Below, in pieces: positions 1 to 64,000 of a stretch of 64,000 bases of DNA. Position 1 is the first letter of the stretch. Each line of letters opens with the position of its first letter. Below the pieces are notes generated by a model. The model was not told where the DNA came from. It saw only the letters and a list, made by a program, of their open reading frames with translations, and made no database searches. Source of the DNA: Microbotryum violaceum (lineage: Eukaryota); the NCBI GenBank assembly GCA_001244265.2, contig CDLV01000006.1:372001-436000 (forward strand), in the 5' to 3' direction. Both the position numbers and the translations under genes were made by a program.

Positions 1-57
1 GCGCCGATCGGATACTACGCGCGGCGCGGTCATGAGCAACTGTTAAAATCAGGCTTC

Positions 58-197
58 TCATTTTGTTCCCTGATCGGGTGCCCCTTGGCCTAGCCAGTGT
101 GCTTTAATGCATCTCCTCCGACATTTCCAGTGACTCATAGGCCCTAATACAATTAGACTGTTATTGAAATTTATCAGATAAAAGAAACCGAAAAAAC
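58..197 (+). mobile_element. 3' UTR / A-rich tail of a LINE, related to the LINE at 21.4-22.45 kb
   Basis: ATTTTGTTCC...TGGCCTAGCCAGTGTGCTT..TGCAT.TCCTCCG...CTGTTA.TGAAAT.TAT aligns colinearly with 22306-22430 and is followed by an A-rich run. Confidence 0.7.
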
Positions 198-2286
198 CTG
201 CTGTGGCTGGCGCCGAGGGCCGCTTACCTCGCCAGGTAGACTCGTCAAAACAGAGTCGAACCCTGGGCCACTTATCAACTGTGGGCCTCCTGTGCAAATC
301 TGTGGCGGACAGCTACCTTGTCCTTCACCACAGGTTCCACAGGTTATCTGTCAGGTCAAGCTGAGGCTTGCAAAGTGCACTGAGCGGTTTGCGAATCGAA
401 ACAGGGGTGCAGACCGAGCACGAGAATCGCCAACTGCATGAGTCTATCAAGCACATCCGTCCCACGACTTTGTCCAGTAGTGGTGGATATGAAGAGGTCA
501 ATTTGCCTCCAGTTTGAAGACATCCTCGCCCTTCTTGCGCAATAGTTCGACCAGTTCCCGGTTGTCTGAAAACATGACTTTGTGGATATCACCTTCCAGT
601 CGATACCAAGCCTAGCCCAGAGTACTATGAACTCGAATTTCAAATCCGTGGTGCATGCGCATCTTGATATGTACACTCAAAAAAAATCACGAAAAGGGTT
701 CACGAGGGAGGCTCAATGTAGGAGTTGGATCTGGCTAGGCTAAACAAGGAGCAGTCGCCTGCCACTTAGCACCGCCAGCGTAAGAGTTCCGATGTGAAAC
801 CAATTCAAAAGCAACAGAAAAGAAAAGGGGACCTTGTCGACCGAGGTGGAGATGGCTTGAAGACCGTGTGCAACTAGAGGTTAATGCGTACACTAGAAGT
901 AAGCTACCTGGTACCATAGGATTAGGGTACATGCTACATGCTACTCACTGATGTTAGGGGTAACGTGAGGTCTTCGATCCGAGCAGGTGAGATCGGTCGA
1001 CTCGGTGACGCAGTGGAGGCTACTGTGTGGAGAGTGTAGGCGAGGATCGAATCGTCAGCCCCGTCTCGCCCGTCGTCAAGGGCCGGCGAGCAAGATCGAT
1101 CCATCGATCAATCAAGGGTCAAAGCAAAGACTCACGGGGTACGATCAAATGCAAGCGGTCTTGTGGACCAGGAACAACCTCAGTGACATGCCGTAGGCGC
1201 CATTCAACACTCGTCGACGAGTGGATAGGCTGATGGCAAGCCGTGACGCAGCGAGAGACGGCAAGGTCGGAGGCAGTGGCGAGGTGGGAAGCGAGAGATC
1301 GCAGTGAGAGGGGAGAGGGGAGAGGGGAGAGGTGGTGTGGGGTAAGATGATGGAGGTGGGATGGTGAGAGATGGACGCGAGACGGGTAAACACGAAACGA
1401 GTCTGTCCGACCCTACGCCACACGAACACGATCACAGCTAGGTGGTTACTCACACTTTTAACGGTGGGAGGGATCGAACGACAGACTCTACCACATCACA
1501 AAGGCCACCGTTTCGTATCCTCCTGAAAAGGGGGGCGATGTCGGCAAGATTAAGTGGTGCGAGAAGTGCAGAGCGCGTCGACGAGGAGAAGGAAGGAGAA
1601 AGAGAGAGGCGACGAGCTCGAGGTGGTTGCTGACTTGGGTGCGGGGTGTGCGCTTGGCAGAATGAGTCATCTCATCGATATGACGCCACGCTGTGACTTC
1701 AAGCTTTCGATTTTCTCCACCTCTGCCGAGCGCGGCCGAGAGCGGCCGAGAGCGCCGAAGATCTTAACGGACAGGGGACCGTGCGCCCCACATCGAGGCC
1801 AACGATCCACCCCTCGGAAAGTCGGAGTTGTCTCAGCCGATCCAATGAAATTATAGTTGGACCGGACAAATGTCGCTTCCACGATGGCAGCTCCGAGGAG
1901 TACCCATTCGGCACCTACCAGGTACCTACCTGATACCTAGTGCTTGAATCAAGGGCCTAGACACTTGCGTAACTAGGGCCTACCTACCGGTAGCAAAGAA
2001 GGCAAAACTACCGCTACCGGTGCAGGTGCCCAAATCGAAACTTGTCGCGACTCGAAATGAAGATAACCCACAGGAATGCGAATTGCGTTAATTCGACCAA
2101 TGAGCAGCCGCGCTTCTTTCATTTAACCCTTGAGTAAATCGGACCGCTTCTGCCGATCAATACGTACCCATCCCCATTTGGCCATCCGAATCGGTCGCGT
2201 CCAACTTCCCTCCCTCTGGCCATCTCCTTGTCAGGTTACCAGCTGTTAGCGCACTGCTGGCCCACCATCGGACGTGTCGTCAAACC

Positions 2287-2963
2287 ATGACGCGCTTGTC
2301 GATATCCCTCGTCATCGTGGGGGTCCTGGTGCACGGAGTTGTCGGCTCGCTCACGTACGAGCCTGATTTTTCAACGGGAGCGCCCGATAGCAGATGCAAG
2401 GACGGGCAATACTTCAGCACCTCAAGTAAGCCGGAAGCAAAAAGTCACCGATGAGATCATTCTTTTTCAGTCTCGTATGCTGATGACAATGCTTACCGCT
2501 TGAATCAGGTAATAGGTGCCTCGAGTGCAGCGGCAAGTTTCGGAATAGCCTGCGGTGCACCGAAGACGAGGCCTCTCGTGGTGCGTACAACATGTCCGCA
2601 ACGAATGCATTCTACCGGTAATGCCATGTGAATTGATGTAAGAACGCTCTTAGCAGTGACTATGGCTACCTCGACAACGGCAATTGCGTGCGAAGGACGG
2701 TATGCCTGGGCGCCTATTACGTTTCCCCGCGAGATGGTACGTGACCAACGTCGGAGTCCGAAGCGATCCCACCGCCCCTAACCCAAGCTGATCACCTTCA
2801 CTCCCTCCATCTCGCTCCTCGATATGTGATCTTCCCTCGCGCTGTTACAGGTGCTTCCTGTGTACCGTGTCCGGATCGGAATGCGGCGTCGTGCGACGCG
2901 TTTGGGACATCGATCACGTGCAGCTACGGCGCGGAGACCGCCGGGGTCTGTCGCGCCGTGCCG
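2287..2963 (+). pseudogene. 5' half of a secreted Cys-rich repeat protein gene (effector-like), broken by an inversion
   Basis: Signal-peptide-like MTRLSISLVIVGVLVHGVVG. Exons 2287-2425, 2509-2580, 2657-2736, 2851-2963 with GT..AG introns. Peptides CKDGQY, CLECSGK, NCVRRTVC, CVPCPDRNAASC, TCSYG. Apparent 1-nt frameshift at the exon 2/3 junction. Confidence 0.8.
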
Positions 2964-4075
2964 AGGCCACCGACACTCGACTTGGACCCGACGGCGCAGA
3001 CAGTCGCGTGCAACGATCTACTTTGACCAAGCTCGAGTCCATCCTGCGCACCGGCAATCGCTTTGTGAGGGAGTTCGCATCGGCCAAAGCTCACGCAGGT
3101 TGGGATACGGCCAAAGAGTGGATCCTGCACCTCTGCCTCCCGCCAGGCCGGGACCGACGCACCCACAACCTTCCTACGTCAAGCACGGAAATGGCGATGC
3201 TTATCTGCGATTCCGACACCGACACGGGAGATCGTGGACCGCAAGACCTTATTCTCCAGGTGCACGGTGAATGATGGTCCCGATGGTCGGCCCAAGTACC
3301 AAATCGTTAGCTCGCTCCATCCGTCTGCGATGCCTCTCCGGTACTCACTACTATTTCCTGCAGGGCAAGATGGCTTCCACCCCAACATTTCTTTTTGCGG
3401 GTTCCACCAAGCCGGGCCGCCAATCGCCAGAAACCGAGAGCAGATCGACAATGGTGTCCAATTGCGCGAGGTACTTGCCGGTCTCGGTCTGGATGACGAA
3501 GACGAACAGGAGGACGAAGACCGCGACAATGAGGATGAAGACGGCGAGGAAGGGGACGAAGAGGATGGTGATGGCGAACGTACGCGTCTTCGGCTCTTTC
3601 TCTGAGGTTCCATTCTGTCTAAGGCGCAAGCACAGACTGACATTGAACTTTTGAACACCTAGGACGAAGGTCAAGTAAAGGGTTCGAGGTGGCGAGTCTC
3701 GCGTTCACAATTCTTTGCGCACTACTTGCCAAAGGCGACGAGTACTTCTCAATCCCGCATTGCAACCAACGTCCCTTCCTGGATTTTGTGATTTACGGAT
3801 GTACTCCCAAGTCAGGACCGATTGACTCAACACATCCGGTTGCATCAAGAGAACCTACGCCTCACCACGACCCAAGGCATCAACGGCTTGACCCCGAACC
3901 AAATTGCGAAATCACGCAGCGATACCAGGATGCGATGGCGTGCGTTGTCAAACATGGAAAGCCTCCGCTGCTCATCAAGATGACGTACGACCCCGACTCA
4001 CCGGAAACTAAGGCTGCACTGGGGCCGATAAAGCATGCAACCGCCCGGATCATCTTATCGCACGAGTCGGGTTCT
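2964..4075 (+). mobile_element. Degenerate Helitron Rep/helicase fragment (continuation of 15968-16680)
   Basis: Frameshifted motifs THNLPTSSTEMAML, SSLHPSAMPLRYSLLFPAGQDGFH, SQFFAHYL, and Rep motif 1 QRYQDAMACVVKHGKPPLLIKMTYDPDSPE. Confidence 0.9.
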
Positions 4076-4299
4076 CACTGGTGTGCATAAAATACATTCT
4101 GTTGTTCTTGACCGCTAGGCTAAAAGCAAGTCGTAACTAGAACTCGGCAGTTCTAGCTACTCAGAGGCTACTTAAGAGGGCAGTTTTGTAAGGCACCCCC
4201 TTACACGGACTCTTCTGGACTCCACCAAATCGGGATTTCCCAGCTGCGACCGCTGCACACTGTCACCTTCGACTCAGCACGTGCACTCCACTGTTCACC

Positions 4300-7200
4300 A
4301 TGGAACAACTCAAGCAACAAGATCGAAGAGGATCAATCCGAAAAGTCTTCGGATCGCTCATTCGAAAGAAGTCTTCGTCTTCTTCACCATCGTATGCCAA
4401 TGGTGTCGATGAGGCTGCGTCAGTGCAGCCCCGGCCTCTCGACGCCTCGCGACAGCCACCTCGACCGAAGGCGCGCCATCCGCCCGGTGGGGCCCCACCA
4501 ACTCTTACTGATGCGAGAGCCAGTACATCCACCAAGACAAACCCAGTGGTTAACTCTCGCAGCTCTTTCAGCTTCTCATCAAGTGTCACGGAGTCGCGCT
4601 TCTCGTGGCAAGATCTCGGACTAGCGCGCCCGCCGCCATCACCGAATCAGATGAGCAGTCGAGGGCCCGCGGTGATGGCCCCAGCGGGCCGGCGCCGCAC
4701 GACAGTCTCAGCGATTTCGGCCCCGGAAACAGCCTTCAATTACCACCAATGCTGCTTAACTTGAGCAGCCCCAACGACGTGAGCGGAGTGGCAATTGGCC
4801 TACAAGTCGGGTTTGATCGGTAAGCTTTTCCTTGTCAGGCTATCCAGTGCCGTCTTCACATTCTCGAATTTAACCCCAAGACTAATATAACTCGCAGACT
4901 TTGACGATCCTCCTTTACCACCTATGGGTCTCCACCTATCCGCTTCGGACTATGTCTCTTCCTCGGGCATCCATCGATCACCCGTGCCGCTCGACGAGAC
5001 TCTCCGCCAGCGTGCCGTGGACAACCTTGGGCTTCTGCCGTCCGTGCAACACCGTGCTTCGAATGCATCGGTCGACACGGTCTACGACGGGGACCGTGGG
5101 CGCTCGAAGACACCTTCATCCGACTTGGATCTACCCTCTCCCAAAGAGTTGGCGTCGCACCCCGCTTTACAAGCCTTGATCACCAAGGCGAACGGCCACT
5201 TCGGGACCTGCGCGGGCAACGTCTCGCTTGTTTCGCAGGACAAGGTCGTCTACTTTGCCGAGCAGGGCTTGGGCGGGCTCGATAGTCTACCAAGGAAAGA
5301 GGTGGCCTGTGATAACACGTTGAACAAGGCGTCCGTACAAGGACTGCCATGTGACGATGGTCTCAGAGGCATCGAGTTCGGGGAGCTCGGCGCCGTGGAC
5401 CGCAGTGCAGAGGGGTTGATCATTCCAGACCTCAGCAAAGACTAGCGCTTCTCAAAGGCAAGTAGCGGGCGCGAGTGGTCGGGAGGCTTTGTTATCATTG
5501 AAGAGAGCTGACCTCAGATCACGAACGCCTCCTGGGTCCTGGCCACAGAACATGTTCGGAGAGTTTTCAAAGGGTTTCGGGCCGCCACCTATGTCCAGGG
5601 AGTTGCCGGCGAAGCGGGAAAATAAAAAAATAAAAAAAAATAAAAAAGAGAAGGAAGGGAAGGAAAAAAGAGAAGAAAAGAGAAAGAAAAAGAAAAAGGA
5701 AGAAAATAAAGAAAAGAAGGGAAGAAGGGGGAAGGAGGGGGAAGAAGGAAAGTCGAACACATGATGTACATGGGCATAGTACTCTCTTGTTAACTTGCCC
5801 GAATTCGGTATCTTTACACCAACACCAGGTACACGCAAAGATGGTATGCCTAAGCCTGAGAAACACGCTTACAGTCCCGCTCGCAGCCGCCTCACTTCAA
5901 AGCCTTTTCAAAGCTCGGACAGCAGTGTAAGGAGCAATGAAACAAACAAGCTTTGAACACGGGGATTACAAGATATATCCTTTGCTTTACCAGATATGGC
6001 TTCCACAAAAACTGTGCGAACATCTCACCGTGTTGGAGTTCCAATGCTTAGAGTAAGGCACCGGTCAATTGAGATCGCGGGTTCGGCGAGGCCAATCCGA
6101 GCTACCAACGAGTCTCGAATCACCGTTCTTGAGGACCGTTTTGTTGCGCTGGTATCCGTTGGAGCACATCCTGAATGGTGGAACAATTCGTAAATTGAAG
6201 GCCGATGAAATATCAAGATACCGAGGATGCCCATGTAGCGCAGAGAAGGATGCCGATCGATACCGATGCCGATAAGGATCAAGCCGAGGTCAGAAGATCT
6301 TGTCATATGGTCCGCCGAGCATAAACTCACGCCAGTCCTTCTTCTTGCGAGCTTCATACAAAGGCTGTTGGTAGCGCGAAGTGATGGCACGCTGGATGGC
6401 AGGTCGTGGAGCCAATCTGTATCCTCCTTGTGTTCCGATCTTAGTGGTTGCATCGAGTCACGATTTCGTCCCGCCGCAGTTCCAAATCCTCAATCGCCGA
6501 GGGAGCACAAGACCCGACACTCTTGCCGTCTGATGCTTGTTAAGTGTGTTCGATTCTTCATAGTAGTAACTGACTTTGTCCGTTGCTCTGCTCACTTGAG
6601 AGACGGCGTCCGTTCGGATCTTCGACCATACGGACCGGGTGGGCTCGGTAGAACTAAAGTCGAAGCGAAGGGTAGCTCAAAGTGACTATAGATGCGTTGA
6701 ACGAGTCGGACTGGGTATCGAAACATGAACGGATTTCTTTCTAGTCACTCCTCTGGGAACCGAGAACACAGAAACGCCGACTTCAGTACACGAGATGGAG
6801 TGGCAGGGGGAACGGGCTAATGGTCGGGCGACGACTCACGGTACCTTTTCTCGAACGGCTCTATTTCATGGCAGATGTTGTGACGATGGATGTCAGCTTA
6901 GCAACGGATATCATCGAGACGATCCTTAGTATTCGAGCTGTTACCATTGACCTGCACTTCTTGCGTAGTCCAATGATCGTGGTCGACCAACGTTGGCTCC
7001 GACCTGATCCTTATCGAGTCGGCGACTCCTGAACTTGGCTCATCTGAAGGTATTGCTCAGCGGGTATTCCAAGTTTTGCTACTTGCTTCTTTGTTGGTCT
7101 GATTGTCTTCAAGAATGCCTTGGGACGTTGTAGGCGGTTGACGACGATGGAACGAGGTGGACGGCGGACCTCGGGAGCCTGACGTTGGTGCGCTCGTGAT

Positions 7201-8816
7201 GCTAGATCAATGGCGGTCTTGCTCGATCGATGGCTCATGTAGGTTGATGAGCATTGGATTACAGCCCAACTCCGTGTCTTTGTCGACGTAAAGTGTAAAG
7301 TGTGCTAGTTCAGTGTCTCGCCCAGGCGTGCTGTTCACGCCAAATCGTTTCGATCGGCTTTGCTGAACGGCATCGGATGGGATCAACAATTGATGGCGAG
7401 TCTTGCGGTGACGTGGCAAAATACGTTGTGTGAGCTCGATGTGGTTGTCGCGCCGCGGGGGGCACGTGACTTCTGCTAACTTCCCGTGGGCCAATGCCAA
7501 CTTCCCCCACGCCTCTGCTAACTTCGCCAGTTTATGCCTAATCGGGCCGCAAGCGGGCCTCAAGCGCGCGCGCGCGCCTGAAGTTGGCGAGGTTAGCGCT
7601 CCCTGGACACCGCCAGCGCCCAGGGTCAGTACGCCGGCACCCCATCCGACTTCCTTCGGCTCTTGGTGACTCGTTTCCCACAAGACCCTGCGGTGTGTTT
7701 TGTATCCTTTCACAACAAGCTTGGACCGAACCTTTCGCGGACCAGGACCGTCAAATTCTCGCCAACCTTGCGGACGAAGCCGGACGCGAGCTGTTGAAAG
7801 TCAGCCAGGAGCGAACCGGGAAGCGCGGCGACAAGCTGCTGGCCAAGTACGAAGAGCTCAAGAACGCGAGTGCCGAGGCGGACCTACGAGCGCGAGTGAA
7901 GCGGGGGACGGTGTCACAGGTGGTGTTTCAAGAAGAGCTTCAGAACAGCAATGATGGTGCTTTACGGTCGATCGGACAATATCAGTCACTTGAGCGGGCT
8001 ATCCGCGGCGGCAATCTTTTTGAGCGTCGGACATCGCGGAACGGTTCGATCGACGCTCCATTCAAGAGTGCAAATCGCCACAGGCTCCCCTACCCCGAGC
8101 AACCCCTCGACCCCAGGCGGAGGTAAGCCTCCCACCACCACCAGTTCGACTGCCTCTTTGATACGCTCCTTCGCGCTCGACGAATTATACAATCTCTCGG
8201 CGAAAAGCGCGGCACCTGTCTTCCCGCGACGCCTCGCTCGGACCACTCGCGCCGATCCTGAAGCCGCGGGCGTCAACGTCCCCGCAGCTGAAGTATCGGA
8301 TGGCATCAAGAGCTGTTTCGATCTCTCGACAAGGATGATCTGCGAGAGCTTGGACTTTGACTTCTGTCGTGCGTGCATTCTATCACGCAGCGATGGTGGA
8401 CCTTGGCTGATAATTACTTGCCCTATTGCACACACGCAGACCTACTTATGATCAATCGCACAACTGGCAAAGCGGCAGTTTTATCCTCCCACAATTTGCC
8501 GCTGCCACCCCCGTTGTTCCATCTCGAATCTCATCTGAGTGCATCGACAGCTCAGGCGGTGCTCTACAATCGCTCCTCACCTTCCGGGGAGCTTGCTGCT
8601 TCAACAACTCTAGAGGACGACGAAGTCGCATCGGGTTTGATTTTTCGCTTGCCAACAAGATCGGTTTCGCTGACGGGGTTGGCAAGCAGGAGTGACGAGA
8701 AGGTGTATGTGCTGGGTGCATTCTCGACGGACCCCAGAAGAGTGATCGGGAGACAGGACTTAGCCTTTGTCAAGAGCACGATGCCCATACTTGGAAAAGG
8801 ATGCGATAGACTGTGA
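4300..8816 (+). pseudogene. GAF-domain sensor-like protein pseudogene, interrupted by a TIR element
   Basis: GAF-like segments LPRKEVACDNTL, IIPDLSKD*RFSK (TAG 5443-5445 where W is expected), GVFCILSQQAWTEPFADQDRQILANLADEA. Frameshifts near 4722 and 8060; insertion at 5592-7609. Confidence 0.7.
5592..7609. mobile_element. Non-autonomous or decayed TIR DNA element, ~2.0 kb
   Basis: TGTCCAGGGAG (5592-5602) and CTCCCTGGACA (7599-7609) form an inverted pair. Subterminal TCTGCTAACTTC/GCCAACTTC repeats; purine tract 5618-5755; sits inside a GAF-gene exon. No clear TSD. Confidence 0.6.
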
Positions 8817-9002
8817 GGAATGCAGTTCAGTGCGAACGCCTCCAATGTGATTCGAGGGGATCTCCTTGGGGTTGAGTATCACTCACGGCGTCTGTTAGCG
8901 AGCCACCGGGCATGACATAGCACTCGAGCAGCCTCGTGGATGCCAGCTCCGTCGATGTCCACTCTACACCCTGGGCTTGACAACCGTGAGAGCCACTCGA
9001 GT

Positions 9003-10380
9003 TCACCCGCAACCCAATTCGAACGTTGTAGTCTTCGGGCCGATCTTGACATCGATCTGCTTCACGTCGATCGGGATAGTTCTCAATTCTCTTCCCAACT
9101 CATCATTCATGTGCTGAACAGCTTCGTCGTCGAAAGGAAGTATCGCTGTGCCGAGAGTGTCTTGGTCAGAGCGCCTCGATGAGGTGAGGGCCGTCCAAGC
9201 GATTGAGGTATGGAATCGGGGTTGCGAATAGTAAGGTTCGAGACGGAGCGAGATGACAGTCTGGTCGATCAACCTGGTCAATCGATTCATCTTACAAAGT
9301 GAAGGAGTATTCGAGGTCAGAGAAAGGGGCAGAGGCCGAACTGGAACGAGCGAAAATGTGGTCCACTCACCTGGTCCCAGCCATTACCGATTTCAATGCC
9401 CAAGAATCGCGTGGTGCATTGATCATTTTCCAAGACAGCAAAGTTCGCGTACCTAGCTTGAAACCTGTCAGCGTTGACTTGGTTGGAATCAGCATTCGCT
9501 CGTCCAACGTGCTAGGCAATCGCAGGAAAAAAACACTCGCGGCTCAATGACCTGCGCCGCTTTCCGGACTCCATCCAGCAGTGCCTGCCGTTGGTTTGTC
9601 ATCAACATCAACGGCCTAGAAAGACTCAAGTGTAGCTCGTCTTGCTTCTTCTCTTCCTTCTGTGCCGAAGACGAAGCGGATTGGGCATACTTGTCTGCGA
9701 GGTGCGACTCCGAGAAGAGTGGGACGATGCTCTCACGCGAGGCGGCAGATTCGGTACTCGCTGCCTCTGCGGTGGCCAGTATTCGACTCCGAGCGATGCA
9801 ACGTTGGATGATACGCTTGAGAGGTTCTGTTGCTTGGACTAACAGTCCATGCAGAGGGGCAAGACTATGTTAGCACTCCTTCACAGAGGCAGCGGCCCGG
9901 GAAGGTCTCGACCTACTGGTGATGAACACGTGCGAAGGCCATTGCCCCGGAACGTGTGGATGAATACGCGTTCGAAGAGCTTGTTTTTGAGGTGCAGCTT
10001 TTTGAGCTGCTGCTTTTTGAGCTGCGAGGAAGTGGACATTGCAGAGACGTGATGTGCGCGATACTCGACTGGACCATCAGCCCAACTTGATTTACAGGGG
10101 TCGGTTCCAGTCGAGCGAAGTGGTAGCTCACCAGTGGTCCCGTCCGATTCGATCAACGTGACTGGGTCGACAGATGTCCTGGAAAGTTTGTCCTTCGGTT
10201 CGTCATCGAAATCGATGCGCGGCAGTTTCCTGTCCAGCGTGGATTTGCAGCACCCAAGTTCGTGTCCGACGTGTACAGCCACCAAAGTCAGCGCTTCTAG
10301 ATCCAGCCTGCTCTCCTCTGTTGCGGCGATAAAGCAAGGGTCCTGGAGGAACACGATTAAACCCACCTCTTGATGGCCAT
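9003..10380 (-). CDS. USB1: U6 snRNA phosphodiesterase (2H / HVSL family), multi-exon
   Basis: RIHPHVPGQWPSHVF, LHLSLSRP, FAVLENDQCTTRFLGIE, PRFHTSIAW (two HxS/T motifs). Confidence 0.85.
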
Positions 10381-10688
10381 CGGACCCCGACACTCGGCGC
10401 CCTGCGACTCGACGACGGACGTGTAGAGAGATTGCCAGCTCACGACGGAGCGCGAGACGGACCACCACGCCGAATTAACTCACGTGACTTGGAATGCCTG
10501 GGCGGTGGGAAGCTCGGCACTGCAGGGCACTGCAGCGGGCACTCGAGTGAGTCGCCATCACCCGGTCCCGGGGCCATTGTCAGATCCGCAGCCTCTGTAA
10601 GCCCAACATAGGACTAGCTCCGAGCGTGAAGGTTGAGGTTCTAGACCATCCCATCGACTCCTCTTGTCCTCCGCCGCGGTCGCCCGAG

Positions 10689-13600
10689 ATGAGCCGCCGC
10701 GTTCCTGCGCCGGTCCTGACCCACGCCGGTCTCATGTCGCCCATCTCACTGAGCTCACCCACGTCGTCGTCGTCGCTGAGCAACACTCGACCGCTGTCGG
10801 CCGCTGTCTCGTCGTCGTCGCCCTCGGCGTCAACCTCAATGTCACCCTCGCCGTGGTCCGCGACGCCGTCATCCGCAGCATCGGAACCACCAGCGGCGGA
10901 GGCACGATTGACCCCCAGCTCGGAAGGAGGGGCCAAGGAGCCGACACTGCTGTCGACACTGTCCGCCAACGATGAAGAGTCGTTGCTGTGCCTGTGTGTC
11001 GCGCAGGGCGATGCGAACGTTGCCAGTGTCGGTGTCGGTGGGGGTGCTCGAGCAGGATCGTCATCATCGCCGTCGTCGTCGTCGGTGTCGGGGAGGGTCT
11101 ATGCAGGAAGTCAGGGCGGATCAATTCATGTACGTCCCACTCGATGGGTCGTTCCCCACCGAGCGAGCTGATCCGACTGACTCCAGTTGCCCCGCCCCTT
11201 TACAGGTGTGGAGCTTGGCCTCGCTCAGTAGGATCGCTCGGCTTTCCGGTCACACCGGTGCGGTGTTGGCCCTCGAAACCGTGAACGAGAACGGATGGCT
11301 CATTAGTGCTAGTGGTCAGTCACCTCACCTCACCTCACCCCATCCCCCACTGCGTCAACCCCCCACTGTCCGCACGTCCGCTCAGGTCTCTCTGCCGATC
11401 CCGGCCAGCGCTGATCCTGTTGCTGCACGATACAGGTGATGGCACAATCAGGGTCTGGCACACGCCTACGCTCTCGCCTTTGTTCCTCATACACCCGCCC
11501 CACGACAACGTCGGCGACATCTTCTCGCTCGTCTACGTACCCGATCGCTTCATCTCCGACGACCCGCCCGACTCGGCCTCGTCCGAGGACCATGGCCACG
11601 ACCATGAGCAGTCCCCAGTGCACCAACGAGCCAAAACCATCTGGGAGCACGACGGCAAGCCTTCATCGTTCAAGAATGCGCCTGGAAGGGGGCCGAGCAA
11701 GGAGAGGAACATTCCAGATAATTCTGCGCAGAATAGCCATGCGCGCGGTGGGGGGCGCCTCTTTGCAGGCTGTCAGGACACCTCCCTCCAAGTCAGTTCT
11801 CATCTGTCGGAGAGGACCGCATTCCGAGTAGCTGAAACCCTTTGGTTGCCCTCACTCAGTGGATCGACCTGCCGGCGCTGCCGTCGTCAACGCACGCAGC
11901 TCCCTCCGACTTCCCCACATCCAGAACTCCGACCCCAATCCCCTCCTTCCCCTCCCCAGGTCTAGCATCATCGTCTCCCCCTATCCATCGCGCGCCCAAT
12001 AAATTCTTCGACAACTACGACCTTAAATCTCGCGCGATCCCCTTGTTGGGCTCACCCGGTCACACCACCCCCATCACCTCGACGCCGAGAGCCAACACAA
12101 GATCGTCCTCACTGACCGACCTGCAGGGCTCGAGTCTGGCCGCATCCGGCAAGCATGCCGTTACGGCTGGCGCCTCGGGTGCCTTTGCGGCCAACGGTGG
12201 CGATGGCTCGATCGATCTGCAGATCAGCGAAGACTGCATCGCCACCTTTGCGCACTACGGCTACATTGTGAGTCGACCACCCTGCGCGTGACGGCAGCGA
12301 GACTGATCTTTGCTGCTACTCTGGTTGTTTTCGTAGTACTGTCTAACCTCATCTTGCTCAAATGACTCGCCCATCGTGATTTCTGGCTCGGGCGACTCGC
12401 TGATTCGACTGTGGTCCCCCCATCGATCGTCGCTCTCGCTTATCCACACCTTGCATCCGCCACCGTCCGCACCCCCCACCTCCGAAGCCATCCTGTCGTT
12501 GGCGACGCACCCTACCTTGCCAACCTTATTCGCGGGTCACCAAGGGGGTCTCATCACCATCTGGGATCTCGACACGTTCCAATCGCTGCGCATCCTGACG
12601 CCGCATACGTATGACGTGTTGAGCATGGTATGTCTCGAGCGTGGAGAGCTCTACGCCGGCGATTCGGGGGGAGGTGTGACGCGGTGTGACAAGGCCTTCA
12701 CAGTTGTGCAGCGGTGGCAGGCTGCAGGGGATACGCACGACAGTCGCAGGGAAGGTGCGGTTCTTGGGATGGCACTGACCGATGGGAACCGGCGCGACAA
12801 GGGGAGTGAAGCCGTAGCGGGTAGGAAGAGTCTTTTCACGGGAGGTAACGACCGCTTCCTGAAGGTTTGTCGAACCCCAATAGGCCTGAAAGCTTCCTTG
12901 ACTGATGTTGGCTTCTTGGGCCCGCCCATTCTTCAGGCTTGGGACTTGGTCGAGCCACCGGAGCTGACGAAGGAACAGGAAGCTGCTCAAAGTGACAAAG
13001 GCTTCCAAGGTGAGCAGAGAGGTGTGCTCACCATAGCTATAGCTCGATCTGCTGCTTACGCCGAAGGTTCAACGTTGATACCGACTACAGGCGAGCTTTT
13101 CCACCTGCTGTCGCGCTTCGTCGCCTACAAGTCCATCGCATCGCTGCCCAAGCTTCACGCCGAGGAGTGCCGACAAACGGCTCTGTACCTCAAGCGAGTG
13201 TTGCGCTCGTTCGGAGCCAGTGTCGCACAGGTCATTCCGAATGAGGTCGAGGGCAAGAATCCGTTCGTTTTTGCCCAGTTCTTGGCGAATGCGCTTCCCA
13301 AGGTCGACTCGGCGGGTGCGCCAATCCTCAGGCGCAAGCGTGTGCTATTTTACGGGCACTATGATGTGGTCGCGGCGGACGAGGAGAAGGAGGGATGGAC
13401 ACATGATCCGTGGAAGCTCACGGGGAAAGATGGCTGGCTTTATGGGCGTGGGGTCACGGATAACAAGGTACAGGAGCATTCTCGCAATATGAGAAGTGAC
13501 ATGAAGTTGACTCCCCCTGTTCTCCTTCAGGGCCCAATCCTTGCGATCGCCTCGGCCGCATCGTCGCTGCAACTGTCTCAATCCCTCCCAGTCGATCTCG

Positions 13601-14694
13601 TCATGATCCTCGAAGGCGAGGAGGAGACCGGGTCAGCTGGATTCCAGGAAGTGATCCGCAAGCACCGCTCCTTGATCGGAGACATCGATGTGATCTTCGT
13701 ATCTAACTCTTATTGGATCGGCGAGGATATCCCTTGCGTGACATTCGGATTGCGAGGAGTCATTCATGCCAGTCTCAAGGTACGTCCTAACTTGCTCTGC
13801 GTTTCGAACCCTTATTGCTGTATGGTAAATGGGGCACTGACGACTTGACTTCATGTTCTCATGCAGATATCCTCGAATCAGCCGGATCTTCATTCGGGCA
13901 TCTCGGGGGGAGTTGTCTCGGAGCCGCTGGTCGACATGGTCCGGATTCTCTCCACGTTGACCTCGCCAACGGGCCAGATTCTTATTCCCAATTTCAATGC
14001 ATCCGTGCGCGCGCTAGCGCCGGCTGAGGATGCACTCTACGACCGCATCATTGACCGCTGCTCACCGTTACTGCTGACCAAAGGCTCCCACGAACTCGAC
14101 CCTAAGAAATCGTTGATCGACCGATGGCGGCAACCTGCTCTTTCGATTCACGCCGTCACTACGAGTTCCCCTTCCAAGGCGCTGATCCCCAGTAGCGCCG
14201 AGAGCAAACTCTCGATCCGCATCGTGCCTGATCAATCTCTGGAGGAGGTCATTGAGAGCTTGAAGCGACATTTGAAGGATGCTTTCGCTCGATTACGGAC
14301 CCATAACCGGCTTCAAGTGAGCGTAACGACCCATTCAGGGGCTGCAGCCTCCTTCCCTCTCATTCACTCAACTTTTTCGTATGCCGTCTCCTACGAACAG
14401 ATCGAGATCAACCACACCTCGACCTTCTGGCTCGCTTCACCTCACTCTCCGGCGAACACGCTCCTTGCAGAATGCATTCACGGGGCGTGGGGCATCGAGC
14501 CCCTCTTTATTCGCGAAGGGGGTTCAATCCCCTCGCTGCCGTTCTTGGAAGCCGAATTCGATGCCGACGCCGTACACTTTCCCATGGCGACGGGGCAGGC
14601 GAATGCTCATCTAGGAGATGAGAAGATCCGGTTCGAACATCTCGAGAAGGGGCGGAGTATTGTGGGTGAATGGCTGAGGAGGTTGGACGCGTAG
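10689..14694 (+). CDS. DUG2: WD40 + M20 peptidase fusion, glutathione degradation Dug2-like, multi-exon
   Basis: WD repeats (GHTGAVLAL, SGSGDSLIRLW), then M20 motifs FYGHYDVV, LYGRGVTDNK-GP, EGEEETGS, DLHSG, IREGGSIP, AHLGDEK. Confidence 0.9.
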
Positions 14695-15131
14695 CTTCGT
14701 ATGGCTCAGAGGCAATATCCATACCCCCGGGGTCACTTAAATCACTCAATGCTCGAGCCCATGACGACGGCGCGAAATCTAGTTGCCGATTCGGTTCTGG
14801 TCTCATCAACCAGTGATACCGACTCAAATCTTCATGGCGCATGCGTCCTGCGCACGCGTCAATCTCTTGGCAGTCCGATCGCTCACGCTTGGCGACAGAT
14901 CGAGCCTCGGATTGATGAAGCTTGCTGCTCCTTTAAGCAAGCAAATTTTTCTTTTGCTCTCCCTCCAGCGTACTCTGCCCGCCCGGGCTGAACTACGAGG
15001 TTCTACGACCTAAGCTCTACTAATTCAACCAACAATTTGAGATTACATCGAAGCCTTAACCGCAGCTGCCTGAGCTCCAAAGACAAACAAGGAGAGCATC
15101 TAGTACCCGAAAAGACCAACAACAAAGACGT

Positions 15132-15967
15132 TTAGTACCCCGATGGCTTGCCTCTCTGACCGTTTTGCCCGGTGTAGAAGATTTGCTCTATGCACCGAGC
15201 ACTGAGGCGAAGCGCCTCTTTACCTGGTGACCGTTTGCTCGCGTCCTGGTATCCTCCAAGCACGCTCACCGAAAAGCCAGTCGGCGCATGCGTCAAGGTG
15301 GTCGGATCGAACGTAGAGATTCGTTGGAGTACGCATGACTTGGTGGCCGTCGAATAGTACGCTATTCTCTCCGATGCTATTCTCGAGAAGGCGATGCGCT
15401 TGGTATAGGTGGTCGAGGGGATCACATAGGCGGTCTCGAAGCTTTGGCCCAAGCCGAGTTTTCCGTGGCCAATTACTTCGGACCCAAATCTCGAGACCGT
15501 GTATTGCTGCAAACACGTTCGAGACCGTTCGGTAGGGCGACCATATCCTTTTCGACACGTCAATGGTGTGTCTACCTCGCTACACGACGTAGCGAACGGA
15601 TCCGTGCAGCATGCATTTCCTGTACAAACTCAGGTAATGAGTAAAGGAGCGTCGCTCGGATCAGCACTATCGTCATGACGCCTTTCTTCGGAATAGGTGT
15701 GAAAATGAAGTGAACTGACCATCCGACGATGTTGGGCAATTGACGAACGTTCCGTCGAGCATTCGCATCCCCTTGCGGCAGTTGAACAACACTCGTTGAC
15801 TCGCCGGCCCATCCTCGCTTTCCAGTCTTCGAAAGCATGCGCGTCCTGACCGCAGACACCGCCAGAAAAAGGAGCACACCAAATCAGCAAGCCGACTTGC
15901 GAGAACGCAGCCACACCGAGTCCTCTCTAATCTCACCGTTCTGCGCGACGATTTTGCCAGATGGACA
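15132..15967 (-). pseudogene. 3' half of the secreted Cys-rich gene that starts at 2287 (inverted, no start codon)
   Basis: Exons 15967-15937 (CPSGKIVAQN), 15845-15720, 15619-15132 (GNACCTDPFATSCSEVDTPLTCRKGY...stop), with phase-1 GT..AG introns as in the 5' half. Confidence 0.8.
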
Positions 15968-16680
15968 CGGCCGGGTCGATCAGCCATGTTTGAGCAAAGG
16001 CTGGGCGTTGATTTACGGCAAGGATCAGGGCGCCGAGTTGATGGTAGAGGCGACCAAACACGCGAAACACGGGGGGTCCTAGCGTGCCCACTTGAGTTTG
16101 GTCCCAGTGGGCAGCGAGCGAAGTAAACGACAATGCGTTGTTGTACGACCGGGCATTCTCGCGGAACGCTTTAGCAGTGCAGACGAATGTTGTTGGACGG
16201 AGCAACTGACCGCTATCCTTCAAGTAGATTTCGATACTTGGGATCGGGCTTCGAGGGGGAGGTAGCTGCACCTTACCCTGCGAGCAGCACCCATGAAGTG
16301 TCCGGTCGACTTCGACCTTTCGCACTCCCAGTGTCGAGTCTTGAAGTGGATACACACGGCCATCTGGGGCCGAGGTAGTCGCGGATGGGAACGTGGGGCT
16401 TGAGTGGTTTGAGCGGGGTTCGAGGCCTGTGCACTTGCTCTGCGCAGGAAGAGGTGGTGGTGGGGCGAGCTCAGTGTCGGTTCGGCCATCGGGCCCTCGC
16501 GCTGACCACGCTGTCCGTTCTACAAAGCTGTACGGCGGCGCTTATACGGCAATACCAAGATCGGTTGAGTTGTTGTCATTGTGCGCGGGGAGCTGATTCT
16601 GTTGATCGGAGCGGGACGAAGAGGAGAGGAGATGAGCGTGGCGCCTAGCGGGCCCATGGTCTCCCCATGTTCCCGCGGTA
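15968..16680 (-). mobile_element. Helitron N-terminal fragment
   Basis: Zn-finger-like CIHFKTRHWECE...CCSQGKVQLP, FRENARSYNNALSFTS, GPPVFRVFGRLYH, PAFAQTWLIDPA. Confidence 0.9.
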
Positions 16681-17329
16681 GGACAGGACCCCCGAAAGCC
16701 TAAGCTCGACGCCCCTCCCTCTGGGGCTTGTGAGTTATCGGCGCGCTTGGCCCAGTTGCCCTCCGAAATTTTGGCCCTGAAAAGTGCCCCCTTGCTGTAG
16801 CATGGCATATATTGGTGCTATCTGAAAACTGGAGGGATACGTCTTTAATTCAGCATTATTGATGAGGCTTCATCGAAGCTTGAAGTCTAGGAACACTTGA
16901 CCATCTCGCTACAGCAGCTTGAATCAACTGACTGATTCCGAACGAGACGCAGGTCGGCGCACGCAGTCGTAGTCCGGTCCGCGTCGAAGGCTGCATAGAT
17001 CCAGGTCACTTAAGCCCGGCCGCGCCTCACGCATCCTCTCTCTCCTCCACTCAACATCACACCCCCCCTCATGATGAGCCATGTCGGTACAAACACCCAG
17101 GCCGGTTAGGAGACCGCCCGGTCGACATCCATCAATTGAGTTCAGGGCGCCTCCCTTGCGATCAGCTTCAAGGGCCAGTCCTACGACCCCAGCACCGAGT
17201 CATTCAACCAATCCGACAACCGACCTTCCTGCCGGCCGGCTCGTTCTCGGTCACTGAAGGCCACGTTTGACTCAGGAGGACCGACGAGATTCCAGCGAAT
17301 GACGCACGAAGGTCAAAGTTATTCTGGGC

Positions 17330-17915
17330 GAAAGTCTTGACGACTCGGAGGACGTACCCCCGGCCCGTGCAGATCGAGGTCATTGCTGTACTTTCTAAAC
17401 TCGACCAATTTGGGAACCGGGATCGATATGACGCTGTGTTTGTCACAGCGCCAACAAGTTTAGGCAAAAGTGTTATTTTCGAAGCATTGTATCTCATTTA
17501 TGGACGCCGGGCCGTCAGCATTGTTGTCAGTCCACTATATGCACTGAGCAATCATCCGGTGAGTTTTTCTGTCGACTGGGCTTGCTGGACCGACATCCGT
17601 GCTGACTTCCGCAGTCACCTGCTTCTTTCAAGCTGCCAATTTCAATCGAAAGGGAAAGAAAGTGGTTTTGGTATCTGAGGAGACCTGGAGAGACGGCGAG
17701 CTGTACAGGCAGTTGGACGACCCCAATCCCACGATCTCCTTCATTCTGATCGTATGTGCCGGTTGACCTCCTGTTTGAGTGAAGCACACATGTGTTGATT
17801 TGCCTTCTTGTTTGCTGCGTGTGGAGTCTCTTGAAATGCATATCAACAATCCAGATTGGGCAAAGTTGATCTCTAACGAGTCCTTTCGAGAGCGCGTCAA
17901 GTTGCCCGTCTATGA
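17330..17915 (+). pseudogene. RecQ-like SF2 helicase remnant carried by the AcademH element
   Basis: PRPVQIEVI, motif I-like TAPTSLGKS, motif Ia VVSPLYAL, degenerate motif II VYDE. Confidence 0.75.
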
Positions 17916-18059
17916 CGAGGACAGGGGGTGGTGTGCATCGAGGACCGCGAAGACTGAGGCCAAGAGGAGGAACCAGTCGAGCAAGCGCTCGATATATCTG
18001 AACTTTGAGCCCAGTTGTAAATGACGAGTCGGATTGGGGAGTTAGGAGAAGATGCTGGA

Positions 18060-19183
18060 GATTACTCGCGGTAAAGATGCTTGATGTGCAGAGTAGGCTC
18101 GAAGGTTGTAAGCGCCGGCAATATCTCCGTTCTGAATGTGGGCGTAACCAAAAGTTCCATGAAGCAGCTCGGTTCGTCGATCCAATTGCTGATCGTTGAC
18201 GTGATGTGTGACTTCAACGTTGTCAACTGTAACATGGAAGTACTTGTTCGAGCCACTCTCCTTCAATTCGCCTTCGTCAAGCTCGCAGCTGCCTGGAGAG
18301 TCGCCAAGCGAGATGTCGTCAAGCCGCAATCGTACAGAAATGTTGTCAGTCTGTCGTTCGCTCCACATGCGAGAGTCACGAGACCGTTGCGATGCTGCAT
18401 GGAGTTGTTTCTTCGGTTGCAAGCGAATGCGATCTGACCCATGACACTGCGGTAAAGCTGCGGCCAGCGTGTTGATTTTTGGTGTCAGTTCGCTGCGATA
18501 CCCAGCCGAGCTAGGGTCAGAAACACTCACGCTTCATCTCGTTAATGATGATTGAGTCGGCCTGCAGGCGAATAAGGCAAGTATTCAGTAGCTTTATTGG
18601 ATCCGGTAAATCACTCCGAGAAGTACGAAGTGTTGTCCACCTGCTCGGCGATCCAGTCATTGATTGAGTCGGCTTCAAGTTCTTGACTCTGCGCCATCCT
18701 CGCGTGCAAGTCGTAGAATGAGATCAAGTACAGGCTTAAGGCTGGACCTGTTGCTGTTGAACAGCTTTGGTAGGTGTGTTTTAACGCCTTCAAATCGTGT
18801 GGATGGGCTGAAATACCACGACAGGTATTGACATAGCGAGAGATCGCGGCTACAAAATTCAGCGAATACGGATCCGCCTCGCGGCGGTTGTTCTGGCAAG
18901 TTGATGAGGTATGGCATCTGCTTGTTCGCGTCATTCTTGGTTTCAGATATTGTCGCGCTTGACGTGGCCGACGATCCTCGTAAAAAGAGGAGAACAGCGA
19001 AGCGTACGCAAGGGGATCAAGCCGAACGGAGCAGGCTCGCCGATGATTCGAGCGCCAATTACAAGATGCGCTCGGACCATCTGAGGCCCGATCGACCGAA
19101 ATCGCAGACTTCGGATCGTTGTAGCTCCACCCACAGCTTATGAAAAATCTCACCACTTGGGGTATGTCAATTTTAGAGCACAA
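18060..19183 (-). pseudogene. AcademH transposase (DUF6589-associated) N-terminal remnant
   Basis: Frameshifted IAFACNRRNNSMQHRNGLVTLACGANDRLTTFLYDCGLTTSR and HVTVDNVEVTHHV...LLHGTFGYAH resemble rust-fungal DUF6589-type proteins (recalled similarity). Confidence 0.65.
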
Positions 19184-19545
19184 AGAAAAATAGGATCCCT
19201 CACTTTTGCATGAATGCGCGTACTTGCCAAGTTACAGAGAACCACTCCAAAATGGCTCTGAAATTTCGGAGGGCATCTGGGCCAAGCGCGCCGATAACTC
19301 GTAAGCCCCTCCCAGAGGGGGCTTAGTAGGACCCGGGAAAGCTCAGCCCAATGTGCGTCTCAAAAAACGGCGGTTTTTGGCGGATTTGTACATCGGGATG
19401 AGGTGTCTGAGGGGTCGATTTGTACGTATTTTCGGTCGTAAGTTGGAGTAGTTCCGAAAACATGAAAAAAAATCAATGTCGTGAAATTGCCCAAAAATCG
19501 CTCTCCATCAGCCAGAAATACGAAAAATCGCTCTGACGACGCGAC

Positions 19546-22500
19546 AGGACCCCCGCAAGCCCAGCCAGAGGCGCATGCGGAAAAACGCCCTTTTTTGGCC
19601 TTTTTGTCAAAGTTTTTACCCTATTTTGGCCCCAAAATGTCGAAATTTCGCATGCGCCTCGGAAATATTATCAAAATGTGTTCTACATGCTCCAAACATC
19701 GCTCCAAAGTCCTCGAAAACGCGTTCCGAGCGTTTGCGAGCGCGCGGCGGCCTATCGAAAGTGGTTTGCGGCGCGCGTCGCTTCAGCTGGTGTTGCGCGT
19801 GGCTCCACGCTTCAAACAAGCCTTCCTTGCTTTGCTGGCTCGCTCGCTGCTTCGTTGTCAGACTTCCTTTTTGCTGAAGTTGAGCTCCTTGTTTCCTCGG
19901 TGGCATTTGTGCGGCTTGTAGAGGTTCTGCCGGTGGCATCTCGCAGGCCGGGCACGCTCCGAAGGGCGGCAAATCTTTGCTCGGCATGTGCGCTCGTGCT
20001 GATTAGGCGCTCGTCCGGGTAACATGAGGTAAGGTCCGTGGTTGAACGATATGTAGTCGTTGATGGGCCTAATGACTCGATGACCTGTCGACCATCAATC
20101 ATGCGGAACGGCATAGTGCCATCAATAAGGTGTGTGGAATAGCATGTTTTCTTGATGAGGCGAAGCTCCTGTACGACGACATTTGAGAGTAGAACCAACG
20201 AGGCGAGCGTGTCTTGGTTGCAGTGGTTTGTTGTCACTTTGCTGTAGATGTGTCGCACTGTAGGACACAAGACTTGTGTCAAACGAGAACTTCCTCAACT
20301 GCCACTCAAAACAACGCGCGTACCAATTCTGTCTGTTCAGCTTTAGCGGTACACGGTCCCTTTCGGTTTCTCGAGCCCCGCTGCAACATGACATCACCTC
20401 TCTCGCTAAAAATCACTGTGCAAGCGGCTTTGGAGAGTTGACGATAGACAGCGCTTCTTCTCCATAAACAGTTTGATCGCAGCTGAGTGAATGCATGCCA
20501 CACTTGAGGCCAAAGCAGATCCGAGATCCAATCTCCAATGGTGTGGCAGCGGTTACAGCTCCGTCAAACGATCCAAAATGAGGATAGCGTTGTACTAGCG
20601 CTCCATACTGCTTGTCTCTCTCAGGGAGCTTTTCCTAAAAGTATAGGACCGGCAAAACATTAGATCCAGTTGCCTTCGTTCCTAAATTCAGCAACAACTC
20701 ACTTGAATGCGGCCATCCTCAATATAGGCGTTCTTCTAAATCTCGTTCAAGCTCCTCGTCGTGCCCGCCATGTCTTCGCGGCGAGATGGTCCCATGGACT
20801 GTACCAACCCTTTCAAGACGCATGAATGTGCTGTACTGCGTCCTTCCTCTGTATTGCTAACCCCTACGCCTGCCTCTTCGCGAGTTGGGTCGCTCGATTC
20901 CATTGGCCTCCCTTGAGTAGAACAGCTTGAGGTGGCTACACTTATGAGCAGCTTGATGGGCAATCAGGTTGGCCAGTTCAGCGAGAAATTGGTATCGCGA
21001 GCATCGACAACTTGAGGCGGAAGTTTCAAGTGTGTGGGCTGTGTAGAACCGAACACGCGTGAGCTTAGACTAAAATTTCGATAGTTGAGCTTGGTAGACG
21101 CACGATTGGTCGTGAGAAGCTGTTTGCCTTCTCAACGGCCTCGAGTAGATGATAAGGTCGAGTAGTGGGTGAGTTCGTCTTTGGACAACTCGATGTGAAG
21201 AGACGCGTCGGCGGGAGCGACATCGAAGGCGAGGCGATCGTCATGTTCATGTTGGCGAGCGGCAATAATCAATCGAAGGCATCGTTCAAATAGTAGGCCT
21301 GCATGGGATGATCTTGTCGTGCTATGCTCCAATCTCGGACCGAAGTGAAGTGGAACGGAACCTGCGCCCTTTCAATATCTAATCGGCCTAATCCCTTACA
21401 GCCACTTAATTCAAGTGAATACGGAAGATGGCGAGTACTAAATGACTTGTTCAAGCGCTGGATCTGGTGGGCCTACTTTTGCCACCCTCCTCCACAGTGG
21501 GAACGCGCGGTGAGGAAGACGAAGGCGCTGCTCCCTCCACGATGGATCCGCTACTTCGAAGCCTGGGATTTGGTGACAACGCTCAACCCCCCGAACTTTC
21601 CAAGAGCCCGAATCTCGAGCGATGGGCAACACACGTCCTCTACTTCCCAGCAGGCCATGGAATCCAACTCTCGGTGAACCCGACGCTTTTCCGAGGACCC
21701 GATGGCGAGGTGATGACTCCCTCTTCGTTTGTGAACGCGTCCAAACGCCACCAAGCCTTCCTCTACCCTCCTATCCTCCCTGTCGGCCATCAGAGGGTTT
21801 TCTGTCTCCCCGAGCAACGCTGGAATGCCTGGTGGAAGGCGCTACGCAAGGCTCGCAGGGTTCATTCGGACGCCGAAGACACGGCCCACCTCCTCTCCCT
21901 AGGGTCACTTCATCCAGGTAGCCAACTCGCTTCTCCAAACAGCCCTTTTCTCCACAATCGATCTACCGCATGCGTCATGTGCCTGTCGGAGGCTCCGGAG
22001 ACCCTGGCACACCTAGCGGTCGGTTGCCCGTTTGCCCGCCGCCTCTGGTCTGCGCTCACTCCTTTCCCACACCTTTGTTCAGTTCGTGTGCCCGGTCGTT
22101 TCTCGCTCGGAACGCCGACTCGTCGAGCTGTGTCTACTCTTCTTCCATGCGATCTGGAAGCTTCCTCGTCACCGCCGATCTTCGTCGGATCCTCTGGAGC
22201 CGATCGCCGAAACGGCATTCGAGGAGCTCCGCGCGTCCATCCAGAAGTCCAAGGGACGATTGGTTTCGCTGTAATCACCTAAGGGGGTTTTAGTGGGTAT
22301 GGTTGATTTTGTTCCAAGGTCAACGAGTCCTACACTACTGGCCTAGCCAGTGTGCTTAACTGCATTTCCTCCGTCTTTTCCGAAAATTTTTAGGCATTAA
22401 TATAGATATGCTGTTAATGAAATCTATTAGGAAAAAAAAAAAAAAAAAAAAACGAGCATCGCGAAACGCGTCTCGAAGCGAAGGCAAACGGGCCCAAAGT

Positions 22501-22712
22501 CATGCCGTAGGCTGCTCAGGGTAGGCCAAAATTGGGCCGAATCACGGGAAAATGTCAAAATCTAGACATGCGCCTCGGGGGCGAAACGTGTGTTTCGTCC
22601 CAAAATGTCAATTTTTTGCAATGCGCCTCGACGATTTTCAGGATTTTGGGTCCTCAAAATGTATAAAAAAAAATAAAAAAAAGACGCCTCCGGCTGGGCT
22701 TTCGGGGGTCCT
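19546..22712. mobile_element. TIR element (AGGACCC family, inner copy) with 8-bp TSD
   Basis: 28-bp TIR AGGACCCCCG(C/A)AAGCCCAGCC(A/G)GAGGCG. TSD GACGCGAC (19538-19545) / GACGCAAC (22713-22720). Subterminal ATGCGCCTCG and CCCAAAATGTC repeats. Confidence 0.88.
21350..22452 (+). mobile_element. 5'-truncated LINE (L1/Tx1-like ORF2 C-terminus with zf-RVT) with poly(A)
   Basis: CVMCLSEAPETLAHLAVGCPFARRLW zinc finger; frameshifts; A21 tail at 22432-22452. 5' boundary approximate. Confidence 0.85.
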
Positions 22713-24419
22713 GACGCAACCCGGTACTAACGTCGCGTCCGCTTTGACAGCCGGCCGCTTGGACCCTGCGAAGGTCCCGACCGCTTATCGGCTCGGCTCC
22801 CTCCGTCTGCATTAATACCCCTCTCCTCGCCAGCATATGCAAGTCCCTTCCGAATCGGGGCCAACGACGCTGCAAGGACCCCTTTGAAGCTTTGCAGCTG
22901 GTAATATCGCGCTTGCGCCTGTGGGTCTAGGACTCGCCGAGTGTGGCCGTCGAAGCCAAAACCAGCTGGGGGCTCAACGGTCTGCACGCTCGAGTTGTAG
23001 GTGTCAAGGCAGCTGACGACCCGGTGACCATTCAAGAAGAAGATTCGAGCTTGGGCGCGGCTGCTGCGATTGGTGCAGACTCCGGAACTGGCTTGCGTAG
23101 GAAAGAGCTCCTGAATCACGATGTTGGAGACGAGTCCGAGGGATTCGGTGCTCTCAACACTGCAGTGAGGCATTGCTGGTGACGGCTTTGTGTAAATATA
23201 GCGCACTGTGGTGCATACAGAGGCCGACGTGATGAGCAAGTTTTCTCAGTTGCAGTGAGGGTGTTTGAAATGCACAAAACAAGGTGCTTGCCAGCTTGAA
23301 GTACGCGGCGTCGCGTTTGTCATTGACCTCAACATTGCTCAGCCAATCAACGTTATCCGAGATGGTTGACTTCAGCTGCTCGACAGAGTCCAGATGTTGC
23401 CAGAATGCTATGGAACCGATTGGCATGTGTTCCACTATCGACATGTAAGGGGATCGAACCTCGATGGATTGATAGCCGGTGGCGTACAATTCTCGAAGAT
23501 CGTGAGTCTTGTTGAATAAGGCACGGGTAGTGAGTGTTATTGGGGCGAATCTGATGCTGATGGAATGTTGGCTCGAACTCGGATACGGCGAGCGTTGCGG
23601 TCAGGTCAGGCCGGGTGAATTTGAACGCGAGAAGCTCGCCGACAGTGAGCTCGGCAACAGGAGTCAGGAGACATCATGATAGCGGTGAATTGCTCATCTG
23701 GAATATCGAGCACGTCGCCTAAGAGCAGTTGAATTCGTGTATCAGGAGGGGCTGCTGTAGATGACATGCTGTCCTCTTAACCCTCAGCCTGCAACTTGAA
23801 GCTGAGGGCACGCAGGCTAGGGAAGTGCGCAGAAGGATGCTCGCGACGTGGCACAAGGTGAGGGTGGTCAGAGGCTGTCACGGGCGTCTATTGGCATTTG
23901 TTTCACTTCCAGCGCCCTTGATTTGGTGAGCGTCTGTACGTCTGTGAGTTCTATGAGCGTGAAGCATTTTTTTGCATTACAATCGGCTCGCGCGTCCAAT
24001 TTCGTTCAATTTCGTTCAGAAACTCATTCAGACTAATGGACCGCCAGTTGGCCCGCGGCGCGCGCCTACTGATCCCAGACCGCCGCCGCTGATACGTGCT
24101 TGGCCATCGGCCGAGCAGGGGACGACCAGGGAGGTGCGAGGTCGGGGTACATTGATTTGTACCACATCCAGGACGTACATCCAAGATCTGGAGTGCCAAA
24201 TTTTCCGATTTGTACCACTTTTGAATCGCAGTTTGGGGTTCGGAGGGTCCGATTTGTACATTTTTGGGGACGCACATTGGGCGGAGCTTTCCCGGGTCCT
24301 GGCTTAGTTGAGCTTAGCACACAAGTAGCCCACACGCCTCGGTTGCCAGCACCCCTCCCCCACCCTACGGTCCCTACCACCCTCGGCGACCCGTCAACCA
24401 GTGTTATCTCTTCGGCGCC

Positions 24420-26304
24420 ATGTCGGTCCAACTCCAGCCTTCGTCCCAACTGGGCTTCCAACGTACGTCCAGTTTGCTTGTCCATCTCGTACCTCGTACG
24501 GGCAAGACGACGAGAGACGCGCGCGACGTGGTGACGACCGGTCGCAACGGCGTGCTGAGCTCATCGAGGCGCGTGGGCCAGGGCCGGACCAGGCCAGGCC
24601 ACTAGCCAGACCAGCCAAGCCGAGCGACCCATTCAGCGATGGTACTGCTTCAACGCCAAGCCACGCTCACTGACACCTACTCTTGCCTCTCATCAGGCCC
24701 GTTGACTCAATTGGTCAAGCGCACGCTCTCGGTCACCAATTCCAACTCACAGCCGATCGCGTACAAGGTCAAGACGACCGCGCCCAAGCAGTACTGCGTC
24801 AGGCCCAACAGCGGCAGAATCGAGCCGGGCGAGACCGTCGAGGTGCAAGGTCAGTGGCTGGCGAATCACGTTCAGCACCCCAAACACCTCGAATCGACTC
24901 GTACGGTGGTCGGGGTTGCCGCCGAGGCCCAATCGAGCGCAGTTGAGCCGAGGCTCCGTCTGGGTGGCCATCGACCGATCCCGCTATTCGTGTGCCGATT
25001 CACAGAAAGGGCCGGGATGTGGCGGGTGCAACCTCTTCCGTTCGCCGTGCAGCTTCGAGTCGCCGCTCGCGCTTGCCTCGGTCCTGTACCAGCCGGCAAG
25101 GACAACTGCAATCGCTTCATGTGACGGTGACTTGCACCCCGTTACACTCTGGGTCGTTCCGACATGATCATCCCCGGTAGTGCTCCCGAAGTCAACGCGA
25201 CCTGACAAACCTTTTCTCTCGTCCATTCATTCCTGTCAACATTCGCAGTCCTGCTGCAACCGATGAAGGAAGATCCTGCTCCGGGAACAAAGTGCCGCGA
25301 CAAGTTCCTCGTCCAGTCCGTCATCGTCACCCCGGACAAGGAGACCGCAGCTCTGCCAGACCTGGTGCGCCTCATCTCCCGATGTTCAGGACTGGAAGAG
25401 CCGAAAGCTGACTTGCCAGACTTCGGCTCTCTTTTGCAAACGGCAGTGGGCTGCGGTCGAGAAAGAGGACAAAACGACTGATCGGAGCATCATCCACGAG
25501 CAAAAAATACGTTGCATCTATCTGCCCGCCGCCGACGAAGGAGCAGCGAACGGGACCATACCTGAAGAAGAGGTCGGTGGCCTTCTTGGCCGCGTTGACG
25601 GAGCACAATTCGTCTTACGTTGCTGATTGACTTTGCGTGACTTTCGCATCGCACCATGATACACAGAGTACCAGCACAAAATCATACAAGGCAGGCTCCG
25701 CCGATGACGCCTCGGCAGCAGCCCCGTCGTCTACTCGAATAGTTGAGCCGGATTTTAAGCCCGCGGCGGGCCAACTCACGTCCGTGACGACCTCAAGCTT
25801 CAACGGCGCCAGCGAATTGACCAGAACCGCCGGAGGTGCCGTTGTAGTCGCAGCAGCGGCCGTGGGTCTCAGCGGTGCCGCCAAGTCGATCGCTCACGCC
25901 ACAGGGGCCACCGAGCCCAAGCGATCCGACACTGGCGCAGCAATTGTGACGAGTGACTCAAGCAGCAGTGCTCAGGTCGAGAAACTTCAGAGCGAGCTAG
26001 CGAGTGCGCAGGCCGAAATCGCGCGGTTGAAGGAGCACCTCGCTTTGGTCGAAACAAATTCTGCGACACTTCGATCTCGCGGAGTCGGAGCCGCGGACAA
26101 AGGTAGGACAGAGTTGGGCGCCGGCCAAGCTATTGCGACGGAAGCGCCGGTCGAGCACGAAGGAATCCCATTCCAGGTCGTTGCCGGACTCGTGGTCGGG
26201 ACGTTCGTCATTACGTGGTTAGTGCATCAAGCTTGTAGCGTCCGTCTCTCTAGTCAACTCGCTGATCACCGGCGCCACCTGCTCTGTTCAGGCTATTCTT
26301 CTGA
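24420..26304 (+). CDS. SCS2: VAP / Scs2 ER membrane protein (MSP domain, coiled coil, C-terminal TM)
   Basis: IAYKVKTTAPKQYCVRPNSGRIEPGE, KCRDKFLVQS, C-terminal VVAGLVVGTFVITWLFF. Confidence 0.92.
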
Positions 26305-26861
26305 ATCTGAGGAAGGTCATGTTCGCTCTACCCGACCCGACCCACCAACGCAATTCCTTTACACTGGATCCTCAACCATTTCTCTATTTGCCCATCGTCT
26401 GGCCGCTCGTGTATTCCTTTCATGAAATGTTTAGGTCCCTCGCCGTCGAGATCTTCGTTCGCCGAGTGAGAGCAGCCTTCCTGGGTATCGGAGACCTCTC
26501 AGAAAATGACTGGGTCCGGCACGAATCCGCTCAGTGGTGGGGATACACATGACAAGAAGGCGAAAGAAGCAACGACAGAAGAGAAGGCAAAACGAAAAAC
26601 AGTCGCATGGGTATGCGTTACGAAGGAGAGGGAGAGGCCTCGGGGTTAGAATTGAGGGGGGTGATGGGAAAGGCTGGCGAAGAGTGGGCAATCCAGAAGG
26701 TGTAGGAAGAAGAGGCAGAGTAATATCACAGACTTTTGGGATGGGTTAGAGTCGAAAGGTGCACAGAGAGAGGGTCGGGGTATGCCTTCGCCCAGGCCAA
26801 CGAAAGAGCCATGCGTCTTTTGAGTGTGGAAAAGAAAAAATGACTAGATGCGCCTCGCACG

Positions 26862-28652
26862 CTAAGAAGATTTGGGATCCTCCCCCGGGGGCGATGTCAC
26901 AGATCCTGCCGAGCCCTCGCGGGACGTTGGCGCGGCGCCGCCATCTTTCGCTGCCTCCGTCGGTTCATCGTCCCGCTCGAGCGAGAGCAGGTGCTCCCTC
27001 ATCTTTGCCTTCAACGCCTCTTGCAGTGCCATCAGTTCCGACTCGTCGCCGTCGTCGTCTTCGGATCCAAGAGCTTGCAGTCTCGTGCGACTGAGGATCG
27101 ATGTCGGTGCGCTCGATTGACCGCCACTGGCAAACGGTTCGGTGTACTCTTTCGGTGTTGGGTAAGGGACACCCTTTTCGACTCGTTCGGCAACCCAGTC
27201 GTACCACTCCTCCTTTGTGCGGTTCCCCAGTATGGCGATCACCATCGCGGTCATGTTGTCGGCGCCCAAGCCTCCCCAGTCCGGATCAGGGGCCAGGCAC
27301 TGATCCATCAAGTCCTCACAGATCGTCGACAGCTCCTTGCGTTCGGCGATACCTAATCGAACGTTGTTGATGACTTCTTGCGACTTGAGCACATCCCAAA
27401 TTCCTGTATGACGCACGGCACAGCGACAGTGATCGTAACAGGGGGCCGGGATGTCAGCACCGTGAGACTGCGGATCCAAACGCGGTTGCCGAGGTGGACT
27501 GACCGTCACAGGCAATCACGAAAAACTCGTCTTCCTCCGTATGCGTGTGGATATTGATATCGGGATCGGCGGTGACAATTTGGTGCTCCGGCTCGAGATT
27601 GGCTCCCTGCTTGAACTCGAAATCGCCCAGTGCTCGGGACAGAGCAAGGTTGCCTACGGGGGTTACCCACGGAACGTCAGTTTGTCTCCCACAACACCGC
27701 AGCTCGATATCGACAAGGCTTCAGCGAGTGCGGACTGACCATTGACCCGGTCCATCTCAACGAATCCGCCTGCAGCAACGATCCGAGACTTTTCGGCACG
27801 ATTGGTCGGCTTGTGGTCGAACGACAGAGGCTTTGCTTCACCACCGAGAGACATGACTGCTCTTGAGTCTCCAGCATTGGCCTGGCGAGGATGGGAGCCA
27901 TAATTGAGTGTTGTTAGTATTCTGAGGCGCCTGCGGGTTCGCCAATCGGTGTATTCCCAAACGGCTTAAGCCGACTCACGCAGATCAGGGTCAGATCCGA
28001 GGTGATGATGGCCGAGACGGCAGTGCATCCAGATGGGTCACCGGCAAAGTCAGGGTCTGCGAATGGTTCCAACATGAGCGCTTGCAACTGTCAAGTTGAA
28101 TCGTTCGTGTGGGCACTAAAGAACCGAGGACTGACTGGCTCGTAGGTCCTCGTCGGTTTCGAGATAGGCTCGCTTAAGTGCGGCTACATAGTCCTGCTTC
28201 TTAAATGCCTCGTTCGCTGCAAGCCGATGGTGCACCGTATCCCCCGCGAATCGTGCGACGGTGGAGCCTGGTCATCGAGAGCGAGCAGACGCGTCGATGT
28301 CGAGTGATGGGTGCACGATCGGGTCGTCCAGGCGAAATGAGTGGGACAGGGAGTACAAACAAAGAAAGGCCGAGTTCAGTTTAGTCCGAGGTGAGTGAGA
28401 CCTTGTCGAGAAGACGAGGTGCGTCGTGGGACCGGTTGGCGATTAGAGGACTAGACTGACCTCCGTGACCGTCGTACACGGCGAAGAAGGACGTCTTTGC
28501 GCCGTCGCGCTCCGGGCCGAGTGAGAGGACGTGGGCATGTGCGTCCTCCATGGCTGCGATGACGATGAGAACATGCAGCGGTAAGTATATCGAGTATGTG
28601 CGCGTGAGCATGCGTGCGTGCGTGACCCCTGTATTGGGCTCGGGGCCGCGAA

Positions 28653-28690
<38 letters not shown>

Positions 28691-29121
28691 AGACGAAGCA
28701 AACTCAACTGGTCCTCCATCCTTGCATCTCGCTGACGCCCCACATCAACCTGTACATAGCAATGACAGATCATGACTCGTAAGCAACGGCCCAGACATGG
28801 CTAGGGTCGCGTGCCGATCGGGACCGCAGTGGCGAGGCGGGTGACTGTTGGCCCGTCACCTGGCGCCGGGTTACACTGGCTGGCGAATGGCGTATGGCGC
28901 ACGCTTGCCGTCGCACCACAGGGCGGGGAATCGGGATACGAGCGCGCCAGCCAGGCCAGCCAGGCCAGCCGGCCAAAAGTCGACCGACGAATGAATGATT
29001 TGAGTGAGAGGCCCCGAGTTAGGCCACCGACGACAGCAACCACCCGTAATCAAATGTACCTTTCGTCCTCGCCAGAGGCCGTGTGCTTGTCGACAACGGG
29101 CTCGGATAGTGTTTGTCCCAT
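26862..29121 (-). CDS. PTC2: Protein phosphatase 2C, Ptc2/Ptc3-like, multi-exon
   Basis: [51 protein letters not shown]. Confidence 0.92.
28653..28688. repeat. (GAC)n microsatellite in a PP2C intron
   Basis: About 12 perfect GAC units. Confidence 0.9.
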
Positions 29122-29428
29122 GGTGGTGGCTGGGCTGGAGGATGAAGACGCTGGACAATGGTCGAGGAGGCGAGCCCAGGCCGAAGCTGAGCGAGGCTGA
29201 GCGCTGAGCGTGAAGGCATATTAGGCTAGGAGTAAATTGGCGCTAATGGGGCTAGCGCGTGTCGTTCTAATCGCCTGGTGCTAATCTCTTATTAGTACCG
29301 CCCAGATACCAAAACCACTCGCGTCGTCGTCTCGGTTTCGGCGGTGTGGGTGCTGCACTCAACCGTTAAAAGTCGTCTGCCGTGTTGCCGCATCGTCCAC
29401 TGCACTCTCGGTCGCCTCCATCTTGAAC

Positions 29429-31810
29429 ATGTCTGACGGTGAGTGCTCTAGCGTCCTTGTCCCACTCACGGCCAAGCTCGCATCGGCTGACTCCCCCTCA
29501 CACCTCAACCCACCTGGGCCACCTCTGGCCACCACCACGTCGGCCCCACGTCGCACCACACCTCAAACTCGGCCTCCTAATAGCCAACGACCCCCGGCTG
29601 GACCAGTTCGTCTCCATCACGGGCGCCGATCCGAGTCGGGCTCGCTTCTTCCTCGACAGCGCCAACGGGGACTTGCAGGTTAGTGTCATCATTCATTAGC
29701 CTACTCTCGGCCTTGGGGCTGGCACCAATGGAGCTCCACACCTCCCTTGGAGCACGTCCCAAGACTGACGGCCGCGCTTTGTCAACCTGCCTCGTCCAAG
29801 CCCACGCAAACTCGACTGACCGAGTTTTTGTTGTTGTTGTTGTTGTGGGTGGGTGCACATGACAGGTCGCCATGGCCCACTACTTTGAGCACGCTGGTGA
29901 TGACTCGGGAGGCAACGACATCGCCGTCGACGATGACGATGACGGTCTCGACGATCAGGATGCGCAATTGTTACAACCTGCTACTCGAACTGCGGGTTCT
30001 ACGCCCGCCGCAACTTCATCATCATTCGGTCAAAACCCCTCGTCCTCGTCTTCGTCCTCGGGACTCGCTCGGGGAGCTTATACCTTGAGCGGAAAACCAG
30101 CACCCCCGCTTCCAGCCGGCTGGGGAGCTGCATCAGGATCCTCACCGAGGTAGGCCATCGTTCGGCATGTCAAAGCACGTTCGGAACAGCGTGGACTGAT
30201 AATCATGGTAATCGCCGTCTTGCCTCGATAGCACTCGCTCCTCTACGCCGTCAAACCCGATCCGCTCCAGTGGCGGTCCTCGAGTGACAGGCTTCCGTGA
30301 TCTGGCTAGTGCAGGTCGACCCAGCAATTCCATCTCGTCGCATGGTGGAAATGGACCTCGCATCGGCCGCATCGGTCAAACTAACGACGACGATGACCAC
30401 GGTCGCTCCGGCGGCAACGATCCGCAGGAGTTCTTTGCAGGTGGTGGCAAGAGGTATGTCTTCACGTCGAGGAGACCTGCCAGCTTGATGTGCACGGTTG
30501 TCTGACCGCGTGTATTCTCATTGTCCTCGCAGTGGTCTCTCGGTAGAGAATCCGAACGCGAACCGAGGCAAGTTTGAGGACACGATCAAGGGTATTTTCG
30601 AGAAGGCGATAGAGTGAGTTGGGCGTGTGCTCGAGCCTGTGTGCACTCTGGCGCGCGAGCTGAACAACTCTCTATCGGCGGTCTTGTTTTAGAGGTGCAA
30701 GACGAGCTGCTGGCGGCGGGGAGTCGTCTGAAGGAGCCAGCCCTGCAAATCCCCGAGGCGTTTTCGCAGGAGCCGGTAAGATTCCTTCATGACTTTGGGG
30801 CCAGCGTGGGAGTGAACGCTGACCCTGATGCTGCTGTGTGGAACCGATAGCCCATACACTTGGCTCTGATGAAGTCGCCTCGTCTTTCATACCCGACCCG
30901 GCCTGTGCGAAGAAGGACGACGACGACGACAATGACAGCGAAGGCGAGCAAGAAACTGCGATCCGCAACTTGACCTTTTGGAAAGACGGCTTCTCAATCG
31001 AAGACGGCGATTTGATGCGCTACGATGATCCTGCCAATGCTGAGGTACTCAAGGCGATCAATGCTGGGTGAGCCGCTGCCTCGCGCGCTAGCCACCGAGT
31101 TTCTTCTCACGCGCTGACCCAACGACTTTTATCCCTACCGCCTGCCACAGCCGCGCGCCTTTGTCCCTGTTGAACGTTCGCCACGACCAGCCTGTCGAAT
31201 TGCGAGTGGCTCGTCGCATGAGTGAAGACTGGGTGCGCCAACCTCCGCCGCCAGAGGTGCCGTTTGCCGGATCAGGCCATCGACTCGGCTCGGAAGCGCC
31301 AACATTTGCAGCGGCGCCATCCACTACGAGCCATCAGGCCGCCTTGACAGCCTCTGCCGCAATTAGCACGAGCTCCACTTTCCAAGTCGACCCATCACAA
31401 CCAACTACGACCCTTCAAATACGTTTGCGCAGCGGGGAGCGGTGAGTCGCCGGCTGATGCAAGCATGCTCACATTGAAGAGCCATGTATGATTCAGAGCA
31501 AGGGCTGATCTTTTGGAGACCGCAAACGTTTTGCAGCATGGTCGCTCGTTTCAACCATACACACACGGTTGGTGATATCCGAGCTTACATCAACGCGTGA
31601 GTAGGTAAACCAAATCTGGAAGTCACTCGCATCACATGCTGATCCAACATCGTCTCTTCATCCTGGAATCGATCCAGTTCGCAACCTGGTCAAGCGACGG
31701 CCAACTACGCGTTGCAAACGCCGTTTCCTTCGCGCGATCTGACGGATGATAGTAAGACCATCAAGGATGCAGGGCTTCTGGGTAGCGTTGTTGTTCAGCG
31801 AGGGCTGTAG
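29429..31810 (+). CDS. SHP1: Cdc48/p97 cofactor Shp1/p47 (UBA-SEP-UBX)
   Basis: [78 protein letters not shown]. Confidence 0.92.
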
Positions 31811-32527
31811 CGACATCGACACTGGGACAGGGCAGCGTCAACGTGAAACATCCCGCTGATGCCATATGCGATGCAATTTTGCGACCAATGATTATTGATT
31901 TTGGTGCCCTGTATCGAGAAAGATCTCTTTGCATGCTTATTGTGCTCGTCAGACTCGGCAGCTTTAGAAGAAAATCTTTCCCCCAAGGATCAGGATCAGA
32001 GACCGATTCCGCTGTCGACACTGCTCATTTCAAAGCCCTATGATCAGCCCATTGGAAAGCTAAGTACTATACAAGCAGCGATTTCGTGTTTGACCGATCC
32101 CCTACTGGTCCGGCACCAGTCTTGAAATAGGCTCCTGAGGAATCCCCGGCAGAACTTGAGCTTGTGCCTCTCTCTGCCTCGCTCGGCTTCCGAAATGAGA
32201 AGCGTGAGTCCAGGAACACCGCTGCCGTTCTTCTCTCGGACGGAGGCCGCGTAAGTCTTTCGAACCTTTACTTTCCTACCCGTCTACTACTCCATCGCGG
32301 TTGCTCGATAGCTCGTGAGTGGTGTGGCAGCTCAGCTCCCGACTTTCAATAGGTATGTAATTCTGATATACCATGCTCAGATAAGGCCCCCTCCCTTCGC
32401 TGTAACCCCCACTGTAGTAGGTTCGGATCGACTGGTTCCGCCCGATCGCACGCAGTGTGATCAACGAGTCAAAACCACTCGCACACAGGTGGATCCAAGG
32501 GCTTCACTCCCCTGGAGACCACATGAG

Positions 32528-33965
32528 ATGACCGACCATCGACAAGCTACCTACCGTCGACTGAGCCCGGCGCCCCCGTCGCCGACGCCGTCAGCCCCCT
32601 TTGTCCGAACTCCGAGCCGAACGCGATTAGTCCTGCTCATCCTCGCTGGAACGAGTGCGGCACTGGTTGGAGTATACAGGGCGGACATTGGATCGAGCGG
32701 TCTCGGGAGGCTTGAACGTTGTGGCGCGGATTTGTACGACGAACATGGTTTCCTTCACATGGAGAAGAGGGCGGAAGGAGCCGAGGACATCAGGTGCGAA
32801 AGCAATGCTTCCCCTGCCTGTGGGCCATTGCTAGTGTCAATAATACATAGCTTACTCCGACGTCGTTTGCTTCATCGAACTTTTGATAATCACTCAACGT
32901 GCGCTCCACTCCTCAATATCCCGCCCAACACTCGTCGTGGCCCCTTCTCCAGATGGATCCCCTACACGGCCGAAAACGTTTACCCCAGCTCGCTCGACGC
33001 CGTCGCCGACATCTACAACACTTCTGTCCATCCTTCCGATGCCGACATGGCTTCTTCGCCCCCAGCTTACTCCACTCTACTCGAGACTGACCCCCAATCA
33101 CCGTCGCTGTCGTTTGCTCGCAACAGCACGATCGTCCTGGTCGGCGATTCCCACGACCGAAAGAATCTCGAATCAATGTGCTCTCGCGTGCCCGGCGCTG
33201 TGCGGCATGCCTTTGATGGACATCTCAAATGGGGATGTTCCCTTCCTTCTATCGGCCTCAACTTTGTGTTGCTTTTTCATTACGGCCTAATGACCGAGGA
33301 CGAGCCTTTCCGAGACGTTCATGATCAGCCTCCTAATCTCATTGAGCACCGCGTCGACCAGATCCTGCTGCCGATGCTTCAGGACTTTACGCCATCAACC
33401 CCCAGTCTGATTGTCTTCCAGTCCGGATTCTGGGACCTGCGTTATTGGGGGTTGCGCGCTGAGGCCGAGGGTGCAAATGCCCAAGGTCGTCTTGCCGCCG
33501 GCCTCGTCAACGGCGGCAATCGGCCCCTGCTCTGGAGCGAGCTGAAATGGTACCGGCGGAGGTTTGGGGAGGTCTTGGAGGCGCTGAAAGCAACATTCCC
33601 TAATTCAGGGATCATCACGAGGACGATCCAACCCTATCGTGACAACAGGAATGGGCGGAACGTCGCGATATTCGAAATGAACGAATCAATCAAGGCGATC
33701 AGCCGTCTGCACGACATTGCAACGATGCGATGTGAGTGTCCCGCGTAGCCAATTTACTTTACATACATTACATAGTTACCCAGTCATTTGGCCGGCGAAT
33801 CTATTTCTGTGTACAGGGGCGGAACTCTTACAGGGCACCGAGTCTTACGCCGATGACCAGCACTTTGAAATAGGGAGCCTGCCATACCGACTCTGGATGA
33901 ATATGGTGCTATACCACCTTGAAAGAAGTTTTCTAGGGTGCCTTCACGGCGGTGATAGACTCTGA
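32528..33965 (+). CDS. Type II membrane SGNH/PC-esterase-like protein (Cap64/Cas3-like glycan O-acyl modifier)
   Basis: N-terminal TM LVLLILAGTSAALVGVY; IVLVGDSHDR; SGFWDL; C-terminal DDQH (DxxH). Confidence 0.7.
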
Positions 33966-34328
33966 GAATATACATTTTCTCCTCGCCGGTATCGTATCAG
34001 AAGTTTTTGGGTCTTTCGGAAGTGACTGCTGCGCATCCAGACGATGGCATAAGCTCTAGTCTCGCAAGTGACTATCTCTTCGCGAACTGGCAAGCTTAAC
34101 ACTCATACAGATGGGGAGTAGTCGTCACTGAATTACATCAAACTGGCTCACTCCCTGGCTCAAACGCTTCCCTACTGAACGCTCTTGCTCAGACCGCTAC
34201 GTTATTACACGAACTCCTTGCAATCCGGCGGGGCCCAAAGTCGGCGCTGACTGGCCAAACCTGTGAGAAAAGATCTACCGAGCGGCACAAAAGATTATAT
34301 CGAGCCTTGATCGAAGTGCTGGACGAAC

Positions 34329-36258
34329 TCAAAACCGACACGGCAGGCTATCACATCCCCACTGCATCCGGTCCCAGATCCGCTCACGCTCGATCCACAG
34401 GTCTCCAATGTATCGCTTCAGCTCCTCCACCTTGTACGGGGGAGGGTTACTCAAATCTGCGCCATGCGCAAGCTGATGCCAGATATAAAAGGGAACAGAG
34501 GCTGAGGTGACATTGTCGTGGATCACCTGGTGAAACCCAGGATACCACCCTTCGCCGTAGCTGCCGCGAGTTGAACAGTCGTCAGCCAACTTCTTGGCAG
34601 TATCGGAAGGAGATAGCCGCCGTATGGCTTACTGAACACTTGCGCTCTCGTAGCCATTGACGCGGTGCATACATTTGTGATTCTGCCCCAGTGGCATCCA
34701 TGCGCCGGCGTATCCAAGCTCTGGGAAGGCGGTGGACGCGACTTTTAAAGGCACCACATCGTCGAGATCGAGCTTGTGGCCGTGGTAAGCCTTCTCCAGG
34801 CACACCGAGCCAATATCGGCAGGAAAATTGGCAAAGTAGTCTGGTAACAGAGTGCGCAGCATTGTCTCTTCAGGTCGAAGGCGCTGCCCGGTTGCCGCCG
34901 ACATGGTTGGAGGCAGGATCTTGGGGAAGAAATCCTCGTCTCGGTCGAGGTAGCCCAGCCAACGCGTCGGATACAGCTGGTGTGACCGGAACTTGCACGA
35001 GTTGTAATAAACGACCTATCGTCGAATTTGTGTAGTTAAGTCCTAAACCCAGTATTCTTAGGGGGTCTCAATTTGAGAAGAACTTGACCTACCTGATCGC
35101 CATACAATCCGTTATCGGCAAGATTTTTCCGGTGGCCGTAGGTCTCGAGACTGGTCGGCGGAGCATACATGAACGTATCCTTAGCGCTTGTGACCGAGCT
35201 GTAGCGTCGCACCCATTCGGCAACACTCGCATCGCGCGCATGCCAGTGCACGGTGTCGACGCCGAGACGACGCGCGTTCTCGCGCCACTCCAAAGTCACG
35301 CGAGCATTGAGATGTCCCCAAATGAGCGATAGGCAGATACCGAACTGCGGAGTGTAGAGAGCAAGAATGCACCTGCCAGACAGTTTAGTCGACCAGTAGC
35401 TTATCGGAGACCGCAAGAGTTGTGAGCAGTCTCCAAAAACGCACCTCGCTCCCCGGCTCGGGTTAGTGGGCGTTGAGCGAAAGGGAGTGTGCAAATTTGC
35501 CCTTGTCTTCCTTATAGGTCCAGGTGAGTGTCGTGGTCAGCGTCTCCCTCCTGTTTCGCGACATCGCTTCTTCGAGATGCGTAGGTACTGGGCAATTGAC
35601 GACGGCGACCCACACGAGGTTGTGTTGCCAACCTTCGACTGAGTAGAACTGGCCAGCAAACTCATGCTCGCAGGCAACACCTATGGTAAAGATGGACGGA
35701 TCGGTCGATGTGAGCTGATGAAATGCGTTGTGATAGGGTATAACTGAGGATACAATCATGCCCCATGTCAGTGCTCCGGAATCATCCTCGCCGAGGGGAA
35801 GAAGATAACCCTCGACAATCGGGGTGGAAGAGCCAGGCTTGGCGCAGGCACTCACCCTCGATATGCATCGCGAGGGAGACGTAGAGGTCATAGTCAAGGT
35901 CTTCCTTGCGGTACGTGTCCGCATTGCTCCTCACGACCGCGTGAATAAATGTGGCTCGATAATTGTCATTGGGCTCGGCAAACATCCTCTGCGATAGGCC
36001 GACGTCAGACCCGGCCCACACCACGGTCGAGCCTTGCGAATCCGAGTTCCAACCCTTGACGAGGTGGTCCCGCCACGTTGCAGCAGTTTCATGGAGCAGT
36101 CGATCGGAGCGGGCGAACAGGGAGCTCAGCGCGAGCACAACGACCAAGCCACACGCCGCGGAGATCTGAATGACCCGATTCCTGGAAAGAGCGACGCCTG
36201 GTGATGTCGGCTCCCCTATCTCCATCGTCACCATTGTGGGTTCCCTGGTCGGATCCAT
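34329..36258 (-). CDS. Type II membrane glycosyltransferase, GT92/DUF23-like, multi-exon
   Basis: N-terminal TM; GICLSLIW..LEWRENARRLGVDTVH; YGDQ..YYNSCKFR..RWLGYLDRDE (DxD); NHKCMHR. Confidence 0.6.
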
Positions 36259-36646
36259 GGCTATCCAAGCTGATCCGGAGACGGCAGAGCTTGTCAATAA
36301 CGCCAGACTTCGGCAGGAGATAGCAACGTCAACGACGCGACATACCTTGGTTCCTGTAGCTTGTTCGGTGGATGGACACGGGAGTCGGAAAGGGGGTTGT
36401 TCTGAGTCACTCGGTTACCTATGATGACATCCCACGGGGCAGGACAAGGCTCGGCCAGATCAGCATGCAGTATTAGCAAGAGGGCGTGGCGCCGACTCGC
36501 GATGCGATGGTACGCTCTCTGTCGCTCCGGACTCCGGCTCGGCGCTTTCAAACGACACACAAGCCTATGGCAGCGTCTCGAGTAATATTTCGCACACCGA
36601 TGCACCAAAATCACCATCGCTGCCCTACGAGAGCGAAGAATTCAGT

Positions 36647-39600
36647 ATGAACATCAGCCCCGAGCTTCCCCAGATCCCTGAAGGCGATTACGATTTCGAG
36701 CGAGCTTCTTGGACGGGGGGGTCAATGGACAGTTTCGAAGGCCATGCACTGGAGTCGGACCAAGACGTACTTCGCCAGACACAACTGTTTGAAATGACTT
36801 CCGCTTTGGAGACGACATCCCCCGCCCTGCAGCCCCTCGACAATTACAGTTCGAGCTCGCTCCCATTCGACGACGACGATCCACTTGTCGTCGAGGAACT
36901 TTGGGGAGCGGATCAACGGTTGGGTGCCAATGGTGTCTACAACACACCCACCACATCCCGATTGTCCAGCTCCCAGGAGCGCGCAGTGGCAGAGGAGGAA
37001 GTTCGCCAAGAAATCGAGTTGGGTGAGATTCATATCATAAATTGGATGTTGCTAGTGAGTAGGCGAGTGCTGCGTCCCTGATGTGAACCTCTGCTCCACT
37101 GCCTTCAGCCAAGGCTCTCCCGTACTACGATGTGGACACACTGTACGACTTTTCTTTTCGACATATGTACAACATGACGCGCCAGGCGAGCAAAATCTGG
37201 GAGGTACTTGGGAGTCGGCCTAGTTTGCAGAAAGTACGTGCTCGAGTGTTTGCATTGACAGGTAAGTAGTCGGGCTGCATTCCGTTCTTGATCTTGAAAG
37301 CGCAGTGTTCGCTGACAGTTCGTCGATTTAGGCTTGAAGCCTGTTCGGATACCCTGCTGCGTCAAGACCTGTGTTGCTTTCACTGGGCCGAGAGAAGCAT
37401 TGACACGTTGTCCAGTATGCAATTCGCCGAAACTGGATCAAAATGGCCATCCTCAAAATACATTTCTGTACCTGTCGCCCGACGTGTACTTAAACATCTA
37501 CCTGCGCGATCGAGTGTACGCCTCCTTGATGCGTTATCGATCCGACTTTGAGCGCAATCGAGATCCTCAAGAGGTCGTGGACTTATTTGACGGTGATCGT
37601 TATGGCGAGAAGCTGGATCAGAACATATCATGGACGAATCCACCTATCGCAGGTGCATCCCAACCGACCGTCTCTACAATCAACGTCAAGTATTATGAGA
37701 ACGATGTCGACGTCGCGTTCGGGCTGTTCACCGATGGCATTCAACTATTCAACAAGACTCAGAGCGAATGCTGGCCAATCATGATGATCAATTACAACCT
37801 ACCGCCAGAGATACGTTACAAGAAGAAGCATCTCATGACCGTCGGCATCATACCCGGCCCCAAGGGCCCCAAAGACATTGATTCATTTCTTCATCCCCTA
37901 TACGAAGATGCTCGAGCATCGGCTAGAAACGGACACATGGTCTTTGACGGTGTTACAGAGGTGTGTAATAGCGTCGCCGAGTTAAGTCCTGCATATCCTC
38001 CGCCCCGTGGAGACTGATGCACATTGCCGCATTGACAGACCATGGTGCGACAGCGATGGTTCATACACGTGATTGAGGCGACGGACCTGCTCTCTCAAAG
38101 ATGCTTGGTTTCAAGGGTCCAACCGCCAAATGGCCTTGCCGAGTCTGCCTCATTCAAGGAGTTCCATGCGCTGCTGCCCACACTCACAACTACTACCCCC
38201 TCAAGATGCCTCTCGACTCATCGCATGCGAACCGATCTGATCTGACCGCTTTGGATCTTCCCATGCGTTCGGAAGCAACGATCCGCGAAGCGGCATCGGA
38301 AAAAAATCCTACATTCGGCCTCAGCAAGCTGAGCTCGGCGGCGCACCTTCCTGGATTTTCGCTTCATCAAGACGGACCTTCGGACTTCATGCACGCTGTC
38401 TTCGAAAACGTCGCTCGAAAGCTCTTCAATATGTGGCATGGTGACTTGGTGGCTCAGAAATCAAAGGGTTACAAGACCCAGGCGCCACAAGCTCAGAGAG
38501 GCAGATCCGCGCAAGGAAAGGTGACATCGGCGGCTAGTGCAGAAGCAACAACGTCCGCGGCCGCAGTAGACGAAGCGCTTGGGAACGACTTACCTGACTG
38601 GGTGATACCAAACAAAATATGGGAGGTCATTGGCCAGGAAATCACCAACGGCGCAAAGACAATACCCAGCCTATTCGCTCGAAAGATGCCCAACATCCAC
38701 CTACAGACTGGAGCAATTGCAGAGGATTGGTCGAACTGGATTCTCTATGTTGGCCCCTGTGTTCTTCATGATCGACTGCCCGCCAAATATTTCGCCCACT
38801 TCTTGGCGCTTCGGAGGTGGGTTAAAGATTGCATGGCTATGACAATCAACAAGGAGGATGTAGCCAAGGATGGCGCTCTTCGACGTGACATAGCCTCCTG
38901 GTGTACCGAGTTTGAATCGTAAGCCCTCACGGTGCCACTCTTCCCTGAAGGACCTTAGTCATCTGACCCTAATCTGCCTTGTTTACCTCGGCTTCAGATT
39001 ATATTACTCAGGGAAATCAGCTCACTTGATCAATCTGCCGCACTCGGTTCATGCGGTCTTACACATAGCCGATGTCATCGAATGGCATGGGCCACCTGCC
39101 ATGACTTGGTGCTTTGCCATGGAGCGGCTCAACCAAACGGTCAAGCGTGTCGCAAGCAAGGCTCATCGTTTACCATATGAAGCAGTGAATCGTTGTCAGT
39201 AATGCTCTGCCCAAGGAATACGAGTTGATTGCGATGTAAAATCTCTGACCACTTCTCTGTAACCCATGCAGATGTGTGTGCGGATGCTGCCTTGCAAATG
39301 GCGTGTTCGCGCTTTCCTCGCTTCTCTTATCCCATCACTGTACCGGCACTGATGAAGCATCAGCAGGACAAGCAGATGGAGCTCGAGCAGATGCAACAGT
39401 CACGGGGGTTTTTCATGAACGCAACGGGAGATCAAATGCGCGGTTCGTCCGCGGCCGCATCACGACAAGCTTCGAGTGAAAATGGGGACTCGGGGGCCGA
39501 AGCTTTGGGTCTTTACGGACGGCGCAGTGACAAGCTGAAGCAGGGACCGGGTATCAACGATGTAATGCGAGTTGCGCAACTCATTGCACGCGAATTGTTT

Positions 39601-40436
39601 GGTCAGCTGGCCCCTGTGGTCTTCAAGCGAAAGGTGCGTATTCACATTTGGTTCAGATCCATCCGGCATTTCGAATTGCTAATCTGCGGCTCACTGCCGC
39701 ATAGGTTGACGCAATCAGGACATCAATTTTGAGCTTGTCGATCAATTCTTTTGAAGGCTACCGCATGGACTCTGGACGGGACCGGATTGCGGCGGCGGAG
39801 CGACTGTCAAAGCATGCAAGAGTTTCTGCAGACACACGGGATGCTTCATGGATCTCAGTAAGTTATAGTACCAGGTTACGATTACAGTTACGCTGAGGAA
39901 GCATTTTCAGTACGATCTATTGATAGACAGTAGTCGACGTCGTGCAAGAGACAACTCTCAGGCGTTCCCTCGTGAAGGCGAAGGAGCCGATCGTGTCAAA
40001 CATTTTGGTCAACTTTTGGCGATTTATGAGTTCCGATATGGGGAGCAGGTGCGCGCATTCGCACTTGGTTGTGCCAGGCGGCCTTACGACCCTGACACAT
40101 TCCTCTCGCTTCATAGAACTTCCTGCTTGGGAAGGTACGGTCGCTTGGTTTGAGCCACTTGCAACCTGTCGACACGGTCGAACGGGCCCCGATTGCCAAG
40201 CCGACGCCAAAGCGGCAAAAGAGGAAGGCTTTGTCTGTTGTAGGAGGGCACAAGCATCAGAATTTGTCCTTCACTCAAGGTAAACGTGCTTCAGGAGCGG
40301 TCGAGATTGTGGATCTGCGGTGCATCCTGGGCTCAGCTGGTCGCATACATCGGAGGGTTGGTCGAGAGGAGTCCCGGGAGTACATCTTTGACCGGATGGA
40401 TGACGAAGCTCGGCCCAATTTTCTGAACCTGGAATA
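36647..40436 (+). mobile_element. CACTA/EnSpm-type (Transposase_21) transposase gene with introns, frameshifted
   Basis: CCVKTCVAFTG..CPVC; LFTDGIQLF..CWPIMMINYNLPPEIRY..IPGPKGPKDIDSFLHPL; GDGPA; DFMHAVFEN; HAVLHIAD..GP..WCFAMER. 1-nt frameshift near 38075. Confidence 0.9.
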
Positions 40437-40609
40437 ATACACTGGCTTCCTTCACTCGTCTGTTTCATCCACTGCCAGAGGCAAGAGTGTTACAGAGAAG
40501 TTCTAGACATCCGAGTGGTGGTATTGCGGTGGTAACAACCCAGACCCGGTAGTAACTACGCTGCACGTACAGAAGAAACCCGGAGGCCGGGGGAATAACC
40601 ATCCAGGCA

Positions 40610-41017
40610 GATATTACCCATGTCAAAGTTAATACCCGGCTGGGGGGTATTACCGCGCGCCTGGTTATTACCCCTTCAGCTGGGTATTACCCCCCTTCAG
40701 CTGGGTATTAACCCCGTTCAGCTGGGTATTAACCCCCAGCCGGGTATTACCCCTCGACTGGGTATTACCCAGAGAGATGGGTAATACCCGGCTGGGGGGT
40801 ATTACCGCGCACCCGGGTATTCCCCGTCGGCTGGGTATTACCCGCGGAGATGGGTAATACCCGTCAGAGAGTTAATGCCCGACGTGGGGTTAATACCGCG
40901 CGCCTGGGTATTGCCCGTCAGCTGGGTATTACCCAGGCGCGCTCGGGACAATACCCAGGTGAGACCTGGGTAATACCCTTCAGAATGGGTATTACCGGAA
41001 TTAACCGACCCTCAGTG
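40610..41017. repeat. Subterminal repeat array and probable right terminus (CAGTG) of the CACTA element
   Basis: About 20 copies of quasi-palindromic GGGTA(T/A)TACCC, mostly at 18-21-bp spacing, ending ...GACCCTCAGTG. Confidence 0.8.
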
Positions 41018-41859
41018 CGTCGCGTCACACTGACGAAATGAGCCGAGATTGACCTGGAAGACTGTGTCAGATAAGCGGTGGCTTTATAAAAGGCCATTCC
41101 CCAGCCGTCCCCAGAGATCGCTGACCATCATTTTTAAGGTGGCCAGCGCGGATTTTGGGTCATCGTCTGTCCTGTATTCTCCGTAAAAAACTCCTTGCCA
41201 AAATGCCCGGACGTGACAGCCCGCCTTATCGCTGTCTGGAGCCGGAATACTTCGAGTCTCACACGAATGGCCAGCCAGTCTGCCTATATGTGTCTCCTCC
41301 GACACTTCCGAATATCTCACATCTTGTTGTACTTATGCTGTTGCTGGACTCCATGAGTTGAAGAAAAATTGGAAAGACAAAGATCAAAAAAAAAAAACGC
41401 GAGACGACCCGATCTGGTGCAGTGAAAGTGAGTACGTATAGTGGCCCGTTGGCTGAGCCGGGGGTGGGAGACAGTTCGTCAAAGTTTTCAACAAATATTC
41501 ACGATACAGGCTGATGTTGAGTTTGCAAGAGGGCGTACTAGTAGTAGATTGATCGCCTGCCGCATTCAATTATGTATTGCCCGGCGCGGGCCGGCCGTCT
41601 CCCGCGTCTCCCGCGTCTCACCTCGGTGCTTGTGTCCGTGACTGCTGCCTACGAGACTCGCGCGTCAGATCGTCAGATCACCACACCAACACCAACCACC
41701 CTTGACAGCTCTTGGCAGCTCTTGACGGCTGTTGGCCAAGGCGGCGCTTGGTCGTGCAGTGGACACTGGAGCGCATTAGGACCCCTTTCCCCTGCAGTCG
41801 GCTCCGATTGTCGTGGCCAAGACTCGGCGTTGAACGTTGACCGGTTGACCTGATCTCGC

Positions 41860-44078
41860 ATGAGCGGTGCGGCCCGAGCCGACAGCGCCGCGTATCCGAA
41901 CGAAGAAGGAGCCTGCGCGGATCAGGCCGCGTCCAGCTACAGCAAGCGCAGTGACACGCCACAGCAAGCCCCGGACTACGCACAAGACCACGAGTCCGGC
42001 CACGACGAGCTCGGCGACGACGACGACCAAGGAGAAGAAGACTACGACGAGGACGACGACCAGCGACTTTCGATCGACGCGATGACGACCCTTTCGTCCC
42101 ATTCGTCGCGCCTGTCGCAGTCCAGCCCCTTGCTGCGCTCGCAGCAGAGTCAAGGCGGTATGGCAGCGTCCACGTCCACGTCCATGTCCACGTCGACCTG
42201 GTCCGGCTTCTTCGCACATAGCAACAACCAGGCCGCGCTGTCTATCGTCGCCGTGTGCTGCTCCTCGCTGTCCATGACGGTCGCCAACAAGGTCAGTGTT
42301 CGATTGGACTGGGAACGCGCTGGTCAGCAAATCAATTGGCTACGTGACCACACCATCGTCGCTGCCGTCGTCACCATCATCACCACGCGTCGTGCTCCGG
42401 CGCGACGAGTGCCAAGTGGGCGACAAGTCGGATACGATCAAGTGGTCGTCTTGGCGCAAGATCTTCTTCGGTGAGGTACAACAGACCCTAACAAAAGATG
42501 TATTGTCTCCCAACGCCGCAGTATATCGTGTCGGGCAGGGATTTCTCGATGAACTTTCTCATGCTCGCGGTGCAGAGTTGCGTCAGTGCCGCAGCCGTTC
42601 GCGGGGCAAAGTCGTCGGCCGTGAGTGCTTTCCCTTCCGACCGACGTCTACATCGCGGATACTCAACACACCCTCGAACCGGACTCATCGTGCTTGGCTA
42701 CAGATCATCACCTATCCCGATTTTCACTGGGATAGCGCTCGGAATTGGGCGCCCGTGTCGCTGGGTCTAGTCGCATTGATGTACTCTGGCTCAAAGGCCC
42801 TGGTCAGTCGGGGAGACTTCGACTCCGAGAAGGTGTCGGTCGAGTTGGCTGACATCGTAACCCAAACTCACAGCAATATTTGTCGATACCTGTCTACGTT
42901 ATCTTCAAAAATCTTACCATCATTCTCATCGTACGTCGGGTCCCAGAAATCCCGGTGCGATGGCCTCGCTGATGGTTGTCAAAACTCGTTTGTTGCGCAG
43001 GCGTACGGCGAGAAAATCTGGTTCGGCGGCGCCGTCACCCAACTCGAGCTACTGTCATTCGTTTTCATGGTCCGTAACTCCCAGAGGGTCTCTGCGACAT
43101 TGTCTTCGACCTTGGGCTAACAACACATCGCATCCTAGATTCTCTCCTCGGTGATTGCTGCCGGCCCCAATATTGTGGCCGCGTTCTCCCCCTCGGCCGA
43201 TGAACTGCCGTCAGCAAAAGGCACCGACACAGGCATCGGATACCTCTGGATTGCCATCAACTGCCTCGTCAGCGCAGCATATGTCAGTCCCTACCCGGCC
43301 CAAGCTGTCCCCGCACGGTCAGCTCTGCTTACGGTCTCGGTTATCTTTAATAGATCTTGGGCATGCGCAAGAAAATTAAGGCGATGGCCTTTACCGACTG
43401 GCAGACCAGCTTTTACAACAACGCAATAAGCACTCCTGTACTCTTGCTCGCTAGCATCATGTTTGAGGGTTGGTCCCCATCGAACTTTGCCCTCAATTTG
43501 TGAGTCGAGTGGCTATGGGCCGACTTCACTGGACGAGTGCTTTTGAGCTGACCCAACAATTTCCCCAGCCCCTCCGACGCACGGTCTCATCTTATCTTCG
43601 CCATGTTGCTCTCCGGATTTGTGGCTGTATTCATTAGCTTTTGCAGGTGCGTGTACCGCCCCTGGGCTGATGCACCGCGAGACGTATGGCGGGATCCAGA
43701 AATAGAACGCTGAGCCGCCTAGTCGTGCCCTCATTCAGTGCTTGGTGTATTCGTGTGACGTCGTCGACAACGTATAGGTGTGCTCTTCGCTATCCCACCT
43801 TCATGTGTCGTAATGAGGTTCATAGCTGAGCTATTGGTTTCGCCGTTTGTAGCATGATCGGCGCCCTCAACAAGCTTCCTGTCGCGATCAGCGGCATGGT
43901 ATTCTTCCATGACCCTGTCACGCTACGATCCGTCAGTGCGGTCACCATAGGTTTCGCGGCCGGGCTGTTGTACACGCATGCCAAGCAAGTGGCCAACGAA
44001 GCCCAGAAGAGAACGCTTGCAGGTCAGTCCATCCACGATCTCCGGGGCTTGCACGCTTTTCGTCGGACGCTCATCTAG
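41860..44078 (+). CDS. VRG4: Golgi GDP-mannose transporter (Vrg4/Gmt-like), multi-exon
   Basis: [53 protein letters not shown] (GALNK motif). Confidence 0.9.
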
Positions 44079-44743
44079 GGTATACGGGCGTACGAAGGAG
44101 CTGAGACTGGACTCACGCTGTCTATGTGCATCTTAGGTTACGCTCCGATCAAGATGACGTCTTCAAGATTCACCCACGACGAATCGGTTCAACGGGTCGT
44201 AACTCATAGCAAGGGGGCGTCGGCGGGAAGGACCGGGGATGCTAGTCTTAGCTTGATCGAACTCCCTGCGAGGAGGGAGAGCGAGTTGACGAAAAATCCA
44301 ACATCGCGTCCACAAAGCTGAAAAATAGGAGAGGCGATCAAATGCTGCCATATTGATCGGACGGTTCACATCCACAGAAACTAGTCTCGAGGGACTATTC
44401 GGGTTGTTATGGCGTCCGGTGTTGCATTAAGTCCGTGCCGAGTTCGGGTGACATTGTACTCCAGGTGCTTCGGCAAGGCACAGTCGTCATCCTCGTTGCC
44501 TAGATAAAAGGTCCCTCTCGTGTTTGAGACTAGCTTTGCAGCGACCACAGCTCTGATTAAATTACAATGTACGGGATTCTATAGCGTTCGCATCGTCTCC
44601 GCCGGACTCGATCACGTCGGATTCCGACTAGCTGACACCTTTGGTAGTTTGATGTCTGCGGGCCTGTTGCTCCAAAACCTGAGGTTTTAACACGTGTCAG
44701 CAAGGAGCGTTGGCAGTCTGGGCCCGGACGAGGACACCTTGAC

Positions 44744-47700
44744 CTACTGTCTGCACCATCCCTGATTCACTTCATCGTATCGGTCGAAGCACGCGCCGTT
44801 GAATGACCACCCAGCATGCTCAGTTGTCGTCAAGTCAAAGATGCACCTGCAAACGAAATGAACGTTTTTAGCAAGGTAGAAATATGAATGAAAGAGTGCT
44901 CGCTCTGCAGAGAAGTAAACCCACCAAGCGGAGCATTGATACTTGGCGCTGGCCTGGAGAGACTCGACATCGAGCACGTCGCGCTTATTGCAAGCCGTTG
45001 GCTTGACCAGTGAGTTGATCCATTCCGTCAGTGCCTTCGTTGACTCGCCGCATCGATCTTGGAGCTCCCGGCCGAAGCCTGTCCGTCTGGGCATCCTGAG
45101 GGCATTCTGAGCAACGGCGAAGTCCGTTTCCTATCATCCCAGTCTGTATTTAGCAAGCATTCACGAGATCTGAAAACGATCCGCCTCCCGAACTCTCACT
45201 CACCCTTCCGTTCTCTAACAGCAAGGTTTGTAATGCGAAGTACGCAGCGGGATTTGGGGTGTGTAAGTCACGTTTGGACGAGGGCAGCCTGGCGAGCTTG
45301 ATCTCGTCAAAAAGTCCCATTAGAGTTTGTCGCCAGTCGAAGGTTGTTTCGACCAGTCGTCGTCCTTGAGCACCGTACTCGCGTCTCAAGTTGGGTTCCC
45401 CGATTAGACGATGGAGCTCGTACGCATACAGAGGCGCGTCCATCTTGTCGTCCATCGTTTGCTCAATCAGAACTCCAGCGGCTTCCGGAGAGTTCTGATC
45501 CACGGCACCGAGCTGTTCGGGCAAAGCGCCGACACGACCAGACACCACAGGCAAAGCCATGGCCATAGCTTCTGCGACGGCAATAGAAATTCCTTCGCCC
45601 ATTGTAGGGAGAAGGAAAATATCCGTCGCAGCCAAGATTTGTTGAGGCTTCCCAACCGTTCCCAACACCCGCACGTAATCTTTGACCTTGTTTTGGCCGA
45701 TTCTCGCTGCGACTTCGCCTTTGAGTGCGCCATCGCCAACCATAAGAATGATGAAGTCGCCAGGCTTGTACTGCCCGATACGCCGCAAGGTGTCAGCGAT
45801 GAGCGGGACAAGTGTTGGTCGCTTTTGGGGGTCTAGGCGGCCGACGATGGTGATGACCGTCGTGCGCGGGTCGATTTCGAGAGCATCCCGTTTTGCGGCA
45901 GCGCGTTCAGACGGGGTTGCAGGAACAAAATCGCCGACTTGGATGCCAAGTTTGACGACACCGATCGCTCCGGCGTCGTGGCCCCGTGCAATGAGCCAAT
46001 CACGCAGATACGACGAGCAGGTGACCGTCCGGGATAGGAATCGCTGAGTGATCACCGAAAGAGTAGGGTAGCCACCGGACTTCCAGCCGTCGTACGCTTC
46101 ATTATGAAGATACTGCGTAGCAGACGTCAAATTCGGATGAGTCATGTGTCGAACGCAGCTCGAAAGGTCGTCGCGAGCTTAACTTACATCGATCATTTTG
46201 ACGTGCGGCATTTGCTCCGCCAATGCCGGCAACATCTCGTAAAAGAGCTGCGAGTTGCTCATGATTATTTCGTCGATACCGCGAGATTGCACAAGGTACT
46301 TGATGTAACGTGGAATGTCATTGGCGCGCAGAAAGCTCGGGACCACGTGGACATCGTGGGTAAATTGAAGAACGGCAGGACGCAGCTCGAGTCCCTCTGG
46401 GTTCTTGTACAGCGTGCAGACAACAGTGACGCGATACCCGCGCTCAGCGAAAAGCTGGATTTGATGGAGAGCCCCAATGTCGGCCCCCCCGATGTAGAGC
46501 CACGGCACGACGAACATGACCGCCTTGGTGAAACGCGCGAGGTGTGATTCGAATGGGGCGTCCCACCGAATCGGCTCCAGCTGCCTCGATGGTCTGGCCG
46601 CAATGTCAGGGAACGTACCACTCGTCAAGAGTGCCGGATGTTTTTTCTCGATACGCCGCTTCAGATCCGAAAACCCGTCTACAAACATGTTGCCCCATCG
46701 TGATTGACGGAACGTCGCGGGATTTCCTCGATACCAGTAGAGAGGCTCGGGAACGCTTCCACCCCAGTGACCGTTCTGTTCGCAGGTGCCAAACGCGATA
46801 GGACGCATGTGAGTGGGATCCACTCGATGAAACTAGCAAACCGCCAGAGGAATGCTCTCACCTCCGCCAAACACATCCAGAAGTCCCAATCCTCTCCCCC
46901 TACAGCGAAGTTTACATCGTCGTATCGACAGCCCGTATTGACAATGGCCCTGGATGTGTAAACCGCGGCGTTTGGCACAAAGTTGCCCTGCGAAAGGTTT
47001 TTGAACGCTCTCAGCCTGCCGCTCCCTGCTGTGACACGGACTGTAGACTGGCCGGAGTAAAAGTGCTCAACTTACGTTGAAAAAATTGGCTGATCCAGAG
47101 TGAACGCCTTGGACGATAGTCTCGTTGTTCGCGTTGAACTTGATGACATGGAAACCGCCAAGATCCCATTCTGGGTTGGACTCCAGCATCCACACGGTCT
47201 GTAGAGAGCCAGCTGGGTCAGCTCGGAGCGTTTTGGGAGCATGGCTCTAAAACGCCGGGAAAAGGTGGGGAAACATGCTTGCGCACCTTTTCGAGAGCTG
47301 TAAGCTCGTACAGGTCGTCGTCGTCTAGACTGGCGATATAGCGAGGTTGTAGACCTGCAGCGATGCGACTCTCGCTGAGGAGCCAGTTCAGGGCCACGTT
47401 GCGGCTGGCAGCGAGGCCTCGATCGCCGGTGTTCTTGAGAATGACCACCCGAGGATCCTTGGCGATACTGGCGAGCATGGCGAGCGAGTCCGTCTCGTTC
47501 GAATGATCATCGACAATGACCCACTGGATGTTCTGCAAGCTCTGGCCGAGCACAGTCTGCGCGGTTTCGAGCATGACGCTGCGGGGGTTTTGAGTCGCAG
47601 TGATGATGGAGAGCACGGGCGCGTTCCGACGTAGCTGACCGGATTTGGCCACGTCAGGAGCCAGCATGAACTGGTTGGAAGCCGGTCGATGCGCAGAGAT

Positions 47701-48174
47701 GGGAGTATTGTGAAAGTGGATCTTCTCGTGAACAAAGTGGATCGGTAGGGCATTGTCCGAGAGCTTGAAGTCGTCGGAGATAGGCCGGTCGGTTCGTCTC
47801 TGCAGAGCTCTCGACAGGCAGCGACTGTTGCTGTTGGGTGTTCTGCCCGGTAGGATCCAACGCGGCAGCAACTTCCAAGATGGCTCGTCGCACGTCGAGC
47901 TATTCCAGAGCGAGAGTGTTCCTGTCGGATTTGTCGACTTGAGACTGGACCAAAAGATGAAGGACAGGAGCGCGACCCCAATCAGGAGCGGACTATTGAA
48001 CTTGCGCCGCCTCGCCAATTTATATGGGCTGAACACGACATTGGGTGCACGACGTGGTTCATGACTGTTGATAAGACCAGAACCTGCCACCGACCCGACT
48101 TGATGGAAGTCGTTCCGCGCTGGCGTTGATCGCGGGGGTGTGGTCCCGAAGCTAGTTGCGGACGCCGGCGACAT
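44744..48174 (-). CDS. Type II membrane bifunctional glycosyltransferase, GT2 (GT-A) + GT4-like (GT-B), with Cys-rich C-terminus
   Basis: TM LLIGVALLSFIFW. GT2: VLSIIT..IVDDHS..NTGDRGLAASRN..SLDDDD..GEDWDFW. GT4: IGGAD, VGRLDPQKRP, DIFLLPTMGEGISIAVAEAMA. Confidence 0.85.
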
Positions 48175-49311
48175 CTTCGGAGGAGGGGTGCCCCGGAGCC
48201 AGGCGGTCACAGGAGGAGAGTGGCGTACCAGCCTAGCGTCGATAACTGCAGCCTTGAGAGCGTCCAACTCCCCTCGGTGTAGAGGTGTTAGCGAATTGCA
48301 AGTGGGAGTGGATGGCACAGCGGCGGGCGCGACCTTTTGAACGGTGGGCAGGTCCCCCGATCAGAGCGATCAGTGCTCGACGCGCTCAGCTGCCCTGACG
48401 AAGTCCTGACCGGCCGGCCTCGCAGCCTGGGCATCCCTCACATCTGGACTCTTCAGATGCCGGACGCGGGAGGGACGTGGGGGATGGGAGTCGGGTCCCA
48501 GTACACCCCACGAAGTAATTCCTCGGCAGCCGAGACACACCACACATCGCCGATCGCTAATACTATAGTACGCCACTTTGATGTGGTAATATTCATGGCT
48601 CACCGCACACCGCGGGCTTATTCAAGCGTTCAGAGTAAGTTAAACCTACTAGGACCCGGCACGGTCTCAGCGGAGCTTTAAGCCGCCTCATTGGAACCAG
48701 TGTTGGCTTACAACCAGGTGAGTGACGTGAATCCAGTCATTTCTAGCTTTCTTTCGAAGCAAGCTGACCCTGCCCCTGGGCTACCGATACCACTGGGCGC
48801 TGGAACTCAAATTAGGCATTTCGCCCATCAAAGCTGTGCCTAGCGAAACGGGACCTTCCCTTCACTCCCTCATCCTTCCTCCCGCAGTCGGAGGCGCTGC
48901 GGCTTTTGAGGTCAGATTCATCGCTAGTTTCCAGGGTAGATTATGCTCATGTGGGAGTCCGAGAGATACTTAGTCACTCTTAGACTAGGTACCGGAAATG
49001 CACGATGATGGTGGCTACCTCTAACTAGAGTGCAGGCCGGAACAGACTCCCAAGTCCGGAATCCGAACACTTTCGGTCCTGTCAAGTGCGACGCACCTGC
49101 GTCGGCCATCGGTCGCCTCGGCGCACCATTGGCTTATAGTGAGGAGCCATAAACTTGCGCGGGACCCTTGGGGCACAAATGGAGCACGAGCCTATTTCGC
49201 TGTCGTCGGTGGACTCGTCACTCACAGCCCTTGTCACCAGCCTCTTCCATCGGTTGCTTTCCTGAGGTTTATGAGCCGCGGTGTGCGTCCGCGGTCTGGT
49301 CGACGCGGATT

Positions 49312-50655
49312 ATGCTGAGCATTTTTTCGACTGTGACCCTGCCATCAGGATCGTCTGATGGCGATCACCGCCGATCGGACTCCTCGCCTGATCATTCGCA
49401 GGCCACCGCGGCGAACGGAACCTCGGATATCAACGCCGAGGCGATCACAACTCCGCCTGCGTTTCTGCCGTCAACGCCTCCAGTTCTCGCGATATCAGAG
49501 CTTTTACCCACCTCGTTGGAGCACGATCATCCCGTCAATGACTCGCCGGCTTGGGGCCTTGCGACACGCCTCCGTCGAGCCACGGCGCAAGCGCACCATG
49601 ACGTGATGTTGCCACGCGTCGTGCACCGACTCTCGTTAGGTGACCTACCCCTCCCTGTCTATATCGCCTACCTCGAAGCCCTCTCCGTCATCTACGAGTA
49701 TCTAGAACGCTACTTGGGTCTCAACGCAACTTGCGAGGTGCTTAGTCCGACGTACGATCCGGCGACGCTCGCGAGATCGGCGGCGATCGAAGCCGATCTG
49801 AGCTACCTCACCCTCAAGCTCCCGCGTGCAAATCGTACACCATCCATCTCTAGCGGTCGGAACTGGCCCTCTGTGAAGCTCTACGCAGAACGGCTGCATT
49901 GTCTGGGTTCCGGCAACAATGGCCTGCCTCACGAATCCTCTGGGCTCGCAATCGCAGCGAAAGTAGCGCAGGAACGCCCGGCGCTTCTGCTCGCTCATGC
50001 TTACACGCGTTATCGTACGTCGGCCTGATGACCCGAGATCGCGGCAATACAAGTGTTCTCATATTTTAGTCTTGTATCATGCAGTTGGGGATCTTTCTGG
50101 CGGGCAATCAATAGCCCGCTCGGTCCGACACGCCTACTCGTTACCGGACTCCGGCGAAGGCTCACAATTTTACCAATTTTTTCCATCCTCGCATCCGAGA
50201 CGGGCTGGGGTTTTCGAACGCGCAAATATACAAGAAATCAGAGATTTGAAGTTTTGGTTCCGAGCAGGTTTAGACTCTGCAGGCCGCGCGACCACCAACG
50301 AACTCGCAAAAGCAATCGAGGAGGAGGCCAAAGTCGCGTTCAAGTACAACGCTGACGTAGGTGGCACCATCGTGGATCGCGTAGTATTCGATGGTACCCA
50401 TCGTACTGACTTGAACTCTGCTATTATCAGATCTTCTCCGATCTTGAGCTGTGCCTGGGCCAATTCGAAAGTGCGGTTAGCGACGGCGACAAGAGTGTAG
50501 CAGAGTCGACGCCTGACGAGAAGGGGACGTTGCCGCCTGTTTGGATGTTGGGTTCAAATGCGCTCACCAGGACACTCACGATGAAGTTGACGATCAGCCT
50601 GGTTGTGCTCTTGGCTTACGTCATCTCGATGATATACATCAAGCCACGGATGTAG
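49312..50655 (+). CDS. HMX1: Heme oxygenase with C-terminal membrane anchor
   Basis: LATRLRRATAQAH, LLLAHAYTRY-LGDLSGGQ, EEAKVAFKYN, C-terminal TM ISLVVLLAYVISMIYI. Confidence 0.9.
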
Positions 50656-50743
50656 ATCAGTGAGCGGTGATATCTTATCTATATCTAGCTCCTTTGTTTT
50701 GTTTGCAATTAGTGTTCTGTATTACAGTTTGCGTCCACAAATA

Positions 50744-52908
50744 TTATAATGGCAGCCCATTGTCGGGATTCATCCCATTCTTGAGCCAGAACTGCACCAT
50801 ATCAGGGTGAGGATCGACCTTCTCTGCCCGCACCGGCTCCTGGTCGGCTTTGGCCATGTCGTTGACGATTTGTATCAGCGACTCCATATGTTGACCATAC
50901 CAACTATTCGCCATGCCATTATCTTGCACGGCTGCAGCATCTGTTATGCGCGAGAAGGAAGATGGATGAAACAAGTACAGGGGTTAGTCGCCTCTCACAA
51001 AGCTTGATGTGGGGGCTCAACAATGCTTGGCAATCAGACTCACAGAACCCGTTTGGTTCATGGATAGGACGCCAGGAAAGATCTTTCTGATACACATCCA
51101 ACCTGTAGATAATGCCCAGGTCAGCTTCAAAGTGTTGACAGGACACAGCGACCACTCGTTTGAATACGTAATTGCACGAACACTTTGCAACCCTCCGCGC
51201 CAGCTTGATCGCGCCATCCGCCTTTCCGGACCTTTTGCGCATTTGCAAACTTTTGTAGACAGTTCTGTGAGGCACGATGAAGGTGGAGATTACTGTGACG
51301 TCAGCTTTGTCAATTTCATGTGCACCAACTGGACCAGACGAGTAGTTATTTGCCTCGAGATCTACGAGAAGTAGGCGCAGTAGAGTCAGCGGGGGCTGCG
51401 TGCGGAGCCCAATTGAACCAACTCACCTCGCCCTATGTAATGGTACATGACCAATGGTTCGAACGCCCGTGTCGGGTGTCTTCCATCAAAGAACGTGCCG
51501 ACTGGAGTAGGCTGTTGTGAATTGTTCATGAGGGTCACTGGATGTCCATTCACGGTGATGATTTTGGCTCTGGACCGGGGTACGTTATCGTGTCGAACCA
51601 AGTGGGCACCCGGCAGAACCCATCCCTGCTTGCCACGCGTATGAATGAGGGTCTGTAGCCGAATGAATAATTTAGCTGGCGTCGAACGTGGCAGCATCTC
51701 ATACCTGGCACGCACCTTCGTAAATTCGAGCTTCTCGTAGTGAGTATTGTGGTAGATATCGCTAAAAACGGCATGAAATAAGACGAAAGGAACGCAAAGA
51801 GACTGTTAACACTCGCCGTCAGGTGCTGCAAACGAGAAATTTTGGGGCTGACGTACCGGAGTGTTTGGTGTTTGAGTACAGAACCGTCCTCAGGCAGTCG
51901 GTCCACGCCTGCGTTCTTCCATGTGACGCGCGATACGACCACAGCGTCGGCGTTCTGATAGAGCCAATTGCTTGCGAGCATTGACCGTAGCGGGGCTTCC
52001 GGCATCTCGTCGATCCGTAACGCTCGATTCGGCGAGCCAGTCAAGACGGGGGTAGGTACGTAAAACTCGTCCACATCGCAATCGAGGATCCACTGCGTCT
52101 TGGTAGCGTGGTATCGACTGCAGTGCTCGAGTGAGTTGATTTGGAAGTTCCCGCCTTGATCTATATTGGCACGTGAACGATGAATGTTTCGCGATCAGAA
52201 AAGAGTTGTCGGTCCATTCTCGGCAGAGAGCCGAGCCGAAAGACTAACTCTTATTCCACACGTGCAGGTGCACGGTCCCCGTGGCAATCCAGGGCTTGAG
52301 CATGTCCATAGTATTATCCGTCGATCCTGTATCGTACCTGTGTAGCCGTTCACTTTCTGTGTCAGCTCTGTGGCCCCGTTACACTGGGAAGGATTCTATT
52401 CTTTAGCCTGACAAATAGAACCTATCGACTCCCATGGCACGATTCTAAGGACGGGCAAAACCCAGCCAAAAATTAGATTGGGGCCGTGTCGAATGCACAG
52501 CACGGGCGAGTACTCACGTAAAGGAGCCATTCGTTGATGAACCGAGCCTCGTTGTGAATGCTGGCACAGATGGCGATTGTCCCGAGGTCTTCGGCCGGGA
52601 CTGTGAGAAGGCTTTCGACGAGCGAGGTCTTCGCCAACGTCGCTTCATTCTCTTCCTTCTGGCGCTCGACAACACTAGGCAGCCCCGCTTCGCTTTGCGG
52701 ACATGTTATTGGAGTCTCGACCTGCGAGGAGCGCGACGACGAGTGGCTAGAATAGAGCAAGTAGCCGCAGAGTATCCCTGCGCAGAACACGGGAATGCAG
52801 GGTTAGACTCTGGGTCAGAAGGGCGCTGATAATCCGCATTTCATCTTTGGTTGAGAGCTCACATGCTAAATAGTGTATACACGGCTTCCACTGGATCTGC
52901 GATCGCAT
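50744..52908 (-). CDS. Type II membrane glycosyltransferase, GT92/GT2_4-like, multi-exon
   Basis: IAICASIHNEARFINEWLLY..GVDRFYLYDTGSTD; QINSLEHC; WILDCDVDEF; LVMYHY. Confidence 0.8.
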
Positions 52909-54446
52909 TCTGTGGAGGCTTGAGGTTTTGCTCGACGTCCGGCGCGGTCAGGCGATCGAGGTGCGGAGGCCGTTCAGGCTCAAAGCTGACGGGACTACCC
53001 GGACTTCAGCCGGCACGCGGAGGCACGCGGGAAAGCGTCACAAACAGTGACGGGCTCGGATGCTGTTGAGGTTGGGTGTAGGAGGAGGCGTTGGTGCAGA
53101 GCTGGTGTTGTCTGGATCACCTCTGTGTCAGGTTGCGAAGGAGTCACTGGATACGTCTACTTAGGGTTGTTCGGTTGGCGAGCGCTTGGGCATTAGCTTG
53201 GCTTGCCTACCGCAGACCTGCTTGCTCCGGCGCAACCTGGCCTCGCCCAACCGCGATAACCTCTGAGAACCCGCCTATGCGCTGGCCGTTGGGGTGTCTC
53301 ACGAGAAGACGCGCGTGTCGATTGTGGCTAAATGCCGAGGGAGCGTGAAAGCCACTACTGATAAGCTCAATCGCGGGCTCCTTGGGAGGCTTACAAGCTA
53401 CAACTTGCCAAAAACTAACCGTGAGCCTGCCCGCAGTCATCATTTTTCTCAAACTAGTTTTTCTCAAATGCCTGCCAGCTCCAGTAGTAGGTGGAAAGGT
53501 GTACCTAGTACTACTAGCTACGGTCGTGGCTGGTGCAGAGGCTTAAAGCAGTAAAAGCTGCACATGACGAGTGTAGGCAGGGCCTGTTGTCCATCTACGT
53601 ACTTTCTGCCTGCTAGAATTCGACATTGGGGTGCAACATTGAAGGCCGGCGAGTGGGGTGACGGACGGTGCCACGCGTTTGTCTGGCTTGAACCGTTTGA
53701 ACCCGGGTGGCCCGATGTCAAGACACGGTCCGTCCACCGGCCCCGTGCCACTACCGATGACGTCTGCGAGGCCAGACGACCTCATTTATAAGAGTAGCTA
53801 ACACTGTCTGAGAGCACCGGGGTGAGCCTGAGCAAATCCTTCCTTATCCTCTCCTCTCCTCTTTCCTTTATTTCTCCTAGATTGTTCTTTCGGAAGTTGA
53901 GTTGTTTCGACACTCGTTGCGCGGGGGAAGGCTGCGCATCCCCACTTCTTTGCCTCGTGGCCTTTTTCTTGTTGGTATGAAACGGAAAGCAGGGTGGACG
54001 CTCAAGAACGTTTAAGTTCCCTGTGGAAGTCTCCCCTTCTCTTGTTTCCTTCTCTCTCCGTTTATCTCTCTCTCTCCTTCTTCCCTTCCCTCTAGAAACT
54101 CTGTGGCTCAGATATTTAATTGACTGCTTTCGAGCCACGCTTTCGGCCCCGACTGGGTCGCGTTGGATGGATCGTTCGTGCCGGGCAAGATATTATTATT
54201 TTATTTTAATCGTAGTGTCTGTCATTATTCTCAACCCTCCGCCGGCCCCGCCCCCATAGAGGAATACTCGGGCACGACTGCCGAGCCTCACTCGAGCTTG
54301 GCACGTGCAAGAAGCTGCAGCGATCATTTTGACCGGATATCCGATCTGTGTAATCCAGTGACTAGGATTTGATCTGGGTCGAAATCTTGCCTCTCTTGTG
54401 TAGCGCTGAAATAATTAGCATTACAGAAGCCGCATCAGCCCTCCGC

Positions 54447-54490
54447 TAAGCTCGAAACCCTCCACTCTGTGGAGGGCTTAGTTGAGCTTA
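54447..54490 (+). mobile_element. 44-bp AcademH-type micro-element with 9-bp TSD
   Basis: TAAGCTCGAAACCCTCCACTCTGTGGAGGGCTTAGTTGAGCTTA flanked by GCCCTCCGC at 54438-54446 and 54491-54499. Confidence 0.85.
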
Positions 54491-54692
54491 GCCCTCCGCC
54501 GAAATCGCTGAGGGCCGAGTCGTCGGTTGAATCTTCCCTACATTGGCACTCAACGCCCGATAATCGCTTGCCGCGAACAGAAGTGGGAGCTCTGTATTGC
54601 AACATGGAAGAAGGTGAACCGTTATTGTAGTTCTCATCGACGCCAGGTAGTGACGTCAAATGAGTCAACAAAGGAGAATTTTATGAGCGTCA

Positions 54693-57600
54693 TCATTCAC
54701 CAGCCCCTTTCGCCGCCAGACGCTTCGCCTTGCGCTCCGCCAAAAAGGCCTCAATCTGTTCTTTCACGTCCGCAGCATCGACAATGTTTTCCCACTTGAG
54801 GGGAACACGATTGAATGGATCGGTCGCATCCGAGAGGTAATGCTGCTTGATCGTACTGCGATCGACAACTGTCTTCGATGATGGCAAGCGCACAGGGTCA
54901 CGCATGATCTCATACGTAAGAGGATCTGCCCACGCCAATTGGAATGCACATCGTCAGGATCGGTTCTAGATCGTGGCCAAATCCCATTCGACTGACCAAG
55001 GAAATCATCGGGTATTTCGCCCATCGCATCGTCCTCCTCCTCCGCCGCTTTGATGACTTCGACTTTCTCGACGAGCTGAACGATCTCTCGCAGCTCCACA
55101 TCGGTCTTGATCGCCGTCTTCCTCGCAATCCTCATGGCTCGATCAAAGAGGTCCTTGGAGTAACTCCGCCCATCCTTGGCCACTGCGTATTGGAATTCGC
55201 TTCTTGGCCCGAGCTCGAGGAAGATCGCCAGCACGTCCGAAAGCAATTCTTTGGGCCGGAAATTGAGCTTCTCCGGTTCACGCACCTTGAGCTCCTGACA
55301 CCTGGGACCGGCGAGCATGCTGAGGTTCATGTCGAGCATCGCCGCCAGCCGATCGACGATCTCAGGCGTCAAGAACGGTTCTTGTGCTTCGCCGGCAAAA
55401 AGCTTCAACAACCTCAGCGACTCCGTGCCGAGATCCAGGTCGCCTCTCACTTGACCCTCGTACTGGCGCAAGAGCTTTTCCTGCTCTTGTCGCTCCGCCA
55501 CCGGTCGCGCATCCCAGGCGGCCCGATCGTCCATTTGCTTTTGAATATCGGCTATCTTAGCAAGATGGCTAAGGGCGTCGTCGAGCAAGTAGGTCGTATC
55601 GTTCATGAGCAAATTCGCGAAGCGCACGTATCGATCCAAATTCCTACACGGCAATTGAACTCTCGGTCAGTACGTCGCCATCTCGGAGCCTGTGCGAGCC
55701 TGTGCGAGCTTTTCGACTCAACTGGCTCTCGAGCTTCAAGGCCTCTCTGTGCGACTGGTTGCTCCACACTAATTTGAAGAGTTGCGTGATGTAGTATCGC
55801 GTGTTGAACTTGTCGTAGAACTGCGTGTGCGATCCCGTAATCTCAATTTCTAGTGAAGTGTGATATGCGACCATGGTCAGGTTGACGTATTCTGGAGCGC
55901 GATCCGTTTATATTTTCTTACCGATGTATGCATGGATAAGGCACGGCATGAGGTGCTTGAGAGCAAGGGGGTTGAAGTTCAAAACGTCGCCGAGGCAACC
56001 AGTGGGATAACGAGGCATGGGTCGGGTAAGGTAGTACATAATCTAGGATCCCCGAGCGGAGCGCTATCATCAATAGGTGCTCAAACACGGTGGAAAGCAC
56101 ACACTCGAAAGCGTACCTCAACGAATTGGCCTTTGAGATATGGGTTCTTCATGTATGGTGTCGAAAGAAACACGAGCATGAACGTGACGAGCTCGTCTTG
56201 CGACTGTTCGGCAAGAACAAGTGGTGCAGCTCTACAACACATACTAGAATCGTGAGTTCGTTGTATGTATAAAGAGAAGTGCACCAGGGGACTGACTTTG
56301 AGGCAAAGCTCAGGAACTCGGTGATGTCCTCAATGAGGAACTCGGGCAACATCCGGAAACCGAGCGGTGTTTCGTCCGGCATGGGTAGTCTGCGAATGGT
56401 CATGCAGGGGGCGTTCTGTAAAGCTGGAGCGAACCACTGGACACTTCACAGTCGCGGATCAACAATCAGACTCACTGAACGCGGACTTGAGGGTGTTGCT
56501 TCTTAGGATCGACTTGGCGCACAAGCCATGCCATGACGAGGTTCGCGAACCCAAGGCAGTTCGACAGATACGTCGTATCAAACAGTTGAACTTGGTACGC
56601 CTCGAGATGACTCTTGAACATCTCTGCCCTCTTTTTGTAGCGCTCGATCTCCGCCAAGGCACGCGCTTCCCCCGGGGTGCCGCGGTAGGTTTGGTCCGTC
56701 TCCATGTCGGCCAACTCACGCGTCATGTGTCGGATCTGTTGCGAGAACCCTTTGTGCTCTTTGATGGCGTGCATAATACCGAGGCGAAAGTAGGTGCAGC
56801 AAAGGAAGAAGACTTCGGAGATGAAATTGACCGGTTCGAGCTGGGCCTCGTCCGCTGCTTGCAAATAATATTCTTCACTCTCGCTTTGGGTCGCGCTCAT
56901 CTTCGTTTCGTCCGCGATATCAATTCGTCGTGATTTCCTGTAGTATAAAGAATCGATCTTGTCAATCTGAAAAGTGAAAGGTGCAGGACAGGCGGTGAGT
57001 GCAAAGATCGGACAAGCGGCAAATGCGGGCTCGGACGACACACCTTGCTGAATTGTGCATCCGTGAAAGGTTGGGCAAACGCGAGCAATGCAGTGTGCAA
57101 ATTGATGATGAAGCCATGGCTCGAGACAGTTCTCGCATCGACGCGCATGGCTGATCGTTTGACGTTGGCCCTGGCCACGTTGCCAAAATAACTCAACACA
57201 GCTTCGCGGGCCACTGGACCTGATCGGACCACGTTGTTCAGAATTTGGAACAAGATGTGCTAAAAGGCGGTATCAAGAAAACATGAGTGCGACAGCCCAG
57301 GGTCTGTGCAGCATGTGAAGCGACGCACCTGAACACCTGAAAGCGTACCTCGCAGACTCTGCGCTGCGCTGTCCAGATTCCCTCGGCCTTGCGTCGACGG
57401 TTCGGGGAAGTAGACCTTGGCGATTGCAGGCTAGAGCAACAGGTAGGGCATATCAAGTCACTGCGAGTCCTGATAGCCCTGGACTGACTTGAAAAACTTA
57501 CGAACGAGTCTGGAAATGCGCTCAAGCGCAGGAATGGACCCAACAGAGAGAGCATCTCAATCAGGGGTGCCTGGGCTTGAGGGGTCCCAGTGACGACCCA

Positions 57601-59363
57601 GTTGTGGCATTGCGGAAGTGTGGAAGCGACGCCTTTGATCTCACTCAAAGTCTGCACAGCGCCGAGCACGCCACGCCAACTGGCCCCATTCGCGCTAGTT
57701 GAGCCGCCAATGTCCACCTTGTGTGCGATCAACTGGGTCCCGAGATATGAGATGAGTGGACCAATCACCTCTTCCAACCCCCCCTCTTCGTCGTTCGCGG
57801 GCGACGGTGTGAACCGACCGGCCAAGTCTTGCAAGAGGGCCGGAAGATCTGTCGACTGTAAAGTGCTCGTTTTCGGGCCCGTGTTGGACATGGGGAGCAG
57901 CAATCCAGCCAATTCCAAGGGCCCAGGTGAAGTGGGTCTGATCGGTGTCAAGGAAGACAGTTTTGAGTGGTAGAAAATTCGCAGACAAGTCAAAGGTACG
58001 TTGAGACTGACGTAGTGTGCTCTTGAGGAAACATGGAGGGGTCAATGAGGACGAGCCCAGTGTAAGACACGATGAGAGCCTTGGCCTTGTTGAGAACTTC
58101 GACGCGCGCGGAAAGGTCTGCGGCCGAAAGATTCTGCGATCGACAAACATCGCTGCGTCAACACATCACCGATCCCTGATCTTGCACTCGACTGGCTAGG
58201 CTTGCAGCGTACTTTGCGGGACAATAGCTTTTGTCGCTCGGCTCGCTCGCGCTTCCAGCATCCGCCGAGATAGCCGAATGAGGTCTGGTTCTCGGGTAGT
58301 GCTGCCACGACGGTGATGATCTCGGGGTCGTCGGTCATGACGCTCGGTGAGAGGGAGAGACGAGCCAGGAGCAGTCGATCGATTGATTCGGCATCGAGTT
58401 TGAGGGGCGTGGCTCGGTCTGCAGGGCGTCAAAGATTTGCTCAGGAGGGTTGTAAACCGCAGGGCCGTAATGTGGGGGTGCGCGCAAGAACGAACCTGGA
58501 GCTGTCTCGGCGGCAATTTCTTCGGCGACGTCCTTGAGGTAGGTGATGGACCAGTTGAAAGCTTCGGCTTGCTCTCTCTGCGTACACGCACCGATATTAG
58601 CGCTTGAACAGGCTCGAGGCAGGTCGAGATAGGAGGTGAACTCGGCTGATTCTCCCTCACATCGAGCGTGACGCGCAACACGGTTTGCAGTGTGGTGTGC
58701 TGCCAGTCCTCAAACGACTCGATCGAAGTCGACCGGGGCAAAGTGGCCTGTGGAGTCGAGGCTCCAACGGCTTTGGAGGTGGAAGGGGTCGGGGTCGGGG
58801 TCGGGATGGGCGTGCTCTTGTTGGACAACGAGGCCTTTCGGACGATCGACAGGAGGGTGCTCTTCAGCTTAGCTCACTCGACTCGGCTCGGCTAGATGCA
58901 GCTGGCTGACAGGCGTTGAATGTAGTGGAAGGGAGTAGGAACTCACTTGCACCGGGGCGGCGGGTAGTACGATGCTCCCCCTTGACTGGGACGGCGACTG
59001 AGACGGAGCTCGAGCAGGAGCAGGAGCGGGAACGGTGGCGCTCGCTCTGGAGGTAGACGTGGTCGAAGTGGAGGCCTCGGACGAGGACGACGACTGCGCT
59101 GGTTGTGACTGCTGCAGCTTGGCCAGCCGTTTCATGCGGATCTGCAGCGAGCGGTAGCCACACGGTCGGTCCGACCAGGATCGGTCATCAGCTCATCGTC
59201 GTCAGCGCCTCGGCGGGCAGGTCGGTCAAGCGGTGCGCCAAATCCACCACACTGCCCTACAAGGCGGTTGGCAAGTGCGAGCAACGCAAGAAGAACCGCC
59301 ACGAAACACCAAGCGGATACACACCTTGTCCTGGTCCGACATGGCGTCATCCGTCGACGACAT
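54693..59363 (-). CDS. UFD2: U-box ubiquitin chain elongation factor E4, multi-exon
   Basis: IRMKRLAKL, LLGPFLRLS, NFISEVFF, KNPYLK, QFYDKFNTRY, FANLLMNDTTYLLD, U-box IPDDFL-DPLTYEIMRDPV..DRSTIKQHYLSDATDPFNR. Confidence 0.95.
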
Positions 59364-59428
59364 TGCGAGCGCGATCCGAGCACGAGTGCGAACACGTCCA
59401 ACTCGATCAAGCGAAACGACGACTCGAC

Positions 59429-59471
59429 TAAGCTCAACTAAGGCCTCCAAGAGTGGAGGGTTTCGAGCGTA
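59429..59471 (-). mobile_element. 43-bp AcademH-type micro-element with 9-bp TSD (opposite orientation)
   Basis: TAAGCTCAACTAAGGCCTCCAAGAGTGGAGGGTTTCGAGCGTA is the reverse complement of 54447-54490 with 3 differences; flanked by CGACTCGAC at 59420-59428 and 59472-59480. Confidence 0.85.
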
Positions 59472-59773
59472 CGACTCGACGCGGGCAGCAGCCGGAGTGA
59501 GCACAAGCTGGCACAAGCCGCTTCGGCCCCGTCCGGCCTGGCAGGCTTTGGGACTGAGTCCTACTGAGTCACACCGAGTCACACCGAGTCCTACGCCGTA
59601 CTAATACCGGATGCGCATCGTAAACTTGAATGCAACAATCCGAATATCAAGCGGTGCATGTTATTATTTCAACCAGCGCAAACGTCACTACTGCCAATAC
59701 GAAATTATCCGGAGGGCCTGCACAAGCGTCTAAAGACGGGGACGGCTCTGAGCACCCGCGGCCAAAATTGACC

Positions 59774-61639
59774 TCACCACCGCGCATCATCCCCGCCGTC
59801 GCTCCCATCGAACAGGTCAGAATCATCATCGTCCCCATCTTCGTCAGGGTAATCATTTCGGTAGTCGTTCTCCTCTGCGAAACCAATCTTCTTCGTTCGA
59901 TCAGTCAATCCGGTCCGAAAATCAGGGTAGCCCGGGGCAGAGACTTAAGTTCCTCACCGTTCGAATCCTGATCATCTTCGTCACCAAGCTCGTCCTGATC
60001 GCTGTCATCCGCTCCCGCACGGAGTAGATCGTCGTCGTCATCGTCATCCAGACCGGCTCTGGGGAGAGGACACAGCGAGTCGGATATCAGCCAAATCGGC
60101 CTCGCTTGAGGAGCAAAATCGAATGCAAGCGACCTCGACGTACAGTTGACCCACTCTCCTCAACCCTTCCGACGAGCCCACATCGATGGTCATGACTGAA
60201 GATCTCAAGTCTCGATAGTACACGTCGTACACGTACTCGTCGTCCTCCGTCTCGCCACCCTCTTTCGCGTCCCCCGGACCCAGGCCCGGCCCCAAGCTTG
60301 GTAACACGATTGCTGGAGCCGAATCAGAGGCACTAGTTGGATCACCGACTGCGAACATAAGTCTCATACGAGCACCCAAAATTCAGTCGGAGAGTCCATT
60401 TTTCCTTCCGGTGGAGGTCTCAAGAGTCAAATTGATTCCACGCACGATTTAGATACTCCTGCAGCATCGGAACGAAACTGGACATGATCTCGTCCTCTTT
60501 CGCTTTCGCTGACGATGTCGTAGTGGGACGTAGTCCACGACTGAGGGCGAGCGAGCATACGGATAAGATACTACTAAGCAATTCATAATCGGCCAAATGG
60601 CTGGCTTACCCCTGTCTTGGGCCCTGATTCGAGAGCTCGTCGCCTTCACCAATCGGCGCGGCTTCGTAGATTCGAAATTGATCGGGCGTTGAGCGGACAC
60701 TCGACGACGCACTGCTGCTGGTGCAATCCGGTTGTTCAGTATTAGGGTCTCTCAGTCTACCAGGTGAGTGTATCACTGCACTCACACAACCTGTGGGGGC
60801 ACCCCACCGCCGAGCTGTCTCCTCCGTCGGGCATCGCTCTCTTGCTCGTATCGGGTTTGACCAATGACGTGGTAGCGTGTCGGTTTCATTGACTCTACAC
60901 CGGTTGGACTGATAAGGTCCCCTGTACGACTGTTGCTGCTTGTAGGTCCACGCTCCAGAGACGTCGGCAGCTTTCGGAGGGTTGCAGCGAGTGTCGGTGG
61001 CTCAACCTGCCGAAAGTCACTTGGGATTGACGGTAATGATCCTGGCCCGATCTGAGGAAGTTGCCCCCGGGACGAATCTTGCGGCTCGCGAAGGAAGGCC
61101 GAAATTCGTTCCTGCATCAGCAATGAACATCATAAACCAAAGCTCGCACGGTAAGCCAGCCGAACTCATCAGCGCTTCCACGCCCCAAGATCTCGAGCTT
61201 TGGCGCTGAACCAGTAAACAGAGGCGTACTCTGAGCTTGCGAGAGGAGGTGTCCGAGTCAAAGGTATCGAGTGGCACGGTTTCGGCGAAATGAAAAACAC
61301 CTGCAAGATCACCACGTCACTCAATCAGGTCCCCTCGTCTCCGACCTGCGAGCTGCCTTGCGGTCAGGAGTGCCACACGACCTACCGCCGGGCGCTGGGG
61401 TGGATGTGTTCGATCTCCGCCGTTTGTGCGTCAGCTGGGATGGCAGCTCGGCTTGTGCACCATCCTGTATGACTGTGTGGGTGCGCGTTGGTATGAGCCT
61501 GCCATGTGTTCGCTGGCAAATCCACCCCGACACGGGTCGGCTAGGCACTGCAAGACGGACCCAGCGCATCCAATGGATCGGCTTGCTCAGTGCGCTTGCG
61601 CTTGATGCGCAGGATAGAGTAAGCAGAGCCAGGCGACAT
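59774..61639 (-). CDS. IWR1: RNA polymerase II nuclear import factor Iwr1, multi-exon
   Basis: ILRIKRKRTEQADPLDAL, EYVYDVYY, DQDSN-EENDYRNDYPDED. Confidence 0.85.
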
Positions 61640-62509
61640 CGCTTTTGTGCTACCACGGTCAGGATCGAGCTCCGCTGAACTTGACGGGAGGCTGAGGAGA
61701 GTGGTCGCGTGGATCGACCAACTTCACGAGCGGTCCGAGCGGCGCGCTCTCGGCGCTGGCATCGCCGTGCAATGTGCAGTGAAGCGAGTCGTCTCGTCGG
61801 CAACTTATTGGGAACCACATGTGCGGGCCTACGTAGGAGGAATACATGAGATTCAGCTACAGTACGGTGTGACTACTCGACTATTCTTCGCCCATGATGG
61901 GCATGTGAGGCTCCTTGTAATGGTCTTGGTGAGCCGAAGTCCAACTCCGGTCCGGCTCAAAGCTAGATCAAGCGCGACTAACGCTGGTCCTCTCACCTTC
62001 CCCTTCGAGAGAGTACGCCGAAACCCGAGCGTCGTCTTCCGAAATCGTTCCATAATGAGAATGAGAATTTGAATTCCAGCTAGTACTAAGTCTACAAAGA
62101 GACGACCGACTCCACCTCGTTCCTCAACCTTCCATCTGCCAACTCGGACATCGGGCATCGTGATCTCTTGCTTGTAGAAAACCTTCCATAACATTCCACG
62201 GCTTTCAATTTGCTATAAAAGCCGGCCATCTGATACTTTCTCCTTTGCTTCCTGCAAGCAACAACTCATACACCTCCTCATACCATAAGTGACAGTGACA
62301 ATAATAAGTGCCCCAGGGTCCGACTTTTGTCACCTATTAGTGACAGGGCCAAAACAATTGGTGACCCAGCCCTAGCCGAGACACCTATGCGGGTCAAATT
62401 AAGCGTGCCCAAAAAACTAGGTCGCGCGCAACGCGTTAAGGCAGCTTTTTTGAAATTTGGCCCAGGAAAACGTTGATACAGGCATGGTATACCTCTAGAA
62501 TCTCGGCGT

Positions 62510-62678
62510 CTGATTCGAGGTGGTTCAATACGTTAGAGCGCTCAGTTAACTATTGCAATGATACCGTGAATACTACGGACCTGATTCGAGGTGGTTCAAT
62601 ACGTTAGAGCGCTCAGTTAACTATTGCAATGATACCGTGAATACTACGGACCTGATTCGAGGTGGTTCAATACGTTAG
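62510..62678. repeat. 71-bp tandem repeat, ~2.4 copies
   Basis: Unit CTGATTCGAGGTGGTTCAATACGTTAGAGCG...ACTACGGAC starts at 62510, 62581 and 62652. Confidence 0.9.
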
Positions 62679-64000
62679 AACGCTCGAATCAGAAGGAAGC
62701 TAAGAGAAAGCCCGCGCGCGCTCGCGCTCATGTAGCCTACAGAGTGTACTCCTCAAGTGTCAACTCAACAATACCATCCCCCCCCCCCCACCCCCCCCAC
62801 GCGCCCAGAGGCAGAATAGCGGCTAAGTAGTACACTTGCTAACTCGCATATGCTAATCGGCCCTTGGCCTCAGCACATGGCACTGGCACCCCCACCTTCA
62901 AGCTTCAACCCTCCCCCACCGCCTTGCACTCATCGGCATCGCTTCAAGCATGGGCTCCCTGCGACACACATCGCCACTACCACAAGCAAATCCAGCGTCC
63001 CTAGTAGAGAAAGACAAGGAAAAAGACACCAAGACCAAGCGTTAGAAATTGACGAGGCGGAGGAAGAAGAAGGCTGACGCGATCATCGAGAGCGGGGCGA
63101 CCACGGGGCCAGAGGAGAGGGCGAAGAAGAAAAAGAAAAAGAAAAAGATGAGGTCATGGCCCGTGCGAGAACAAGAAAAGGAGCCAGTCGTGTCCCCGGA
63201 GAGCGAGGCGTTTGTAGAATCCTCCGGCCACGCTGCTGGCATTATGGTATAGCGATCAAATCTGATGATAATAAAGGCTAAGGTATGACTAAGAGCTTTT
63301 AAGACACCAAGGCGAGAGACACGAGAGACTGCAGTGGGGATAGAATCGAAAGCGAGACCGAGTTCGAGAACGAAACGCTGAGGTCGGAGACTGGAGACGA
63401 TGCCAAACGAGACTTGAAACACGCAAAAAGTGAGAGACAAGAAAAAATTGTATTGAATCCTGGAAGTCTTCCTGAAAACAAGAAGAAAACTCCCCTCAAA
63501 CGTCCCGGCAGTTCAAACCGCTGCTTTCCGTTCATTCCCCTTCACCGCTTCCTCCGCATATCGGGCTCGGTCTTCCTTCCAAATCCTGCCTCCCAATGCT
63601 CGTCATTTTCCGAGTCTTTTCGGCGCAAAAGTGAAGGCCCGTTCGAAATCACATCCTCTTCCTCTCCCTCCCGTAAGCCGGCTTTAGCCTCCCTCCTCTT
63701 GTGGCCGCCGGGAATGACTCGTCGTCGAGACGCTAAAGTCCAGAACTTACTGCCGCTACGACTTCTATTAGCCTCGATGAGTTGAAATAGCGGATGCGAC
63801 CGGATCCCGAGTACCACAGTATTCACGGCAACCCAACGAGGCCGCGTCCGACACGTCGACCGACTCGGAGCCCTCTTCCATCGGAGGCATCGATCCCCGG
63901 CCGAGCCTTGATTACTACCTGTGGCAGTGCACCCAAAACACGGGCGAACAACAGATGGAGGGGTGCGTGGCGCTTCCGCTTTGGTGTACCGACGATGCTG

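Follow-up and report, generated by a model that had tools for sequence, protein, structure and literature searches.

A 13,004-bp segment of the window (the whole 64,000-nucleotide stretch analysed here) lies inverted at positions 2964..15967, where it splits a gene for a putative secreted Cys-rich protein at one end and a Helitron at the other. The inversion is real, and its breakpoints and balance were established by mapping orthologues and paralogues over the junctions. The best overall explanation, to which we assign a probability of roughly 0.85, is a balanced inversion through exchange within a 4-mer, GCCG, shared by the two break sites.

Breakpoints and balance of the inversion

The window contains two reciprocal junctions in opposite orientation, with the sequences and coordinates that a preliminary description of this DNA had given. 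At the left junction, GCCG (2960..2963, forward strand) leads from the 5′ half of the Cys-rich gene into the 3′ part of the Helitron, and at the right junction GCCG on the minus strand (15968..15971) leads from the 5′ part of the Helitron into the 3′ half of the Cys-rich gene, the forward-strand CGGC at 15968-15971 being the inverted counterpart of GCCG at 2960-2963. Exact inverted identity is limited to these 4 bp, mismatches following on either side, and a CGGCCG palindrome at 15968-15973 overlaps the right-junction 4-mer.

Balance was assessed at the protein level, comparing the orthologue and Helitron proteins with the window, and frame continuity was checked without joining the pieces, by mapping proteins onto each half separately. 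GCCG is retained at both junctions and zero codons are missing. Neither junction shows a net gain or loss, as residues of the Microbotryum saponariae orthologue (P0002) are identical across both and the Helitron register is exact in 101 of 102 proteins. Orthologues and Helitron proteins are contiguous over both junctions once 2964-15967 is reversed, bearing out the earlier proposal that reversal restores the reading frames.

The split Cys-rich gene

M. saponariae and M. intermedium each have an intact 361-residue Cys-rich orthologue (P0002 and P0003), and the two proteins share the positions of all 26 Cys; both align first to 2287-2963 (+) and then to 15967-15132 (−), and no residue is lost between the two window halves. 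The 5′ half (residues 1-141; 2287..2963, +) consists of exons 2287-2425, 2509-about 2580, 2657-2736 and 2851-2963, placing the left break in exon 4. The 3′ half (residues 142-361; 15132..15967, −) consists of exons 15967-15937, 15845-15720 and 15619-15132, and contains both of the additional phase-1 introns that had been described, at 15936-15846 and 15719-15620, together with the described stop at 15132 (TAA, 15134-15132). The match of P0002 to the window is 37/37 for the residues through 141, where it stops at 2963 (+), and 11/11 for those from 142 on, where it resumes at 15967 (−). Alignment to intact relatives also recovered the peptides expected across the restored junctions: C.AV.CPSG occurs in both orthologues, with RAVPCPSG exact in P0002, and IDPAEATD is present in 41 of 111 Helitron-like proteins.

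The Cys halves in the window have decayed away from the breakpoints too. Use of the consensus-like donor 2581 puts exon 2 out of frame, only weaker donors at 2585 and 2594 preserving the frame, and three conserved Cys are missing from the 3′ half. Because of this later decay, undoing the inversion would not yield an intact Cys-rich gene in the window's lineage.

A hydrophobic N-terminus, taken on visual inspection for a signal peptide, suggests that the full-length protein was secreted. Sequence similarity makes the split gene a distant member of the Cys-rich secreted family of Microbotryum that includes MVLG_05513, MVLG_05514, MVLG_05515, MVLG_05533, MVLG_05534 and MVLG_05538 among the proteins presented in PMC4469406. 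The alignment of an intact orthologue with MVLG_05513 spanned 295 columns at 26% identity (E 4e-24), and the orthologue also matched clusters holding MVLG_05534 and MVLG_04379. Homology is accompanied by a conserved Cys pattern, with Cys spacing and C-terminal layout similar to those of the MVLG_05513/05534 family, although identity to MVLG_05513-type proteins is only 25-31% across alignment A1. The search with the Cys-rich protein gave 19 matches, from which two tick proteins were dropped as repeat-driven and P0187, P0189 and P0191-P0193 were left out of examination. No Pfam family matched the Cys-rich proteins. The full-length structure model had a mean pLDDT of 51 (about 75-86 over residues 41-150) and yielded nothing in Foldseek at E <= 0.001, the weak rows above that threshold being laminin-EGF and furin-like repeats. 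The C-terminal part of the protein had PAN clusters as Atlas neighbours at 0.92, with only 137-140 features shared and no Pfam match; structure models were of low confidence there, a separate C-terminal model having a pLDDT of 33.

The Cys-gene frame reads through the left junction into Helitron DNA for 20 new codons before a stop (2964..3026, +), raising the possibility that the inversion made a new gene. The 5′ half would keep the promoter, leader and Cys repeats and gain a Helitron-derived tail of 20 residues with one Cys, giving a small putative secreted Cys-rich protein of ~155 residues that M. silenes-dioicae still makes and selects and that the window's lineage has lost. Across 273 compared Cys-gene sites, 0 changes fell on the M. 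silenes-dioicae branch versus 6 and a frameshift on the window branch (binomial P 0.03). Nevertheless, we consider this proposal unlikely: the 6 window-branch changes all lie in the 3′ half, the same excess on one branch (8/68 codons) is seen in dead Helitron DNA next to the right junction, and the contrast with the DUG2 gene is not significant (Fisher P 0.19). For the inversion to gain in importance, one of the half-genes would have to turn out to be expressed and under selection.

The Helitron as passenger

The 3′ part of the Helitron (2960..4068, +) is frameshifted, non-autonomous and limited to the Rep region; the 5′ part occupies 15968..16664 (−), its outer end being approximate and set by the furthest protein match. 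The right flank of the inversion is rich in transposable elements. Of 111 Helitron-like proteins, 102 matched both halves, 101 of these 102 in exact register. Assignment to Helitrons follows from Rep-helicase homology: segment 16175-15969 has 97% identity to the PIF1-bearing proteins P0008 and P0009. The direct Pfam match to Helitron_like_N (PF14214) was weak (E 0.006, below cut-off). No PIF1 helicase match was found within the window, where Helitron matches stop at 4068; beyond this position the 3′ part diverges from the M. silenes-dioicae model. With frameshifts in the Rep region, the copy lacks the open Rep and PIF1 helicase reading frame of an autonomous element. The frameshift-read motif ATSTSQSR is common to 28 of the 111 copies, including 7 from M. 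saponariae, indicating that the subfamily was already coding-dead. Near-identity of the M. silenes-dioicae Helitron halves to other copies (38/38, 31/31 and 98/100 residues) indicates that the copy was young when the species split. The Helitron was a young, already frameshifted passenger, not the driver of the inversion.

A role for the Helitron as the cause, through ectopic recombination between copies or Rep nicking during transposition, is very improbable. One break does lie in a Helitron next to a TE-rich flank, and a young copy may act as a fragile site. Against this, there is just one Helitron, which was split a single time, the other break site is in a host exon, and neither junction has Helitron sequence on both of its sides. 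Neither the repeat search nor self-BLAST found a long inverted repeat flanking 2964-15967, and the ends carry no pair of chimeric TE copies, in agreement with the earlier statement that recombination between TE copies was not involved. The break is inside an open reading frame, whereas Helitrons are normally nicked at their ends; the Rep of this copy is frameshifted; and 101 of 102 other copies are continuous at this internal codon.

A candidate for an older, orthologous insertion, the Helitron-like model P0077 (M. saponariae Chr1-3g01609), was set aside because unrelated copies resemble the junction copy more closely (38/38 and 98/100 residues) than it does (27/37 and 67/79). P0077 lies five locus tags from the Cys-rich gene (01614) and four from DUG2 (01613), and it may be an orthologous but fast-decayed copy. 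The adjacency of the Cys-rich gene and DUG2 in M. saponariae is compatible with either orientation of the segment and was not counted as evidence.

Mechanism of the exchange

Retention of GCCG at both junctions, together with the loss of no codon, requires a reciprocal exchange. We propose that one break fell in exon 4 of the Cys-repeat gene and a second, at a distance of ~13 kb, in a Helitron that had inserted recently and was frameshifted by then, and that the sites, carrying GCCG in inverted orientation, swapped partners inside the 4-mer with no base lost or gained. Tentatively, we favour homology-guided reciprocal exchange, by strand exchange or a double replication template switch, at a short inverted repeat that is imperfect except in its GCCG core. 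The two break sites may be similar beyond 4 bp: the junction-to-junction alignment matches at 21/32 columns, a weak ~30-bp inverted similarity around the GCCG core. Among 3,000 random pairs sharing GCCG, 1.2-3.6% in gapped and 3.5-7.3% in ungapped comparison had flanks of comparable similarity, so that P is about 0.01-0.07, a modest, post hoc value that varies with the flank length chosen.

Somewhat less probable, yet a serious possibility, is that staggered double-strand breaks left complementary short overhangs inside GCCG and that canonical NHEJ then joined these crosswise. Topoisomerase II makes breaks with 4-nt overhangs, and religation of staggered breaks predicts a balanced product with the 4-mer at both junctions. 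A near-identical case in Cryptococcus was interpreted as NHEJ in the available portion of PMC3302566. Staggered-break NHEJ would, on the other hand, leave the similarity outside the 4-mer unexplained, and our literature search found nothing on point for balanced inversions of the Top2 type. Template switching and staggered-end ligation are not told apart directly by these data, and we infer the chemistry.

All remaining chemistries together are unlikely. Precise ligation of two blunt breaks, with the 4-bp identity a coincidence, would also give a balanced product; inverted joins made at random in the window had at least 4 bp of identity in 1.7% of 200,000 trials, and this case was chosen partly for its microhomology. 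Even so, blunt-break ligation has little probability, requiring both a chance 4-mer (0.017) and chance flank similarity (0.01-0.07). Classical MMEJ, in which resection after blunt breaks is followed by annealing at GCCG, is less probable again. A microhomology is present, and MMEJ is described in fungi in the part of PMC9779921 available, but yeast MMEJ as presented there deletes sequence and uses 8-20 bp. Annealing should moreover merge the 4-mer copies at one junction and shorten the other, whereas both were kept here, and the expected product, with one microhomology copy and the intervening bases deleted, was not what we found. The preliminary description had called the event a clean microhomology-mediated inversion; a real and clean inversion it is, but deletional MMEJ does not fit a fully balanced exchange.

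In the proposed sequence of events, the full-length putative secreted protein would have been lost, DUG2 and USB1 turned round with their coding frames intact, and the halves of the Cys-rich gene would then have decayed, faster in the window's lineage.

Occurrence, polarity and age

The window matches M. lychnidis-dioicae, and evidence from other species consists of automated protein models, not DNA. Two M. silenes-dioicae models are junction chimeras, BQ5605_C015g07850 at the left junction and BQ5605_C015g07841 at the right, and both lie on one contig with 07842 (DUG2). The presence of both junctions in these models indicates that the inversion is not an assembly error and probably predates the split. 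The gene table of M. lychnidis-dioicae (PMC4469406, supplementary file 2), possibly from the same strain as the window and thus an independent assembly at best, has SCS2, DUG2 and USB1 in the window's order and spacing at an autosomal position, and contains no gene model at either Cys half. Repeated DNA on one junction side could invite misassembly, but the recurrence of both junctions in another species' assembly, the same gene order in the published table and the decay visible in the broken halves make an assembly error barely credible. Among 24 sequencing runs listed, 17 contained at least half of 85 sampled words; such word shares do not single out the junctions and carried no weight as evidence.

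The Cys-rich orthologues are intact in two outgroup species, so the inversion is the derived state; on this branch of the family each outgroup found yielded one copy, whereas neither of the two sister species has an intact model. The inversion is present in both sister species, at an autosomal position, and is probably older than the 0.42-My separation of M. silenes-dioicae from M. lychnidis-dioicae. Sharing could instead reflect introgression, against which we count the 7 differences in 1,077 DUG2 sites between the two species.

Comparison with known rearrangements

By analogy, the closest precedent is the chromosome 3/11 reciprocal translocation of Cryptococcus neoformans H99, which has a 3-bp microhomology and cuts two genes (as described in the available part of PMC3302566). 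Both cases concern a basidiomycete, keep a short microhomology at both breakpoints and cut two reading frames; in both, reversal on paper explains both frames, and the pieces were misannotated as separate genes. The H99 event differs in being a translocation with a 1-bp insertion that cut two host genes, occurs in one strain only and has a phenotype, whereas ours is an intrachromosomal inversion with no insertion, has a dead TE as one partner and is common to two species. The same source reports six small inversions in C. neoformans var. grubii, five of them spanning 2-4 genes and lineage-wide. Like ours, most of these have a TE close to a breakpoint, and three break inside a gene to give a new 3′ end, but most of their breakpoints are intergenic, and the available part of the source gives no account of balance at the base level. 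Autosomal inversions also separate the North American Microbotryum clusters MvCa and MvVi, where they are fixed within lineages; according to the portion of PMC7038665 at hand, they are large, have breakpoint repeats, were attributed to inverted-repeat recombination and are linked to selection signals, in contrast to the inversion described here.

No published description of this particular inversion was found in the literature searched; the kind of rearrangement is already known. Being of a known kind and common to two species, it is of lower importance than first proposed. It nonetheless provides a polarised rearrangement, exact to the base, in a model pair of plant pathogens (anther-smut fungi), a shared derived marker for the M. 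lychnidis-dioicae/M. silenes-dioicae clade, and, in its perfect balance, one data point against deletional MMEJ as a source of such inversions. A conserved putative secreted protein was lost in a genus whose secretome, in the part of PMC6831777 available, shows mostly sequence change with few gains and losses. The public gene models BQ5605_C015g07841 and 07850 are exposed as junction products.

Genes carried within the inversion

Of the three genes said to have been reoriented, DUG2 and USB1 were confirmed inside the segment, whereas the third, labelled GAF, is broken and its label found no support. This gene (4300..8820, +) has an in-frame TAG at 5443-5445 and is interrupted by a ~2 kb insertion (5592-7609) with 11-bp inverted ends; its resemblance to GAF proteins lies in motifs only, and its fragments gave no Pfam or PDB match. 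Rfam gave no match in 1-26,000. The USB1-like exons (9003..9869, −; mapped exons only) encode an HVSL domain (PF09749). The DUG2-like gene (10689..14694, +), with WD40 and M20 domains, is intact and corresponds to MVLG_01350 of M. lychnidis-dioicae, with 0 mismatches in two long alignments.

A balanced inversion shared by two Microbotryum species

Analysis of the junctions revealed a balanced inversion, common to two species, that destroyed a conserved, putatively secreted Cys-rich gene. The inversion (2964-15967; 13,004 bp between junctions) separates the 5′ half of this gene (2287-2963, +) from its 3′ half (15967-15132, −), each now joined to part of a Helitron. As reported in the preliminary description, GCCG is present at 2960-2963 (+) and 15971-15968 (−), and mismatches on either side limit the exact identity to 4 bp. 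The last exon of the Cys-rich gene, used as query, matched three proteins among 292 candidates of at least 290 aa. The orthologues of M. saponariae (P0002) and M. intermedium (P0003) are intact, with 361 aa and 26 cysteines in identical positions. P0002 is identical to the left half at 37/37 residues through residue 141, ending at 2963 (+), and to the right half at 11/11 residues from residue 142, starting at 15967 (−). Both later phase-1 introns predicted previously were found, as was the stop (TAA at 15134-15132).

The Helitron gave a similar picture. Its 5′ part retrieved 111 proteins, 102 of which matched both halves (101 in exact register); in 85 of these 102, one half ends and the other starts on the same Ala codon. 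The motif IDPAEATD, expected to be contiguous in intact paralogues, was present in 41 of the 111. Because GCCG is kept at both junctions and the adjoining residues agree with intact relatives on either side, no sequence was lost.

All protein searches led to Microbotryum. DUG2, a passenger, showed no mismatches to MVLG_01350 of M. lychnidis-dioicae over two long alignments, compared to 7 and 2 mismatches to the M. silenes-dioicae model. According to supplement file 2 of PMC4469406, MVLG_01340-01353 are autosomal and run from Ufd2 to PP2C, MSP/SCS2, DUG2 and HVSL, their spacing matches the window under a single offset, and neither half of the Cys-rich gene carries a gene model; this table may stem from the window's own strain and thus represents at most one further assembly. 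In M. silenes-dioicae, BQ5605_C015g07841 (P0001) passes from Helitron sequence over the right junction to the 3′ half of the Cys gene, and BQ5605_C015g07850 (P0177) from the Cys 5′ half over the left junction to Helitron sequence (136/140 identical to the window there), both public models being junction chimeras; DUG2 (07842) lies on the same contig. Since both junctions occur in these models, an assembly error appears vanishingly improbable and, for practical purposes, ruled out.

Mechanism of the inversion

No long inverted repeat flanking the segment was found by repeat search or self-BLAST of the window, in line with the earlier view that recombination between TE copies was not responsible. 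Blunt joins sharing GCCG by chance are improbable; identity of at least 4 bp arose in 1.7% of 200,000 random inverted joins simulated within the window. The lack of loss at either junction, with GCCG retained at both, calls for a reciprocal exchange, and we propose that the two sites would have exchanged at GCCG without net loss, by homology-guided exchange or double template switching (probability roughly 45%). When the surroundings of the two junctions are aligned, 21 of 32 columns agree, and among 3,000 random GCCG-sharing pairs similarity was equally high in 1.2%, 1.4% and 3.6% (gapped) or 3.5%, 7.3% and 4.5% (ungapped) for flanks of 12, 15 and 8 nt, a post hoc test that is suggestive of similarity beyond GCCG.

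Religation of staggered cuts by NHEJ is a tentative alternative. The closest known case, a translocation in C. neoformans H99 with 3-bp microhomology on both products and two genes cut, was interpreted as NHEJ (PMC3302566 section 9, consulted in extract). Classical MMEJ, in which blunt breaks anneal at GCCG, is highly unlikely: annealing should fuse two GCCG copies at one junction, so that the other lacks 4 bp, whereas both keep GCCG. Furthermore, the accessible text of PMC9779921 describes MMEJ in yeast as deleting sequence and needing 8-20 bp, and basidiomycetes as having no clear Pol theta. The inversion proposed in the preliminary description is upheld, but not a microhomology-mediated origin in the usual, deletional sense.

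Rearrangements of this kind are already known: sections consulted describe small lineage-wide inversions of 2-4 genes in C. neoformans, three with an intragenic break (PMC3302566), and large autosomal inversions flanked by repeats in Microbotryum (PMC7038665). No earlier description of this particular inversion was found in the accessible text of the literature covered, mostly outside subscription journals (including PMC5967549, PMC6831777 and PMC6581054).

The Cys-rich gene before and after the cut

The Cys protein had 19 matches among 1.84 billion representatives. The ten looked up comprised seven Microbotryum paralogue clusters, including those of MVLG_05513, 05534 and 04379, one junction chimera (P0177) and two tick proteins, dropped as homologues because their matches were repeat-driven. 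P0002 shares 26% identity (E 4e-24) with MVLG_05513, whose family is described in part of PMC4469406 as nine Cys-rich proteins, seven predicted to be secreted. Repeats are predicted over residues 41-150 with moderate confidence, and the break falls between C137 and C142, where the predicted repeats stop. A PAN/apple-like domain at the C terminus is no more than a lead, which further checks did not support.

With M. saponariae and M. intermedium as outgroups, the common branch of the sister pair carries only three derived substitutions common to both species and two in-frame losses of six residues each, with no Cys lost at 273 compared sites, as would be expected had the gene been functional up to the cut. 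Subsequently, these sites acquired six window-only changes (including C185, C274 and C323) versus none specific to M. silenes-dioicae, compared to four versus three at 1,077 sites of DUG2. In the window, exon 2 is in frame only with weaker donors and out of frame when the consensus-like donor (2581) is used, unlike exon 2 of P0177, which reads through as in the orthologues. An equally one-sided excess (8/68 codons) in dead Helitron DNA adjoining the right junction suggests that the local mutation rate, more than selection in the sister species, is responsible. That the 5′ half yields a new small, putatively secreted protein, retained in M. silenes-dioicae, is doubtful.

Substitutions near the right junction (15132-16450, −), spanning the Cys 3′ half and dead Helitron, all fall on the window's branch; local hypermutation beside the TE nest is possibly behind them.

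The Helitron copy and age of the inversion

Helitrons are abundant in this species, according to sources consulted in part. Helitron action as the cause of the inversion is scarcely credible. The window's copy has several frameshifts, the first of which (reading ATSTSQSR) recurs in 28 of the 111 models, seven from M. saponariae, suggesting that the subfamily was non-autonomous before the inversion, and no helicase part was found within the window. Protein matches end at 4068, past which the M. silenes-dioicae model diverges, indicating that the 3′ part was lost or replaced later in the window's lineage. A 20-bp hairpin-like palindrome (~4137-4156) lies just beyond and could be the element's end.

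Compared with other copies, the two Helitron halves of M. silenes-dioicae are identical at 38/38, 31/31 and 98/100 residues, suggesting that the copy was young when the species split, calibrated at 0.42 My in the part consulted of 10.1101/2021.07.20.453045. The inversion would then probably date from not long before the split, although gene conversion could mimic this protein-based signal. A Helitron-like model in M. saponariae (P0077, Chr1-3g01609), which lies four gene tags away from DUG2 and five from the Cys gene, is either an independent nearby insertion or a decayed orthologous copy.

Other features of the window

The passenger labelled a GAF gene (4300-8820, +) is interrupted by an in-frame TAG (5443-5445) and, at 5592-7609, by 2 kb of inserted sequence whose 11-bp ends are inverted; no profile backs the label, and published annotation (MVLG_01352) covers only its 3′ part. 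A nest of elements (16670-24300; inverted arms 16712/19261, 19328/24261, 19541/22685 and 16673/22697) contains a weak DEAD-helicase fragment (17271-17678) and a LINE-like zf-RVT remnant (21446-22282), after which comes poly(A) (22432-22452). A dispersed repeat of ~110 bp (86-196, 22339-22449 and 41273-41309), one copy immediately ahead of this poly(A), is possibly a LINE 3′ end. The cluster of short direct and inverted GGGTATTACCC-like repeats (40587-40998) adjoining a Tnp2-family transposase (PF02992; 37316-38017) probably marks where a CACTA-type element ends. A 71-bp unit is tandemly repeated in ~2.5 near-identical copies (62510-62685), and MVLG_01341-01343 (44747-52194) form a cluster of a GT2-GT4 glycosyltransferase, a heme oxygenase and a second GT2-like gene.
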